Part shown: one piece after another, positions 1-64,000 of the stretch | How positions within the stretch are numbered: the first letter of the stretch is position 1 | How the letters are laid out: every line of letters begins with the position of its first letter | Source: an uncultured virus (IMG/VR IMGVR_UViG_3300037963_003458) | Taxonomy: Duplodnaviria > Heunggongvirae > Uroviricota > Caudoviricetes | Reading direction: 5' to 3' (one strand) | Virus record (IMG/VR): IMGVR_UViG_3300037963_003458 | Length of the DNA: 64,000 nt | Position numbers and translations under genes: made by a program | Notes under the pieces: model-generated | The model's input: only the letters and a program-made list of their open reading frames with translations | Database searches by the model: none | What the model was told of the DNA's origin: nothing

Positions 1-931
1 TGTGTCCATTAGCATGTTCAATAGCAGCCTTTAATAGTGTCTGAACAGCGTGTTGAGTAGACGCGCCGCCTACGTTATAACCTACAGCAATTCCGGTAGC
101 TCCTGCTGGAACTGTTGCGGTAATACTGCCAGTAGCTTTTAAAGTAGCGCCGTTAACTACAGCTCCTAAGTGAGCTACACCACCGTCGCTTGTATCCGAA
201 ACAAAGTATCTAACCTTAGTGCCATCAGTACTGATAAGCTCAAAAAACTGACCAGCAGTTAAACCGTGTGCAGCATCACCATCAGCTGTAGCAATAGCAC
301 CAATAGCGCGTCCTTCTGAATCGCCAGTTCCCATTCGAGATTGTAGTTCAACAGCAATAGTAGAACTGTTATCTAAGTTACCTACTAAAGTTTCATATTT
401 TTTATTTTCTAAGTTTTCTCTAGTAGGGTTGTCAGTGTGGGCAACAGTAAACTCATAAATATCTTCAGCTAAACCATAAACATCTTTTCCATTTACAGTA
501 AGAGTTAAAGTTTGATTACCATTTCCAGTTCCAGAAAGAACAATAGAATCAAAGAAGTTAGGTCCAAAACCTGTATCTCCTTCTAAAGCTGCTTTTAATT
601 CAGTAAGCATTTCTGCCTGAGTTCCGTCATCAAAACCAAACCCTACAGCAATACCGCCAACATTAGCAGCAGTAGCGAGTGTATCTGGAGATCCACCATT
701 GTCTTTAAGAATTGAAGTAGCAGTAAGGACTGTACCTGTAGCTACTCCGTTTTCACTGGTGTCAGAAAGGACAAACTTTTTAATTTCTCCTCCATCAAAT
801 CCAAGACTAAAAGACTGGTTTACTGTATATTGATCTGCAGTACCTTGATCTCCATCATCTACAGTACAAGTTATAACAGTTGTACCTCTTACAGCAGCGT
901 CAATTGCTGCGTTAAAAGTAAAGGTTGTCAT
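1..931 (-). CDS. Partial virion structural or decoration protein (runs off the window edge; not in the ORF track)
   Basis: ATG at 931 follows the stop of the 934-1197 gene and the frame is open to base 1 (MTTFTFNAAIDAVRGTTV...). It is Gly/Thr/Ala-rich with an internal repeat of about 80 aa (FVLSDT...GIAVG...LKAALE / YFVSDT...GIAVG...LKAAIE). Confidence 0.7.
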   Translation of the reverse strand, partial: MTTFTFNAAIDAAVRGTTVITCTVDDGDQGTADQYTVNQSFSLGFDGGEIKKFVLSDTSENGVATGTVLTATSILKDNGGSPDTLATAANVGGIAVGFGFDDGTQAEMLTELKAALEGDTGFGPNFFDSIVLSGTGNGNQTLTLTVNGKDVYGLAEDIYEFTVAHTDNPTRENLENKKYETLVGNLDNSSTIAVELQSRMGTGDSEGRAIGAIATADGDAAHGLTAGQFFELISTDGTKVRYFVSDTSDGGVAHLGAVVNGATLKATGSITATVPAGATGIAVGYNVGGASTQHAVQTLLKAAIEHANGH

Positions 932-933
932 TA

Positions 934-1197
934 TTATTTCCTTTTTCGTTTTCCACCCGCACCTTGTCGGGCTCTATTTTTTGATTTAGATTCCATAACC
1001 ATACCGCCTCGCTTTGTATGCGAAAGATCTTTACCATCGCCATTTCCATAAGTGCCACGACGACGGTTTTCTTTGTTTAATTCAGAGCGGTATTGACGGC
1101 GCGATGCGGATTTATGATACGTCGTATCGTAACTCTTTTTCTTTTCGCGCGCCTTTTTATTTTTTCTATAATAGCGAGCGCTTTTACTAAGAGTCAC
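934..1197 (-). CDS. Small basic phage protein, possibly a degenerate HNH-like fold
   Basis: K/R-rich 87 aa with GKDLSH...NRARQG motif; overlaps the portal stop codon. Confidence 0.6.
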   Translation of the reverse strand: MTLSKSARYYRKNKKAREKKKSYDTTYHKSASRRQYRSELNKENRRRGTYGNGDGKDLSHTKRGGMVMESKSKNRARQGAGGKRKRK

Positions 1198-2837
1198 ATT
1201 GGACCTCCTTGCACAGGAGCAGCTCCACCTGCCATAACTTGTTCCATTACACCAGGCGCTAGTTGTTGAACAGCAGCACCAGCCGCTTGTCCCACACCTT
1301 GTCCAACACCTTGCGATATACCTTGAGCAGCGCCTTGACCAACAGAAGCACTAAGTTGCATTTCTTGTTGCTTGCGCATCTCTTCTTCTTGCTCCTGCCT
1401 AAGATCATCATCTGTTCTAACCCAGTTAGTAGGATCAAATCCTAAGGCGGATATTAAAGCTCGTCCGTATTCATCAAATTTAAAATACTGAACGGCTTGC
1501 TCAGGTAAGTTACGAACCATTTCACCCATTTGCATTAACTTCTGCAATTCAGTATCTCTACTTAAAGCTTGAAGTCCAGTTATAATGTCAAAGGATAGTC
1601 TTCCTTTTTCATCAAAAAACTCTTCTGATAATCTAGGATCTATATCATTAGACTCTAACATAAGAAAAATAGTTCTTTGAACCATAGGAACAAGCAAGTC
1701 TCTAGCAATAGAACTAAAAGCTCCGCCTAAAACTTGTTCTAATTCTTGTCCAATCATTCTGACTTCTGTAGCAGTAACTCGCTCTGCGTTTCTAATAGAA
1801 CCTCTGTTCATTAAGAAAGCTTCGCCAATTTCTCTACGCATCATCTCAACACTTTGTTGTGTTTGTTGAATTTGTGGATTCATTGTCTGAGCAGGAGAAA
1901 TAACATACATATCTTCTGCTCTGGCAGCTACCCACTCACCGTTTTGAGCCGAAGCTAAATCAGTAAGTTCAGTAACGCCTGTTGGAGATACTCCCATAAA
2001 GAAAGTAGAAGCAGCAGCCATTCCATTAATAAGACTTTCTGTATATGCTTCTAGTGTTTTTAGATCTCCAAAGACTTCTTCACACTTAGATCTGCCGTAG
2101 TTTTCACTTACTACAGAACTCCATCTTAAAACAGCATAAGGAAATACTTCAAAGATTCCTTCGTCAACTGTCTGCCCATTTTCGTCTTCTTTATAGCCGT
2201 GCCATCTGCCATCTTCTGCTAGAACATAACGACAATAAATTGTTTTAAAACCACTTCTAGTGTAATTACCATACCCAAAGCTATTATTAACATAGTCAGT
2301 AGGAAGAGGAGTCTCATCGGGAACAAACTCAAGATGAATAAACTCAATTAAATCTCCTACAACATCTCTAATAGCTACGTAATGATCAAAACGAATGCAT
2401 CTAAAAGTAAAATCTTCTTCGAGTTTTACAGCTACATCCCCTACTACTACTAAACTTTGCAGTGCTTGGAAAAAAGCTTCTCGTATGTTTTTACTTTTCA
2501 TTTTTTCGTATACTTGCATAGCCATAGAGTTAAGCAAATTACTAGTATCTATTTCAGGCTCTACACCCGACTTAAGATTAAAAGTAAAGAAGGGTAAATC
2601 GTTTAAAGGAATAAGAGCTGAAAGCATTCTAGAGCTTAAAGCAGTTACTCCTCTTGAACCGACCGAAGAATATGGTTGAGAAAGTTCGTATTCCTCAGAC
2701 CAGTTCTCAGGAGGTAACAAACTAGGTACAGTTAGAAGAGCACATTCTCTAGCTCTATCTAATTTAGAACGTCGTCTAGAATCTAGCTCAGAGAATCGAT
2801 CAGCAACACTGCCTTCGAGTTCACTAGCTAAGTTCAT
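1194..2837 (-). CDS. Portal (head-tail connector) protein, T7 gp8-like
   Basis: 547 aa with motifs ALLTVPSLLP, QPYSSVGSRGV, ENYGRS, RNAERVTATEVR and ELEQVLGG, typical of T7-like portals. Confidence 0.95.
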   Translation of the reverse strand: MNLASELEGSVADRFSELDSRRRSKLDRARECALLTVPSLLPPENWSEEYELSQPYSSVGSRGVTALSSRMLSALIPLNDLPFFTFNLKSGVEPEIDTSNLLNSMAMQVYEKMKSKNIREAFFQALQSLVVVGDVAVKLEEDFTFRCIRFDHYVAIRDVVGDLIEFIHLEFVPDETPLPTDYVNNSFGYGNYTRSGFKTIYCRYVLAEDGRWHGYKEDENGQTVDEGIFEVFPYAVLRWSSVVSENYGRSKCEEVFGDLKTLEAYTESLINGMAAASTFFMGVSPTGVTELTDLASAQNGEWVAARAEDMYVISPAQTMNPQIQQTQQSVEMMRREIGEAFLMNRGSIRNAERVTATEVRMIGQELEQVLGGAFSSIARDLLVPMVQRTIFLMLESNDIDPRLSEEFFDEKGRLSFDIITGLQALSRDTELQKLMQMGEMVRNLPEQAVQYFKFDEYGRALISALGFDPTNWVRTDDDLRQEQEEEMRKQQEMQLSASVGQGAAQGISQGVGQGVGQAAGAAVQQLAPGVMEQVMAGGAAPVQGGPM

Positions 2838-3292
2838 TTAGGTCTACCTCCGGCTCTGCCACCACTTGTTTTTGTTTTACCTTTAGAAGGTTTACTTCCA
2901 GATCCGCCATAGCTTGGAGGACTTTTATCGCCAGCTGTTAAACCACCGCCTGTTTCAGGACCATCCGAGCCCATTCCAGGAGTATTCTTAGCTAAACTAC
3001 CATAAAAGTCCATTACAAGATCTTTATCTTCATCTTTGTCAGCTTTATCTAAAGCATCTACTTCTTCAGTAACAGCTTGTTCTAAAGCTCCTAAAGCTTC
3101 TTCTTCTTTCTCTCGAAGACGAGTTTGTTTAGCTGCTTCAGCCTGCTCTCGCTGCAATCTCTTTTCTTCCATTTCTTGCATAAGAGCCATTTGTTTTTCT
3201 TCTTGCTGCGACATAAACTGCCGCTCTTCCATTTGAAGTTCACGGTATTCTGCTTGGGTCATACCGCCATCAATTGTTGGTCCTGCACCCAT
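2834..3292 (-). CDS. Hypothetical coiled-coil protein (pre-portal position; possible virion assembly protein)
   Basis: 152-aa ORF with GGAG RBS, coupled to the portal gene. Confidence 0.6.
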   Translation of the reverse strand: MGAGPTIDGGMTQAEYRELQMEERQFMSQQEEKQMALMQEMEEKRLQREQAEAAKQTRLREKEEEALGALEQAVTEEVDALDKADKDEDKDLVMDFYGSLAKNTPGMGSDGPETGGGLTAGDKSPPSYGGSGSKPSKGKTKTSGGRAGGRPK

Positions 3293-3303
3293 AATAATAT
3301 CTC

Positions 3304-4461
3304 CTATATTGGCCTATCTTCCGCAAAGGAGATCTTAGGCACTTTTCGTTTCTTAGGAACGCTAGCAAAAGCGCCAACGTTTTTCATAAAGTTCTCATCC
3401 AATTCACGTAGCTGCATTTGAATATCATCGCTAGATGCTTGGAGATTTTTAGCTGCAAAGTCTCTACCTTTAATTTGAGAAGCTATTGCAGATCTTTGAG
3501 TTTCTTCAGCAGACCTTCTTCTAAATTCGTCTTCAGCAGCAGCTCTTTCGTTAGCGCTTCTAATAGAACTTACTTTAGAAGTGAGATAAAAATCTCTTAG
3601 AGTATTCATTTGTTCTGCAGTAAAATCAGTAGCTGTTGTTCCAACACCTTCATAGGTATTTAATCTTGCAAGATCTTCTCTACTAATTCCTATTAAGTCG
3701 GCCATAACAGCATCGTCAATATCACGTTGACCCATACGAGTATCTTCAAAGCCGTACTTTTCAATCATGTCCTTAACAAAACCTTCTCTAATATATTCAC
3801 GAGCATTTGGAGTACTTGCGTTTGCAGCGTCTTGGTAATACTCTACTTCCCAGTCTTCCATTTGAGCCAAGCGATCTGGAGTAAAGAAATACGCCGCACT
3901 TAATTCTTGACGATATTTTCCTGCAGCTGCTTCATCATAAGTTGTTCCAAATTCAGCTGCATAAGCATCTCTTCGTTCTTGAATCTGTTGATCATACTTA
4001 GAGAGTATAGCCTCTTCATCAATTTCTATAGGCTTATAACCAGTCTCATCATAAGTTATTCTAGAACCTTTTGGCTCATAAAGAGCTTTAGATTTTGCTA
4101 AAGCAGCTTGTGCTTTTTGTAAGTTTTGTCTTCGTTGTTGTGTTTTAGCTACATATTCAGATAAACTTTTAGATTTGCCGCCTACTTTAGAAGCAGCAAT
4201 TGCAGCTACAGCTTCCATAGATTTTGCTTCAGCTTCTTTAAAAGATTCTTCAGCATCAAAAGCTATTTCATCTTTGAAGTTAGCACTAATAATATCTTTA
4301 GTGTACTCCATAGATTCAGTCTGACCTATTTTACCAAAACGTGACATTCTATTAGTCAATCTTTTAGTAAACTCATCAGCAATCCCAACACTCTGACCTT
4401 TATTACCCCGGCCTCTAAAGTAATCAAAGCTACCGCTGAAATCATTTAGGAATATAGACAT
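3304..4461 (-). CDS. Hypothetical helical protein
   Basis: 385-aa ORF in the operon with a TAATG coupling to the upstream gene; no recognisable motif. Confidence 0.65.
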   Translation of the reverse strand: MSIFLNDFSGSFDYFRGRGNKGQSVGIADEFTKRLTNRMSRFGKIGQTESMEYTKDIISANFKDEIAFDAEESFKEAEAKSMEAVAAIAASKVGGKSKSLSEYVAKTQQRRQNLQKAQAALAKSKALYEPKGSRITYDETGYKPIEIDEEAILSKYDQQIQERRDAYAAEFGTTYDEAAAGKYRQELSAAYFFTPDRLAQMEDWEVEYYQDAANASTPNAREYIREGFVKDMIEKYGFEDTRMGQRDIDDAVMADLIGISREDLARLNTYEGVGTTATDFTAEQMNTLRDFYLTSKVSSIRSANERAAAEDEFRRRSAEETQRSAIASQIKGRDFAAKNLQASSDDIQMQLRELDENFMKNVGAFASVPKKRKVPKISFAEDRPI

Positions 4462-4655
4462 TATTTCCTCTCCTGCTCACGGATCATAGCTTCTAAAATC
4501 ACAACAGTATCAAGCATCCCTTGGCGTCGAGCTAATTTTTCCCGAGTCTTGCTTGGGTTTTCTTCCTCGACGTACTCTATTTCCGGTATCCTGGTCTTTA
4601 GAACTTGGGGAAGACTCGGATCTACGAAGGCTTTCAATTTGTTGTTCAAGCTCAT
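4461..4655 (-). CDS. Hypothetical protein
   Basis: 64-aa ORF whose stop overlaps the next start; the start codon is uncertain. Confidence 0.45.
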   Translation of the reverse strand: MSLNNKLKAFVDPSLPQVLKTRIPEIEYVEEENPSKTREKLARRQGMLDTVVILEAMIREQERK

Positions 4656-4764
4656 TAATACGATCCACTAAATAATTAAGTACAGCGCGTTGTTCTCCTA
4701 TAGAAAGAGGAGATATACCGTTTCTAAGGCGCTTTAAAATATTTTCTAAATTTAAAAAAGACAT
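4510..4764 (-). CDS. Hypothetical protein
   Basis: 84 aa with GGAG RBS at 4771-4774; its 3' end overlaps the 4461-4655 ORF in another frame. Confidence 0.55.
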   Translation of the reverse strand: MSFLNLENILKRLRNGISPLSIGEQRAVLNYLVDRINELEQQIESLRRSESSPSSKDQDTGNRVRRGRKPKQDSGKISSTPRDA

Positions 4765-4774
4765 TGTGTTCTCC

Positions 4775-4820
4775 AGATTAGATCAAAAAATAGCTAAATC
4801 CCTGTAAAAGGACCTAGCTA
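4775..4820 (-). terminator. Intrinsic terminator
   Basis: Minus strand hairpin TAGCTAGGTCC...GGGATTTAGCTA followed by TTTTTTGATCTAATCT. Confidence 0.65.
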
Positions 4821-4827
4821 TAAACTA

Positions 4828-5079
4828 TTATAGACCCTTGTTGGGTGTCATTTGTCCTTTTCCACGACCCATAGATTGAGTAGTCTTTGCTCCTTTTCGA
4901 ACCCTTCTTGGAGCCTTCTTCTTTTTAGGCGTATCTGTAGTAGCATATTTGTAAAGAGCCCTACCTACTTCTGCGGCTCCCATTGCAGGAGAAATAAGAC
5001 TTGCAACAGATGCAGGCATAGCTGCTTTTACAGCTCCACCTATACTCTTCTTCTTAGTTTTTGTTTTCTTTTTTGCCAT
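4828..5079 (-). CDS. Small basic hypothetical protein
   Basis: 83 aa, K-rich, AGGA RBS, flanked by two terminators. Confidence 0.6.
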   Translation of the reverse strand: MAKKKTKTKKKSIGGAVKAAMPASVASLISPAMGAAEVGRALYKYATTDTPKKKKAPRRVRKGAKTTQSMGRGKGQMTPNKGL

Positions 5080-5090
5080 TTTAATTTCCT

Positions 5091-5139
5091 AGATTAGATC
5101 AAAAAACAAGACCCTCTCTTAAAGAGAGAGAGAGCCTTG
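5091..5139 (-). terminator. Intrinsic terminator after RNR
   Basis: Hairpin CAAGGCTCTCTCT...AGAGAGGGTCTTG followed by TTTTTTGATCTAATCT. Confidence 0.7.
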
Positions 5140-5144
5140 CTATA

Positions 5145-7016
5145 TTAGTTTTCAGTAGTGTCTACAATTTCGCAAGCACCACCAGTACAAGCAAACATTT
5201 GTCCACTTGATGTAGTATCTTCTAACTCGTATTTACTAAGTAAAGACCAATCAACTACAGGCATTTTTGCTTCTAGTTCTCTGTATTGCTCTTCTGTAAT
5301 AGTTTCATACGGAGCTTGTTGGTATACATGGTCAGTTCTAGGTAAGAACGAAAGTCCTTGGGCAATATCCCAATACTTATTGTACAGACTAGCACCTAAT
5401 GCCATATATTCCTCAGGTTTATATGTAATTGTAACCGATGGATTGTGATCAGTATATAGTTGTTTTACTGTAGACCAGATATGTAACTGGCCTTCAGCAG
5501 AGTACTCGTTAACTGATCGATCAATTCCAATTGGAAACTCAAACACATAAGTATTAAGAGGGTTGTTGACACAAGGCGATCCAGGAATACCAGCATCTTT
5601 CATTAGCTGACACATAGGATCTTTTACGTCCATACGCACACGACGAATGTAGTATTGTGACCACCGCTCATGAATGCCGGAACTAGAATCAACAAGGCAA
5701 GAAACAGTACCACTGGGTTTTACTGTAGTAATAGCAGCTGGTTTGTTAATACCTAGTTGTACATAGTACTCTTCTGCTGTATCATGAGCAATAGAACGCC
5801 ACTCTTTGTACCGTTGTTCATTTGGTTTATAATCAGCAATACCAGTAAGAGAAACACCTAACAAGGCTTCTTCTTCAGTATTGTCAACCCACTTCTTACG
5901 AAGATAAGGGAACTTAGTACAAGTAGCTTGGATACATCCAATAATTGTAGCAGCTTTAATCTTATCTTTTATATGAGAAAGATCGTCTCCAGATCGAAGA
6001 ACTACTTCTGTTAAGTTACAAAACTGCATAGGACGTAGTGTAATTTCACCACAAGGGTTAGTACCAAAATGATGATTACCTCTACTTTTGTTTTGAGCGG
6101 CTTCTCTATTAAAGATTCCACGCTCACCTGAGTAGCTACGATAAATACGTAACCACTCTTCCATATACTCATCCATAGTAGGCTTGTTTGTGTAGACAGC
6201 CGAGTTATTAGCAAGGGCTCTGTGTGGATGAGCCTCCCACCAGTTGCCGCTCTTAGCATTAGCCATTTCATTATCATTCAGATCAGAAAGAGAAATCATA
6301 GCTGAACGGCGAACCCCGCCTACAATGACTGCATTTGCAATAACACAAGCCATATCATGAATCTCAATAGGCCTAAGCTTCCGGCCCCTAGCCCCGTAGA
6401 TTGTCTTGGTTAAGAACCTAAGACAATCTTCTAGGGGTTCAGGACCTGAGGCACGCCCTCCGAAGGTCTTAAGTCTAGCTCCAGCTGGGCGAATCTTGTG
6501 CAGTTCCCAAGTAGGATGCACTCCTTTAAGCAGGGAAACAAGCAAATGCTTTACAGCATCTGCCCACCCAGCTTTACTATCGCCTGCTACAACAAAGTTG
6601 TTATCGCATCGTTTAATTTCACTAGGAACCTCAGGCCACTTTTCAGTGACCCGAGATTCTACTGAGTACCCTACACCTGTACCATTCATTAGTACATATA
6701 GTAACTCTGCTAATGCAGTAGGACTATCTAGTTCTAAATAAGAACAGTTAAAGATGCATGTATTATCACGATCAGCAGCCGGTCCTGCAGTCATAAGAGA
6801 CCGCATACTAGGCATTACTTCTCTGTTTTCTACTAATACCTTTACAAAGTCAGGTACTTTTTCTAAACCATTGTTTGCAGCTTGTTTAGTTAACCAAGAC
6901 CACCAACGATTTACAGTCTCATCCCAAGTCTCTCTACGCCCTAGCTCTTCATTCCACCTAGAATATTTACTAAGATGGATGAACTTACTAAATTCAGACC
7001 AATCGTCAGGGTACAT
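5145..7016 (-). CDS. nrdJ: Class II (adenosylcobalamin-dependent, monomeric type) ribonucleotide reductase
   Basis: Motifs RRETWDETV, FNCSY, GTGVGYSV, GGVRRSA, TNPCGEI, FCNLTE, TTVKPSGTVS and C-terminal CTGGAC; no small-subunit gene nearby. Start placed at the ATG with a GGAG RBS. Confidence 0.93.
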   Translation of the reverse strand: MYPDDWSEFSKFIHLSKYSRWNEELGRRETWDETVNRWWSWLTKQAANNGLEKVPDFVKVLVENREVMPSMRSLMTAGPAADRDNTCIFNCSYLELDSPTALAELLYVLMNGTGVGYSVESRVTEKWPEVPSEIKRCDNNFVVAGDSKAGWADAVKHLLVSLLKGVHPTWELHKIRPAGARLKTFGGRASGPEPLEDCLRFLTKTIYGARGRKLRPIEIHDMACVIANAVIVGGVRRSAMISLSDLNDNEMANAKSGNWWEAHPHRALANNSAVYTNKPTMDEYMEEWLRIYRSYSGERGIFNREAAQNKSRGNHHFGTNPCGEITLRPMQFCNLTEVVLRSGDDLSHIKDKIKAATIIGCIQATCTKFPYLRKKWVDNTEEEALLGVSLTGIADYKPNEQRYKEWRSIAHDTAEEYYVQLGINKPAAITTVKPSGTVSCLVDSSSGIHERWSQYYIRRVRMDVKDPMCQLMKDAGIPGSPCVNNPLNTYVFEFPIGIDRSVNEYSAEGQLHIWSTVKQLYTDHNPSVTITYKPEEYMALGASLYNKYWDIAQGLSFLPRTDHVYQQAPYETITEEQYRELEAKMPVVDWSLLSKYELEDTTSSGQMFACTGGACEIVDTTEN

Positions 7017-7017
7017 A

Positions 7018-7524
7018 TTATTCTCCGGTCGAACCAAATCCTCCCGTATCACGGGATGTTACTGTTAGATCTTCAAAGTTACCTACTTGTTCCATTGGGA
7101 ACGGACAAACAGGAACAATAACAAGCTGTGCAATCTTTTTGCCAATATCTACAAGTTCTTCTTCAGCATCAAAACGATCTGCAATAAGCATAATCTCGCC
7201 TCGATAATCAGAATCAATGACGCCTACTGTGTTCTTAAGACGGAACCCGGCTACACCTGTGCTAGATCTGGGAATTAGTAGGCCAACATGTCCTCTAGGT
7301 AGTTCAATATGAACACCTGTATGGATCTTTAACTTGTCGTCTTCGACCTTAAAATCATCAATAAATAGATCTAAACCACCAGAACCAGCCGTGGATACCT
7401 TAGGCGTAGGAGCACCGGGGGTCATCCAAAAACGAATAGAAGGCATCTTCATATCAAACGAAGAAACCAAAGATTCCGTAGGATTAGTCATAGTAGTAGT
7501 ATCAACATTATATTCTTTTTCCAT
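7018..7524 (-). CDS. dut: Trimeric dUTPase
   Basis: Motifs GSGGLDL, PRSS, GVIDSDYRGEI, KIAQLV and RDTGGFGSTG. Confidence 0.95.
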   Translation of the reverse strand: MEKEYNVDTTTMTNPTESLVSSFDMKMPSIRFWMTPGAPTPKVSTAGSGGLDLFIDDFKVEDDKLKIHTGVHIELPRGHVGLLIPRSSTGVAGFRLKNTVGVIDSDYRGEIMLIADRFDAEEELVDIGKKIAQLVIVPVCPFPMEQVGNFEDLTVTSRDTGGFGSTGE

Positions 7525-7558
7525 TGTTCTCTCCTTGAAAGCTTAGTGTGCTTAGCTC

Positions 7559-8302
7559 TTAGTTTCTCTTAGACTCAGGCGTTAACGCCCATTGTGGAGA
7601 CCAGGGAATTACTTTATTAGATTCCTTATCCCACTCCTTAAATCTAAGAATACGGACACACCGAGCTTGAGCTATGCAATAATTATAATCAAGACCTTTT
7701 TCTTCGTAGGTCTTCATAACAAAAGGTGTTCTATTAGCAGCGGGCAAATCCTTCAAAAGTTTATCCGCCTTGACTTTACCAATTTTAGGTACACCTGGAA
7801 TGTTGTCGGTACTGTCTCCCATAAGCCATTGCTTATGAAACCAATAATCAGCTGTTTCTACAGAAACTAATTTGGGAAAGTCCATTTTCTCTGGATTCCA
7901 AAACCAGCCGGGACAAGTCATAAGATCTTTGTCTAGGCTAACGCCAATCATTGTCTTCGATCCCATACCAATGCCAATGATATCATCAGCCTCTAAACGA
8001 GGCCGCGTAACAGTCTTTTCTGTAGCAGTCAAAATTTTCTTGCATACAGGAAGAAGTTTAGGACTAGGTTTTCCAGTTCTGTTTTCTTTGTAAGAAGGCC
8101 AGAAATCTTTTCTAAAGTTATCTTTTCTAGAACAAGAAAATGCAAGAATACGTCTACTTAATCCTGGAGGTGTCCAATAGTTTACATCAAAAGATAGTCG
8201 TTCTTTTATGTCAGTTAAAGAAGCTGAGTTTGATTCTGCCCAACACGCTGCTTTATACGCAATAATATCTGCATCTAAAATAGCAATGTCAGGATTCGTC
8301 AT
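7559..8302 (-). CDS. 5'-3' exonuclease (T7 gp6-like)
   Basis: Motifs ILDADIIAY, FRKDFWPSYKENR, LEADD, SLDKDL and GDSTDNIPGVPKIG. Confidence 0.92.
   Translation of the reverse strand: MTNPDIAILDADIIAYKAACWAESNSASLTDIKERLSFDVNYWTPPGLSRRILAFSCSRKDNFRKDFWPSYKENRTGKPSPKLLPVCKKILTATEKTVTRPRLEADDIIGIGMGSKTMIGVSLDKDLMTCPGWFWNPEKMDFPKLVSVETADYWFHKQWLMGDSTDNIPGVPKIGKVKADKLLKDLPAANRTPFVMKTYEEKGLDYNYCIAQARCVRILRFKEWDKESNKVIPWSPQWALTPESKRN
7566..7590 (-). promoter_or_regulatory. Phage promoter-like repeat, class A, copy 1
   Basis: GGGCGTTAACGCCTGAGTCTAAGAG, found four times; this copy is upstream of dut and nrdJ. Confidence 0.75.
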
Positions 8303-9008
8303 CAGGAAACTCCTCAGGAATATCATCTAAAAACTTTTTAAGTTCAGCATCAATTTTATCTGAGTCAGGGGCTCGCATTTCGTACTGAGCTGTACAGCCT
8401 TCACATAAACAAGGGTCATTAGAAGAAAGAAATTTAATAAACGTTGTTGCCCAATAAGCAAGATTTTCTTCATCCTTATCGTTATGTACTACAAAATCAT
8501 AGCCATAAACTTCTTTTATAACTTGGTTGTCTTCTGTTTCTAATTTGTTTGCAATTTTTTCAGACTCATGATTTCTCCAGTCACCTGTAGGATCTTCTAT
8601 AGATCTTGAACCATGTTTCACAAACAGTAAAGAAGCATTTACTTTAGGAGACTTAAGTATTTTAATCTCGTTAGTATATCTTACATCGTCAACTAAATAA
8701 AGCGCAGGTCTTGACCCATACTTCATCTCATCTAAATGTTCTTCCAACATATCTTTGTACCAAAGCGAAACCCAATGATCATTATCTTCTGCGCGTTTTT
8801 CAGCACCTATTCTTTGACAATGTTCCCTGTACTTTTGGGGATCAGTATCTTTAGTATACCCAAGCTCTTCAGACACATATTTTTTCAAAGGCCCAGCAAA
8901 GGGCTTTACAAACACATCCCAGCCCAGCTTCTCAGCTGCGTCGTATAACTCTCTGCATAATCTTGATTTACCTGTACGAGCTTTACCGCTCAGGCCTATT
9001 ATAATCAT
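8289..9008 (-). CDS. Deoxynucleoside monophosphate kinase-like P-loop protein
   Basis: Motifs IIGLSGKARTGKS, FAGPLK, VDDVRYTNE and HESE. Confidence 0.85.
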   Translation of the reverse strand: MIIIGLSGKARTGKSRLCRELYDAAEKLGWDVFVKPFAGPLKKYVSEELGYTKDTDPQKYREHCQRIGAEKRAEDNDHWVSLWYKDMLEEHLDEMKYGSRPALYLVDDVRYTNEIKILKSPKVNASLLFVKHGSRSIEDPTGDWRNHESEKIANKLETEDNQVIKEVYGYDFVVHNDKDEENLAYWATTFIKFLSSNDPCLCEGCTAQYEMRAPDSDKIDAELKKFLDDIPEEFPDDES

Positions 9009-9426
9009 GCTTAAAGTACCTCAATAATTTTTCTGGGACAATAAGCTCAGGACATTCAATTCCATTTACACGTAGCGCATCAATGCACGCTACACTACAG
9101 CAAGAGGGACGTGGCCCGTATAAGTATTTCCACTTAATGACGGACCACGTACTCCCTCTTTTCTGCTTAGTGTATATAGGATCTTTAACCGAGCCTACAT
9201 AAATTTTGTTTTCCGGACTACGAACATACGTTCCTTTATACATACGAAACAAAGTTTCCGTGGGATACCACCCAGCCATTTTGTAGCATACATGTAAAGT
9301 ACGTTCGCCTATGGTAAGAGTACAGTGAGTTAATGACGATCCAGTCCCTAACCTTATCCATTTAGATCGCCAACCTTCTCCTGAATCTTCCCATACCGAA
9401 AACACTACTTCTCTTTCACTAGCCAT
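8983..9426 (-). CDS. Hypothetical protein, possibly a permuted papain-like (NlpC/P60 YaeF/YiiX-type) enzyme
   Basis: His-before-Cys arrangement: LTHCTL ... CCSVACIDAL ... VPEKL. Confidence 0.45.
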   Translation of the reverse strand: MASEREVVFSVWEDSGEGWRSKWIRLGTGSSLTHCTLTIGERTLHVCYKMAGWYPTETLFRMYKGTYVRSPENKIYVGSVKDPIYTKQKRGSTWSVIKWKYLYGPRPSCCSVACIDALRVNGIECPELIVPEKLLRYFKHDYNRPER

Positions 9427-9602
9427 CTTAGCATAAGCCTATTATTCCATCGCTGTCTTCGTTCAAAACAACCGCATTCAAAACCAGTTGATAAACTTAC
9501 TTTATGAACTAACCAAGAAATGCCTGTGTATTTTGTAATAAGATAAACTAAGTCTCCTAAACCTAGCCAACGATGTCCGTATTGAATTGGTTTGTTATTC
9601 AT
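9405..9602 (-). CDS. Small hypothetical phage protein with CGC motif
   Basis: GLGDLV...TGI...CGCFERRQRWN. Confidence 0.6.
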   Translation of the reverse strand: MNNKPIQYGHRWLGLGDLVYLITKYTGISWLVHKVSLSTGFECGCFERRQRWNNRLMLRWLVKEK

Positions 9603-9608
9603 GTGTTC

Positions 9609-11969
9609 TTAACTTTCTGTAACCGTAACAGTAGTTTGGTTTGCACTCATATCTCTCCAATAGCCATACATATCTCCCGGACCAATAAAACCAGGAATGC
9701 CTGTATCGTATACCTTATTAGTTAAACTAGCGCCCCATGTACTTACTACAGAACCTTGATTCTTTGTAGGAGAAGCTGCATTTATAGATATAGCTCGTAA
9801 GCGGGGATCAGGAATAAAGTAAGAATCCGTTCCATTAGAATACGGAGGATCTTTAGCGTACTGATTGTAACCACAAGAAATTCCATTTGAGTGCCAAGCT
9901 GGACAAGTAGGATTCCCATCATCATTATTACCTTGCCAACAAGTAGTACAAGAATCAGGGATTTCGCTTAGGCTACACCAATAACAAGGAAATAATCCGC
10001 TTGTTGTTCCCATGTTTGGAATAACATAACCTCCAAAGAAATCAGCTCCACCGTTAGGATTGTTGTTTAAAGGTGAAAGATCTATACGAGCTGTTCCTAC
10101 ATTTGAGTTGCCAAAGTTTAAGTCAATATAATAGTAGTAATCAGCGCTTTCTCCAATACGCGATCTTTTTACAGTGCAGTTACTAGGAACAGTTATTATC
10201 TCATCTCGTACTTCAATGGCTTCTTGATAATACTTAAAGCCGGTACTTGCATTGTAATTCCAACAACCGGGACCATGATAATATGAATCTTCACAACCAA
10301 AGCGACCTTTATCTCCATTTTTCTTTGTTAAAGTTAAAGGTGCCGATGCAGTTATTTTTACAAATGGAAACGTATTATTACTTCCAGTTAATGGTCTTAT
10401 GTCATACCAGCAATTTTCTTCATCGCCTATTTGGTTTCCTTCACTGTCTGTACGCCTATCGAAAATATAAGTAAAGGTTTTAGTACCGTTTGTAAAACCT
10501 CTAGTTTTATCAAAACCGGGTATGTTAAAACCAGATGCTTGTGCTGTATTATTACTATCGTCTGCTCCAGTCCAAGGCCACTCAGAATGCCATATGACTT
10601 TTGTATCCCAAGTTTCTTCTGGGCCACCAATATTGTAAAAATCAGGAGGGTTAATTGCACCACCCGGAGTGATAGCAGGAACTACTTCATCCCCGTTATC
10701 TCCTTGAAATCTAAAACCAAGGCCGTCGTGTAAACTAGGATAACACGGGTAAACATGACATGAATTTCCAGGTTCTATTAAAGAACCCCCAGAATAAGCC
10801 CACTGAAGAGTTACTGTTATAGTATCAGGAGGATTGTTTGCAGAACTATCATCGCATCCATTAGCTTTTCTAATATCAAACTCATTACACCCATCAAACA
10901 AACCGGGGGTAAAAGTTTTTTGAGTGTAGCTAGAAAGAGCTAGTAAAGCATCGCATTCAGCTGAAGTTTTATCTGGATGTAAAACAAAGTCACAATCAGG
11001 ACCTAATCTACAACATCCTTTAGTACAATTAAATAGGGTATTATATTCACTAGGACTTGGAGTAACTCCAGCATACCATTTACCGTTTTGATAAAAACCA
11101 GGATTAGCGGTACAAGCTGCTTCGGTAACTCCCGAAGTTGCTGTAAAACCTGCACTACAAGTTCCGTGTATACAAGTTCCTGTAGGGTCAGGACAACTAA
11201 AATAGTTATTCCAGTAGGCTTGATCATATACACTAGTATCTGTTAAATCTTGGTTACTAAACCAAGCTTTTGTAGGAAGATCAGCAGTAGTTACACAACC
11301 TGCTTCGGTAACTGGATAAGCAGCTTCCCACCCAGAACCACAACTACCTCGAACACATGTTCCTGTAACAGCTACAGTATCTTCACAATTAAATACAGCA
11401 TCAGTTAGACTTTTAAAACAAACTTGATCTGAATCAGGAGCTTGAGCCCTTGGGTCACAACCATCAAAGGACCAAGTAATATCTTCCCAGTCTAACACAC
11501 TTCCATCATTGCTTAGTAAAAGATCACCAAATCTTCCTGTGATAACGGTATAAAAAGTGCCGCCTATATCTGTTCTTGTAACAACAGCACCTTGACCTTC
11601 GTATGGTTGAACAGCACCAAAGTTCCATTCTCCATGACGCTTTTTAAGATGCAGTTGTGAAAGTCTTGGTAAAAGAGAGATAACGGTAGCCCGTATCTCT
11701 CCTTCAGTGCCTTTGATCTGCATCCAAAACTTAGGTCTTTCTCCTGCTCTTTCCCAACTATTTGATGCAGTATAAGTGCTATCTTTTTGTAAATAAAAAA
11801 TTCTTATTTCGTAAACGTTACTACTCTCTTCGAGCTGTTGATACCAAATATCAATACAGCCGTAGGTAGTAACCATAATAGTTAAGAACCGTTCAAAGTC
11901 GTTGGAAGCTTTTACACTTCCAGCGGTCAAACGATTCTTAATTGAAAACCAAGTTGGATTACGTGACAT
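9609..11969 (-). CDS. Large Cys-rich repeat protein of unknown function
   Basis: About 786 aa; ATG overlaps the DNA polymerase stop (TAATG). Three GTC/GCC...TEAxC repeats; W, Y, N and G rich. Confidence 0.75.
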   Translation of the reverse strand: MSRNPTWFSIKNRLTAGSVKASNDFERFLTIMVTTYGCIDIWYQQLEESSNVYEIRIFYLQKDSTYTASNSWERAGERPKFWMQIKGTEGEIRATVISLLPRLSQLHLKKRHGEWNFGAVQPYEGQGAVVTRTDIGGTFYTVITGRFGDLLLSNDGSVLDWEDITWSFDGCDPRAQAPDSDQVCFKSLTDAVFNCEDTVAVTGTCVRGSCGSGWEAAYPVTEAGCVTTADLPTKAWFSNQDLTDTSVYDQAYWNNYFSCPDPTGTCIHGTCSAGFTATSGVTEAACTANPGFYQNGKWYAGVTPSPSEYNTLFNCTKGCCRLGPDCDFVLHPDKTSAECDALLALSSYTQKTFTPGLFDGCNEFDIRKANGCDDSSANNPPDTITVTLQWAYSGGSLIEPGNSCHVYPCYPSLHDGLGFRFQGDNGDEVVPAITPGGAINPPDFYNIGGPEETWDTKVIWHSEWPWTGADDSNNTAQASGFNIPGFDKTRGFTNGTKTFTYIFDRRTDSEGNQIGDEENCWYDIRPLTGSNNTFPFVKITASAPLTLTKKNGDKGRFGCEDSYYHGPGCWNYNASTGFKYYQEAIEVRDEIITVPSNCTVKRSRIGESADYYYYIDLNFGNSNVGTARIDLSPLNNNPNGGADFFGGYVIPNMGTTSGLFPCYWCSLSEIPDSCTTCWQGNNDDGNPTCPAWHSNGISCGYNQYAKDPPYSNGTDSYFIPDPRLRAISINAASPTKNQGSVVSTWGASLTNKVYDTGIPGFIGPGDMYGYWRDMSANQTTVTVTES

Positions 11970-13651
11970 TAATGAGTTTCCTGCCAATTAGAACCAATGC
12001 ACGCTTCAGAATGAATCGGCATCTTAATTCCAAGACGTTCTCCAGCTTCTAGACTAGCAGCTTCTAGAATCTTACAAACCTCATCAGCTACGTCTTTGTG
12101 AACCGCAAACTGCAATTCGTCATGAACATAAGCCATTTGAAGAACTTTAGATCCCAGATGTTGTAGACGTAGATTTGCAACAACCATCCAATATTTAGAT
12201 ACAATTGCACCAGCGCCTTGAAGCATAGTATTTAGAGCTGCGTGTTCTGATCTACAACGAACCCACCTACCATCAGGCAGTTGAACTTCGCCACGCTCTA
12301 GAAAAGACCATTGGACTTCTTCAATTACTTTCTTCAAAGCAGGTAAAGTAGCTAAGAACTTTTCTCTTAGTTCTCTACCTTTGTTTCTGCTTCCGCCTAC
12401 GATTGTACCAATCTTAGCATCACCAGCACCATAAAGAAATCCATAGATAAATGTCTTAGCTTGGTCTCGCGTAGATAAACCAGCAGCTTTTTGATTCATA
12501 CTATGTACATCACCGTTCAAAATAACATCAGCATAAGCTCCATTGTCATGCTTGTGCATGTAATGAGCTAGCATTCTTAGTTCTAATCCTGACAAGTCAC
12601 ATCCAACTTGTACGTAATCCTTTATACCCGGAACCCACAAAGCTCTCATACGTTTATCCTTAGCAACTTGTGCTACATTTGGATTAGCATGAGTACATCT
12701 ACCAGTACCAGCACCTTGCGTATTAACTTCGCCGTGTATACGATTATCAAAAGACTTAGATGCTTTGTCGTTCCAATCTTTGATTTGACCCTCTAGTTTT
12801 AGATTGTCTCGATAACGAAGAATTTTACTAGCTTCTTCGACACCTTTTTCAGACAAGTCTTTTAGAACTATAGAATCAATTTGAGGATTACCTTTTTCAG
12901 TACGAGGTATTTCTTTATCAATACCGGGATACTTAGCAACAAATCTTTGGTGTACTTGTAAATTACTTTGAGGATTGAAAGTAGTAACTTTAGATTTTAG
13001 TTGCCTGCCTGTTTTCTCAGACCACCGTTCTTCTACAAGATCAGGAAAGATTGTTTGTAGTTCATCAAGATACGTAGCTCTTTCAATAGCTAAGATTTGT
13101 TCTAGATCAATACCTTTGTCAAGGCTGTAGCCAAACCCATTGACATGTTGTTTGAAACAGATTTGTGCTACAAGAGTTTCGAATTTGATAATCTTTTCGT
13201 TATCTTTGATAAAGTCTTTTTGTGCCTGAAGAATATCATAGTTTAGCATGACATCTTGTACACAATAGTCTAACATCTCCCCTGAGTAATGCGACCAGTC
13301 ATCAAACTCTATCTTGCTGTTGCCTAGATGCTCGCCCCAATTCTTTAGTCCGTTGCCACCAAAAGGATGTTGACGGATATCGGGGTACATAAGACGAGAT
13401 ACAATAAGAGTATCCAAAAGCTTTGCTTTGATTTTTACATTCCATAGTTTTTCAATAACAGGAACGTCATAGATAGCAATGTTATGGCCAATCAAAGTTT
13501 CAGCCTTACATAAAAGATCTACACCTTCTTTGATAGTATCAGGAGTAAACTTGTATAGTTTCTCCGTGTCGATATCATACGCAATAAGGCAATAGATTTC
13601 TTTTACATCCCAGTACAGGCCATTGGCCTCGATGTCGAATACTAGTCGCAT
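11969..13651 (-). CDS. Family A DNA polymerase with 3'-5' exonuclease (T7 gp5-like)
   Basis: Motifs VFDIEANGL, GHNIAIYD, DLSGLELR, RDQAKTFIYGFLYG and VHDELQ. Confidence 0.97.
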   Translation of the reverse strand: MRLVFDIEANGLYWDVKEIYCLIAYDIDTEKLYKFTPDTIKEGVDLLCKAETLIGHNIAIYDVPVIEKLWNVKIKAKLLDTLIVSRLMYPDIRQHPFGGNGLKNWGEHLGNSKIEFDDWSHYSGEMLDYCVQDVMLNYDILQAQKDFIKDNEKIIKFETLVAQICFKQHVNGFGYSLDKGIDLEQILAIERATYLDELQTIFPDLVEERWSEKTGRQLKSKVTTFNPQSNLQVHQRFVAKYPGIDKEIPRTEKGNPQIDSIVLKDLSEKGVEEASKILRYRDNLKLEGQIKDWNDKASKSFDNRIHGEVNTQGAGTGRCTHANPNVAQVAKDKRMRALWVPGIKDYVQVGCDLSGLELRMLAHYMHKHDNGAYADVILNGDVHSMNQKAAGLSTRDQAKTFIYGFLYGAGDAKIGTIVGGSRNKGRELREKFLATLPALKKVIEEVQWSFLERGEVQLPDGRWVRCRSEHAALNTMLQGAGAIVSKYWMVVANLRLQHLGSKVLQMAYVHDELQFAVHKDVADEVCKILEAASLEAGERLGIKMPIHSEACIGSNWQETH

Positions 13652-13658
13652 AGTTCAC

Positions 13659-15365
13659 CTATTTGTTGTTAGGGTTTAAAACTACTTGGCCTTCTGACAT
13701 TTGGAAATCAACTTCTTTAAGACGACCAGCAGCTCTATCATAATATAAACAAGAAGCAACACCAGATCTACCAGTAAGACGATTCTTAAGAACTCTTACT
13801 GTAGTTGTGTTAGCTTCGTATTGACAATCAGCTTGGCGATCGCGCTCAAGAGCAATGATTGTGTTTGGAACAGAAGCAAGGCTTCCTGAACCTCTTAGAT
13901 CTTGAAGAGTAATACGAGTACCTTCTTCAAAAGCTTTATCTGTTTTCTTCAGCTGAGATACAATATCAATATGAACACCAGTACGAACAGCCAAAGCTCT
14001 TAGCTGCTTCATAACTGTATCAATAAGGATACGTTCATTGGTATTCTCATCATCTTTGTTTACCATCATACCTGCTGCAAGAGCAGTAATATGATCAAGA
14101 ACAATTGTATCAACGCCCAAAGAAACAGCCATGTATTCCATACGAGCAATGATGTTTGTCATTGCGCTGTTACCTAGATGGTCATAGATGTAAAGGTTAG
14201 TATTCTCTAGAGATCTTTTAGCTTCTACGTATTCTTCATCAGATAGATCATCAAAGAACTCAATACTAATAGGTTCCTTGCCCATCTTCTTACGTAGATT
14301 GTTCATGATCTTAGTTGCTCTAATAGCTCTTACGGGCTTGTTTAGAAGCAGTGAAATCATATCATCTCTTGTTTCTTCAGGAGATTCTTCTAGCATAATC
14401 ATGCCAACAGATCTACCTTCTTCAAGATGGTGGTGAGCTACTTCTCTTAGAATAGTAGACTTACCTGAACCAGTACCAGAACACCATAGAGAAACTTCTC
14501 CGCTACGCTGTCCTAGAAGAAACTCTGATAAGTTATCCCAAGGATATGCGTACACCTCCATCGTATCTTCAGAAAACGATTCAGCAATATCAGCTACATG
14601 TAGAATTTCATCAGGACTGTATACTTTTGCTTGAAAGATAGCGTTAACAATAGATTTACTATCGTTGGACTTCAAACACTCATTAGCATCTTTTCGAGGA
14701 AGCGTTGCAATCTTTACTCGACCGGGAGGAAGAAGTTGAGCACAGTTTACTGAAGCTTCTCTGCCAGCATCATCGCTGTCAAACATAAGAATAATCTCAG
14801 GAAATTTAGAAATCCATTCAAGATTATCCTTAATGTTGTTAATTGCATTGCCTGTTCCTCCGTTAAGAGAAACTACAGGCCAACCTCCATTAGCTTGGTA
14901 AACCGACATAGCGTCAATTTCACCTTCAGTAATAACAAGTCTGCGACTATTACTACCGTCAAATAGATGTTGACCAAAGAGGCCTGCACTTCTGGCTTCA
15001 CCTCTCCACTTAAACTGTTTATCAGAACTTCTAAACTTTTGGGCAGCCAAAGATCCATTAGAATAAAAGTTAGCAATATGTACACAACCTTTTTCAGGAT
15101 GGTCAATAAGCTGATAACTAAATTTTCTTAGTGTTTCTTCATTTAGCCTTCGATCAGATAGGTCTCTGTACTCTCCGTAAAGAGGCTTCCAATCACCAAT
15201 TGGTACGCGTTGTTCAATCACTTTGTCACCTTTTTGATAATACTTACATCGATAACAGTAAGCATGACCGTCGTTGTATCTAGCCAAATTATCTTCTGAA
15301 TTGTCATGTCCTTCAGCTGCACACTTAGGACATTGTTCTCTAGCAATTACAAAAGAATCACTCAT
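13659..15365 (-). CDS. DNA primase-helicase (T7 gp4-like)
   Basis: Zn finger CPKC...CYRC, TOPRIM ITEGEIDA and FDSDDAG, Walker A GTGSGKST, LDHI, DLRGSG and KNRLTG. Confidence 0.96.
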   Translation of the reverse strand: MSDSFVIAREQCPKCAAEGHDNSEDNLARYNDGHAYCYRCKYYQKGDKVIEQRVPIGDWKPLYGEYRDLSDRRLNEETLRKFSYQLIDHPEKGCVHIANFYSNGSLAAQKFRSSDKQFKWRGEARSAGLFGQHLFDGSNSRRLVITEGEIDAMSVYQANGGWPVVSLNGGTGNAINNIKDNLEWISKFPEIILMFDSDDAGREASVNCAQLLPPGRVKIATLPRKDANECLKSNDSKSIVNAIFQAKVYSPDEILHVADIAESFSEDTMEVYAYPWDNLSEFLLGQRSGEVSLWCSGTGSGKSTILREVAHHHLEEGRSVGMIMLEESPEETRDDMISLLLNKPVRAIRATKIMNNLRKKMGKEPISIEFFDDLSDEEYVEAKRSLENTNLYIYDHLGNSAMTNIIARMEYMAVSLGVDTIVLDHITALAAGMMVNKDDENTNERILIDTVMKQLRALAVRTGVHIDIVSQLKKTDKAFEEGTRITLQDLRGSGSLASVPNTIIALERDRQADCQYEANTTTVRVLKNRLTGRSGVASCLYYDRAAGRLKEVDFQMSEGQVVLNPNNK

Positions 15366-15753
15366 TATAGGTACTCTCTTCTATAGAAATTGTAAAATAA
15401 CCCTCATTAACTTCATCTTCACACCACGCTTTACTGATAGATAAATTTACTACCTGTCTATCATCTTCCCAAAGCCATCCATTAAACTGATCCATAATGC
15501 TTTTAGCATAGTTATCAACATCGGCTCGTGGAGTTAGTAGTTTGGTTGTTTTGGGTTTTGTAATGTAACATTCAATCTCTACAGAAAGAAGAGCGCTAGA
15601 AGGCTCAAGGCCTCCTAGCTGCTCTTCTTTGAGTAAGATCATATCTTCACGGAACTTTTTATACGGACCAGAATAGTACGTATGTCCCATGCGAGTTACA
15701 CGCGGTCTAGATGCAGCAATGGGGTTTATATTGAACCGCCATTGCTTTAACAT
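15358..15753 (-). CDS. RusA-like Holliday junction resolvase
   Basis: Motifs ASRPR, DVDNYAKSIMD and DDRQVV. Confidence 0.85.
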   Translation of the reverse strand: MLKQWRFNINPIAASRPRVTRMGHTYYSGPYKKFREDMILLKEEQLGGLEPSSALLSVEIECYITKPKTTKLLTPRADVDNYAKSIMDQFNGWLWEDDRQVVNLSISKAWCEDEVNEGYFTISIEESTYNE

Positions 15754-16289
15754 CAGAACGGGATATCCTCATTGTTGGTGTTAGAAACCATTTCGCAAGA
15801 AGTATCATCGCAGTTTTCAGGATCACCGCAACACTCCTTGTCCTTATCGGTTTCAGTAACAAAGCCATCATCGTGAGTATCCCAACCGGAACTCATAGAT
15901 CCATTAGCTTCAATAACCTGTACTCCGGAGAGAAACAGACTCATCTTGCCTTCCCATTCTCTAGCCCAGATCTTTAGACGGACCTTATCACCCTTCTGAG
16001 GGAAATAGTCAGTCTTTACACCGCGAGAGTCTACAATACGGCCATACTCATCCTTGTTCTGCTTAGTGAACTCGGTAGTCTTGACCTTGACGATGAGATC
16101 GCCCGACTCCTTGCCAGTGTAAGTGCCGTTAAGGGGCATACCAAGCTTATCAATTTGAGCCTGGAATTCCTCATTGACTACGACCTGAACGTCGTGCTTC
16201 TTGCTTCCCCTGAACTCGTCTGGCTTACGAAGGTTTGCCCAAGCGATTTCAACTACAGGAGAATAAAGTTCATTGTTACGATTTGCCAT
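15753..16289 (-). CDS. Single-stranded DNA-binding protein (T7 gp2.5-like)
   Basis: WANLRKPD, LSGVQVIE and an acidic tail ending EDIPF; located in the replication module. Confidence 0.8.
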   Translation of the reverse strand: MANRNNELYSPVVEIAWANLRKPDEFRGSKKHDVQVVVNEEFQAQIDKLGMPLNGTYTGKESGDLIVKVKTTEFTKQNKDEYGRIVDSRGVKTDYFPQKGDKVRLKIWAREWEGKMSLFLSGVQVIEANGSMSSGWDTHDDGFVTETDKDKECCGDPENCDDTSCEMVSNTNNEDIPF

Positions 16290-16340
16290 TGTGTCTTTCC
16301 TTTATGTTACACAACTTACTTGATGGGACCATTCCCAATA

Positions 16341-17033
16341 TTAACGCCAATCTTCTAAGAATAGTGGTTCGAAGATTGCACTTTCACCATTAAGAACTAC
16401 ACCACATCCAAGAATAGGACGTTTACTGTAGATCTTACTATAATTTAAATGCGGAGATCTTGGATCAACACCGCATCCTACTTGCATACCAAAGTATCTA
16501 GTAGCTTGATTAGCTCCATACAATACACCACCTTGCGAATGCAAGTGACCTTGTACAACAGACATAAACTCACTTTGCGCATTTAGAAAAGCAGCGTTTG
16601 TCTGATTAGAGCGACCTTTATCACCATGCCTGTAAATAACATCATCAATAATTAGATCCGTAAAACGAGGATATACAGTCCAAGTATCTGGTAAATCTAA
16701 GATTTGAGATAAAGAAAGAAGCATAGAAGGAGGTAGTCCTGCTTCTGCAGCTTGTCTTGAAGGCAAAGCTGAGTGGTTTCCTGTTAAGTAATCTACTTTG
16801 GGAAACAACTTACAGAGAGTACGCACCTGCTTCCGTGCCTCTTCTACCTCTTCCTCTATCCCTGGCATTCCTACTTCTTTAGCATGAAAACTAATTCCAT
16901 GAAAGTCTACTAAATCTCCAATATGAACTACTCTATCGCAGTTCCAAGACTTGTAAATAGACTCTAAAAAATCAGGATAAGCCTCTAACATTGCAGGACA
17001 ATGTGTGTCTCCTATAACTAGAACATTACTCAT
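16341..17033 (-). CDS. Calcineurin-like metallophosphoesterase
   Basis: Motifs GDTH, GDLVD, GNH, HGD and GHLH. Confidence 0.9.
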   Translation of the reverse strand: MSNVLVIGDTHCPAMLEAYPDFLESIYKSWNCDRVVHIGDLVDFHGISFHAKEVGMPGIEEEVEEARKQVRTLCKLFPKVDYLTGNHSALPSRQAAEAGLPPSMLLSLSQILDLPDTWTVYPRFTDLIIDDVIYRHGDKGRSNQTNAAFLNAQSEFMSVVQGHLHSQGGVLYGANQATRYFGMQVGCGVDPRSPHLNYSKIYSKRPILGCGVVLNGESAIFEPLFLEDWR

Positions 17034-17338
17034 AAAGGCTTCTCCGGGGTAGCCTGATAGAAGGGACGCTTGCCTTGATAAAGGAGCTTCCATTCCTGAG
17101 CAATCGATGGACCTACATACCGCATCGACTTGTTCTTTTCTTTAATTGTGTACTCTTGTGGTTTATGTACATCAATTTTACCTAACCGATGACACACTTG
17201 CGTAGGTGTAAGCTCTGCTTCATCGTAGTTATATTCTACAATAGGTGTGCCATTAGAAAGATGCTTAGCTTGTTTGCTAGGCATAATCTCTAGTTTAGTC
17301 CCCTTTAAGGGACCGTTAACAAAACGCCGTTCACTCAT
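17030..17338 (-). CDS. Hypothetical protein
   Basis: Coupled ORF (MSERRFVNGPLKG...). Confidence 0.55.
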   Translation of the reverse strand: MSERRFVNGPLKGTKLEIMPSKQAKHLSNGTPIVEYNYDEAELTPTQVCHRLGKIDVHKPQEYTIKEKNKSMRYVGPSIAQEWKLLYQGKRPFYQATPEKPL

Positions 17339-17702
17339 CTGTATCCTCTGTTTCATCATCAAAGAAATCAATTTCTAAAGTTTCGTCATTTCCTAAACTG
17401 TCTAAGAAATTCTGCAACATAGTTAAGAGATCCTCCGCACTTAAAGAATCATTACTACTTTTATTCTCAATGTTAAACTCTACTTGAATAATATTTTTTT
17501 CAGCTAATTTTTCTAAAGAGTTATTAAGTAATTCATCTTCGTAAATTTCAGCAAAAAATGAAGCCCATTGTTCACTTGGAGCTGTTATAGATTGTTTTTG
17601 TTTTAACTCAGGGCTATTATCTTTAAGCCACTGCATAAAAACTTTACAGACTCGTTCGCAATCGCCCTCACTTTTAATTAAAAATCCATTAGGCTTTTTC
17701 AT
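17331..17702 (-). CDS. Hypothetical acidic protein
   Basis: 123-aa ORF with an acidic C-terminus. Confidence 0.6.
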   Translation of the reverse strand: MKKPNGFLIKSEGDCERVCKVFMQWLKDNSPELKQKQSITAPSEQWASFFAEIYEDELLNNSLEKLAEKNIIQVEFNIENKSSNDSLSAEDLLTMLQNFLDSLGNDETLEIDFFDDETEDTDE

Positions 17703-17961
17703 GTAATATCCTTAGCGATAAGATCATTCCAGAAGGTATGACATGTACGTAACCTCCAGAATCACCGTCAATTATTAGTGTATCACAAATAGCGATAAAA
17801 TCGTCTGTTCTCTTTAATAGCATTCCAACTGATCTAACTTTTGAAGGACCGTTGTTTACAGCCTCTTCAATATCTTCATACGTTTGCCAGTCAGAACCTC
17901 CACTACAAACTGCATCTAACCAATCAACACAAACAATTGGAAGATCTTGAGGATTATCCAA
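17689..17961 (-). CDS. Phage hypothetical protein (VxWxDA...SVG type)
   Basis: VDWLDA, RSVGML and IPSGMI; TTG start inferred at the RNAP stop. Confidence 0.55.
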   Translation of the reverse strand: MDNPQDLPIVCVDWLDAVCSGGSDWQTYEDIEEAVNNGPSKVRSVGMLLKRTDDFIAICDTLIIDGDSGGYVHVIPSGMILSLRILHEKA

Positions 17962-20389
17962 ACAAGTATTCAGAGTCTCTGACTCTTTCAATGTCGAGAT
18001 CTCCTTGTTCTGGTAAAGACCTTCCAACTGGACCGATGACATTCTCGATGTCTTTCTTAAATTCTTCGAGTAAGGGATTTTTGTGTATTTCATAAAATGT
18101 AGTTACTAAAGCCTTTCTCATCAGTGGAACATAAGAACAGTGACATCCATAAGAATCGTGAATCATAGAGAAACTAAACACACCTAAATCAAACATCATA
18201 TTAATTGTGAGCATCATATGTGCAGCATCAATACTATGAATGTAATTAGGAGGTATAGCTTGAACAGCTAAAGAAGGAGCAGGATTTTTAGTATCCTCTA
18301 CAATACTTAGCTGTAATCTAGAATTTCTATATAGATGTGTATCAAGAACTTTTATTCGCTCTTGTGTGTATCTGTTAATAACCTTAAATCCAGTAGGCGT
18401 TGTCCATGATGCGTGTTTACCATAAGAAGCGCACAATTCTGTAAGATCTTGAAGAAAAATCTTACCTGCATTAGCAGATTGTAAAGCGCCATCTAAAGAC
18501 AATCTAATTAAAGAAGAAAGTTCATTGACAGCTTGAACTTTATTTGATGGATCTTCTACCCAATTCAAGTGACCTTCTTCTCTGCAATACTTTCTAATGC
18601 CGTGATCTGTAATGCCATAAGCATCGCACATAGTAGAGCGCTTAACAACTTTTCTAGGTATTCGTTTATCCCAATACTCATAGAAAATTTCATGCCATTT
18701 TGTTTCACCAGTTGCGCAAATAGATGTAGCGGTGTCTGCAACAAATTGATACAAATCACCTGGAACATCTGTAGGAGCAACGTTAACTTTCAAAGCTAAT
18801 TCAGTGTCTCTCATAATAGCAGCCCAATGTTGACTACCATTGCAAGAACCATCCAATTGAACGGGAATACTTGAGTAACCAGTTTCCAAAGCAGTTACTA
18901 AATCAAAAGCAGCTGCCAGTCTTTGAAAACTTGGGTTCTTCTTTGTAGTTTCGTTATCCATCCAATTAGTATAAGTATAAGGATCTTTGTTAATGTCCTT
19001 GAAGTGATCCAAATTATCTTGAACCCACAAAACACGGTCATCAAAAGAAACCTTATCACTAGCTGGGCCAGAACCAAAATCAACGCCATCAAAACAATTA
19101 GCTACATGTACCATTAACCAGTACATACCTTCTTTTGTAACTTTACAAGGAGTAGCAAAATGAATAAGACCTTTATCAAAGTCACCACTTTGAGGGCTAA
19201 GCATTTCTGTTACAGTATAGGCTCTACCTCTAAAGTCAAGAGTCCAAGCATGGTAAAAGAAATTTACCTTAGCTAATTTACGAGCCAAGGTAAGACGCAG
19301 CTCCATTTGAGCACGCTTTTGAACTTCTTTGTACCACTTACCATACTGTTCTTCTTTATCCTTTTTCCAAGCTAGTTTTTCTTCAGAGCTTCCGTATTCA
19401 GGAAACTCTCTAAGAAATGTAAAGTCCTCGTAGCTGTAAGAAGGCATGTTACATTCAGAAGTATTGCGATGATAGATAACATCCATTACTTCCAAAACTC
19501 TGCTGTTTACAGCCCACTCAGTTGTTTGAAGAGTATTCAAAGCAGTCAAAGATATTTCACTGGCTTTGCTAATGCCTCCGACTGTTGGCTTTCTTCTGTC
19601 CAACATAAGGCAACCGCCTGCTATATCTTCTGTGTGAGGTATAGGAGGAACAAGCATTGGTCTGTAAAGCATACGTAGAAATTGATAGTACTCATGTTTT
19701 CTAATTAGTTCAAGTAGAATATGAGGATCAATGCTAATTTCGTTGTAGCTTCTAGATTTACCACCTTGTTTGTAACTCTTCTTTTCTACGTTAACAACTT
19801 TACGAGCTTTTGCTACATTCAAAAGACAAGTACCAAGATACAGTGTTTGCTTTTTGGACCAACTTTGAATAGCATCACATCTCTTTGTGAAGCGATGAAA
19901 CTTCTTTTTATCCCATCGTTTTGTGTAACGATTAAGATATTTGTATTCTTCTGAATTAGCTAGTTTTGCATATTTAAAAGACGCAATAAGTTTTGCTTCT
20001 TTACCAATACGATAAGCAATAGAATAAAAGTTATCTACGCCATTAGCGTGAATTTTCTTTCGTATATCTCGGCTGTCTACCAAGTCTTCTACTAGTTGAG
20101 AGATGACTATAGCTGCCAATGTTTCTGAGGGAATCAAAAACAAAGCTGGAGCCCACTCTCGCATTCGTCCGTCTTTATCAATCTCTTCTTTTACATCATC
20201 AAAAGATTGAGAACATTGTCGGATAAAATCTTGGATAAGATCTTGTTCAGCAGCACACTCTGTTTTACAGTTATTGTAACTCCTCCAATACTTATTCAAG
20301 GATTGGTCAGTTAGAGTTTCTTCAAGATGATGCTGATAAGTAAATCTAATTTCTCTATCTTTGTCAGTCAAAGAATTCCAATGTTCCAT
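17954..20389 (-). CDS. Full-length single-subunit T7-type DNA-directed RNA polymerase (RNAP-1)
   Basis: 811 aa with PMLVPP, DFRGRAY, motif A LDGSCNGSQH, motif B RKVVKRSTMCDAYG, PPNYIHSIDAAH and motif C IHDSYG; C-terminus YLFG. Confidence 0.97.
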   Translation of the reverse strand: MEHWNSLTDKDREIRFTYQHHLEETLTDQSLNKYWRSYNNCKTECAAEQDLIQDFIRQCSQSFDDVKEEIDKDGRMREWAPALFLIPSETLAAIVISQLVEDLVDSRDIRKKIHANGVDNFYSIAYRIGKEAKLIASFKYAKLANSEEYKYLNRYTKRWDKKKFHRFTKRCDAIQSWSKKQTLYLGTCLLNVAKARKVVNVEKKSYKQGGKSRSYNEISIDPHILLELIRKHEYYQFLRMLYRPMLVPPIPHTEDIAGGCLMLDRRKPTVGGISKASEISLTALNTLQTTEWAVNSRVLEVMDVIYHRNTSECNMPSYSYEDFTFLREFPEYGSSEEKLAWKKDKEEQYGKWYKEVQKRAQMELRLTLARKLAKVNFFYHAWTLDFRGRAYTVTEMLSPQSGDFDKGLIHFATPCKVTKEGMYWLMVHVANCFDGVDFGSGPASDKVSFDDRVLWVQDNLDHFKDINKDPYTYTNWMDNETTKKNPSFQRLAAAFDLVTALETGYSSIPVQLDGSCNGSQHWAAIMRDTELALKVNVAPTDVPGDLYQFVADTATSICATGETKWHEIFYEYWDKRIPRKVVKRSTMCDAYGITDHGIRKYCREEGHLNWVEDPSNKVQAVNELSSLIRLSLDGALQSANAGKIFLQDLTELCASYGKHASWTTPTGFKVINRYTQERIKVLDTHLYRNSRLQLSIVEDTKNPAPSLAVQAIPPNYIHSIDAAHMMLTINMMFDLGVFSFSMIHDSYGCHCSYVPLMRKALVTTFYEIHKNPLLEEFKKDIENVIGPVGRSLPEQGDLDIERVRDSEYLFG

Positions 20390-20420
20390 AGTTCTCCTTG
20401 TTTGTTGAAGGGGATGTACT

Positions 20421-20445
20421 CTCTTAGACTCAGGCGTTAACGCCC
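20421..20445 (-). promoter_or_regulatory. Phage promoter-like repeat, class A, copy 2
   Basis: Exact copy of the 7566-7590 motif, directly upstream of RNAP-1. Confidence 0.75.
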
Positions 20446-20481
20446 AAAAGGGCTCCCAAGAATAGCTCTTGGGAGCCCTTT
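20446..20481 (-). terminator. Intrinsic terminator
   Basis: Perfect stem AAAGGGCTCCCAAGA/TCTTGGGAGCCCTTT after the DUF932-like gene. Confidence 0.75.
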
Positions 20482-20484
20482 GAA

Positions 20485-21345
20485 TCAGACCATTTCAAGA
20501 GCTGTAGCCATGACCTTGTTGGTCTTAGCAGCTCGAAGTCCAATTGCGCAATCTACATAGCGACGATCCATATCAGGCTTACGGCCTCGCTTTGCAAGAT
20601 TGTGTTGAATATAATTAGTGACCGCATTTGCGCCAAGCCACTTAGAGGGTCGACATCCCTGTTCTACTTCTCGATCAAAGATATCGTTGCAGTACTGAAG
20701 ATAAGCACTGATCTTAGCAGCTTCGTTCTGAGCCTTGCTGTACTCGCCAGTCAAGTTCATAGCCATAGGAGCTGCCTTCTTCCAGAGAGATTCAAGCCAG
20801 TCCTTATTAACATCAGCGTTTACAAGAGGAGAAACGGTTTTACGCCAGTTACTCTCTTGGACACGAATGCCGTTAAGGTTTTCCTTGAGATCTTCAAGCT
20901 TTTGCTGGAAATCTCCGTTATGACGAATCTTGAACCAACTGTCGTTCTTCTTAGCAGAGCGGAAAGCCATGCTAAGCTGGTTAGAACAGCAAAGTCTAAA
21001 GGTTGTACCCATAGTAGTCACAGAGCTGGTTCCGTCAAAAGAGTTGACAAGAACCATATGAGAGTGTACGGGGTCATTCCCAAGGTCCATCTGAGAAATC
21101 TCAGCAGTATACATCATCTTCTTACCGCTCCATCGAGTTTCGACGGGCTTGTTAGTAACGATGCTGACAAGCTCTTCAGCTTCTGCGGGCTGAAGGATTT
21201 CGTAGTTGATACCGACGACACCTAGAGGTTCTCCAGTGTCAGTACGATAAGTAAGACAGTGAGAAGGGTCGTTAATGATTCCGTTGTCGCCATCATGGCC
21301 TTCGCAGACGCCAGTGATGGGGTGAGTCTTTGCTACAGTAAACAT
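20485..21345 (-). CDS. DUF932-family phage/plasmid protein
   Basis: RTDTGEPLGVVG.NYEILQ, LVNSFDGTSS, RLCCSNQL, IRH and W...NAVTNYIQH. Confidence 0.8.
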   Translation of the reverse strand: MFTVAKTHPITGVCEGHDGDNGIINDPSHCLTYRTDTGEPLGVVGINYEILQPAEAEELVSIVTNKPVETRWSGKKMMYTAEISQMDLGNDPVHSHMVLVNSFDGTSSVTTMGTTFRLCCSNQLSMAFRSAKKNDSWFKIRHNGDFQQKLEDLKENLNGIRVQESNWRKTVSPLVNADVNKDWLESLWKKAAPMAMNLTGEYSKAQNEAAKISAYLQYCNDIFDREVEQGCRPSKWLGANAVTNYIQHNLAKRGRKPDMDRRYVDCAIGLRAAKTNKVMATALEMV

Positions 21346-21357
21346 GTGTTCTCCATT

Positions 21358-21370
21358 AGTGATAGTGAAT
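21358..21370 (-). promoter_or_regulatory. Promoter-like repeat, class B core (TTCACTATCACT)
   Basis: Shares the TCACTATCAC core with 28121, 31422 and 31885; lies just upstream of an RBS. Confidence 0.45.
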
Positions 21371-21612
21371 CAGCGATTCTCTTTGATAGCCTTGCGCCAT
21401 TGAGCAAGACATTCTTGATATTCTTTAGAATCTTTTCCGTGAGATTCTGCTAATCTAATTAGTTCTGATCCCAATTGATATTTTGTGGTATGAGTAGAGC
21501 GATCAATGTCACCTTTGCCGCCTTCCCAAGCACGATAGTTTCCGCCAGCTTTTGCAATTGCTTCTCTACGACGATAAGCGTCCCAACTTGATTCTTTCAT
21601 ATTTACCTCCAA
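21370..21612 (-). CDS. Hypothetical protein
   Basis: GGKGDIDR motif; probable start at MKESS behind a GGAGG RBS. Confidence 0.55.
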   Translation of the reverse strand: MEVNMKESSWDAYRRREAIAKAGGNYRAWEGGKGDIDRSTHTTKYQLGSELIRLAESHGKDSKEYQECLAQWRKAIKENR

Positions 21613-21818
21613 GCTTGAGGATCTTCGTCCCCAGCATCATGACCGCCATTGTCGCACTTCATATTGTTCGGGGAAGACAAACTGTTTAAGTTCTCGCTTG
21701 GCGCTCCGTTCATTGTCATATAAAGCAGCTTTGCCGTTCTCTTCTTTAACCCATGTTCCCTCGAAGTTGGGAAACTTTGGTCCGGGTGTGTGCCAAATTC
21801 CATATTTTATTTCCTTTT

Positions 21819-22340
21819 CTAATCCCATAGATTTAAACAATCATTGTAATTAGCAAGATAAATATCTTTCCAGACTCTTAATCTTCCTTGTAAAACTAAG
21901 AATTGAGCTTCTTTAGGATTAATATCATTACTAAACGCATAAGCTGCAGTTGCCAAAGCAGCATTAGGATATAAACTAGGATTAAATACTTCGTGTACTA
22001 ATTCTCTCATATCTTCAATACGTTTAATTGTAGTTATAGGTAATTGAGATATTGCTTCTTCAATAATAGGATCTTCTCCTTTACAAAAAGTAGAGCCAAA
22101 ACCAGGTACTTTTTTATTAAGACTTTTTGTTAAGTGTACTTGTTCTTCCCATTCTTTGTTATTAAAGAAGTTACAAGCTTTCTCAATAGGAGCATGAATA
22201 TTACCCATGCTTAATAGAGCTGCAGCAAAAGATTCATACATAGGTTTACCTAGTACAGCCATTGAAGCTACAATTTGAGAACTAGCATTACCCCTTTTTG
22301 CTAATCTTTTGTGCATTCTGTCTAAATACTTTAATTCCAT
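21819..22340 (-). CDS. Citrate-synthase-fold-like protein (truncated, degenerate)
   Basis: GNASSQIV, FAAALLSMGNIH, KVPGFGSTFCKGEDP, LYPNAA and GRLRVW parallel the citrate synthase motifs NAST, AAG...G..HG, GFGH..Y..DPR, LYPNVD and R..GW. Confidence 0.6.
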   Translation of the reverse strand: MELKYLDRMHKRLAKRGNASSQIVASMAVLGKPMYESFAAALLSMGNIHAPIEKACNFFNNKEWEEQVHLTKSLNKKVPGFGSTFCKGEDPIIEEAISQLPITTIKRIEDMRELVHEVFNPSLYPNAALATAAYAFSNDINPKEAQFLVLQGRLRVWKDIYLANYNDCLNLWD

Positions 22341-22357
22341 TTTTAGTCTCCTTTAAA

Positions 22358-22443
22358 TAGCTCCGGAGGGACTCGAACCCTCAAGCCCGTTGAAGGGCGT
22401 CAGATTTTAAGTCTGATGCGTATGCCAATTCCGCCACAGAGCC
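22358..22443 (-). tRNA. tRNA-Leu(UAA)
   Basis: Cloverleaf with TCAGA-CTTAAAA-TCTGA anticodon arm, long variable arm and GTTCGAGT; no encoded CCA. Confidence 0.92.
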
Positions 22444-22448
22444 AATAA

Positions 22449-22522
22449 CACCCCGAGCAGGACTCGAACCTGCGACCTACGGTTTAGAAGACCGTTGCTC
22501 TATCCAGCTGAGCTATCAGGGC
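22449..22522 (-). tRNA. tRNA-Arg(UCU)
   Basis: ACGGT-CTTCTAA-ACCGT anticodon arm with canonical D and T arms. Confidence 0.93.
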
Positions 22523-22625
22523 AAAGGCCGAGGTCTGTTCCAATCGTCGTATCTTGCAAATACTTGAAGGATATAGTAAGGATTTTTCTTACAACGTTTA
22601 ATCCAAAGCAATAACCTTCTTAGTT

Positions 22626-22859
22626 TCATTCGTCCTCGTCAAGATGGCAAAGATTAGCTCTTTCGGTTGCGACTACATTAACATCCCAATCACGAAGTTC
22701 GCTGTCGTAAGTTGCCCAATTATCCCATTCGTGATCCCAAGGATCTTGTTCAAACTGAGCAATAGCTTCTTCCATGCTTTCAGCTTCAACAACAACTTCA
22801 GCAGTAGACCAAGTAGTTTCACATACGTTAATAATAATATCATAAAGTTGCTTAGTCAT
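22626..22859 (-). CDS. Hypothetical acidic protein
   Basis: VEAESMEEA motif; start placed at MTKQL. Confidence 0.5.
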   Translation of the reverse strand: MTKQLYDIIINVCETTWSTAEVVVEAESMEEAIAQFEQDPWDHEWDNWATYDSELRDWDVNVVATERANLCHLDEDE

Positions 22860-23145
22860 CAATTTTTCCGTTTCTAAAGAGTTCATTGTTAATGTCAGCC
22901 TCTTCTTTTTCTTCCTCGTTTTCAGGCAAGGTGTCTACCCAAGTACTAATACGATCCCAAAGATGTCTGTCACACCAATCGTTAATCATAGCGTCAATAT
23001 CGTCTTCGATTTCGCCTGCAACTTCATTTATAAAGTCATCAATCTCATCTTCCCAAGCTTCAGTTTTATTCGCAGCTCCGTAATAACTAGGACCAGCGCC
23101 TGCCATCCAACGTTCTACTTCGTATTCAATATCTCTAAAGTTCAT
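22852..23145 (-). CDS. Hypothetical highly acidic protein
   Basis: 97 aa, very D/E-rich. Confidence 0.6.
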   Translation of the reverse strand: MNFRDIEYEVERWMAGAGPSYYGAANKTEAWEDEIDDFINEVAGEIEDDIDAMINDWCDRHLWDRISTWVDTLPENEEEKEEADINNELFRNGKIDD

Positions 23146-23282
23146 TATCGAATCCTTTTTCCATTACCTGAGCGAGAAGTACGACCGGGAGGGTTGCCCT
23201 TCTTTTTCTTTGATCGACGCGGCTTACCTGGCTTTAGTCCTCGAACCATAGCCTTGTTACCAACATTTGTTTTTGATGCCAT
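23145..23282 (-). CDS. Small basic protein (45 aa; not in the ORF track)
   Basis: MASKTNVGNKAMVRGLKPGKPRRSKKKK...; TAATG-coupled at both ends. Confidence 0.55.
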   Translation of the reverse strand: MASKTNVGNKAMVRGLKPGKPRRSKKKKGNPPGRTSRSGNGKRIR

Positions 23283-23521
23283 TACGAATCCTTATCTTCT
23301 TCGTATCGAACTTGTTCATAATGATCGGGCTCAAAATCGCCGCGACCATCGCTAATATCGTCAGCTTCTTCGTGGGTCATGTCAAGTCCAGTATCGTCTT
23401 CTGGAATAAACTTTTCAATGTAGGTCATAAGTTCATCAAGGTCGTTTCCCGCACCGAGTTCAACACACCACCAAAGAGCACGGCACATAGATTCCCAGTC
23501 AGGTTTGTTTTTCATTGTCAT
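23282..23521 (-). CDS. Hypothetical acidic protein
   Basis: 79-aa coupled ORF. Confidence 0.55.
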   Translation of the reverse strand: MTMKNKPDWESMCRALWWCVELGAGNDLDELMTYIEKFIPEDDTGLDMTHEEADDISDGRGDFEPDHYEQVRYEEDKDS

Positions 23522-23651
23522 TATCCTTGTTGATAAAAGATTTAAGCTTATCTATTACGGTTAGATTATCGTTTGATTTTTCTTGGCTTTCAAGTTTTTC
23601 TATAACGAACTTAGCCAAGTCTTCCCAAAACTTTGACATAGTATTCTCCAA

Positions 23652-23725
23652 TGGGCCGAGTCGGATTCGAACCGACGATCTATCGATTATGAGTCGACAG
23701 CTTTGGACCGCTAAGCTATCGGCCC
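23652..23725 (-). tRNA. tRNA with CAU anticodon (probably Ile2, lysidine-type; Met not excluded)
   Basis: GGGCCGA/TCGGCCC acceptor stem, GTCGA-CTCATAA-TCGAT anticodon arm, A73. Confidence 0.88.
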
Positions 23726-23728
23726 TAA

Positions 23729-23808
23729 TGCACCGGGCAGGATTCGAACCTGCGGAAATGACGGCGATTATAAGTCACCCGCTACACGCCAACGCAGCTA
23801 GCCAGTGC
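23729..23808 (-). tRNA. Atypical tRNA-Ile(UAU)
   Basis: GCACTGG/CCGGTGC acceptor, GGTGA-CTTATAA-TCGCC anticodon arm, GCAGG-TTCGAAT-CCTGC T arm; enlarged D arm and variable region. Confidence 0.75.
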
Positions 23809-23811
23809 CAA

Positions 23812-23884
<73 letters not shown>

Positions 23885-23890
23885 TAAACT

Positions 23891-24304
23891 TTATTCGTTG
23901 TTTAGATATCCAGCAAACTGCATATTAGGCTCATCATAGAACCAAGAAATATCAACATTCTCAAACATTGCATTGAGTTCGTTATAAATTCCATCAGGAG
24001 GAGCCCAAGCTGTTTCAAAGTACATTTGAAGCCAGAGATCTTCGTTGTCTTCTACCCAAGTTTGATCAGCGACTTCTTCGATAACTTCCCACTTAGTTCC
24101 CCAAAGATCTACTGCTAGGTTGTAATCCCAGTTAGGCTCACCGTTTTCATCTTCTCCTAAACCCAAAGGTCGGATCTTATGAAAATCTAGGAAATAAGCA
24201 TTAGGGTTTTCATTAGACTTTGTAAGACATCTGTCTACAAAAAGAGCTTTGTCATCCAAACTATCAAAACTAATCGTCACTCTGTTTTCACACCAGTTAG
24301 GCAT
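23891..24304 (-). CDS. DUF1281/YubB-like ferredoxin-fold protein
   Basis: MPNWCEN start, WGTKW, FETAWAPP and YDEP...FAG. Confidence 0.75.
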   Translation of the reverse strand: MPNWCENRVTISFDSLDDKALFVDRCLTKSNENPNAYFLDFHKIRPLGLGEDENGEPNWDYNLAVDLWGTKWEVIEEVADQTWVEDNEDLWLQMYFETAWAPPDGIYNELNAMFENVDISWFYDEPNMQFAGYLNNE

Positions 24305-25054
24305 TGTTATTCTCCAATAGTGCCTTAGTTGAATGAGGGAAATAAGTTTCCATCGCGTTTTGAACAGCAGAAGCGTAAGGCCAGCATTCTGCTTGCGCGT
24401 TCTTGTCAATACGAAGCTTGACAAAACGAGCCCAAGCCATGAGAGAGCCTGACCAAATCCACTCGGTCATCATTGCAAGTGGTTGCGAGATGCGGGCTTG
24501 TTCTGGGCAAACACCTTCACGGCTAAGGCTACGATAGTCAGCCCGCCATTCGCGAGCTTGACCCTTGTACATTTCAAGATATTTGCCATCAATAGGCACA
24601 GCATCATCAAAAGTAGAACCTTGCTTCATGTTCTCAGGACGCCGCCGCCATGAATCAGGAACAAAATAAAACGGCGGGNNNNNNNNNNGACATAACGTCG
24701 GCTTACTTCGTTCCAAGTAAAACCAATCTGATGCTTGACAAACTGACGAGCAAGAAAGATTGGGGCTTGGAAACGAAACTTTAGAAAGCAGTGAGCAAAT
24801 GGCGACCAGTGATCGTGACGAGCAAGGTAGTTAAGAAGCTTGCGATCTTTTTCTTGAAGAACCTGCACATCTTCTACGTGATAAGAACATCCACTAAGAC
24901 GTTCCATAACTTCTTTATCAAAACCCCATTCAGTTTCTTTATCAAAGGAAACGCGAGCTGCATTGCATACTTCAAGATCAGAACCCATACGGTCAATATA
25001 AGTAACAGGCTCATACTCAACAACTTCAGTACCGTCAGTCTTGCGTAATCTCAT
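24297..25054 (-). CDS. thyX: Flavin-dependent thymidylate synthase (split by an N gap at 24679-24688)
   Basis: NAARVSF, HWSPFAH, ARQFVKHQ...NEVSRRY, PEQARI, RIDKNAQAE; the two track ORFs join across the gap. Confidence 0.92.
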
Positions 25055-25271
25055 GTTTAATTCCTTCTTTTAGTTGCTTTTCGTTTTCTTCATCAAGAGC
25101 AACCCAACGCATAAGTTCTTTTTCTAAGCGACCAAGGTTATTTCTAATTACTTGTTGAAGTTCAAGAGACCCCAATTCAAAAGGAACATAATGTGTTTTA
25201 ATATATACAAGTTCCCGTGAAATTGTAAAGGGTCCGTAAAAATCGTAATCGTTAGGAAGTTTAATAGTCAA
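25035..25271 (-). CDS. Hypothetical protein
   Basis: Coupled ORF in the minus-strand operon. Confidence 0.5.
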   Translation of the reverse strand: MTIKLPNDYDFYGPFTISRELVYIKTHYVPFELGSLELQQVIRNNLGRLEKELMRWVALDEENEKQLKEGIKHEITQD

Positions 25272-25696
25272 TCTGCGCCCTCATGAAAGGTTTTAGAAAA
25301 CTTTTTGTAACTTTTCCAGTTCTCAAAGTTTTTCTTTGCTGTAGTATAGTCATAAGGAAAATGTCTATACTCATCTTTAATACCACAAATTCTAGCTACG
25401 GTATCCCAATCTGCAAAAGCATTGTTATTCCAACGAAAGAAATCTCCGATACGAATAGCATCTTGTTCAGTGATGACTTTACCGTAGTCTTCAGCATAAT
25501 CAATAGCGCATCCAATTGCGTAATAATGATTATTTTGGTCAACTTCAGATACAATTTCTTCTTCTTCGTCGTAAAGAAAAACATGAATATCATTTTCACT
25601 TGCGACAATATCAATACGAGCATCAGAAAGAGCTACAGTGTAAGTCTTTTCAAGTATGTCATAGAAATTAGGAATGTGCGGATGCCACTTTGTCAT
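25268..25696 (-). CDS. Hypothetical protein
   Basis: 142-aa coupled ORF. Confidence 0.6.
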   Translation of the reverse strand: MTKWHPHIPNFYDILEKTYTVALSDARIDIVASENDIHVFLYDEEEEIVSEVDQNNHYYAIGCAIDYAEDYGKVITEQDAIRIGDFFRWNNNAFADWDTVARICGIKDEYRHFPYDYTTAKKNFENWKSYKKFSKTFHEGAD

Positions 25697-26085
25697 TTTC
25701 TCAATCCTTTAAGCTCAACAACGTTACCTTCAGTTGTTGAATATACAATATTAGTAAAAATAGCTTCACACCAAGGCATACAGATATGACAAGGTTTTGC
25801 CATACGAAGTTTTCCTGCATTATTAAAGCGATAGTTGTAAAGAGCTAAGTTGTCTTTAGAACAATTAAGCTTCATAAAAGCATGGATTTCGCTATGAAGA
25901 CTGCGGTATCCTCTGTACATATAACGACTGGGTACTTCAAAACCATTACCAGCAATAGAAACAATCTGATTATTTTGCGTAATAATTGAGACATGCTTCT
26001 TTCTTTGATTCAAGTTTTGAGCAACTTTCCAAGCTACTTTTATATTAGAATGGAATGTCGTTGTCGTCCCATGTATTAGAGTCAT
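25693..26085 (-). CDS. Cytidine/dCMP deaminase-like Zn protein
   Basis: HSE and PCHIC zinc motifs. Confidence 0.75.
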   Translation of the reverse strand: MTLIHGTTTTFHSNIKVAWKVAQNLNQRKKHVSIITQNNQIVSIAGNGFEVPSRYMYRGYRSLHSEIHAFMKLNCSKDNLALYNYRFNNAGKLRMAKPCHICMPWCEAIFTNIVYSTTEGNVVELKGLRK

Positions 26086-26248
26086 TGTAGTCTCTTGTAA
26101 TAGGTTTCCAATTTAAATCAGAATACAAAGTCTTTTCATCTGAATGCTCATCGTAACAAGGATAATCAACACCAGGAATTTCATAGTAGTCGTCATCAAT
26201 GTTATCTTTGTGCCAATGATTTCCGGGATCATTAATTGGAATTGTCAT
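26045..26248 (-). CDS. Hypothetical acidic protein
   Basis: Ends DDNDIPF; start placed at MTIPIND. Confidence 0.45.
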   Translation of the reverse strand: MTIPINDPGNHWHKDNIDDDYYEIPGVDYPCYDEHSDEKTLYSDLNWKPITRDYNDSNTWDDNDIPF

Positions 26249-26252
26249 AGTG

Positions 26253-26798
26253 TTATGTCCATTGAGTTGCCATTGCATTAGCAATGCCTGTATATGTAGT
26301 AGATCTAATTTTCCATCGATCTTTACTAGGAGGTAACTTATGTATACGAGCTTCTCGCCCTTCTACAATATTTGTAGGTTCTAATTTAGGAAGATTTTTA
26401 AGCCAGAGACAAGTAGCTTTAGTTTCACCGTGGCCAAATTGCCAAGGTTGAATAATTTGATCAGGTTTTCTAATTTTAGTAGATATAACAGAGATAGGAT
26501 TTTCTAAAGCAATCTTATCAATAGGAGCATCTAAAAGAAGTCTAACAAAATCAAGGGCTTCTTTTTGTTCTTGTTGCTTATCTTTAAACCAACGCGCTCC
26601 TGATACAGCTAAATGTGTGCAAGGAGGATGAGCAATCATTAAATCCCAACCGTTATCTAAAATATCTTTTACATCACCTTTATAGTGAGGTCCCTTTACG
26701 TCAGTCTCTAACAGATCGCAAGAAACAGCGTAATGACCTTCTCTTGTAAAAGCATCTCGAACTCTACCACTATATTCACAAGCAACTAAAACTTTCAT
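26253..26798 (-). CDS. Short phage DNA cytosine methyltransferase-like protein
   Basis: VLVACEYSG, IAHPPCT, ENP, QPWQFG and K.TCLW. Confidence 0.8.
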   Translation of the reverse strand: MKVLVACEYSGRVRDAFTREGHYAVSCDLLETDVKGPHYKGDVKDILDNGWDLMIAHPPCTHLAVSGARWFKDKQQEQKEALDFVRLLLDAPIDKIALENPISVISTKIRKPDQIIQPWQFGHGETKATCLWLKNLPKLEPTNIVEGREARIHKLPPSKDRWKIRSTTYTGIANAMATQWT

Positions 26799-26850
26799 GC
26801 GTTTTCCTCATCAAATAAAACCTGGCATTCATCGCAACGTTTACCGTCAA

Positions 26851-27249
26851 TCATTGGTTGATTGCAATCTTTACAGGAGACTGGGTAGCGTTCTTCATCG
26901 CACATTTTACTTTATTCCAATACTTTACAGTAGCAGACTTTTTAAATCCGTTTGGCCCGCCGTTCCAAATGCGAGCCATATCTTCAAAAGTAGGGACTCT
27001 TCCAAGACGCTTTTCTGTTGCGTATCGTTTCATATAAGCACGAAACACACGCTTAGAGTATTCTAGATCAGCGCATTGAGAGTATTGACCACCGATGTTA
27101 GCATCTTGCCAGCAGCCTCGGTGAATTTGAAGAGGACCCAAAGCAGCGCCATTGTCACCACGAATAGGACCAAGCTTCCCTCCTGTTTCAACCATGTGAA
27201 TTGCATGAATAAGATCAGCAATCTTGCGATTCAATAAGTTCGTCGTCAT
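26851..27249 (-). CDS. Invertebrate-type (destabilase-like) lysozyme
   Basis: AIHMVET, GPLQIHRGCWQDA, ARIWNGGPNG and YWNKV; start placed at MTTNLL. Confidence 0.75.
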   Translation of the reverse strand: MTTNLLNRKIADLIHAIHMVETGGKLGPIRGDNGAALGPLQIHRGCWQDANIGGQYSQCADLEYSKRVFRAYMKRYATEKRLGRVPTFEDMARIWNGGPNGFKKSATVKYWNKVKCAMKNATQSPVKIAINQ

Positions 27250-27433
27250 CGTCTGAGTACTCATCGTAGTACTCATTGAGGTCTGAGTATTGAGACAACA
27301 TAGATTCGATGTCATCAAAGTTATCAGCAGAAGAAATATTTTCATTTGTAATCCTAAATAAAAGTTCATCCATATGATCTGGATTACTAGCGTCAAGACC
27401 ATAGGAGTGCATTAGTTCTTCAAAGTCATTCAT
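27215..27433 (-). CDS. Hypothetical acidic protein
   Basis: 72 aa, D/E-rich. Confidence 0.5.
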   Translation of the reverse strand: MNDFEELMHSYGLDASNPDHMDELLFRITNENISSADNFDDIESMLSQYSDLNEYYDEYSDDDDELIESQDC

Positions 27434-27644
27434 TGACGTAATAAATCCCTTCGTCGTTCATTCGCATTCTGGAAGCAGATGGAGTTGCCATCTTTTCTTG
27501 AATACCCTTAGCTGCTGCGCTAAGATCCTGGCCAAGGCCAGCAACAGTATTACAACCTGCCAGAACAAATCCAATAACAATAGCAATAAGAAACCAAAGG
27601 CCAAAGCCCAAGATTTTACGTTCTCTGTCAGTACACTTTAACAT
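27426..27644 (-). CDS. Entericidin A/B-like lipoprotein
   Basis: Hydrophobic signal, lipobox LAGC, then NTVAGLGQDLSAAAKGIQE; AAGGA RBS. Confidence 0.75.
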   Translation of the reverse strand: MLKCTDRERKILGFGLWFLIAIVIGFVLAGCNTVAGLGQDLSAAAKGIQEKMATPSASRMRMNDEGIYYVNE

Positions 27645-27662
27645 TATAAATTCCTTAACATG

Positions 27663-27706
27663 TAGATCAAAAAATAGGTCTCCCCTAGCCGAAGCTAGAG
27701 GAGACC
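27663..27706 (-). terminator. Intrinsic terminator with UUCG loop
   Basis: GGTCTCCTCTAGC-TTCG-GCTAGGGGAGACC followed by TATTTTTTGATCTA. Confidence 0.8.
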
Positions 27707-27905
27707 CGTGAACGTTGTGACAGGATTTACTTATTACCTGCATGACTTGACCAAAGTAGGCAAAACAAGTCAGCCATTGCATCCTTCTGCGTCGAAGGTA
27801 TCTCTCACCGATAGGCTCTGAGATAGACGCGACTCATGCAATGCACCTTTGCGCGCTTTAGTTCACGCTTCAGTTACACAACAACACTGAGAGCTACTCA
27901 GTGCT
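27707..27905 (-). ncRNA. Candidate multi-stem structured ncRNA
   Basis: Nested complementary pairs 27707-13/27861-67, 27775-82/27836-43, 27789-93/27826-30, 27799-804/27820-25, 27743-49/27766-72 and 27721-24/27737-40, in an intergenic gap ending at a terminator. Confidence 0.5.
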
Positions 27906-27907
27906 AC

Positions 27908-28066
27908 TTACGAGTTAACAACAATAGCGATCTTCTTAGCAAGCTTCGAGTCATTCTTCTCGACAGCCTTCTGAAGACGATCCTTGATCTTGTCCTTCAT
28001 CGCTTCCGGAGTGTTCGGGTTGTTGAACACGCCCCAGATAACGTGGAGAGCAGTATCCTTGTTCAT
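27908..28066 (-). CDS. Small hypothetical protein (MNKDTALH...)
   Basis: GAAAGGA RBS; downstream of a class B motif. Confidence 0.6.
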   Translation of the reverse strand: MNKDTALHVIWGVFNNPNTPEAMKDKIKDRLQKAVEKNDSKLAKKIAIVVNS

Positions 28067-28120
28067 TTTCATTTCCTTTCGGAGATGGAAGTGACGATGC
28101 CTCACGGAAACATTCCGCGA

Positions 28121-28139
28121 CGGCAGTGATAGTGAGGAT
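28121..28139 (-). promoter_or_regulatory. Promoter-like repeat, class B
   Basis: ATCCTCACTATCACTGCCG. Confidence 0.6.
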
Positions 28140-28218
28140 TGCAAAAAAGCAAACAAGCCTCTCAGCAGACCACGCCAACATGACGGGCCAAGAGAGAGTA
28201 TTACGACAGTCCCTATTG

Positions 28219-28262
28219 AAAAGAAGGGAGCAGCCTGGCGATATGCCAAGCCGCTCCCTTCT
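28219..28262 (-). terminator. Intrinsic terminator after the minimal RNAP
   Basis: AGAAGGGAGC...GCTCCCTTCT stem followed by TTTT. Confidence 0.75.
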
Positions 28263-28267
28263 GTTTA

Positions 28268-29722
28268 TCAAGCAACGCCAATGCATCTTCCGATTTCAGG
28301 CATTGCTCTGTTGTTGTTGACAGGGAACTTGTCAAGGTTGGAGTGGATATGTACGTAGCCATTCTGCACAACGGTACGAAGTCTGAGAGCATCGTTGATG
28401 GTGGTAAAGAAAGCGTCATGCACGACGCCAAGCACACCAGAGAAGTTAAGAATGACGTATCGAACAACAGCAGCGTCCAAGCTGTGGATCATGTTGGGCA
28501 TGGCTCCAGCAGCTCCGACCATGTTGTTGTCCTGCTCAAACTGACTGATAAGCCGTAGAGCAACAAATTCGTCCGGTGTAAGCCAGACAAACTTGCTTGA
28601 GTCCACGTTCATACAAGCAGAGTACCACTTGATGCATTCTTGTCGAAGGACTTTGATGCTAGGAAACTTATCCAGCAGAACTTGCTGACGTTCCTTGACG
28701 AAGGACTTCAGTTCCGTATAAGTGAACTGCTTGGTTCCAATATGAATGGTTGCTTCATTATCAGGAACAATCTTGCCTTCATCGTCGATCTCGCCGTCAC
28801 CGCCATGATCCAACCAGTAGTTAGAAGCAATGCCGCTAGCACCGCTGCCATATCCGGTAAGCATGACGATAGTCTTTGCAAAGGAGCGAGCCTTGCGTCT
28901 GTTGCCTTCGAACAGCAGCTCAGCAATCTTGCCTTCGTCTGCAACCAGCATGTAAAGATCGCCACTGGTGTCAGACTTGACAGCGTTGACAACGCGAGCA
29001 AGCTCTTTGTCACGCATCAGCAAAGCCATGTGCTGAAAGCCACTGCAAGTAGCGTCTTGCTCAAGCAGATAATCAGTCATGCCAGTCTTGCTGATTTCAA
29101 TAATAGTAAGCGCTGCTCTGACAGCCATCCAATCAAGTGCGCCATCTCCGTCAAAGTCAGGAGTTGCAAGATAAGCAGTAGCCTCTTCGACAGTAGTGGC
29201 CCAGCCTTCATGCTTGAAGACCTTAATCATGTAAGCATAGCCTTCGGGCTCAACGCGATACTTGTCAGGAGCACTGAGAGCTGCTCTGCTGAGCCTGTTG
29301 TTTTGCAGGCTGCCCCATTCACCAGACATGTGATAAACGCGTCCACGCCAATCGTAGAACACGTCACAGTAAAGCAAGCAACCTCTTTTGCGCCACATGC
29401 CAAGAAAAGTACGCTCAATAGCGTCTTGCCACTTAAGTCGTTGTTCTCCGCCCTTGGGGAAGATGCTGGAAATATAGTCCATGAAAGAATGACTGACTCG
29501 AAAGCCTTGCTTAGAAAGCTTATCAAGTGCTTTGTAATGATCAGAGTCAGTCTTAGGTGCAAATGGACTGCGGCTGATCATAGGCTTGTTGGAGCCAGGA
29601 GCCACAGGAGTAGGAGAAGGAAGGGCCTTAATGAAGACACGTCCATCGTCTTCAAATCCAGTATCGTAATCAGGGTTGACAAATCGGTTGTAGGCAATGG
29701 ACGAATGTTCGTTAAGAATCAT
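28268..29722 (-). CDS. Minimal single-subunit RNA polymerase (RNAP-2), catalytic core only
   Basis: 484 aa with DWRGRVY, motif A QDATCSGFQH, GDLY, motif B RSFAKTIVMLTGYG, WLTPD, PNMIHSLDAA and motif C VHDAF. Confidence 0.9.
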   Translation of the reverse strand: MILNEHSSIAYNRFVNPDYDTGFEDDGRVFIKALPSPTPVAPGSNKPMISRSPFAPKTDSDHYKALDKLSKQGFRVSHSFMDYISSIFPKGGEQRLKWQDAIERTFLGMWRKRGCLLYCDVFYDWRGRVYHMSGEWGSLQNNRLSRAALSAPDKYRVEPEGYAYMIKVFKHEGWATTVEEATAYLATPDFDGDGALDWMAVRAALTIIEISKTGMTDYLLEQDATCSGFQHMALLMRDKELARVVNAVKSDTSGDLYMLVADEGKIAELLFEGNRRKARSFAKTIVMLTGYGSGASGIASNYWLDHGGDGEIDDEGKIVPDNEATIHIGTKQFTYTELKSFVKERQQVLLDKFPSIKVLRQECIKWYSACMNVDSSKFVWLTPDEFVALRLISQFEQDNNMVGAAGAMPNMIHSLDAAVVRYVILNFSGVLGVVHDAFFTTINDALRLRTVVQNGYVHIHSNLDKFPVNNNRAMPEIGRCIGVA

Positions 29723-29934
29723 AGGTTCTCCAAGTAGTTAATCAGTTTCAGAATATCTGATTGATGCTGTTTAATTTGATCTTTAACCGCTTTGATGACA
29801 TCCTCTTCGGACATCTGTATAGCAGTATAATAATCATCAGAATCTTCAGCATTGACAATACGCGATTCTGCGCAACAGCCACAGCCAGGATCGTATTTGA
29901 CAAGTTGATTGTTACCGTTGATGTAGTATTCCAC
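29719..29934 (-). CDS. Hypothetical protein
   Basis: 71 aa with GCGCC; coupled to RNAP-2. Confidence 0.55.
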   Translation of the reverse strand: MEYYINGNNQLVKYDPGCGCCAESRIVNAEDSDDYYTAIQMSEEDVIKAVKDQIKQHQSDILKLINYLENL

Positions 29935-30122
29935 TAGCCATCTTCTCCGTTAACAGTAAGAATTTCATCAGCCCAGTACATCTGAATGAAAGTGCAAAGC
30001 AGGTTTTCTTCCCAGTCACTGAGACTGCCTGGAGGCGAGTTCAGAAGTACAGTAGCGATGTTGTACATCTCGATAATTCCGTCTGACATGTGAGTTGTGG
30101 TTTCTGGATTCATTTCGTACAT
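29934..30122 (-). CDS. Hypothetical protein
   Basis: Start placed at MYEMNP behind a GAAAGGA RBS. Confidence 0.55.
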   Translation of the reverse strand: MYEMNPETTTHMSDGIIEMYNIATVLLNSPPGSLSDWEENLLCTFIQMYWADEILTVNGEDG

Positions 30123-30123
30123 G

Positions 30124-30405
30124 TCAATCCTTTCGATAAAGCTGTACGGTGTTGTTGATTTGCTGTGCGATTGCATCACACAAATCGGCGCTTGACCAAT
30201 CGCATTTGTGTTTGTTCAAAGCATGTATGAGAAGATTCATCGCAGTTCCAGAAATCTCTGCAAGAGTACCGTCTTGAAAAGCTTGTGCTGCACCCCAGCA
30301 ATTGATCCAAGCAGCGTGTGTAGGAGACTTCTCCCTCCATTTTGGATCGTTGTCATACCAAGCTTTAAATGCATTTGCAACAGCTTCAGTATTAATGATG
30401 TTCAT
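30124..30405 (-). CDS. Hypothetical early protein
   Basis: 93 aa with GGAG RBS. Confidence 0.6.
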   Translation of the reverse strand: MNIINTEAVANAFKAWYDNDPKWREKSPTHAAWINCWGAAQAFQDGTLAEISGTAMNLLIHALNKHKCDWSSADLCDAIAQQINNTVQLYRKD

Positions 30406-30501
30406 GTTGTCTCCAGTGAATAAAGAGGCCCGTAACGTGGGCTAGACGGCTCAACATAGTGCCAGTCCACAGAGCGGTGGGGTCTAATGCTGGACTTGTT
30501 A

Positions 30502-30930
30502 TTAGGCCACCCAGACATCTGAGTTGCCTTGGAACATCAGGATCTTGATGGACTCGTGAAGAATTGCATTCACGTAAGTTTCGTAGCGAACACTGACATC
30601 CAGAAGAGGCAATCCAACAGATACGCTGTAGACGCTGGCGTGGTGTCCTTCTGAGAGCAATTCAAACGCCGTCAGAGTGGATTCCAGGTCGTTGAGCGTT
30701 GCTATGCTAAGCTGGATCTGTTCTGCGTTCCATGCTTCGAAATCCGGATCGTCGTCCATGCGACGGTTCTTGTCCTCTTCAATTGTCATCTTCTGGTACT
30801 TGACGGCCTTCTTCAGTTCTCTAATGATGTAGTCAAGAAATGACAGCATGTTGTGGTTGGATGCGTTGAACATCCGTTCGCATGACTGTCCTTCTTGATT
30901 GGAAGTGTCGTAAAGCATGTCCATACTCAT
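30502..30930 (-). CDS. Hypothetical early protein
   Basis: Start placed at MSMDML behind an AAGGA RBS. Confidence 0.6.
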   Translation of the reverse strand: MSMDMLYDTSNQEGQSCERMFNASNHNMLSFLDYIIRELKKAVKYQKMTIEEDKNRRMDDDPDFEAWNAEQIQLSIATLNDLESTLTAFELLSEGHHASVYSVSVGLPLLDVSVRYETYVNAILHESIKILMFQGNSDVWVA

Positions 30931-30934
30931 AATA

Positions 30935-31405
30935 TCAATCCTTGTGAATGTCACCATCTTCGGTGAAGAGCAAGAAAGTATAAGCATTGGTCTTACGGCT
31001 ACAAGCCGCAAGGTAAGCGCCAGTACAAAGAATGTCATTAGATCGGTTAAGCTTGGTGAACCACTTGCCGTCTTCTCTGATAAAGAGGATGGTAGCCTGA
31101 CCGGCTCGCACATGAGCGTCAAGCCCAGGCGCTTCTAGATTATGCTGAGACAGGCAAAGCTGCCTCATCGATCTGATGAAGCGACACTCAAACATGAGAG
31201 CCTGCTTTTCAGTCATTGTGTTGTTACGACGAACACCCTTGAGTGCAGAATTGAACCTGCCAATCTGCTCGTAGACAGCATCTGACAGTGAGCCGCCGGG
31301 CTCAAAGCCTTCGATGTCATCGACTCCAATAAGCGTTGAAGACATGGTGTCGGACAGAAGAGCCTTGAGAAGTTCTTCTGCACTGTTGAGAACGTAGTTA
31401 GTCAT
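30935..31405 (-). CDS. Hypothetical early protein
   Basis: Start placed at MTNYVL behind an AAAGGA RBS, downstream of a class B motif. Confidence 0.65.
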   Translation of the reverse strand: MTNYVLNSAEELLKALLSDTMSSTLIGVDDIEGFEPGGSLSDAVYEQIGRFNSALKGVRRNNTMTEKQALMFECRFIRSMRQLCLSQHNLEAPGLDAHVRAGQATILFIREDGKWFTKLNRSNDILCTGAYLAACSRKTNAYTFLLFTEDGDIHKD

Positions 31406-31421
31406 GTGGAATCCTTTTGTT

Positions 31422-31444
31422 CGGCAGTGATAGTGAAGATGTCC
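31422..31444 (-). promoter_or_regulatory. Promoter-like repeat, class B
   Basis: GGACATCTTCACTATCACTGCCG, preceded by a GC hairpin at 31449-31484. Confidence 0.65.
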
Positions 31445-31489
31445 GAAAGCAGCCCAAGCCATATTGCGGTATGGCTTGGGCTGCTGGTG

Positions 31490-31675
31490 TCAGATAGCGG
31501 TGGGTCCGCTTACGCGGTCCTTCCAGGCCCGCATGATCTGCTTGGCCTGCTTGGGGTTTTGGAGCAGTTGTCGGCTCAGCTCTTGGCTGAGCGCGTTGAG
31601 AGCCTGCTGAAGTGTGGAGCCTTCCTTGCGGATAGGCTGTGACTGGAGAGTGGTTGCTGCGTAGAAGTTTCGCAT
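31490..31675 (-). CDS. Hypothetical early protein
   Basis: 61 aa with AAGGA RBS. Confidence 0.55.
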   Translation of the reverse strand: MRNFYAATTLQSQPIRKEGSTLQQALNALSQELSRQLLQNPKQAKQIMRAWKDRVSGPTAI

Positions 31676-31684
31676 GGTTGTTCC

Positions 31685-31861
31685 TTAGATGAGGATGTTG
31701 ACCGTGGTGATGAGTACAGCGCAGATGCAGCAGATGATTCCGCCGCCGAGACCGAAGAGGATTGAGGTGTATACCAGTGCCTCAAGTCCTGAGTCGAATC
31801 GATCTCTTCCATTTTTGTCCCGACAGATGCAATTCATTCGTTTCTTCAGTTTGTTTAGCAT
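31685..31861 (-). CDS. Small early membrane protein
   Basis: MLNKLKK... followed by a long hydrophobic Cys-containing segment. Confidence 0.55.
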   Translation of the reverse strand: MLNKLKKRMNCICRDKNGRDRFDSGLEALVYTSILFGLGGGIICCICAVLITTVNILI

Positions 31862-31884
31862 AGTGTTTGCTTTCTGGTTAAGCT

Positions 31885-31902
31885 GTGATAGTGAAGATGT
31901 CC
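31885..31902 (-). promoter_or_regulatory. Promoter-like repeat, class B
   Basis: GGACATCTTCACTATCAC, an 18-nt identity with the 31422 copy; preceded by a hairpin at 31905-31939. Confidence 0.65.
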
Positions 31903-31953
31903 CGTCGCAGCCCCCCGCCGTAGTGGCAGGGGGCTGCGAGTCCAGGTGCGTCG

Positions 31954-32358
31954 TCAGGACATCCAGACGACGATGGGGTGGTGGCCGTCCTGGACGAACC
32001 GCCGGAGGTCGGAGGGCCGCAACCAACCGCCGGGCTTCGGAGTGCCGTCAGGGTTGGTCAGCTTGGGGAACTCCGCCAGCTGCTCGCCGCTGACGTAGTC
32101 GATCACGCGGACGTTCTTGAACGCCCACGGCATCTTCGCCTTCTCGCCTCCCTCCGCGAGCGCCTTGCGGATGCCGCTGCGGGCAGCTCGCAGGATGTGC
32201 ATGGCCGCGTCGTAGTGGCTGTCCTGGTCGTCCATGCCCGCAACGCAGGAGATGAGCAGCTTGAGGTCCTCGCGGTCCATGTGGTCCCAGTCGTCAGCGA
32301 TGAGCGAGGTGGTGGCTGCGAGGACGGCTTCGTTGTTGAATGCGGTGCGAATGGCCAT
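31954..32358 (-). CDS. First early gene, very GC-rich, hypothetical
   Basis: MAIRTAFNNE... with GGAG RBS; third codon positions are almost all G or C. Confidence 0.7.
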   Translation of the reverse strand: MAIRTAFNNEAVLAATTSLIADDWDHMDREDLKLLISCVAGMDDQDSHYDAAMHILRAARSGIRKALAEGGEKAKMPWAFKNVRVIDYVSGEQLAEFPKLTNPDGTPKPGGWLRPSDLRRFVQDGHHPIVVWMS

Positions 32359-32359
32359 G

Positions 32360-32825
32360 ATGGCTCCGATCTGCGCTGTTGCGCTGTAGTAGAAAAAGGG
32401 CAGGTACGCACATGCGCACGCCCGACCGAGACGGGTCCTTGGACCCACGAACCACGGAAAACCTACGAAAACACCACAAATTACCGACCGGGATACCGGG
32501 GGGGATCCTAGAGCCTGCACCGCAGGNNNNNNNNNNATTTCTGACCCCTTTTTCCTACGGACCCTCTGGTCGTAGCCTAGATATAGGTCTGATATACCAC
32601 GGGGCCGGGGTAAACAGCTATGTATAAGCGTGGGGGTCGATAGCCACGACTGAAATAGGGACGATCTCCCGCTCGTACCAAAGGTAATATCCCTTTGTAG
32701 AGAGGGAGGAGGTCCTAACTCAGTCTTAATTCTATACTATACAGATATTAACCTCTAAGTCCTATCTTTGCGCTAAGCGCTTAAGACTCTAAGTAACCTA
32801 GTACTAAGATAATAACTTTGTTCCC
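32360..32825. other. Non-coding region, probable genome terminus or packaging region
   Basis: Lies between the last virion gene and the first early gene, with G runs, an N gap and an abrupt switch in base composition. Confidence 0.55.
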
Positions 32826-32850
32826 CTCTTAGACTCAGGCTTTAACGCCC
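32826..32850 (-). promoter_or_regulatory. Phage promoter-like repeat, class A, copy 3
   Basis: One mismatch to consensus; points into the putative terminus region. Confidence 0.7.
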
Positions 32851-32861
32851 TTAAAAGCAAC

Positions 32862-32893
32862 AGGGGGCTCCCCTTGCATACGAGGAGCCCCCT
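32862..32893 (-). terminator. Terminator-like hairpin after the giant gene
   Basis: AGGGGGCTCC...GGAGCCCCCT stem followed by GTTGCTTTT. Confidence 0.65.
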
Positions 32894-32909
32894 AAGTTAC
32901 TTATTATAA

Positions 32910-35900
32910 TTACTCTAAAGCCCTGAGAATACCCGGTGATGGTCCTTCTCTATCCAGTCCTTTGTCTAACGTCCTCTCAGGAGCCCGTGAAGGCTCTCTA
33001 CGAGGCTGTCTCTCTGGAGGGGTAGGCTGGGGCCTATCAGCTCCTAAAGGCCGTAGAAGCCCTACTGAGGTTTCTTCTACAGGAGGACGGTCAGTGGGGA
33101 AAGGAATCACAGCATCTAATGCTTCTTGCTGGTCCATACTTGGTAATCCATAACCTCTTCGACGAAGACCTCTAGTAGAACCATAACGATTTCTACTACT
33201 TCCTCGTCTTGGTTTGCTCGTAGTTATTGGGTTAGTTCCTAATAAGGCTCTTACTCCTAATTGTACTAATTGAGCAAAAGGTAGCGGAGCAGCCTTTGTT
33301 AGTAATTCCCCGGAGTTTTGCCAATCTCCTTCAAAAGCGGCATTTATACCTCTTTGGAAATCTTTAAAAGAACGAGCTAACATAGCCACACCAGGAATAC
33401 CCACACCACCTGAAGTTCCATAACGGTCTTCATACCCTGCTAAGAAATCAGGATCATCAACCAGACGCCTTAAATGCTCAACAGCAAAATTAGCTAAGAT
33501 TGGTTGAATAACAGTTCCAATACTTCCAAGGAAGGGTAAACGCTCTGCTACCATTAGTCCTGATCCTACAGGATCTTCAGACCAACGTTCTACAATATCA
33601 TCAACAGATTCTCCTCGTACCATGTCTCCCATTATAGCGTAATATACTTCAGCTATAAAGAAAGGAATAATAAAAGAAGATAATCCAACTAAGCCACCCA
33701 AAGCTAAATGAGTTTTTGCATTGTGCAAAGCTAATGCTGGGAACTGGCCCAGAGTAGCAATCATTTCTTGGAGAGCTGATTTTGGAATTTGTTTAGTTAG
33801 CATCTGAGGTTCTACGTTTACCTTTTCATTAAGATATTGCATAACACCTAGAACCTGTTGCGAAGCTCTCATGACACGTCTAGCCATAGGAAGATTTCCA
33901 GCAATAGCTAGCTTTCTAGTATTGTCAGTAAGCTCATCCCAAGTAATTCCATACTCATCTACATATTTTACAAGAACGTGTCTAAACGCTTTAGCATCAT
34001 CAACACCGGCTCCTATAATAGTAAAGATCCCTAAATCTCTTTGAATCCCATTTTTTCTAGCTAAGTCTTTAATTTCTTTAATAGACTTTCCTTGAGATTC
34101 TTCTACGAATTTTACAAATTTCTCTTCATTAGAAACCATCCTCTTTACATCTCGTAAAGCACGATTAGCTCCAATTAACCTATTATATCGGTTAATAGTC
34201 TGGAAACCAGTAGTAGCAATGGTTCTAAGAAAGTTGTCCATTCCGCTTAAAAGATTTAATTTACTTCTTTCTGCAGGAGCTTCTTCAAACTCTGCAATAT
34301 CGCTTTCAAAGTATCTACCAGTTCGAATACCGATGTTTCTTTTATTCAAAGTGTAGTTAGACATGTTTACACTCTGATAACCTCTAGAGCGAGCTTCTCT
34401 ACTAAGAGGTCTAAAGAAATCAGCAATTGAAGCAATATCTCCCATTAACACAGCTCTAGGAATAGACTTAACAACTGTCATTACTGATTCATTAGTACTA
34501 GAGAAAGCCCAGTTACCAGCAGAACCTAAAGTTACACCAAATCTAGTAAGGTGGTGTGCTGCTTCAGCTGTTCCACTAGGTTGTTCAACGCCTTTAGGTC
34601 TTCTATTCAAACCTACATCATATTGATCTTCAAGGCCTTCTAATTGAGTAAAAAACTCTTGCCGATCTTTTTCAGTGCTAAAAGCTACCAAACCTTCAGG
34701 AGTAGGAACTCTTCCGTCAGTTTGAGAATCTCTATTAGCTGATGTTCTTAAGACTCTAATCATATCTTTAATAGATAAATCTTGAGCGTGCATAACAGCA
34801 CCATTTACATAGGTATGAACATCCTCTACTAACTTACCTGAGAATAAAGAAGAGTTAAGAACAACTGGATCAGTTTCTTGAAACTGCATCCATTCCTTAG
34901 AAGCCTTCCACTCAGGAGGTCTAAAACGAGGATCAGGGTAATGCATCATATCTGATTTTAAAGAACCGCCCTGCTGCCATTTTTCTACTAATTGATAAGA
35001 ATCAAAATAACCAAGAGGTTTATCAGTATCTACTTTTATGGTAGGCTTTTCTCCAGCCCTTTCAGCTCTAGCATCTAAAAGATGCTGAAGTTTTTGAGAA
35101 GAAGGACTCAAAGAAGTATCATCTATTAAACCACTGGCTCCTCTAGAATAGGACCAATCTAAAGGTTTGTTATCTCTTACAGCTGGTTTAATGAACTTCC
35201 TAAGAAGAGTTAATCCCGGTACAGAACCAAATAAATTAACTTTGACTTCTTCACCAGTAGCAGGATTAATTCCTGTATCTGTTGTCATAAAATGTCGAAT
35301 CATACTTTGAGTCCACACTACTTTATCATAGTCTGTCATATCATCAAAGTCAGGAGTCTTCATTTCATCAAAGATGCCAGATAGAGCACCAAAAACATCT
35401 TTATACTCTTTACTCCATTCAAGTATTTCTCTTTCACAATCTATTTTAGGTTTATTCTTATGCCATAGAATACCAATATCTTCCATTATCCCAAAACTAA
35501 CTCTTTCACGAGGAAGTTCAGTAAGACTACGAGGCATTAAATTATCTCTTTGGGCTTGTAAATAGTCTTGTTGAACGTCGTCTACTACAGTATTAAAAGT
35601 AATAGGATCGTCCATGTATTGTCTATTTAAAGCAAAAGGTAATTTAGGTCGACTTGCAAGATCTGTTAAAGTAGACTGACTAATAGTACCTACTCCAGCG
35701 GCAGCTGTAGCAAAGTTCTGTAGAATAGCACCCTTCCCAAACATTAGATCTCTATATTGAAGTAAACCAGCAATAGCTTTATCACCTAAACGACTCTGAA
35801 AAATAGGAATCTCTTTAAATAAAGCTACCCGCATTTCATCAGTCATCGGAACATCTGAATCAGGAGCTTTAGTTGCTTCTAAAATAAATAAAACCTTATC

Positions 35901-38900
35901 AGTGATTTTTCTTTTCTCAGCAGGTTTCATTGTTTCTTGAAGCTTTAAACCCTTTCTAGCTTTATAGAATAATCTAGAATAAGCATCTAAAGCCATTCTA
36001 GTTCTTCCTAAATCTGTCTCAACTCTATTCTGTGTAACTTGAGCTGGAACATATCCTTGTAATGCTGTTTGAGTATTAACACCCGTAGCATTAACTAAAG
36101 AACCCAACGCTAAAATAGAATGGAATCGAGAACCTCTTACACCTACCATACCGCTATCTGCATAAGAACCTAAAGTAGCTACATAAGTAGCACCTCTAGC
36201 TACGCCACCTAACATACCATCTCCACCTGTTCGTTTAACATCTATTTTAGAAAGAAGATCAAAGGTTAAAATTCTTTTTAACTCATCAGCTTCTTCATCT
36301 GGAAGACTGTTAATTCGAATAGGTTCGCCAGGAACGGTCTTACCTAACTTCATTGCTTTTACAATTAATTCCATTTTACGAGATTTTGCTAAATCTAAGT
36401 TATCGTGGCTAGCTAAATCTGATCTTAATCTATTCCTTAATTCAATTAAAGTATAGAAATCGTTATCATCTGGAGTTAAAGTCTTTAATTTTTCTTCGAC
36501 CTCAACCAATTTAGATTCTACTTCAGATCTTGGTTTAAGCTCTCCACCAAAACTACGAACATAACTGGCTTCTCGATTAAAAGCAAAAGTAGGCTCTTCT
36601 TCTACAACACCCTCCATAACATCCATAGCTCTTGTAGTAAGAGCATCTAGATAGTACAACCCTTCGCCCATAGCTGTATCTAAATCTTTATAATCGTAAG
36701 AAAGATCTCCACGCTGTACTAATAAACCACCAGCAGCTTCGCTGTAGGGTAACTGCTCAGCTTTTGGTTTTCCTCGTTGAACATTGGATAAACCACCCGG
36801 AGGAGGATCTTGTTTAACAAGTTCTTTAGTTTCAGGATCTCTTGTTACTTTACCTCTATAAAGGCTTCGTTTTTTAACATCAACTGGACGCAAACGTAAA
36901 ACTCTAGATCTCATATTTTCAAGAGCACTTAATACAATAGCAGACATTGAAGATAAAGCAGATCTTACAGTTTCACCAAAACCATCGTCTGCTTTTTCAA
37001 GACCGCCAAAAAATTCAAAGGTCTTGCCTCCTTGCTCTGCAATAGCTCTTTGTTTAAAAAGAACCATTGTTAGGTATTGAGTAATACCCTCAGTAATTGT
37101 ATTTGCTGTTTCTCTTAATTGAGAAGGATCACCAACACCCTCAGGACCAAAGTTACCTAAAGCTCTGCTAAACTTTTGAATTCTATTAAACTGTTCTTCT
37201 GCAGTTCCTTCTAAAAGTTTATTAAATTTCTGAGGATCTTTTGGATTAATGCCTACCGCTTTAAACGCTTGATCATCGTTTAAAATATTTGTAAGAGATT
37301 TGTTAAAATCGTTTATTTTTTCTTGAGGAAGACCCAAGTCTGATAAACTTTCTAGAAAAGCTCTTCTGCTTCTATTATCAGCAAACTCTCGAACAAAAAC
37401 TCTTTTAAGGTCCTTAACAGTTCGACTCCATTTTCCAGACGCAGCTTTTCTTATTTCTGGAACTTCACCAAACGTGCCTGATGTAACTTCACCAGTTCTT
37501 GCTATACCCCACATACGTTCTACTTGTTCGTGAATAAGTAAGTAAGCTGCAGCGGGTATATTAGTTTTAGCAGTCCTTTTAATCTCATCAAGACCCCGTA
37601 GAATAGTAGCTACTCTATTAGAATCAAAAGAAAGATCAATTGAAGTATCTCCACTATAATCAACCTCTATTGAACCGCCTCCAAACAAAGCAGTCCTTAG
37701 CGTTTCATCTACAATAGCATACTCTAAAGTAGCAATAGCTTCAGTACTTGTCATAGGAGGAGCAGAGCTTCTACCTTTTGAATCTCTTCCAGTAAAAGCT
37801 GCGAACAGTTTAGATAAGTTGGTATAAACAACTGTAGGACCGTTATTAGCTTTATGTTTAAGATAAGCTAAATAAGAATCCCCTAAACGTCTATCCGCTT
37901 CAGGACTAAGACTGTTTTCTAAGATAAGTGGTCGATTAATAGGATCTACCTTTTCAGTCATAGTATCAATAAAGTTCTCAGACTTAAGCTCCATCTCAAA
38001 CTCTGGACTATCTGTATCTTCCGCAAACTCCATTTCTAAGGTAGGAGTTTCTTCAGAATCAGGAGCAAATTCCATTTCTAAAGACGTAGATTCTGGTTTA
38101 ACGGTAGAAGCTCTTTCCATTAACACTTCTTTTATACGGGCTCTTCTACTTTCTTTAGACTTACTAAAACCCTTAAGATCGATATTTTGATCTTTAGCAA
38201 ACTCGTTTAAAGCTTTAACAGTATCTTCAATAGCGTTTACCTCTGCTTCAATGTCAGAAACCGGAGGAGTATCAGAAGCAAAATCTAGCTCTAACTCAGC
38301 AGAATCTTCATCAGGAACCATATCAAACAAGGTTGGATCAGGTTCAAAAACGTCTGTAACTAACTCAGCTTGTTTAGGAGTAGTAGGTCTAAGATCACTA
38401 GGTTGTACTTTTGTTGTAATATCTAGTGTAGCTGGAGTAGCCCACATGTAGTTACCATCAGAAGTTGCACGAAGCACAACACCACGAACATTTGGATTAT
38501 TCCTGTTAGCTTCATCTTTACTAGAATACTTCTTATTATCGTATGCTTTATCAATAGGCCTTATATAAGGAACAGTATCTCCAGTTTCGATAGTAGCTGC
38601 TATGATTTCAGTAGACATTCTAACTTCATCAGCTGCTTGTTGAGCCGCGTCTATTCTTCTTTTTTGAATAGCATATACTGCAGCTAAATGATTAGAAGCA
38701 AAACGAACTTGAGTTGCATTAACTTTAATATCGCCTTTTAAAGAATCTACAGCTTTCATAAGAACAGAACTTCTAACTAAGTTTCCTTCAGCATCTTTTC
38801 TACGAGTAAGACCTGCTGAGCCTAGCATTTCTGCTATACCATAAGCAGCTGGAGGAGCTGTTTCTTTTCTAAATTCAGCTTCTTTCATAACATTTGCTAA

Positions 38901-41900
38901 ATCTTCACCACCTAGTTGTATAATTAAACGACCATGTTCAGTAGCATCATAGCCGTCTGGTTTAGCATCAGCCACTCTGTCTCGTAACATTACAGAAGCT
39001 TCATCGCTTTTAGGGAGATTTAAAAACCCATGATATTTAATTCTACCATTAGCAAACTTATCACGACTAGAATCTATGCGTTCTGAGTTTGTTAGTTGAG
39101 CATCAATATCAATGTTAAACCTATTCGCTAACATAATTTTACGAACAAGGTTTCTATTGCCAGAGGCATTTAACATGTTTAGAATTTCTAATTCAGTCCA
39201 AACAGGCATAGCATCTCTAGATACAGTAACATCTTGTACTACCATACCATTGACAATATCGCCCCATTTTGTAGGAACTAACTCTTTTTGTCCTTTGTTG
39301 TTACGTTGTTCTTCGTACACTTCTAAGAAAAGCGTATTTTTCTTAGACTCTGGACTCAAGAACATATAAGCAACTTGTTCAGGTTTTAACTCTACTTCGT
39401 CAGGAATCTTTAAAGTCTTTTTAAAGTAATCCATCATATTAGGATCTTCTAAAGACGTTAGAATTTCTGTAAATAGAGGAACATCTTCGCCCTCTATATT
39501 TTCTAAACTTCTAGGATTTAAACCGTGCCGAACAATACCCTCTTCAAAAGCTTTGTTAAATTGTTCATTCCAAGTTTCAACAACTGAGTCTGTGAAAGAA
39601 TATTGAGACGAACCTTCGTTAGTAAAGCTATCAGAGTATTTAACTAAATCTTGAAGAAAAGCTTTTTCGCCTTTTTCTTGTATACCGTCGACAACAACTT
39701 GTTCCCATACAGTATAAGGAGATTTAGCATAATGTTCTGCTGCTTCTTCGAAAGAACTAAAACGCCTATTTCCATCAGCATCTAAAACATTATCGTAAAT
39801 GTAATGAGTCATTTTTTTAACAGCATCTAAATGACTACCACCCATTAATTGCCAGTCCCTAAAGAAAATACTCATAGGACCTCTAGGAGTTACCTTAACA
39901 GTTTTATTTGTTTTCTGGAAACGAACTCCTTCAGCTTTTGCTTTTCTACTATCTACAGTTGGGTTTAGAATCCGCACATTAGAAAACGGAACAGCACCTA
40001 AGGCTAGTCCTACTAACCTAGCTATTCTGTTTGTAGAAGCATATGTTTGTAAAGCTGTCAATACAGACTTTCCAACTCTACCTGGAATTGTTCCTACAAG
40101 AGGAAGACTTAGTTTACTAGTAGCGCCTCTTTCTAAAGCATCTTTTTGACTAGTTCCACCAAAGGTAGCAACCAAAGCTTCTTCTAGATTTCTTAAAGCA
40201 TCTTTATCAGACTCTTCAATAGCCATTTCCTTACCACTAGCTACAACCCGTCTAGCCTTACTTCTAAAAGCAGGGGCCATTCGTTTATGAATTCTATAGG
40301 CACGCAAAGATTCAACAGTAGTATTCTTATCTTTGGCCATCTGAATCTCAGCAGAAACTTCGGCATTAAGCTCAGCTTCAGTAAACTCTTCTCCAACTTC
40401 TTCTAACAAGTTATCTCGTTCAGTTGTTATAGGTTGGAAATCGGTTTTTGTACGAAGATTTTCTAAATAAGCTTCGTTAACTGGAGAAGCTACAGTTAAT
40501 TCAAAAGTGCTAAAAGGAGTAGCATTAGTATCATAACCATCTGCAGCATCTTTTATACCGTGTAAATCTTCCCTAAACATACGTAAGAAAGGAATACCTA
40601 GTTTAGTAGGAGCTGTTTTTTCAGCAGAATCTCCGAAGTCTTCTGGAATAGGACGATCAACACGTAAGGCTGCTTGAATATCTCCAGCAATCCATGTGTT
40701 ATTTCTAATAGAACTTATACGCCCTGTTTCTTCATCCTTTTGGAGAAGTATTTTTTTCATCTCATTTAAGAAAGCCCATCGTTGCATTTGAACAGAATCG
40801 ATGACACTTTCTACAGGAACGCCATCTTCTTTAGCTTTAGCCGCTAATCTTTCAAACTTAGCTAACTCAACAGGAACATTCTGAGCTATTTTAGAAATAG
40901 CTTGTCGTTTACTTTGTACATCTTCATTAGCAATAAATGTTGTAAAATCAGCTAAAGTTGGAGAAACATACGCAGATTTCTGAAGAGTAGGCGGCTTAAA
41001 TATAGAGCTAGTCTGAATTATCAGATCTAACGTTACAGCAGATCTTAGAGCAGTTTCATACTCAGGACCTTCTAAGTCTCTGATATCATTGCCTAACAAT
41101 CCTTGAAGACCATCTGCTAGTTGATACTGACCAAGTTGCACTTCACCAGCATTTAAACTTTCACTTGATCTGGTTTCTTGAGACATATCTCTAATAGCAA
41201 AAGATCCGTCTAAACCACTAAATGCTCTAGCAAATCCAGTATACTTTCCATAATAATTAGCTACATTAAAATCATAAGCTGCTCTAGCTTCTGGACTTAA
41301 AGCAGATCTATCAATACCCATAACACTCATAGCAGCGTCTACTTGTTCTTTATCTGCTATATAACCCATCCTACCAGTATGCTCAGCTGTAGACATATAA
41401 CTAGAAATAGCCTGCCAATGAGCCCTTTCAGTGGGATCTAGCGTAAAGAATTCTTTAACTTCTCGCAAAGTTTTATCAAGAGCAGCTTTAGTTAAGTTAC
41501 CATGTTTATGCTCTAAGACCTGTTTAAGAACAAACTCACCAGCTTCTTCTAAAGTAGCTGCGTCTGTATCTTCAGAAAGAATTCCATAATCAATAGCAGC
41601 TTGTTTAACAGCTCTTCTTTTAAAAGGATCTTTATGAATAGAACCATTTACTAAGTCTTCTGGTCTAATTTCAATAGTACCTTGTCCGGGAACATCTACA
41701 AGAAGAACATTACGCAATTGCATTTCTTCTCTAAGCTCTTGAGAATCCGGAATATTTAATACAGTTTCAATTAAACCAGGCTCATCTCCGGCACCAAATA
41801 ACTCTGCAGCCATAGAAGTAGCCATTTGAGATGGATTTAATTGTTTAGATTGTTCAGGCGTAATTCCTTTTATAAGACCTTCTTCTGCTTTGTTTTTTAG

Positions 41901-44900
41901 TTGAGATAACCCTTGACTAATAGCTCCATAAAAAGCTTTCATACCAGCAGAGTAAGGCAACGTCATAACAGGACGTTTAAAAATCTCAGAGCGCATAAAC
42001 AAACCTAAATCAGTTTTACCTGTTTTAAAAGAACCTGATTCTAATACACCTTCTTCTTCTAAAACATCTGCAATAAGATCCCAACCGTTTCCACTAGCCC
42101 CTTCTTCTTTAGCTTTACGTAAAGCAGCGATTCCAACGAGAGAATAATTATCGTCACCTTTAAAGTCTACATAATTTTCTAAGTAAGTAGCCATTTGAGA
42201 TCCGCCCCACTCATCGTAGGTAGCATCGCGGGCTTTACTTAAGTACTCTCTAAAACTTATTAATTTTTTACCAGCATCGGTTTCTTTAAACTTAGGATCA
42301 TTAATAAAGATCATGTAATCTCTATGGATAGTCTGCGCAAAAGTAACAGCCTGAGCAGAGGCATCTTCCGCATTTTCAATCCTAAATTTATTTGTACCTG
42401 CGTCAATAAATTTTAATTTACTGTGACCATGCAAACCTGTTAAGAACTTGCCTTTACCCTCGGTTCCCATGTCTTCAACTAGCTTAGCTAAATTAGTGGC
42501 TCCAGATAGCCGAGCTATTTGAGCCATTCCTTCCATTGTTCCAAACATTTGATTAGCTCGAACATTTATAGCATCCTTTACAGATAAAGGAGTAACCTGT
42601 CCGCCGTTAAAACCAATGTCTCCAATAAGACCGCTTTGAAGTGCGTCTTTACCGGGAACTTTACCAAGAATAAACATAGACCCTAAAAAGCTTTGAGGAC
42701 CTGCTAATTCATCATGCAACGTTTTAACAATAGCTGGAGGAGCCGATTTCATTGCTTTAACTCTTCTGTTAACACGTTGTTCAAAAGAGTCTACTTGTTC
42801 GCGAATAGAGCGTACTAAAAGTTCCGGAGCAAAAGTTCTATCTAATGTTGGTCTAAAGGGAGTGTCTTGAGCATACTTATCTAAAAATTTTTCTGTATAA
42901 CCCTTAGGCCAATTGTTTCTATCACCTAGTTCAATAGCCTTTTTAATATCGTCATAGTACTTAAATACTTTTTGAATATCTTTTTCGCTTAGTTTTCTAA
43001 TACCTTTACCATCTTTTGTAAAGAGCACATGAGAACTAACACTTTCTTTAACATGGTCTTCATGCATTGAGGCTAAGGTTTTAGCATCCATTGTACCAAT
43101 GTAGCCATCTCGTTTGATAGGACTATCGCCCTCTTCTATTTTAATGCTACCATCAGCATCCCAAGCTTTGCCCCACTCTCGCCCAATATCTCTAGAACCA
43201 TTTAAAGCTTCCATAATTGCTCTACCAATATGATAACCATTAGCAGAATCAATCTCTCCGTTAAAAAGCTGTTCGATTTTAAAATCAGGGACTTTAGTCT
43301 CAGTTCGAATAAAGTTTTCAATAGTATCGTAGAAATAACTTTTCTTTTCATCTAAGATAGAACTATCAACATACTTGTCGCTAAAAAGTCTATTATCAGC
43401 ACGAACAAAACCACCTAACCCTAAACGTTGAGCAAGTTTTTCTTTTCCAGGTCCTTGTAAAATATTAGACCAACCGTCAAGCAAACCTTGAATAATGTTT
43501 CGTTTCTGTTGATTATTATATTCTCTGGGACTTAAACCAGATCGTTCAACAGCATTTTCATAGCGTAGTCTATGAACACCTGTAAGAAACTCTTGTTGAT
43601 ACAAAGTTGTTTCAAAAAGACCTCTATTTACAGAAGCTACATCAGATCGAAGGAATCTATTTTGTATACGACCACCTAATATGTCGGCTTTAAATTTAGC
43701 TTTTTCAGCTTTTTCAGCAAACTTAGAAAGCATACGAATACCAAAAGCTTGATCAGCTCTTGCTAATTTTTCGTAAGCAATTCTTTTCATTTCGTTAATA
43801 TCAAATACGATACCGTCAGCAGTCATAGTTTTAGCTTCAGCAAACGTAGTAAAGAGAAGATTAGACTTTCCTTCTGGTACAGCATGAATTGCCATAGACA
43901 AAGGAATAAGATCTGTATTCAAACCTTTACTAGCAGCCTCAATAGCTATAGTGCGTACTCTAGTTAATATATCATTAGCTAGGCTTTGTTGAACCATTAG
44001 CTCAGGTTCAATCTGATCACCTAGTTCTTCTAAAACACGCATTTGAATATATAAGTTCTTTAACTCTTCTTTTCCAGTATCCGTTTCTCTAAAAGCAGAT
44101 TCACTTTCTTCATCAAACGGAAGAGGTGAATCAGGAGTTCCTAAACTACTTTGACCTAAAATAACACCTACATCAATATTGAATCTATCATAAATAGCGG
44201 CACCAACAGCACGATAGGTATTGTCTACAGCTGCAAGTTCTTCTTTAGCTTTAGTACTAACAGCTTTAAGTTTTTCTGTATCAAAGCGTGCATTTAATTC
44301 TTCAAACTTCTTAAGAGTTTGTTGAGTCATTTCTAGAGGAGAGAAAACACCGCCAGTTTCAGTAGCAGTATTTACAGTAATATCTCCATGCTCAGCTAAT
44401 GCTATAGAATCTTTAGCTTTATCAATAATAGCTTCCATCACAATAGCATTGCTTGTGTTAGAATCCATAACTTCTGTACCAGCTAAAGTTTCTGCTCCTA
44501 AAATACCTACAGCATCCGAAGGTACATCATTTTGTTGTTGAGCGCTATCAGGAGATTCTAATAAAATATCTAAGAAACCTTCTGTTTCATTAACAGGGGT
44601 TGTAGTAACTTCAACAGCATCTTCACCAACTTCAACAGGGGCTTCTTCAAATTCTTCTAATTTTTTAAAAGAAGGGACTTCCGCTAAAAGTTCTGGATCA
44701 GATAAAGCTATTCGTCTAAAAGCAGCTACAACTTCTTCTGTAGAGAGAGGGGTTTTATCTGTTTTCCCCATCCAAGATGTTACAATATCAGCTGCAGCTT
44801 TAGGATTTGACGACGCAAAAGCACTAGCGTCTTTTACAAGAGTATCAAAAGATTTCTTGCGATCTTCTAAAGTTTTTTTAGCTGATACAAAAGCATCAAA

Positions 44901-47264
44901 AGTAACTGACTCTAAACCAGCTTTTTGAAAAGTAGCGTTAATAATACCATGAGCTACTCTATCTTCAAAACCTAAGATATTGTTATCTTCTAAAGACTTT
45001 CTTAAAACATCTACTTTTTTACGAGTAATAACTTTTAAGTTAGATAAAAGACTTTTAGCTTGGTTTCTAACTTCTTCCTTTACAGTTTTATCTTTAACTA
45101 TGCTTTTAAGAATTTTAATACCGTTAACTTCAGTAGGAAGCAAAGTATCGTCGTTTAAAGATTCCTTAATACGACGCATGTTAAGTTCCATAGCTAATGA
45201 GTGTGCTTCAGAAGCTTCAGATAACAACGCTTCATTCTTAGCTACTTGTTCTGGAGTCAGTGTTTGTTTAACAGTCTGAGCTTTAGCTAAAGCTTGTAAT
45301 ACAAGTTTTCTAGCAGCGGCTTTTTCAGTACCCTTTAAAGTCATCATATGGCGACTAAGACTTGCAATATCTGGACCTGCTTTTTTCATAAGCTTGTTTA
45401 AATCAACACCAGCATCCCAAGCGGTTTGAAGAATAACTTGAGTATTTCTTATTACAGCAGGATCAGTCACACCTTGTTTTCTAAGAGTCAACTCAGCTAA
45501 TTCTTGAGCAACTTCTACTTGATCTAATCCAGCTACTTTAGAAGCTCTATCAACTAGATCACCACGTTCTCTAAGACGAGCAAGCTCATCGTTATTTTCT
45601 TTTATAAACGACCATAAAGATTTTTTAGATCCGTCTTCATTTGTTCCTGTAAAGTCTTGAATTGCAGTAGTGCTTCTAATAGCAGCGCCGCCTAAACTAA
45701 GAACACTTCCAAAGGCAGCTCCAAAAGCAGCACCAGCAGCAGCATTTTCAAGGGCTCCTCCAATACTAAAATTGTAGTCATCCCAAGAAATGTTCTCTCC
45801 GTACACAAGTCGCATAAACTCGTATTCAGAATCACGGCTAACTGCATAAGCACCTAATTCACCTAAAGCTCCATCTACCATATAAGCTACAAGTCTTTGC
45901 TTGTAAGGAACAGAAACACTATCTGTAAATAAAGTACGGTATAAAGAGTTTCCAAGTATACTACCTGAATCTTTTAAACCTAAGCGTGTAGCTTCTGCTG
46001 CAGCCTCAGTTATTTCATCAGCATGGGTTTTTCTAAGATTCTTAACATTCCTATAAGTAGGTACAATAATTTCTTCCCATAAAGTAGTAGGTATAAACTT
46101 TCGAGGAAGTTGTGCTATACGTGTTCCACCTTGAATTGTTTTACCGCCTGCTGTAGCAAGAGCTTCAGTAAACTGAGCAGCTCTTTGCGTCATGAAAGAA
46201 CCTTTAGCAGCGGACCTAGTTGCAATTTTACCGGCTGCAGAAGCAACTCTTTTTGCAGTAAAAGCTCCTACAGAACCTCCCATAGTAAAGGGAATAGTAG
46301 CTAATGTAACTCCAGCTTCTACTAATGTATCAGGATCGGTTAAAAGACCTACGCCTACATCATAAAAGAACTGACCTACAGAATCCAATGTATCAAACTG
46401 CGCAGCCGTTTGTCCAGCATTAAAGCCCACACGACGAGCATTTAACATTGTGACAAGACCTGGAACAGAAGGAGCTGTAGTAATATCTCTTTCTGTAATA
46501 CCAATTCTGCGATACGCTTGACCTAAAGGAGTTTCAGGATTTAGTAGAAAACTAGCAACGTAGTTTTTTAAAGCTTTGTTATTAACCCATCTAGGATCTT
46601 GTTCATAAACTAAATTATGAAGCTCGCCTCCCCTTACAAACATATTAGAACCTACTTGGTTTTCTTCATCTGCAAACCAAGTTCCAAGGCCCGTAAAAAA
46701 CGATCCTATACCAGTTCCAACACCATAGCTACCTGTTTCTAAAGAAGCGCCGCCTCTTTCAACTAAGGTTTCAAAGCGATCTAATGAGTTTATTAATTCT
46801 GGAGCTGCATCAAGCTTTACAAGCTCGTTTTTAATACGTTCTTTGATTCGAGCTGCACCAGCATATTGAGCTTGTCCAGCCATAGCGTTAATACCAAAAA
46901 TAGTTTCAGTATTACCTGATTGACTAAGCTGACTAACATAATCCTTAGTATCTGTGTAGTTATTAAAAACCATTTCAGATTCTTCGTTCATTGTTTGAAT
47001 TACAGGATCATCTAGATCAATATCACCTCGAACATAAGCATCTAATCGCTCGTTAAATAACTTACGATCTTCTTCTTTAGCTTCTTCTAAAAGCTGCAAG
47101 CGATTATTGAACATATCCGCACGCTGCCTAGAAGCTCGAAGAATTCTATCTTCGTTATTAATCCTATTTTGTGTTGAAATAAAACTAGGACTATAATCTG
47201 TATACATTTCGTCTACTGTAGTAGCAGGTGCAGTATAAAACCTTGTGTTATTTTGAATTGACAT
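32910..47264 (-). CDS. Giant internal virion (ejection) protein containing a single-subunit RNAP-like segment
   Basis: 4784 aa, last of the internal virion genes, with glycine-rich hydrophobic segments. Contains RSEIFKRPVMTLPYSAG (motif B-like) preceded by YDEWGGSQM and DDNYSLVG. Confidence 0.75.
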   Translation of the reverse strand: MSIQNNTRFYTAPATTVDEMYTDYSPSFISTQNRINNEDRILRASRQRADMFNNRLQLLEEAKEEDRKLFNERLDAYVRGDIDLDDPVIQTMNEESEMVFNNYTDTKDYVSQLSQSGNTETIFGINAMAGQAQYAGAARIKERIKNELVKLDAAPELINSLDRFETLVERGGASLETGSYGVGTGIGSFFTGLGTWFADEENQVGSNMFVRGGELHNLVYEQDPRWVNNKALKNYVASFLLNPETPLGQAYRRIGITERDITTAPSVPGLVTMLNARRVGFNAGQTAAQFDTLDSVGQFFYDVGVGLLTDPDTLVEAGVTLATIPFTMGGSVGAFTAKRVASAAGKIATRSAAKGSFMTQRAAQFTEALATAGGKTIQGGTRIAQLPRKFIPTTLWEEIIVPTYRNVKNLRKTHADEITEAAAEATRLGLKDSGSILGNSLYRTLFTDSVSVPYKQRLVAYMVDGALGELGAYAVSRDSEYEFMRLVYGENISWDDYNFSIGGALENAAAGAAFGAAFGSVLSLGGAAIRSTTAIQDFTGTNEDGSKKSLWSFIKENNDELARLRERGDLVDRASKVAGLDQVEVAQELAELTLRKQGVTDPAVIRNTQVILQTAWDAGVDLNKLMKKAGPDIASLSRHMMTLKGTEKAAARKLVLQALAKAQTVKQTLTPEQVAKNEALLSEASEAHSLAMELNMRRIKESLNDDTLLPTEVNGIKILKSIVKDKTVKEEVRNQAKSLLSNLKVITRKKVDVLRKSLEDNNILGFEDRVAHGIINATFQKAGLESVTFDAFVSAKKTLEDRKKSFDTLVKDASAFASSNPKAAADIVTSWMGKTDKTPLSTEEVVAAFRRIALSDPELLAEVPSFKKLEEFEEAPVEVGEDAVEVTTTPVNETEGFLDILLESPDSAQQQNDVPSDAVGILGAETLAGTEVMDSNTSNAIVMEAIIDKAKDSIALAEHGDITVNTATETGGVFSPLEMTQQTLKKFEELNARFDTEKLKAVSTKAKEELAAVDNTYRAVGAAIYDRFNIDVGVILGQSSLGTPDSPLPFDEESESAFRETDTGKEELKNLYIQMRVLEELGDQIEPELMVQQSLANDILTRVRTIAIEAASKGLNTDLIPLSMAIHAVPEGKSNLLFTTFAEAKTMTADGIVFDINEMKRIAYEKLARADQAFGIRMLSKFAEKAEKAKFKADILGGRIQNRFLRSDVASVNRGLFETTLYQQEFLTGVHRLRYENAVERSGLSPREYNNQQKRNIIQGLLDGWSNILQGPGKEKLAQRLGLGGFVRADNRLFSDKYVDSSILDEKKSYFYDTIENFIRTETKVPDFKIEQLFNGEIDSANGYHIGRAIMEALNGSRDIGREWGKAWDADGSIKIEEGDSPIKRDGYIGTMDAKTLASMHEDHVKESVSSHVLFTKDGKGIRKLSEKDIQKVFKYYDDIKKAIELGDRNNWPKGYTEKFLDKYAQDTPFRPTLDRTFAPELLVRSIREQVDSFEQRVNRRVKAMKSAPPAIVKTLHDELAGPQSFLGSMFILGKVPGKDALQSGLIGDIGFNGGQVTPLSVKDAINVRANQMFGTMEGMAQIARLSGATNLAKLVEDMGTEGKGKFLTGLHGHSKLKFIDAGTNKFRIENAEDASAQAVTFAQTIHRDYMIFINDPKFKETDAGKKLISFREYLSKARDATYDEWGGSQMATYLENYVDFKGDDNYSLVGIAALRKAKEEGASGNGWDLIADVLEEEGVLESGSFKTGKTDLGLFMRSEIFKRPVMTLPYSAGMKAFYGAISQGLSQLKNKAEEGLIKGITPEQSKQLNPSQMATSMAAELFGAGDEPGLIETVLNIPDSQELREEMQLRNVLLVDVPGQGTIEIRPEDLVNGSIHKDPFKRRAVKQAAIDYGILSEDTDAATLEEAGEFVLKQVLEHKHGNLTKAALDKTLREVKEFFTLDPTERAHWQAISSYMSTAEHTGRMGYIADKEQVDAAMSVMGIDRSALSPEARAAYDFNVANYYGKYTGFARAFSGLDGSFAIRDMSQETRSSESLNAGEVQLGQYQLADGLQGLLGNDIRDLEGPEYETALRSAVTLDLIIQTSSIFKPPTLQKSAYVSPTLADFTTFIANEDVQSKRQAISKIAQNVPVELAKFERLAAKAKEDGVPVESVIDSVQMQRWAFLNEMKKILLQKDEETGRISSIRNNTWIAGDIQAALRVDRPIPEDFGDSAEKTAPTKLGIPFLRMFREDLHGIKDAADGYDTNATPFSTFELTVASPVNEAYLENLRTKTDFQPITTERDNLLEEVGEEFTEAELNAEVSAEIQMAKDKNTTVESLRAYRIHKRMAPAFRSKARRVVASGKEMAIEESDKDALRNLEEALVATFGGTSQKDALERGATSKLSLPLVGTIPGRVGKSVLTALQTYASTNRIARLVGLALGAVPFSNVRILNPTVDSRKAKAEGVRFQKTNKTVKVTPRGPMSIFFRDWQLMGGSHLDAVKKMTHYIYDNVLDADGNRRFSSFEEAAEHYAKSPYTVWEQVVVDGIQEKGEKAFLQDLVKYSDSFTNEGSSQYSFTDSVVETWNEQFNKAFEEGIVRHGLNPRSLENIEGEDVPLFTEILTSLEDPNMMDYFKKTLKIPDEVELKPEQVAYMFLSPESKKNTLFLEVYEEQRNNKGQKELVPTKWGDIVNGMVVQDVTVSRDAMPVWTELEILNMLNASGNRNLVRKIMLANRFNIDIDAQLTNSERIDSSRDKFANGRIKYHGFLNLPKSDEASVMLRDRVADAKPDGYDATEHGRLIIQLGGEDLANVMKEAEFRKETAPPAAYGIAEMLGSAGLTRRKDAEGNLVRSSVLMKAVDSLKGDIKVNATQVRFASNHLAAVYAIQKRRIDAAQQAADEVRMSTEIIAATIETGDTVPYIRPIDKAYDNKKYSSKDEANRNNPNVRGVVLRATSDGNYMWATPATLDITTKVQPSDLRPTTPKQAELVTDVFEPDPTLFDMVPDEDSAELELDFASDTPPVSDIEAEVNAIEDTVKALNEFAKDQNIDLKGFSKSKESRRARIKEVLMERASTVKPESTSLEMEFAPDSEETPTLEMEFAEDTDSPEFEMELKSENFIDTMTEKVDPINRPLILENSLSPEADRRLGDSYLAYLKHKANNGPTVVYTNLSKLFAAFTGRDSKGRSSAPPMTSTEAIATLEYAIVDETLRTALFGGGSIEVDYSGDTSIDLSFDSNRVATILRGLDEIKRTAKTNIPAAAYLLIHEQVERMWGIARTGEVTSGTFGEVPEIRKAASGKWSRTVKDLKRVFVREFADNRSRRAFLESLSDLGLPQEKINDFNKSLTNILNDDQAFKAVGINPKDPQKFNKLLEGTAEEQFNRIQKFSRALGNFGPEGVGDPSQLRETANTITEGITQYLTMVLFKQRAIAEQGGKTFEFFGGLEKADDGFGETVRSALSSMSAIVLSALENMRSRVLRLRPVDVKKRSLYRGKVTRDPETKELVKQDPPPGGLSNVQRGKPKAEQLPYSEAAGGLLVQRGDLSYDYKDLDTAMGEGLYYLDALTTRAMDVMEGVVEEEPTFAFNREASYVRSFGGELKPRSEVESKLVEVEEKLKTLTPDDNDFYTLIELRNRLRSDLASHDNLDLAKSRKMELIVKAMKLGKTVPGEPIRINSLPDEEADELKRILTFDLLSKIDVKRTGGDGMLGGVARGATYVATLGSYADSGMVGVRGSRFHSILALGSLVNATGVNTQTALQGYVPAQVTQNRVETDLGRTRMALDAYSRLFYKARKGLKLQETMKPAEKRKITDKVLFILEATKAPDSDVPMTDEMRVALFKEIPIFQSRLGDKAIAGLLQYRDLMFGKGAILQNFATAAAGVGTISQSTLTDLASRPKLPFALNRQYMDDPITFNTVVDDVQQDYLQAQRDNLMPRSLTELPRERVSFGIMEDIGILWHKNKPKIDCEREILEWSKEYKDVFGALSGIFDEMKTPDFDDMTDYDKVVWTQSMIRHFMTTDTGINPATGEEVKVNLFGSVPGLTLLRKFIKPAVRDNKPLDWSYSRGASGLIDDTSLSPSSQKLQHLLDARAERAGEKPTIKVDTDKPLGYFDSYQLVEKWQQGGSLKSDMMHYPDPRFRPPEWKASKEWMQFQETDPVVLNSSLFSGKLVEDVHTYVNGAVMHAQDLSIKDMIRVLRTSANRDSQTDGRVPTPEGLVAFSTEKDRQEFFTQLEGLEDQYDVGLNRRPKGVEQPSGTAEAAHHLTRFGVTLGSAGNWAFSSTNESVMTVVKSIPRAVLMGDIASIADFFRPLSREARSRGYQSVNMSNYTLNKRNIGIRTGRYFESDIAEFEEAPAERSKLNLLSGMDNFLRTIATTGFQTINRYNRLIGANRALRDVKRMVSNEEKFVKFVEESQGKSIKEIKDLARKNGIQRDLGIFTIIGAGVDDAKAFRHVLVKYVDEYGITWDELTDNTRKLAIAGNLPMARRVMRASQQVLGVMQYLNEKVNVEPQMLTKQIPKSALQEMIATLGQFPALALHNAKTHLALGGLVGLSSFIIPFFIAEVYYAIMGDMVRGESVDDIVERWSEDPVGSGLMVAERLPFLGSIGTVIQPILANFAVEHLRRLVDDPDFLAGYEDRYGTSGGVGIPGVAMLARSFKDFQRGINAAFEGDWQNSGELLTKAAPLPFAQLVQLGVRALLGTNPITTSKPRRGSSRNRYGSTRGLRRRGYGLPSMDQQEALDAVIPFPTDRPPVEETSVGLLRPLGADRPQPTPPERQPRREPSRAPERTLDKGLDREGPSPGILRALE

Positions 47265-47302
47265 AAGTCTCCATGCCCTTAGGGGGAAAACATATTGTTA
47301 AT

Positions 47303-50300
47303 TTAATCAGTAAATGACAAACTATCTCTGTTTTTTATAAGCTCAGCAAATTTAACAAGACCTTCATCACCTTGGTATTTAGCGGGAATAACGCCGTCAA
47401 AGAATATTATACGCTCTAGTTCTAAAGTATTAAGTCGACGTTCAGTTACGTTAGGAATTCTTGAAGGAATCTTATCGAAATCTAATTCAAAAGGTCTAAA
47501 CGGATTTGCAGAGCCTCTTTGACCTTCGTACATAAACGGAAGTCTTACAATCTCAGTTCTTTTATTTACAGTATCTACAAAATCAAAACCTACAGAACCT
47601 TCTCTTAAACGAGGAGTAACCTTTATCTCTAAATCTCGTTTATACATATTATCTTGTAAAGGAATTTTACCCTGTCTTTCCTTAACATAATAGTCAAGAA
47701 GAGCAAAGTTATTAACATTTAAGCGACCATCGTTAATAGCAAAGACAGAAAAAGTAGCTAGAGTTCTACAAAACTCATCACTTTGTTTAGTAGATTCTTT
47801 AATGTAATCTAAAACATAATCAAAAGACCGTCTACCCATTCTGTAAAGCTCTACTCTATTAGGCAGCTCTTCTAACTCTGGTGTCATTGGAATACTAAGC
47901 AAAGTATCTATTGCGTTAATCTGCAACTCACTGACACCTTCTTCTACCAAAGTATCAAGATAATCAGGAATCCAAGTTTTTTCTTTATCTTCCGATGGAT
48001 AGTAGTTATTATCTACTGCATAATCAATACCATCTACTTGATTTCGGCCAGCGGACCATATGGCTTGTTCTGTCCAATCTACAGAAGATTGTGGTTTTAC
48101 TCTAAAAAGTGTTTCAGCCTGACCGTTACTCTTAACAGGTCCTTTTATTGTGTAAATTACAAAACCACTATCTTCGATAATTTGTTTAATATCTAAAACT
48201 GTAGGGCGGGTTATTTCTTTTTCCCTTAATGATAAAAGAATAGAATAAGAAAGATCTCGGTCTCCACCAAAAACGCTATTTAATGTACCAATAGTAATAG
48301 GTTGACTAGCTAACTTACCGTCTAGTCCTTTTTCATCTGTAGTCAAACCGGCATAAACTACATCATTAGTGCTAATAGTACTAAAGACAGTATCTTGAAA
48401 ACCAGCGCTTATAAACCCATCTTGGTATTTTCTTTTTAAGCGTGCCTTTAAAACATTCATTTTACCCGGATCGTTTTTAACATCAATAAGCTCAGCTGCT
48501 ATTTCTCTGCTATCTTCTGCAGATATGATATAAGAAGGGAACATTTCTTGAACTAAAGCAGATACTCTTTTTCTTTTATTATCTGCAGTTAAATTTGAAG
48601 TTTCTAAAATATCCATAAAAGATAACTCTTTATTCGACTCATCGATAACCGGACCTTGTGCTCCTGAGAAAGGTAAAAATAAACGATCAAAGATTACATC
48701 AATTCCCTCGCCTATCTTAGCACCGATAGTAGGAGTAGCTAGTGTCTCAGAAACTTCTGTTAAACCTAACATAAGAGGGGCTTGCTTATTAAAATCTTCT
48801 GGTTTTCCTAGAATATCATGCATAGTTTCAAGCGGAGTCAGCGGAGCAGTTAAAGTAAACTGACCCGATGTTGGCCCAGATGTGGGATAAGTTTTCTTAT
48901 CTAAAAAGTCATCTCGAACAGCATCTAATGCTGCCAGAACTTTAGAATCATCAAAAGGGTTGCTTATCCCAGCTGGATCAGCAGCTTGTTCAATTGCTGA
49001 TCTAAGATCTATTAGAGGACCTACCATAGGAGAAGATATAAAAGCTCCTACTTGCATTGCTAGTTGTTGAGCAGATTCAGGAGATAGCTCAATTTTACCT
49101 TCTTTTAAACGATCTTCTAATCTTAAAATAGAATCTGCAGGAGCATCTCCTGTTTCTCTAGACTCAAATAAAATATCTACAACAGCTGCTTCTAGATCTT
49201 TTAAGAGAGCAGCCTGTTCGCTAGGCGGTAATTTATCAATTCCGGGTATTCTTCCTAAATTAATACCAGCTCTAACGAAATCTCTTTCCATAACAGACCC
49301 TATAGCTGTATCTACATTCTGTATTAATTCCTCAGCCATTCCAGGTCTTTGGATACCCGGAAGAGCATGATAACGTTTTAATTGAGTTCTAAAAACTCCG
49401 TAATTAAAAGTAACATTGCCTGTAGTACTGTCTACTTTAACAGGATTCATGTTTGTTTCAAGAAACTGTATATCTCGTTCGCTACGAGGCTGCTCAAAAT
49501 TAACCACCTCTAAAACTTTTTCTCTGAGGTTTTTTGTATACTCTTCAGAAAAACCCGCTTCTTCAAGTTCTTCTAACATTAAATTTAAATTAATTACAAA
49601 AGATTCTTGTGGATTGCGTGGATCAGTATCTACGTCATGAAGAGTAAGTTCTTGTACCAAGTTTGTTAAATGCTCTTGAATAGCTATATCAGCAACCATA
49701 AGTTTTCCGGCTTCACTTGCAGCATCATGAAAATCTTTAAAACGATTAGCAACATCTCCTATTGCTTCATACCGTTCTGGAGCAGTAGCACGTTCAGGCT
49801 CTCCTAAAGCAGTTTCAACTCCACTTACTTCTGTTTTTAAATTACCTAAAGCATAAGTATATTTTTGTTGATCATCTACTGCCTTAATTTTTTTCTTAGC
49901 AGCGTCTAATTTTTTATCCAACTCTGGCTGAAAGACTTCTTGAATCCGCTCACTCATAGCTAGATCAATATCATCTTCATCAAAAAGAGGAACACCCTTT
50001 TCTACAGCTAACCAAGTTTCAAATTCAGAGTAAACAGTAGAACTATCATTGTAATCAAAAGGTAAACTTCCTCCTTCAAGGTTAAGTCTCCAATCAATAA
50101 ACTCATCAGCGTATTGACTCCACTTTGTACCAAACTGACCTAAAAGATCCTTAACAAAGTTTCTTTCTAAAGAAGCTAATTGTCTTCTTTGTGGTCCTAT
50201 TATTTTTTGAATAGCTGCATTACGCTGTCTTTCTGACAAATTAGGATATGTCTCTAAATCAGCCAGTCCTTCGTCAATAAGCTTATCCAATGCCTCCATT

Positions 50301-51345
50301 CTTTCTGTCTCATCTAAAATTGAATTTACTTCATCCACATCACTTCTAAACTCTACTTCCCAGTCACTTACCCCTTGGTTTATAAGAGTTCTAGATCCAG
50401 TAGCATCAAAAGATTTTACGCTTATTTCTAAAGCCCGAAAAGCAGCTTCATCCGTTTTTGATAGAATTGGATGCTTCTCATCAAAAGCTTTTAACTTCAT
50501 TTGAGCACGCTTTTGAAATTGTTCCAAAGCATCAGCTGGTATAGCTTCGCCAGATCTAGCAGATTCTATGCGAAGAGTTTCCCTTTCAGCCTCTAAATCA
50601 GCCCGCAACAGACGAAGATCTTCGTTTTGAAGGCGTCTATCGGATCTGCTTTTAAGACCATCAACTTTAAATCTAAGTTTTTCAACTTGAGGTTCTAATG
50701 TTTTATTGCCTTCAAACTGTAAAAGCTTTTCTCTTAAATCGTCACCAACTTCTTCATAAGCCGCTAAACGATCTTCTTCTGTATAATACTCATAGCTTTC
50801 AATATGAGATACTTTATTATCAAAATCTGTTTCAATTTCTGTGAACAAAACACCCGGATACTTTAACTTATCTTGTCTTCTTAAAGCCTTTAAATTTCTT
50901 TTATTACTCCTAAGATACATTTTTTTCTTGTACTCAGAATACTTAGCTTCCTTTAAAAGAAGTTTTTCAGACTCAACAATGTCAGTTCTTTCGTCAATCT
51001 TAAAAATCTCTTTTGACAAAACATCTAGATTATCGTTATCTTTGACTTTACCGTAAGTTTGTTTAGCAGCAACATATGCAGCGCCAATTTCAGCACTGTC
51101 TGTGAGCATATCAGCTATAATGCTAGTTTGATTGTCCCCTATAAACTTGCTAAAACCACCAGATGTAACTGTGCCAAAATCAACTTGACTTCGCTGTATG
51201 TTAGGAGCAGNNNNNNNNNNNNNNNNNNNNNNNNNNNNNCTGGATTTTCCATTCCTACTTGATTTAGCTGTTCATAGAAAGCTTCGTTAGATCTGGATCT
51301 TTCGTATTCTTCAAAATCACTTTGTTGTCTTTTTCGTTTAGCCAT
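47303..51345 (-). CDS. Internal virion protein (about 1350 aa; 5' end interrupted by an N gap)
   Basis: The frame of 47303-51109 is open upstream as far as the gap, and 51345 supplies an ATG with GGA RBS. Position matches T7 gp15. Confidence 0.65.
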
Positions 51346-51363
51346 ATTTTCCAGCTCTTTCTA

Positions 51364-52005
51364 CTATTTTTGTACGTTACCGTAGACACCAGCACCAGCA
51401 GAGATACCGCTAGCAGCTCCTCCGAGTATAGCTGCTACCATACCTAGAGCACCAGAACCGGGCTCAACTCCTGTTGTTCCCGGTATAAAAACGTTAGCTG
51501 ACTGATAAGAAAGCATATCTCTTTGGTTTAAAGAGTTTTTATATTGAGCTTTAGCGCTAGTATCTGCTTGGTATTTACGTTTAAAAATGTTTTTTCGTTC
51601 TTGCTGAAAGTTTTCTTTAGCTAGACTTTGCATTCTATCAGCCATACCACCTCTAAGATTTTTACCAGTAGCTTTGGCTGTTAAACTAGCTTGATAACTA
51701 AACTGCTGTTTTGCAGTGTTTTTTAATTCAGCTTTAAAAGCATCTCTGTTAAACTTAGAAACATCTGCAAAGTTTTTAATTGCAGCTTTTTCAATTTCTT
51801 TGTTATTCCAACGACGCAAAGCATTTGCTCTTGCAGCTGCAACATTCTTTTTATCGTTAGCTAATGATTTTTCAAAGTTGTTACGTTCTGTTTGAACAAC
51901 AGAAGACAAGTACTGAGCCTCAGCGTTTTTTTGACCGCCTATTGCGCTCATAATACCACCGGCCATAGCAGCTCCGCCAACGCCTATAGCTAATGCAACA
52001 CCCAT
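51364..52005 (-). CDS. Internal virion protein (T7 gp14-like)
   Basis: Gly/Ala-rich hydrophobic ends flanking a helical core; position. Confidence 0.65.
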   Translation of the reverse strand: MGVALAIGVGGAAMAGGIMSAIGGQKNAEAQYLSSVVQTERNNFEKSLANDKKNVAAARANALRRWNNKEIEKAAIKNFADVSKFNRDAFKAELKNTAKQQFSYQASLTAKATGKNLRGGMADRMQSLAKENFQQERKNIFKRKYQADTSAKAQYKNSLNQRDMLSYQSANVFIPGTTGVEPGSGALGMVAAILGGAASGISAGAGVYGNVQK

Positions 52006-52006
52006 A

Positions 52007-52471
52007 TTATTCTCCTAAAAATTTAATAATTTTATTTATGTTAAAATCAAGTTCTTCTGTGTAATATAAACGGCTTTCTACTTTATTATTTAAAAGCCAT
52101 TCTTGCAAAGTAACGTCTGCTAACCCTATTATTTCTTCTGCTTCTAAAGTAAATTCTAAAGGCTCACGTTCCATTTGTTTTACACAAGACTCAATTTGTT
52201 TTGTTGTGTCTTTTCGTTCTAGTATAATCATTCGATGTACTGGAACAGTTAGATATTGTAAAGACGTAGGCCAAACTTTGGCTACACCACTGGTTAATTT
52301 TTGTACATCCCAAGGCCATATATCATAATACCCATTAGGGTTTCCCTCAACAGGTAAAAATCCGTCTAAAAAACCATCGCCTTGTACAGGCAAACCTTGT
52401 GCCTTACATTGCTGCATGACAAAAGACGAGCCTACTCTAGGACCTTTTCCAGTAACAATGTTTAACGCCAT
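52007..52471 (-). CDS. Sulfotransferase-like protein
   Basis: IVTGKGPRVGSSFVMQ (PSB-loop-like), NPNGYYD, IILER...S and LYYTEEL. Confidence 0.55.
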   Translation of the reverse strand: MALNIVTGKGPRVGSSFVMQQCKAQGLPVQGDGFLDGFLPVEGNPNGYYDIWPWDVQKLTSGVAKVWPTSLQYLTVPVHRMIILERKDTTKQIESCVKQMEREPLEFTLEAEEIIGLADVTLQEWLLNNKVESRLYYTEELDFNINKIIKFLGE

Positions 52472-54189
52472 TTCTTACCTCGTTGGCCAAAAATAGTTTT
52501 ATTAATTTGTTGTGGAGTTAAAGTTTTTGTTCTAGTTCCGCCAGAAACTCTGTCACCTAATAAAAGAGAAGCTCTTCTAGAGTCGTCTTCCCACGAAGCT
52601 ATTATTTTCATTTGATCTTCGTGTTCATTTCTAGCAATAACATCATCAACGTCAATACCTAAAGTATGTTCAAAATATTCAACAGAAGCTGCTAACACAT
52701 CTACACGGTCGTCGTGCTTTAAAGCACCCCGTCTTTCATATAAACGCGTTAACTGTTTCTGAGTTTCTTCTTGTCTAATTACTTTTCTATCTACAACTAA
52801 ACGATGCTGAGCCATAACAGGCTCTAAGCTTTTAATCATTCGAGCTTCCTTCATACCGCTTACACGATATCCTTCTATGCCTATCTTTGATCCAGATAAA
52901 CGACCTACATAAGGCATAAGAAGAGAGCCAAACATGCCATCGCCATAGTTTTCTTCGTATCTAATTAAATTTAAACTAGGATAATCTAAAGCTAGCTTTA
53001 CTATTTTCTCTAGTAAAACATCTTCATAACCTCCATCAAATCCTAGTAACTCATGAATCCATATGTATCCATTACCAAACGACGAGATACAAACTGAAGT
53101 TTCATCATTACCTCGTCCAGAAGGATCAATATGCATCACTGTATGTTTATAAGGAGTATAGCTATCTGCTACCCACATGGGTTTAGATAGAACATCTCCA
53201 TTTAAACCAAAAGATGGAAGATCTCTAGCTGGATCAGAACACCAAACTACTTTGTCTGGGTGGACTTCGTGGTCAAGGTCCAACACAATAAGGTCGTTAA
53301 GCCTAAGCGGGTAACGATCTTGGTCAGCCAAGGAGGTGTCCAAGTGATAATGCAAACTGAATAGTTTTGGTCCAATTCTTGCTTTACGCTCTGCGAGAAG
53401 GTCATCCGAAAATCTTTCTGGTTGCGTCGAGTCACCGATTTGGAGATCCAATTCAAGAACAGAAGAATCCACATCGCGCATTTGTCCCGGAAAATCTGGG
53501 TCCGGGAACAACGCTGGGAACTTAAAACATGGATATGCATCACGCAGTTTATTATAGATAGATTCCGAGCTTTGAGGAGTTCCCAAAATTCGGATAAGCC
53601 CTTTACCGGGGTTTCTAATTTGCTCAATTTCCCATACCTTATTTAACAGTTTCTCTCTTGCTTCTGCAGTTTCAGAATTTTTCTCAATCTCTACATCATC
53701 AAGGATAACAGTATCTGCGTGAGATCCAGTTATCTGAGACGAAATACCTCTAGAAAATACAGATAAATCTTGACCAGTTGTTTCTCTACATTCTACATTA
53801 AAACCAAAAGCCGAGTCTCTTGTATTAGGACCAGGCTCTAGGTGTTTCATATAGGGAACTAGAGTTAAAATTTTACGAGTCATGCTTATAAACTCAGTGC
53901 TCTTAATGGCTGTTGCAGACAAAACCATAATCACATGATTAGGATCTCGTAAGAGAAGCCAAGAAGCAAACATGGACGTTAGGACAGACTTGCCTGCCCC
54001 TCGGCCTGCTTGAAGCTGAAACTCGTCAGAGCCATCCTGCAGCCTTTCAGCCATCATGTACTGAAGAGGAGTAGGTTCTCCTAGTCCCAAGTACTTCATG
54101 CATTGATGCAAATGGTTTCTAAAATCTTGTACAATTTCTTGAGGAAGATTCTGAGGAAGAAGCTCTTCATTTATTTTAGGTATAGGCAT
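52462..54189 (-). CDS. terL: Terminase large subunit (T7 gp19-like)
   Basis: Motifs QAGRGAGKS, GSHADTVILDDVE, LGTPQ, IDPSGRGNDET and HDDRVD. Confidence 0.95.
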   Translation of the reverse strand: MPIPKINEELLPQNLPQEIVQDFRNHLHQCMKYLGLGEPTPLQYMMAERLQDGSDEFQLQAGRGAGKSVLTSMFASWLLLRDPNHVIMVLSATAIKSTEFISMTRKILTLVPYMKHLEPGPNTRDSAFGFNVECRETTGQDLSVFSRGISSQITGSHADTVILDDVEIEKNSETAEAREKLLNKVWEIEQIRNPGKGLIRILGTPQSSESIYNKLRDAYPCFKFPALFPDPDFPGQMRDVDSSVLELDLQIGDSTQPERFSDDLLAERKARIGPKLFSLHYHLDTSLADQDRYPLRLNDLIVLDLDHEVHPDKVVWCSDPARDLPSFGLNGDVLSKPMWVADSYTPYKHTVMHIDPSGRGNDETSVCISSFGNGYIWIHELLGFDGGYEDVLLEKIVKLALDYPSLNLIRYEENYGDGMFGSLLMPYVGRLSGSKIGIEGYRVSGMKEARMIKSLEPVMAQHRLVVDRKVIRQEETQKQLTRLYERRGALKHDDRVDVLAASVEYFEHTLGIDVDDVIARNEHEDQMKIIASWEDDSRRASLLLGDRVSGGTRTKTLTPQQINKTIFGQRGKKWR

Positions 54190-54250
54190 AATGTAATATT
54201 CTCCGAAGAGTTAGCCCTAGATTTTATCCACGGCTAACTGGTTGTGTTCT

Positions 54251-54274
54251 CTCTTAGACTCAGGCGTTAAGGCC
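54251..54274 (-). promoter_or_regulatory. Phage promoter-like repeat, class A, copy 4
   Basis: GGCCTTAACGCCTGAGTCTAAGAG upstream of terL. Confidence 0.7.
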
Positions 54275-54474
54275 TAAGTTCCAAATTTAAATGGCAAATC
54301 AATTTTCTCTTCAATTACTTTATCAATGTTTCTTTCAGTAAGCTCTAGTTGATCTCTGTTTTCTTTTAAAACGTCTAAAACAACTTTGTAAAGCTGTGGA
54401 TTTCTCCGTTCAGGGTCTTCTAAATCATTCATTAGCGACCAATAAAGACGTTCATTTAGTGTTTTATAATTCAT
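54274..54474 (-). CDS. Putative terminase small subunit
   Basis: 66-aa helical protein ending LPFKF, directly before terL. Confidence 0.55.
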   Translation of the reverse strand: MNYKTLNERLYWSLMNDLEDPERRNPQLYKVVLDVLKENRDQLELTERNIDKVIEEKIDLPFKFGT

Positions 54475-55136
54475 CTTTTTCTTCTTTTTATAAATAAAAT
54501 CCCTACTGCAAAACTCAATAATACGCTAGGTCCTGGTATAGGAGGAGAGTNNNNNNNNNNTTTAAAAATAAAAGGATCTATATCTATAGGCAGTAAAGGT
54601 TCAGGTCTAGTGTATATTAAATAATCAGACCAACTAGTAGGTAAATAGTCTACAGTTTGATCTAATACAACTGATGTGTCAATTGAGTAAGGCGTTGTTA
54701 AAACAGATAACATATTAGAGTTACTTGTAAAAGTATCTAGTTTATCTGCTTCGTACATTTGAACATTTAAAAGTTTTGGCATAGCCTGTTTAAAGGGCTC
54801 AGAAGTTTCTGAGTTTTTCAAAACAAAAGGCCAAGTTTTTATATTTGGTTTACTAGGAGCAAAAGAAGATTCAGAGATTAAATCTGAACCTGCTTCTTTA
54901 ACCGAGTTAAAGCTATCTATATATCCAGCTACCTTATCTACAAACTCTTTGCCTAAAAGTGTTCCTGCCACGACAACAATTAAAGCTATAACTACAAACT
55001 GTTTCTTTAGTTTTTTTCTTTCGTCTTCGCAGTTTTTAAGAGAACTTTTAGTTTCTTTCTCTATGTTCCGTTTAGTCTCTTCTAGTTCCTCTTTTATACT
55101 TTCGTAGTCTGAACAATAAGGACATCTATCGGACAC
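54471..55136 (-). CDS. Membrane protein with C-terminal PEP-CTERM-like sorting signal (contains an N gap)
   Basis: N-terminal CPYC, coiled coil and TM; C-terminus IPGPSVLLSFAVGILFIKRRKR. Frame continuity across the gap is assumed. Confidence 0.65.
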   Translation of the reverse strand: MSDRCPYCSDYESIKEELEETKRNIEKETKSSLKNCEDERKKLKKQFVVIALIVVVAGTLLGKEFVDKVAGYIDSFNSVKEAGSDLISESSFAPSKPNIKTWPFVLKNSETSEPFKQAMPKLLNVQMYEADKLDTFTSNSNMLSVLTTPYSIDTSVVLDQTVDYLPTSWSDYLIYTRPEPLLPIDIDPFIFKXXXXSPPIPGPSVLLSFAVGILFIKRRKR

Positions 55137-55157
55137 TTATATACCCTCCTAAAAATA

Positions 55158-55289
55158 CTACGATTCTTTATTCCACGGGAAAAATTTACGTACCCAATAC
55201 CAAATCTTTTTACCAGATAAAGCACCTAGTCCAAAAATTACCAGTGTATAAAAGAAAGTTCCTAAAATACTTTCTAAATTAAAATCCAT
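55158..55289 (-). CDS. Small membrane protein (43 aa; not in the ORF track)
   Basis: MDFNLESILGTFFYTLVIFGLGALSGKKIWYWVRKFFPWNKES. Confidence 0.55.
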   Translation of the reverse strand: MDFNLESILGTFFYTLVIFGLGALSGKKIWYWVRKFFPWNKES

Positions 55290-55297
55290 GATATCTC

Positions 55298-55564
55298 TCA
55301 ACATTTCCATCGTCGTCGCGCTTTTCGCAAACGACTGTTAGGGTCTTTAGCAGCCTTTGGGAACTTCTTCATTTGTCCCGCAGATCTTGCACAATAACTT
55401 TTTTTACGAGCACCACCACCAGGTTGAGGAGCTTTAAGCTTACTACCAGTCTTTCGATTAATCATTCGACGACCTTTAGCAGTAAGACCGCCTTTTTTAG
55501 ATTTGCAACCGTTGCTGATATTGCAACCTTTCATAGCTCCTTTTTTCTTTGATTTCTTAGCCAT
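55298..55564 (-). CDS. Small basic phage protein
   Basis: GGLTAKGR, KSYCARS and DPNSRL...WKC. Confidence 0.7.
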   Translation of the reverse strand: MAKKSKKKGAMKGCNISNGCKSKKGGLTAKGRRMINRKTGSKLKAPQPGGGARKKSYCARSAGQMKKFPKAAKDPNSRLRKARRRWKC

Positions 55565-55689
55565 TATTTTTTCCCCGTAGGTTTGTACTCTTTTTTTATA
55601 ACAGCTTTTTTATTCAAAGCTTTATAAGCATCTTTTTCTGTAGCTCGCGTAGTTGTACCACAAGCACATTTAAATTTCGAATGAGCCAT
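55564..55689 (-). CDS. Small basic protein (41 aa)
   Basis: MAHSKFKCACG...; TAATG-coupled at both ends. Confidence 0.55.
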   Translation of the reverse strand: MAHSKFKCACGTTTRATEKDAYKALNKKAVIKKEYKPTGKK

Positions 55690-55913
55690 TATTTCTTCTT
55701 CTTTCCTTTTTTCCAAGAAACTCTAGCTGGGCCTTTTTTGGCTGACGTTCCTTTTTTAGTACATTGAGCTTTAGTAGGACGACAAGCAGGATAAGGACGT
55801 TTGCTTGATCCTTTAGCAGATTTTCGTCCACAAGGTTTGCCTGTTTTACAATCAACCCAACCTTTGCCTTTATTACGGCCAAACCATTTTCTAAGACCTT
55901 CTTTTTTTGCCAT
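55689..55913 (-). CDS. Small basic phage protein
   Basis: LRKWF, WVDCKTGKPCGR and YPACRP. Confidence 0.7.
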   Translation of the reverse strand: MAKKEGLRKWFGRNKGKGWVDCKTGKPCGRKSAKGSSKRPYPACRPTKAQCTKKGTSAKKGPARVSWKKGKKKK

Positions 55914-56068
55914 TACTTCTTTTTACCTTTCCCCCAGTTTTTAGCTCCTACCTTACGACATTTTACTAAAGCACCAGAAGCATAGGCACTAGGCCATTTT
56001 GTATAACGGCTTTTTACTTTATGATAACAAGCGTCACGCTTAGCTGTTTTTTTCTTTTTCTTAGCCAT
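55913..56068 (-). CDS. Small basic phage protein (51 aa)
   Basis: DACYHKVKSRYTKWPSAYASGALVKCRK; GGAG RBS. Confidence 0.7.
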   Translation of the reverse strand: MAKKKKKTAKRDACYHKVKSRYTKWPSAYASGALVKCRKVGAKNWGKGKKK

Positions 56069-56121
56069 AAGAATCTCCAAAAGCTCAAAGAACTCTGCAG
56101 TTCTTTAAGCCGTGTTAAAAT

Positions 56122-56250
56122 TCAACGCTTCTTTTTCTTCATCTTTCTCATACCAGTAGTAGATTTACGTGTAGTGCCAGTACGGTTAACGCCGTTTCCA
56201 CCGTTTGCGTTTCGCTTTTTCATACCAGCTTTTTTCATTCCTCTAGCCAT
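56122..56250 (-). CDS. Small basic protein (42 aa)
   Basis: MARGMKKAGMKKR...KKKKR; AAGGA RBS. Confidence 0.55.
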   Translation of the reverse strand: MARGMKKAGMKKRNANGGNGVNRTGTTRKSTTGMRKMKKKKR

Positions 56251-56746
56251 TATTGTTATTCCTTTTGTTAACATAAGACATAAACTGAGTAGACAAGTTT
56301 TTATAGTAGCCTTGTCTATTTAATAGATTAGACGCTTTCTTTAATTCAGAAAGAGGTTGAATAAACACAGCTCCATAAGCATAATCAACTACGCTTTCAT
56401 ACGCTTCTTCATGAAGACGAGGATCATCTGGCTCGTCTTCTGGATTAAATACAATAAGATAAAGATCCGTAAATTCAATAACCTTATTTAAAGACTCGGC
56501 CCACTTATCCATATCCTTTTCTATTTTTGGATCGTAAACTATAATAGCCAAATCTTTACTTCTATCAAAAAACGTTACGTTCTCTAATACAGTCTGTTTA
56601 TCACCTAGAATAGTTTTAGTTTTATCGCCAAACCAAGCTTTATGTGCAAAAGGACAAGGCTTTAACCCATTGTAATATTCATTAGGTACATCTAAATAGT
56701 CTTTAACCCAATTAGAAATTTCTTGTTTAATTTTGTTTAAATCCAT
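56243..56746 (-). CDS. Hypothetical protein (PCPFA motif)
   Basis: 167 aa; PCPFA and LNRQGYY. Confidence 0.6.
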   Translation of the reverse strand: MDLNKIKQEISNWVKDYLDVPNEYYNGLKPCPFAHKAWFGDKTKTILGDKQTVLENVTFFDRSKDLAIIVYDPKIEKDMDKWAESLNKVIEFTDLYLIVFNPEDEPDDPRLHEEAYESVVDYAYGAVFIQPLSELKKASNLLNRQGYYKNLSTQFMSYVNKRNNNNG

Positions 56747-56802
56747 AGCGTTTTCTCTTTTGTGATTTAACTAAAGCTAGCCTAATTCTAGGTAGCTGAT
56801 TT

Positions 56803-57039
56803 TTACGAAACGGTTTCTTGCTTTGTTTCCTCAAGAACAGTGATCCTTGTATCATGTTCATGTAGAGTATTACGCATATCGTGAATATGTTGACGAGTTT
56901 TAGACTGTTCCTCGTCTAGTATTTCTATCTTTTGCTGCATGGCGGGTATTGCCCATACACGGTATAACACAGCTCCTACCATAGCGGCAACAATGCCAAT
57001 AGCTAGGAGAAGTAAATCAAACATCTGTGATTCGTTCAT
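56803..57039 (-). CDS. Small TM plus coiled-coil protein
   Basis: N-terminal TM; HDTRITVLE. Confidence 0.6.
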   Translation of the reverse strand: MNESQMFDLLLLAIGIVAAMVGAVLYRVWAIPAMQQKIEILDEEQSKTRQHIHDMRNTLHEHDTRITVLEETKQETVS

Positions 57040-57044
57040 TTTTC

Positions 57045-57452
57045 TTATTTACCTCTCGCAATGGAAGAACCGCCAAGGTAAAAACCAACGGCGGCAAGAA
57101 GAGCAGCGCGAAGCTCAGGTAACACGATGATTCCTTTGAGATCCACCCAGCCGCCTGTGAAGATGCCAAAGAGGTCCCAAGGGGCTCGATCGGTTTGGAC
57201 CCATGTGTCAATTCCGAGGAGGGCTCCAAGGAACGGGGCGACTGCAAGGACCCATAAGACGGTAAAGACGAGCACCCGCCTACCAAGATGAGTGCCACGC
57301 TTAGCAGCCCTATCAGCTGAGTCATCTGCCGCTGCTTGTTTTTGTAAAAGCATTTCTGTAGTTTTTTGTTGATTTTCCACAGACATTGCCATAAAACGGA
57401 ATATGAAACCTGCAAGGCCTCCTCCTAACATTGAAATTAATTCCATGCTCAT
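57045..57452 (-). CDS. Multi-TM membrane protein (holin candidate)
   Basis: Two to three hydrophobic segments; ends VGFYLGGSS. Confidence 0.55.
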   Translation of the reverse strand: MSMELISMLGGGLAGFIFRFMAMSVENQQKTTEMLLQKQAAADDSADRAAKRGTHLGRRVLVFTVLWVLAVAPFLGALLGIDTWVQTDRAPWDLFGIFTGGWVDLKGIIVLPELRAALLAAVGFYLGGSSIARGK

Positions 57453-57463
57453 GGATATAATCC

Positions 57464-57727
57464 TTATCTGGGCATTTCTTTTGCGATTGACATCATTCTA
57501 TTAGTAGCCCATTCTCCTTGTTTGTCTACCTTTGAAATAATCATGTCTATATCTCGGTTAGTTTGAGCTACATCTTTTTGTTGTAAGCTTGCTAAACTAT
57601 CTATTCTTTTTGAATTCTCTGAAACCTTGTGGCTTATTTTCCACACAAAACCAACTAATCCCAGTAAAGCTGAGCCAACAAGCATCATTAGTAATTCAAT
57701 TATTCTTTCATCAGTAATGATTTCCAT
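57464..57727 (-). CDS. Small TM plus coiled-coil protein
   Basis: N-terminal TM; GGAGG RBS. Confidence 0.6.
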   Translation of the reverse strand: MEIITDERIIELLMMLVGSALLGLVGFVWKISHKVSENSKRIDSLASLQQKDVAQTNRDIDMIISKVDKQGEWATNRMMSIAKEMPR

Positions 57728-57766
57728 CTCGCCTCCTAGTTGAATTCAGCTCTCTTTTAAATAAAG

Positions 57767-58342
57767 CTAACACACATCATTCCAATTAGCTAAAAGAATA
57801 GCTAAGTCTTCTCCATCTGTAACACCATCAGAGTTAAAATCACTAACTCCATCCAAACCCCAGTTTCCAAAAAACATTCCTAAGTCATTTCCATTTACAC
57901 AACCATCATTATTAAGATCTCCATAAGGATCTATAGTTACCGTATAAGACCAAGGAATAAGCGAAGGAGTACTAGTAAAAACATAAGACTTTAAAGCAAA
58001 TGTTACTTTACCATTATCAGCGCATACTTCATAATATTCACCATTTTTAGAAATCGTATATTCACCAAAAGGGATTTTTACCCAATGTCTATATTTCACA
58101 AACCTGTTCTGGTCCGTTAAATTTTCAAGAATTACTCTTCCGTCTGAATGAAATATATAGGCGTTCTCTTTTCTATTGTCCCAATAATCTACTTCAAGTC
58201 TGTAGTTTTCTTTTACTACGCCTCCAGTAGAGTGTACCCAACCAGAATCTTTATAATCACGATGAACATCAAAGGATTTTAAACGAGGAGGGCAACTTAC
58301 ATCTATAGCAGATAGCAAAGATAACATAATACCTAATTTCAT
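57767..58342 (-). CDS. Secreted-type protein with C-terminal dockerin-like (duplicated Ca-binding) domain
   Basis: MKLGIMLSLL signal-like start; GDLNNDGCVNGNDLGMFFGNWG and SDFNSDGVTDGEDLAILLANWN. Confidence 0.75.
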   Translation of the reverse strand: MKLGIMLSLLSAIDVSCPPRLKSFDVHRDYKDSGWVHSTGGVVKENYRLEVDYWDNRKENAYIFHSDGRVILENLTDQNRFVKYRHWVKIPFGEYTISKNGEYYEVCADNGKVTFALKSYVFTSTPSLIPWSYTVTIDPYGDLNNDGCVNGNDLGMFFGNWGLDGVSDFNSDGVTDGEDLAILLANWNDVC

Positions 58343-58353
58343 ATTAACTCTCC

Positions 58354-58386
58354 AAAAGACGTTAGGGGACACAGCGGCCCCTAACG
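58354..58386 (-). terminator. Intrinsic terminator
   Basis: CGTTAGGGG...CCCCTAACG stem followed by TCTTTT. Confidence 0.65.
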
Positions 58387-58489
58387 CCACTATGATAAGC
58401 CCGACGCTGCTACCCGAGGGCTAGCTGCACTGAATGGCGTAACCAAGTACGTCCGACTTCAGCTGCAACAGCAGCAAACGGTCCTAAGG

Positions 58490-59701
58490 TTATTCTGTAT
58501 ATTTAACATTCCACACTAAATCAACACCAGAAGAGTTCGAGGTAGTTACAATAGTAATAGCTTCATCAGCTGATACACTAGTATTAGCCAATGAACTTTG
58601 AGCGCCGCTAGAGCTAGTAACACTAGCAGCTTTAACTACGTCTGTTCCAACCTTGAGAGTTGCTGTAACAGTACCTGAAGTCGTCTTAATAAAAAACCCA
58701 GTAATAGTTCGAGCAGTAGCTGCAGCTGGATCAAGTGTATATGTTTTATTAGCCACTGTTTCAATATGTCCAGTGTAAGCGCCAACATTAGTAACACCTA
58801 AAGCAGTTCTAGCACTAGAAGCACTAGTAGATCCAGTACCTCCATCAGAAATAGCTAAAGCACCCGTAATATTACTAGCTCCTAAATCAACGGCTAATTC
58901 TGTTGATTCAATAACAAGTCCACCGTTAGCCTTTAAATCAGCCGAAACAGTAGCCGTATAGTTACCAGAAGTAGTATTAGTTTGGCTGATGTCTAAACCA
59001 TCGCCAGCAGTAATATCTACTCCAGTCATGTCTCCAGAACTGCTTCCACTTCCAGCAGGTGGATCAATCCACTCATAGATAGGTGTACTAGCTGGGTTAT
59101 ATTGAAGAATTTTTGTAGAGCCTCCGCTTTGAGCAGGAATGTCTACTAGACTTTGAAAGGGAAGACCAGCTCCCGACTCGTATGTACCACCTTCAATTTT
59201 TACTAAACGCTTATCTAGTTCTTGAACAGAGTTAAAAACCTGTCCAACAGCGTTGTTTAAAGATACGTGAGAAATTCTAGACCCCGGTGCAAACGTCTGT
59301 GATTTATTGTTTATATCTTGTGCTCTAATAATACGAACTTTTGTACCTGAGTCATGCAAAGGTCTTGTGTAAGTTGTTCCACTAGAGTTAGTAACGGTTC
59401 CTAAAGAACCAGCTGCAGTTGCACTAGTAATAATTACTTGTTGTTGACTATCTTTAAATTCTACAACAGTGTTTCCACTGGCGTCTTGTAAAGGCAGTAA
59501 GTAAGGATCATACCAGTTATCAAAGGCTGTAGGATCTACAGTAGTTCCGTCCGTAAAAGTATCAAAATAAAACAAAACAATTAACTGAGAAGCAGCCGAT
59601 CTTTCAGGATCAATTCCTGATATTGTGTTAAACAAATAACTATTAGACGCTGAATTTATTGAGTACTCTATTTCTGTGACTATATCTGAACTAATAGGCA
59701 T
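58490..59701 (-). CDS. Tail fibre protein (T7 gp17-like N-terminal anchor)
   Basis: VRIIRAQD...FAPGSRI...LNNAVGQVFNSVQE; GGTGSTSASSARTALG fibre motif. Confidence 0.75.
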   Translation of the reverse strand: MPISSDIVTEIEYSINSASNSYLFNTISGIDPERSAASQLIVLFYFDTFTDGTTVDPTAFDNWYDPYLLPLQDASGNTVVEFKDSQQQVIITSATAAGSLGTVTNSSGTTYTRPLHDSGTKVRIIRAQDINNKSQTFAPGSRISHVSLNNAVGQVFNSVQELDKRLVKIEGGTYESGAGLPFQSLVDIPAQSGGSTKILQYNPASTPIYEWIDPPAGSGSSSGDMTGVDITAGDGLDISQTNTTSGNYTATVSADLKANGGLVIESTELAVDLGASNITGALAISDGGTGSTSASSARTALGVTNVGAYTGHIETVANKTYTLDPAAATARTITGFFIKTTSGTVTATLKVGTDVVKAASVTSSSGAQSSLANTSVSADEAITIVTTSNSSGVDLVWNVKYTE

Positions 59702-59716
59702 AGTAATTCCTTTCTA

Positions 59717-59971
59717 CTAGTAAGTAGTATCAGAATCTAATACCACAGTTTTCATTGTGCTGTAAGCGGTTGAGCCAGTGTTATAAATCTGAGTTACTTC
59801 AAAAGGATAAATCTGACCAGCTACCATATTTTCTAAAGTAACTGTACCACCACCTATAAAATCTACCTTAAGATTACCAGCTCCGCCTACATAAATAGCA
59901 TCATAGTTAGTTACTGTAACGTTTCCACTACTATGATCGGCAGCCGCAGCTTTTACATATTTAGCTTTCAT
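59717..59971 (-). CDS. Head-spike-base-like protein (RcGTA Rcc01079-like)
   Basis: AIYVGGAGNLKV...VTLENMVAGQIYP...TGST. Confidence 0.6.
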   Translation of the reverse strand: MKAKYVKAAAADHSSGNVTVTNYDAIYVGGAGNLKVDFIGGGTVTLENMVAGQIYPFEVTQIYNTGSTAYSTMKTVVLDSDTTY

Positions 59972-59986
59972 TTCTATTATTCCTTA

Positions 59987-61081
59987 TTATCTATGAAATA
60001 TTCTAAATTCTATAATATCACCACTACCTAATGCAGAGCCTAAACTAGAACTAGCGTTTAAATATTTAGGCTGCGCCGATCCTGCTATAGGATCACCATA
60101 GGTTGTATAAGAACCAGTCGGCAAGACTCCACTAGCTTGTCTGTATTCAATCTTCCAACCGTTGCTACCTAAAATAAAATCGCCATTCTTAGATAAGTTA
60201 GTTGAATCACCTGCAAAAATAATAGCAGTATTTCCATCAGAGCCTGGGTTATCTTGTTTTAAAGCAATCACACCAGGGCTGATAATACTAGCTGTCATAA
60301 GACTACCTTGACCATTTGTAGTATCGTTTATACAGTCTCTTAAAGATTGAGCAGTTTCCGCTGCCGTTCCGCTATTTTCAAATTGATTAGCTGCTATATT
60401 TTCAGTAGGCTTTGCTGCATATATTTTTTGTACATCTGTACCACTTGGGTTATAAGCCGTTATTAGAATCAAACAATCAGTTGTAATGCTGCCACTTATA
60501 GTTAATTGTGCAGTAGCAGTGCCTTCCCAGTAAGCATCACTTTCTGCGTTAGTATCAAACTCATAGTTAGTAGTAGTACCGTCTTCACTTGCATGACCAG
60601 TAGTTCCTGCATAGCCGCCATTCCAAAAACGGAATTTTGCGCCTTTATTGATAGCTACTCCAGAAGTTATACCGGGAGCAATTACTTGTTCTGACTCAGC
60701 ACCTGTAGCAGTATAAGACGTAACAGCACTAGCTGTAGTCTGACCACTCATTGTAAATACAATGCGTTGTTGTAGATCACCTGGATTAGTTCCAAATACT
60801 TCGCCAGCAACACCGGGAATATCTCCGGCACTTTGTCCATCACCCTCAAGAGCTATTAAACTACTAGCAGTAGAAGAGTCCATAACTAAATTAGCCTCTA
60901 CTGGAACAACGCTACCCGCTAAAATATTTTCAATTGTTTTTTGAGTAGCAGTGTCAAATCGATCAGTATACGTTAAATTACCAGCTCCGCCTACGTAAAT
61001 AGCTGTATGTTTATCTAAAGGAGTATCAGATACAGCAGAAGCAGGCGTGATACTAAAAGCTTTAAAATATCTATCGCTCAT
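59987..61081 (-). CDS. Virion protein with N-terminal spike-base-like domain and C-terminal extension
   Basis: AIYVGGAGNLTY...ENILAGSVVP; start placed at MSDRYF behind a GGAG RBS. Confidence 0.65.
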   Translation of the reverse strand: MSDRYFKAFSITPASAVSDTPLDKHTAIYVGGAGNLTYTDRFDTATQKTIENILAGSVVPVEANLVMDSSTASSLIALEGDGQSAGDIPGVAGEVFGTNPGDLQQRIVFTMSGQTTASAVTSYTATGAESEQVIAPGITSGVAINKGAKFRFWNGGYAGTTGHASEDGTTTNYEFDTNAESDAYWEGTATAQLTISGSITTDCLILITAYNPSGTDVQKIYAAKPTENIAANQFENSGTAAETAQSLRDCINDTTNGQGSLMTASIISPGVIALKQDNPGSDGNTAIIFAGDSTNLSKNGDFILGSNGWKIEYRQASGVLPTGSYTTYGDPIAGSAQPKYLNASSSLGSALGSGDIIEFRIFHR

Positions 61082-61092
61082 ATTATCTCCAT

Positions 61093-61132
61093 AAAAGAAA
61101 ACCCCCGACTCTCCCGAAGGAGAGCCGAAGGC
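61093..61132 (-). terminator. Intrinsic terminator with UUCG loop
   Basis: GCCTTCGGCTCTCC-TTCG-GGAGAGTCGGGGGT followed by TTTCTTTT. Confidence 0.8.
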
Positions 61133-61146
61133 TAAAAGAGAGAACA

Positions 61147-63999
61147 CTAACGGACAAAGCCCGACGTTTTAGTCGTGAATTTGCCCTTGAGTTCTATTTG
61201 TGCAATATTCATTGGGTTAGGGTAATCAGAAACAATAAAGATATCTGTTTCTGCAGCATAACCCATTATCTTTGTAAACGACTCGCCATTCTTTTCATAC
61301 AAAGGCAATGGAGAATCGTCCTCATCCCGAACATCAGAAGCTGAACTGGGATACTCGCTTAGCTCTTTGGGTGTAACCGTAAGAGCTGTTTTTCTTCTAC
61401 CGCGTGTAGCTTTTTCTATTCTATAAGTACCTGTATTATGATGTTGTAAGTGAAGAGTTCGTAAAGACAAAACACCTTCTACAACATTATTACCCTCGTC
61501 TCTTACGTACTGAGGAGAAAGTTCAATAGTACTATTATAAGTTGTCCCAAAAATAAACGTTCTATAGTTAGAAGATGTCGTGTAGTTACCGTTTAACACT
61601 ACAGTTAAAGTACCGTCCGTGTGTGCCAGTGATACTACAACATCACTGTCCCTGTTAGAACCTATAAGAATAGCTTCGCCATCTCGTTCTTCTAATTGGT
61701 TAGCAGTAGCAGCTATGTATAGATAGTCAGGAGCAGGGTTACCATACTTCTTAACTATAATTGTAGTATGACCCGTAGATGCATCATAAGTAATGCTTCC
61801 AAACTGAGCCGCTAGTCCTTCAGGAACTACGACTTGATGGTCTAATCTAGGTATAGAGTTATCTTCTTCGTAAAACTTTTGATACTCTAAGAAGTAATTA
61901 AACGTAGTGCTTCCTGTTGGCTGCTGTCTAAGAACAAGATAAATATCGTTATCGTAAGACTGAACTGACATAACATCTTGATCGTAAACATATCTATAGA
62001 AAGCGTTTTGAACTACATCTGCTCCTCTGTATCTATTAGTATAGATGTAAAGAAACTTCCTATTGTCTTTATCTATCATACACAAAGAATCGTATCCAGG
62101 TACAACAGCTATGTCACCAAAAGTAGCTGGCAAATAGTTAGGACAATTAAGACTAACTTCAATAGCTTGGTTTACTGTAACAGTACTATCGTTAAAGTAA
62201 ACATAAGCTCTATTAGGAGCAAAGAAATAAATCTGAGATCCTAACAAAACTGGATTGACCAAAGGAGATGTAGAGTAAAAAGCTGTTGGACTTACTTCTG
62301 CAGTAAATGGAGTAATGTTATTTTCAGAACCTTTAAGAGTAAACTGAATGTCTGATCCTGTGTTAACAAACATACTAGACGCAAAAGGAGTCATTGACTC
62401 TACTTCTGCGTACTTGTTAGTCGAAAGACGCACATCAATAGGATCTGTATCAGCAATGACACCGGGGTTTGAAACCCAGAAGTCAGAAAAGTCCCCGGTC
62501 CTAGAAGAAAATACTGTATCTCCTGCAGATAAAAATAAACGATCTCTAAAAAACGCCATGCTTTTAATTGGAATTTGTACACCATTTTTAAAAGCTTCAG
62601 GTCCTGTATTAGTTTTTAAGTTACCAGATCTACGTTCTTCTAAATCCATGTTTTGAACTATAAACTGTTCAATGCCACCGACAAAAGAATTTATCTTTAT
62701 AATCTTAGGAAATCGTTTTTCATCTAAAACAGAATACTCTTCTGGAGTTCTTACTAAACGAGTATAAGGTGTATTCTCTACATCTTTAACAATGTAATAA
62801 CCGGGAACTTCGCCCGCAAAAGAATTCTGGACATAGTAAATTTTACCGTCACCGCTAGAATCTATATCAGAATACAAAGCAAGAAGAGTAGCAGGAATTT
62901 TACCATGCATATTTACTGCTGGTTTATTTAATTTAGCAACCTTAGCGTCAGTACCAGCACCATCGCTTTCTGCTGTAGCCTCGTTAGATTTTGGAGGAAA
63001 GTTAAACTGAGAAAAATCTGATAACTGATTTCCTAAGTAACGTCTTTGAGCATCAGGATACTGCCAATCCTCTACTGGAATATACTTTGCAATAGGTCCT
63101 CCATCATCTTCAGACCTTAATGTAAAGTAAGCATCAGCGCTAGTAGCTGTTTCAGCACTTGCGGGAGTAGACTCATTTGCAGTACCATCTCTTACACAAG
63201 TAAATACTAAAACATTACTACCACCTTCAGCGTATGTGTTTTGTAAAACATTGTTGCCGTCTACAAAAGCAGCTAAAGAAGTAGGAAGAGACTTTCCTGT
63301 TGGATTAAAAACACCTTTGATATCAAAAGCCGTACTAAAAGGAACACTGCTGCTATAAGCTGATTTAACTGCATCAGCAACAGCATGAACATCGTCGTTA
63401 CTAGTACCTCCAGCTGTCCACTTAATAGCAGGTAGACCGCTATAAGTAGCAGCAACAGCGTCTGAGTCAGCTAAACTTAAAGACTTACCGCCAACACTTA
63501 GTCTAGTTAAACCAGTTCTAAAGTTGTTTCTAATAGTTGTTTCACCGCTCTCAAAAACTAAATAAACTTCTTCTTCACCATCAGTATCAGAGTTAACAGT
63601 ATGATCTACTACAAAACTGTGTACTTTGTTTTGTTTTAAAATGTTAGGTAAATCGTCTTGCGTAACAGTAAATTTATGATCACCGCTAGCTGCATCAGCT
63701 GTAGAAAAACTAACTGTACCTGTAAAGTCAATATCTTCAGAAAGATACGGATCTAAATCAACTGTACCATCTGCAGTTATGCTTGCAAATACTTGATCAT
63801 TTTTTACATAGAATTTACCTTCAACGTAAACACTAGCTTGACCTTCAGTATCTACTGGAGTAGTAGTAAAGTAAGTTAATTTTCTACCTTTGATGTCTTC
63901 TTCATAATCGTCAGTAGCTAGAGTATTAAACTCACCGTCTAAACCAATAGTACACCAAGCAGTTCCGCTGTTTTTACTAACACCGTCTAACTTATCACT
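61147..63999 (-). CDS. Tail tubular protein B (T7 gp12-like), 5'-partial
   Basis: FFRDRLFL, SRTGDFSDFW and DTDPID motifs; the frame stays open upstream of 62910 to the window edge. Confidence 0.85.
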   Translation of the reverse strand, partial: SDKLDGVSKNSGTAWCTIGLDGEFNTLATDDYEEDIKGRKLTYFTTTPVDTEGQASVYVEGKFYVKNDQVFASITADGTVDLDPYLSEDIDFTGTVSFSTADAASGDHKFTVTQDDLPNILKQNKVHSFVVDHTVNSDTDGEEEVYLVFESGETTIRNNFRTGLTRLSVGGKSLSLADSDAVAATYSGLPAIKWTAGGTSNDDVHAVADAVKSAYSSSVPFSTAFDIKGVFNPTGKSLPTSLAAFVDGNNVLQNTYAEGGSNVLVFTCVRDGTANESTPASAETATSADAYFTLRSEDDGGPIAKYIPVEDWQYPDAQRRYLGNQLSDFSQFNFPPKSNEATAESDGAGTDAKVAKLNKPAVNMHGKIPATLLALYSDIDSSGDGKIYYVQNSFAGEVPGYYIVKDVENTPYTRLVRTPEEYSVLDEKRFPKIIKINSFVGGIEQFIVQNMDLEERRSGNLKTNTGPEAFKNGVQIPIKSMAFFRDRLFLSAGDTVFSSRTGDFSDFWVSNPGVIADTDPIDVRLSTNKYAEVESMTPFASSMFVNTGSDIQFTLKGSENNITPFTAEVSPTAFYSTSPLVNPVLLGSQIYFFAPNRAYVYFNDSTVTVNQAIEVSLNCPNYLPATFGDIAVVPGYDSLCMIDKDNRKFLYIYTNRYRGADVVQNAFYRYVYDQDVMSVQSYDNDIYLVLRQQPTGSTTFNYFLEYQKFYEEDNSIPRLDHQVVVPEGLAAQFGSITYDASTGHTTIIVKKYGNPAPDYLYIAATANQLEERDGEAILIGSNRDSDVVVSLAHTDGTLTVVLNGNYTTSSNYRTFIFGTTYNSTIELSPQYVRDEGNNVVEGVLSLRTLHLQHHNTGTYRIEKATRGRRKTALTVTPKELSEYPSSASDVRDEDDSPLPLYEKNGESFTKIMGYAAETDIFIVSDYPNPMNIAQIELKGKFTTKTSGFVR

Positions 64000-64000
64000 G

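Follow-up and report, generated by a model that had tools for sequence, protein, structure and literature searches.

How does an RNA polymerase of the T7 family find its start sites when the canonical promoter modules are missing? The question is raised by RNAP-2, which is encoded in a 64,000-nt stretch of DNA (the window) from an uncultured, marine T7-like phage. The window also encodes a second enzyme of this family, RNAP-1.

Identification and fold of RNAP-2

The two polymerase genes are the following:

28268..29722, minus strand: RNAP-2, an ORF of 484 aa with DWRGR at residue 124, DATCSG at 223, RxxxK..YG at 279-292 and HD at 435-436
17954..20389, minus strand: RNAP-1, a full-length T7-like RNA polymerase of 811 aa

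RNAP-2 matches the Pfam family RNA_pol (PF00940) with E 4.6e-20 (72.3 bits, cut-off 22) and phrog_414 with E 2.5e-34, the latter covering just profile positions 500-673 of 816. The match to phrog_2206 is marginal (E 0.0098; E 7.3e-4 for the RNAP-2 of the related record G001). Profile-profile alignment with hhalign against a profile of T7 RNAP and three RNAP-1s gave a probability of 99.6. No GenBank record of a cultured phage covers at least 80% of RNAP-2, and the best matches there are 24% identical and lie in the C-terminal two thirds of full-length RNAPs.

Regular expressions located DWRGR, motif A (DATCSG), motif B (RSFAKTIVMLTGYG, at 279) and motif C (HDAF, at 435). The hhalign alignment pairs D223 with T7 D537, R279/K283/Y291/G292 with T7 R627/K631/Y639/G640, and H435-D436 with T7 H811-D812; Y291 and H413 are the equivalents of T7 Y639 and H784. 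The catalytic motifs are intact, as the first-pass annotation of this DNA had stated. The AF2 model of RNAP-2 is confident (pLDDT 91.5, pTM 0.90) and gives E 3e-16 in a Foldseek search. When superposed on T7 RNAP, as that annotation had proposed, residues 24-481 fit T7 residues 257-882 with a VIA-align Z of 29.4 (rmsd 4.1 A, 429 residues aligned) and show the right-hand fold of the polymerase domain.

Parts of the enzyme that are missing

N-terminal domain: Profile-profile alignment places no part of RNAP-2 on this domain of T7 RNAP, and all alignments to T7 RNAP, structural or by hhalign, start at T7 residue 257 or later. The N-terminal promoter-binding domain RPOL_N (PF14700) has no match in RNAP-2 and a weak match in RNAP-1. 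Because the domain (T7 1-~260) is absent, RNAP-2 lacks the AT-rich recognition loop and the intercalating hairpin, and DSSP found no beta-hairpin in residues 1-60 of the model.

Thumb, fingers and C-terminus: In the same profile-profile alignment, RNAP-2 is without about 45 aa of the T7 thumb, T7 residues 582-612 of the fingers and about 23 aa at the C-terminus.

Specificity loop: From the W of WxTP to the PN of PNxxHS, RNAP-2 has 28 residues, compared with 51 in RNAP-1, 52 in T7 RNAP and 44 in N4 gp16. T7 residues ~740-764 of the loop (T7 739-770) have no counterpart and stay unaligned in hhalign. The first-pass annotation had described an N-terminal domain that is largely absent, a specificity loop that is mostly deleted and a segment of about 28 aa versus about 51 in RNAP-1; the counts agree exactly, and the alignments bear out the two deletions.

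Conservation of the short form

The short length is kept in the family: 36 of the 39 closest homologues (39-90% identity) have 473-497 aa. DWRGR at 124 and residues D223, R279, K283, Y291, G292, H413, H435 and D436 are invariant in 37 sequences of 38-90% identity, and the alignment has 45 invariant columns, among them all catalytic residues. The RNAP-2 family forms a clade of its own (SH-aLRT 99). Its sister is a group of 520-606-aa proteins that are also loop-less (W-to-PN 16-22 aa), and it lies within a short-RNAP clade of 18 rows (support 100) with N4 gp16 in the other half of the tree. This was a quick IQ-TREE analysis of 37 rows with SH-aLRT support only and some long branches, so the placement is provisional.

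These data bear on whether RNAP-2 is what remains of a duplicated polymerase gene, inactive or in decay. As a remnant might be, it is the shorter of the two polymerases by 40%, and the 312 positions that align with RNAP-1 are just 27% identical. Homologues down to 39% identity have kept the short length, the invariant columns include every catalytic residue, the predicted fold is confident, and the tree makes RNAP-2 a separate old clade and no recent copy of RNAP-1. We regard decay as extremely improbable; as far as sequence evidence reaches, it is refuted. The first-pass annotation had raised the case in which all homologues are full length and this copy alone decays, and nearly all of the closest homologues are themselves short.

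Early genes around RNAP-2

The RNAP-2 gene belongs to a GC-rich early region and is ~2.8 kb away from what is probably the left end of the genome. Four families of small early proteins are conserved together with it:

27908..28066, minus strand: F3, early protein of 52 aa with MNxxTxxHVxWGVxNNPxTP, in 13 loci
29719..29934, minus strand: F8, early ORF of 71 aa, C-terminal helix and CGCC motif; its stop codon and the RNAP-2 start codon overlap by 4 nt (ATGA)
30502..30930, minus strand: F5, early protein of 142 aa starting with MSMDxxY, in 9 RNAP-2 loci including the distant clade
30935..31405, minus strand: F7, early protein of 156 aa with the C-terminus ...FTEDGDxH, in 7 loci of the close clade

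In the close clade and in the record L018, the RNAP-2 gene is immediately followed by F3. F5 is a candidate cofactor of RNAP-2. Its AF2 model is confident (pLDDT 93) and has no PDB match at E <= 0.001 (best E 0.19). F5 was the one early family compared with N4 gp2, and hhalign detected no similarity (probability 0.1). F5 is acidic.

DNA contigs from four runs were compared with the region. Those of two runs, from the best-matching sample, cover 26500-33500 piecewise, with a depth that is low and even; none of the listed pieces spans it all, and they break off near 32375-32615, at a run of 10 N in the window. Among the RNA runs, none matched window positions 27800-32500.

A strand-specific motif in RNAP-2 loci

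A motif of 11 nt, tTCACTATCAC (class E), recurs in RNAP-2 loci; its copies are mostly intergenic and strand-specific. Across 20 RNAP-2-bearing sequences, 253,677 nt in all, there are 95 sense-strand copies of CACTATCA and no antisense copies (chance expectation ~4 per strand). Most class E copies lie 3' of terminator hairpins and 10-50 nt 5' of start codons. Such hairpins and copies in the window include:

28222..28262, minus strand: GC-rich hairpin with a T-run (terminator-like) directly after the RNAP-2 stop, read from the sequence, as its loop of more than 8 nt escaped the hairpin scan
28126..28135, minus strand: class E core TCACTATCAC, between the RNAP-2 stop (133 nt away) and the F3 gene
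31427..31436, minus strand: class E core TCACTATCAC, with hairpin 31450-31483 before it and the F7 ATG 21 nt after it
31885..31894, minus strand: class E core TCACTATCAC, with hairpin 31907-31937 before it and, 24 nt after it, the ATG of a 58-aa membrane-like ORF (31685-31861)
21359..21368, minus strand: last class E core TCACTATCAC, 14 nt before the ATG of a 286-aa gene (20485-21345)

The 286-aa gene precedes RNAP-1, and the last copy has syntenic counterparts in G001 (12641) and L002 (9505). In the window and G001, class E is limited to the left ~12 kb, save for one intragenic copy in G001. Some CACTATCA copies encode conserved residues of RNAP-2 itself (VNATIT, FFTTIT) and probably arise by coding coincidence.

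A position matrix was built from 70 sites outside the RNAP-2 coding sequence. T stands at -1 in 64 of them and C follows the core in 61, and the positions from -45 to -3 carry no information, with no -35 element. The sites were gathered by exact match, which inflates the apparent invariance of the 8-mer. TCACTAT of class E equals positions -8 to -2 of the T7 promoter phi1.1A.

The motif goes with the polymerase gene. In each of the 14 distinct loci long enough to tell, a class E copy follows the RNAP-2 stop by 2-251 nt, even where protein identity is as low as 31%. It is unchanged in L018, whose RNAP-2 is 41% identical, and invariant over phages of 38-60% GC, which probably have different hosts. 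Neither in the window nor in G001 did we find a third motif class able to serve RNAP-2, and sigma70-like promoters show no excess at 27400-33000 (3 found, 5.4 expected).

The motif is not exclusive to RNAP-2 phages. G003 (L087), a complete 70-kb phage genome, is a real counter-example: of its 8 copies of CACTATCA, all on one strand, at least 6 are intergenic, and it has neither a detectable T7-family RNAP nor related early proteins. Because of G003, a similar core may serve another system, possibly a host RNAP with TATCAT as its -10 element. Three scans for viral contigs with paired TCACTATCAC gave 6, 35 and 21 stretches, and none of the 62 has a homologue of RNAP-2 or RNAP-1. The contexts of 12 were inspected (the other 50 were counted only), and most of these 12 are tandem repeats of the CACTAT hexamer, isolated pairs or apparent chance matches. 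L047, a 7.7-kb fragment, has a promoter-like look. The scans missed G001, in which the spacing is outside the gap ranges used.

RNAP-1 and a second motif class

RNAP-1 is present in the window and in all four other records that reach far enough downstream (G001, L002, L013, L018) among the sampled lineages. It was not seen in L021 and L023, which hold just 6.7 and 8.5 kb downstream of RNAP-2. A longer T7-like motif of ~27 nt (class L) begins at RNAP-1:

20415..20447, minus strand: promoter-like motif of class L immediately 5' of RNAP-1; sense strand GGGCGTTAACGCCTGAGTCTAAGAGAG
7560-7592, 32820-32852 and 54245-54277: other class L copies

The upstream half of class L is altered in L018, where RNAP-1 is just 60% identical; class L co-varies with RNAP-1. 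The site at 32820-32852 lies 300 nt from the right end.

The wider context is T7-like, with a primase-helicase, DNA polymerase, portal and terminase (the last 36-40% identical). The primase-helicase is of the T7 gp4 type (13659-15365), and the RNAP-2 gene is ~13 kb away from the replication genes. A giant ORF at 32910-47264 encodes a virion-type protein of 4784 aa. We considered it as a hidden RNAP and rejected it, as it has no Pfam or PHROG match and neither DxDGD nor HD[SA][FY]; the test is crude and leaves room for a novel polymerase.

A proposed transcription scheme and its alternatives

The explanation that we favor, with modest confidence, is that RNAP-2 is an active, extremely reduced DNA-dependent RNA polymerase which acts as the early transcriptase, uses class E and then hands over to RNAP-1. 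The left genome end would enter the cell first. It would present an array of short units, each with a terminator hairpin, tTCACTATCAC, a leader of 10-50 nt with a Shine-Dalgarno sequence and a small ORF. RNAP-2 would use tTCACTATCAC as a compact promoter, and the analogy with T7 (TCACTAT at -8 to -2) would put the start at the A of the final CAC. It would transcribe the left ~11-12 kb including its own gene, in a positive feedback. Read-through from the last class E site would let RNAP-2 transcribe the RNAP-1 gene. RNAP-1, with its intact N-terminal domain and specificity loop, would then take over from the T7-type class L promoters of ~27 nt, the first of which stands before its own gene. That RNAP-2 reads class E is suggested by their co-occurrence and by the logic of the layout. 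Melting without an intercalating hairpin would presumably need a small early cofactor or DNA that opens easily. Since class E sites and terminator hairpins precede the RNAP-2 gene, some other polymerase or a delivered protein must act at time zero. The first RNAP-2 molecules may be products of leaky or host transcription that the autogene loop amplifies, or may arrive with the virion.

The first-pass annotation had seen no promoter-recognition modules in RNAP-2 and had proposed that it works with a partner among the neighbouring early ORFs, on ssDNA or hairpin templates, as a primase or on RNA templates. The conserved early families may include such a partner. A lack of promoter recognition fits poorly with an invariant, strand-specific, mostly intergenic 11-nt motif that shares TCACTAT with the T7 promoter; class E points to sequence-specific initiation on a compact promoter and not to non-specific work of these kinds alone.

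Whether RNAP-2 needs help at that promoter is a separate matter. A tentative possibility is that it is self-sufficient and that its 484 aa, which include no N-terminal domain and no specificity loop, are enough to locate and melt a duplex promoter of 11 bp; the whole loop-less clade (480-635 aa) would share one ancestral core promoter. If so, specificity would be read by the conserved palm and fingers and not by the fast-evolving loop, and RNAP-2 would be the smallest autonomous promoter-specific DNA-dependent RNA polymerase. In a bolder variant, RNAP-2 would also be delivered by the virion to start infection.

Rather unlikely, in our judgment, is that another reader serves class E, either host RNAP at an unusual -10-only promoter or an injected factor. 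RNAP-2 itself would be promoter-blind and, like N4 RNAPII, recruited by an ssDNA-binding early protein to opened or single-stranded DNA for middle transcription, which corresponds to the main reading of the first-pass annotation. The absence of the AT-rich loop, the intercalating hairpin and the specificity loop agrees with such a role. So do the position of class E sites before the RNAP-2 gene, where another reader must act first, the several small early families conserved with RNAP-2, and the CACTATCA-type intergenic motif in G003, which has no T7-family RNAP. According to PMC4496689, N4 RNAPII by itself binds ssDNA only and depends on gp1 and gp2. The motif speaks against this reading: there is no -35 element, 61 of 70 sites end in C although sigma70 requires T there, and the sequence stays the same over phages of 38-60% GC with probably different hosts. 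Moreover, RNAP-2 would be left with no motif class in the window or G001, and the acidic F5 is unlike N4 gp2 and matches nothing in the PDB at E <= 0.001.

We consider it quite improbable that virions contain RNAP-2 and inject it together with the DNA, as a miniature N4 virion RNAP that would transcribe class E units at time zero and help to pull the genome in. Class E units begin at the extreme left end, before phage protein synthesis is possible, no excess of sigma70-like promoters is found there, and the 4784-aa virion-type protein shows no RNAP signature by Pfam, PHROG or motif search. On concatemers, late transcription from the class L site at 32820-32852 could run on into the early region, but terminator hairpins would limit such read-through. 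The RNAP-2 gene lies in the early region, away from structural genes, and an autogene loop fed by leaky transcription accounts for the layout without packaging. A role in making replication primers or origin transcripts, or in copying RNA templates instead of making mRNA, is less probable still, and we give it little weight. T7 RNAP and mitochondrial RNAP prime replication, and RNAP-2 lacks the canonical promoter modules. Nevertheless, the window encodes a T7 gp4-like primase-helicase and a DNA polymerase, which weakens the primase role, and RNAP-2 sits at the very left end, far from these genes. Y291 and H413 fit ordinary DNA-templated use of rNTPs, and the class E array would be left unexplained.

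Comparison with known polymerases

RNAP-2 shares with T7 RNAP the right-hand fold, the T/DxxGR, A, B and C motifs and the equivalents of H784 and Y639. It differs in size (484 versus 883 aa), in the absence of T7 1-~260, in the shortened thumb, the missing fingers residues 582-612 and the deleted specificity loop (28 versus 52 aa). Its putative promoter has ~11 nt, compared with 23 nt in T7, and it coexists with a second, full-length RNAP. RNAP-2 would be a test case for promoter specificity without the canonical readers.

N4 RNAPII is likewise a reduced T7-family enzyme with an early-region gene in a multi-polymerase cascade. PMC4496689 describes it as one of the smallest family members (673 aa, two chains), with a truncated N-terminal domain and thumb and a minimal promoter from -7 to +2, a precedent for a truncated enzyme that uses a compact promoter. 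It is a heterodimer of gp15 (269 aa) and gp16 (404 aa), whereas RNAP-2 runs from DxxGR through motif C in one chain. The W-to-HS segment of gp16 is longer (44 versus 28 aa), the first ~157 residues of gp15 have no counterpart (probability only 1.8), gp16 falls outside the short-RNAP clade in the provisional quick tree, and the N4 middle promoter is AT-rich, unlike TCACTATCAC. As a conserved single chain, RNAP-2 lowers the size limit of the family by ~190 residues relative to N4 RNAPII and reveals which parts are dispensable in nature: the N-terminal domain, most of the thumb, the fingers flap and the specificity loop. Should the pairing with tTCACTATCAC hold, nature would have supplied a compact pair of polymerase and promoter, directly usable in expression systems and for in vitro transcription. 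The lineage combines two single-subunit polymerases with two promoter classes and with an early region that is GC-rich and densely insulated, a scheme undescribed for T7-like phages. A search of the openly accessible literature, including passages of PMC11880802, yielded no account of such an enzyme or motif.

The polymerase domains of the mitochondrial enzymes Rpo41 and POLRMT also superpose on RNAP-2 (Z 24-26). These enzymes keep the intercalating hairpin and the specificity loop, and they are far larger (1100-1350 aa) with additional N-terminal domains. According to PMC4496689 (Table 1), they rely on separate melting or specificity factors, and this dependence might, by analogy, be a model for how RNAP-2 opens DNA.

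RNAP-2 retains the catalytic core of the T7 family

The first-pass annotation had described RNAP-2, a minimal RNA polymerase of 484 aa (28268-29722, minus strand; Pfam RNA_pol, E 4.6e-20), as having intact catalytic motifs but no promoter-recognition modules. All of its listed elements were confirmed. DWRGR begins at residue 124 and DATCSG at 223, with RSFAKTIVMLTGYG at 279 and finally HDAF at 435. As for length, the segment from the W of WxTP to the PN of PNxxHS is indeed shortened, with 28 residues in RNAP-2 versus 51 in RNAP-1 (the full-length polymerase of the same window), 52 in T7 and 44 in N4 gp16. The match to phrog_414 is limited to the C-terminal part of that profile.

In a profile-profile alignment of the RNAP-2 family with T7 and three RNAP-1s (probability 99.6), the catalytic residues pair one to one. 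By the same alignment, RNAP-2 lacks the entire N-terminal domain, T7 582-612 (fingers) and T7 ~740-764 (specificity loop), its thumb is shorter than that of T7 by about 45 residues, and its C-terminus has about 23 residues fewer. Enzymes of the canonical factor-independent type have both an N-terminal domain and a specificity loop; RNAP-2 has neither.

The AlphaFold2 model (37 sequences) is confident, with a pLDDT of 91.5 and a pTM of 0.90. Superposition, the check suggested in the annotation, placed it on T7 RNAP 257-882 (Z 29.4, rmsd 4.1 Å, 429 aligned). Yeast and human mitochondrial RNAPs gave Z 21-26 and N4 mini-vRNAP Z 20. Motifs and fold both place RNAP-2 in the T7 single-subunit RNAP superfamily.

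Homologues and lineage

A large protein collection gave 45 matches, the closest 39 of which are 39-90% identical. A decaying copy among full-length homologues had been named as the case against a functional minimal enzyme; instead, 36 of these 39 have 473-497 aa, and the remaining three (279, 418 and 434 aa) are fragment-like. The 36 homologues and the window protein were aligned without the three fragments or the six remoter matches (P0040-P0045). The 45 invariant columns of this alignment take in all catalytic residues as well as a G-x-C-x-G conserved near the C-terminus. When 1.84 billion representatives were searched exhaustively with a profile, 4853 proteins reached E <= 0.001 and 29 reached E <= 1e-30. 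Four clusters have ~480 aa; next comes a sister group of 520-610 aa that is loop-less too (W-to-PN 16-22).

We placed these proteins in a quick maximum-likelihood tree (37 rows, SH-aLRT only, long branches flagged, the careful search being unfinished). All RNAP-2 family members form one monophyletic group (99), whose sister is the 520-610 aa group (94), and both lie within a clade of 18 short RNAPs (100). RNAP-1 groups with T7 and further full-length enzymes, and N4 gp16 is placed elsewhere. This provisional placement speaks against a recent duplication of RNAP-1 and against membership in the N4 RNAPII lineage. Length, conservation and tree together therefore indicate an old, separate lineage.

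Genomic setting

The window belongs to a T7-like podophage with every gene on the minus strand, including those for portal, ribonucleotide reductase, exonuclease, DNA polymerase, gp4-type primase-helicase, terminase and tail proteins. Terminase is 36-40% and RNAP-1 26-29% identical to the counterparts in cultured Autographiviridae; hence, a close cultured relative is absent.

Features of the window
17954-20389, minus strand: RNAP-1, full-length, 811 aa
22357-23884, minus strand: five tRNA genes (Leu-TAA, Arg-TCT, Met-CAT, Ile-TAT, Lys-TTT), between RNAP-2 and RNAP-1
26851-27402, minus strand: destabilase-like lysozyme (Pfam PF05497, E 1.2e-8), just downstream of RNAP-2; conserved in 11 loci
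27426-27782, minus strand: small lipoprotein-like membrane protein, just downstream of RNAP-2; conserved in 14 loci
32910-47264, minus strand: giant ORF, 4784 aa, between terminase and genome end
47303-51109, minus strand: giant ORF, 1268 aa, between terminase and genome end
24679-24688, 32527-32536 and 54551-54560 (10 nt each), 51211-51239 (29 nt): N runs

The first of these N runs breaks the thymidylate synthase gene. Four of the five tRNAs decode codons ending in A/T, in keeping with the AT-rich late genes. Neither giant ORF has a match in Pfam or PHROG; both presumably encode internal or ejected virion proteins. The metagenome locus L023 has a giant ORF (at least 2165 aa) at the equivalent position.

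The two IMG/VR records G001 (69.5 kb, CheckV 100%) and G002 each carry an RNAP-2 of 484 aa and, about 10 kb downstream of it, a full-length RNAP-1. RNAP-1 is also present in metagenome loci L013 and L018, in which at least 7 kb downstream of RNAP-2 are covered; it was not found in the 6.7 kb covered in L021 or the 8.5 kb covered in L023. In G001, RNAP-2 lies 2.9 kb from the record start, and the final 330 nt match window 32872-32537, adjoining the N run at 32527-32536. This probably puts the physical end of the genome near 32,500 and RNAP-2 about 2.8 kb inside the left end.

From this terminus to just beyond RNAP-2 (window 27750-33250), GC is 0.46-0.68 versus 0.36-0.40 elsewhere, and it rises toward the same end in most relatives profiled (L001, L012, L014, L021). 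In two runs of one sample, DNA contigs tile the GC-rich part and its flanks at equal low depth. Host-like codon usage of early genes may account for the island, as may structure in its DNA or RNA.

Alongside RNAP-2, four small early families are conserved: F3 (52 aa, encoded next after RNAP-2), F5 (142 aa), F7 (156 aa) and F8, a CGCC-motif family whose stop and the start codon of RNAP-2 overlap, both here and in several relatives. T7 lysozyme binds and regulates T7 RNAP; by analogy, the destabilase-like lysozyme might act likewise here.

Two classes of promoter-like motifs

Class E, the short early motif, has the core TCACTATCAC. Class L, the long T7-like motif, is a 33-nt repeat reading GGGCGTTAACGCCTGAGTCTAAGAGAG on the sense strand.

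Motif copies in the window
31885-31894, 31427-31436, 28126-28135, 21359-21368, minus strand: class E cores (4/4 on the sense strand)
20415-20447, minus strand: class L, intergenic, directly upstream of RNAP-1
7560-7592, 54245-54277, 32820-32852, minus strand: class L, intergenic

Across 20 RNAP-2-bearing sequences (253,677 nt), the 8-mer CACTATCA has 95 sense-strand copies and no antisense copy, where roughly 4 per strand are expected by chance; L021 alone has 19 class E copies within 8.4 kb. Most class E copies lie 12-25 nt after a GC-rich hairpin with a T-run and about 10-50 nt before a Shine-Dalgarno sequence and start codon. A copy follows the RNAP-2 stop by 2-251 nt in all 14 distinct loci with enough downstream sequence, including clades at 31-50% protein identity. 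A position matrix was built from 70 sites outside the RNAP-2 coding sequence (25 in the gene or near an end were dropped). It has T at -1 in 64/70 and C after the core in 61/70, and no conservation from -45 to -3; thus, class E has no -35 element. TCACTAT is shared exactly with T7 promoter phi1.1A, where it occupies -8 to -2 (+1 as annotated in the T7 record). In the window and G001, class E is limited to the left ~12 kb, plus one intragenic G001 copy. On the minus strand, the first early ORF (ATG at 32358) is preceded at a distance of 25 nt by TTCTACTACAGC (32383-32394). This sequence aligns with an L012 class E site at the same place but matches only 5/10 core positions; it is possibly a first promoter that is weak or has diverged.

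The 15-nt core of class L is identical in all four copies, and the motif recurs at syntenic G001 sites. In the window and G001, class L starts at RNAP-1. In L018, whose RNAP-1 is 60% identical, the motif before RNAP-1 retains TCTAAGAGAG and differs in its upstream half, the pattern that would be expected for a T7-type promoter co-evolving with the specificity loop. After the 4784-aa ORF, a strong terminator hairpin (32855-32894, minus strand) is followed immediately by the copy at 32820-32852, which lies about 300 nt short of the probable right end of the genome. Transcription from this putative promoter would cross the concatemer junction into the early region, a layout that resembles T7 phiOR.

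A possible two-stage cascade

The sequence data are most simply read as a cascade in two stages. RNAP-2 would start transcription at the compact class E promoter and transcribe the early units, including its own gene, up to and into RNAP-1, which would then drive replication and structural genes from the long class L promoters. That class E stays invariant while the enzymes are only 31-41% identical would fit readout by conserved core elements rather than a variable loop. Since RNAP-2 has no intercalating hairpin, duplex opening probably needs the help of either a cofactor or DNA topology.

N4 RNAPII, subject of a 2018 structural paper, is the nearest working likeness: it is reduced, early-encoded, uses a minimal promoter and is part of a cascade, as proposed for RNAP-2. 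It has two chains (673 aa in total), whereas RNAP-2 is one chain of 484 aa; N4 gp16 keeps the loop segment that RNAP-2 has lost, and the two are in different parts of the tree. N4 gp2 has no similarity to F5, the sole early family compared. For the likewise truncated N4 RNAPII, a minimal promoter from -7 to +2 is reported (PMC4496689). The accessible literature (subscription journals apart; including parts of PMC4496689 and PMC11880802) yielded nothing on a T7-family RNAP of ~480 aa, on a pair of T7-family polymerases in T7-like phages or on the class E motif. RNAP-2 is of interest to RNA polymerase and phage specialists as well as enzyme engineers.

Points against the pairing

A look for RNA runs containing the sequence found none. 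The RNAP-2 gene is itself situated behind class E sites and hairpins, so the cascade leaves its first-round expression unexplained. Sigma70-like promoters are not in excess at the left end (3 found versus 5.4 expected), and upstream of the first ORF there is nothing beyond the degenerate class-E-like site. Possible sources of the first RNAP-2 are leaky transcription that an autogene loop amplifies, an unrecognised host promoter or virion delivery; no RNAP signature was found in the 4784-aa virion-type protein.

The exclusivity of the pairing was tested by scanning viral contigs for paired class E cores, and the outcome weakens the case for it. RNAP-2 was found in none of the 62 loci recovered; the 12 whose contexts were printed are mostly hexamer tandem repeats or chance pairs, and the other 50 were counted only. 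A complete 70-kb phage, G003 (L087), has eight one-strand copies of CACTATCA (reverse-complement coordinates 9226-16279), at least six of them intergenic, before small ORFs. Five copies read CACTATCAT, within which there is a reasonable -10 hexamer, and three have GTAGTG about 10 nt upstream. In G003, neither a T7-family RNAP nor related early proteins were detected, and its array seems to belong to an unrelated promoter system whose core is similar. Such a core can thus serve another polymerase, and co-occurrence alone is no proof of pairing.

In distant clades, a second motif, TCACTAGGGGAA, adjoins class E cores (L021 6419 and 8360; L019 1652 and 3198). It resembles a T7/T3-type promoter with a GGG start and may be the promoter used by the second polymerase of those phages.
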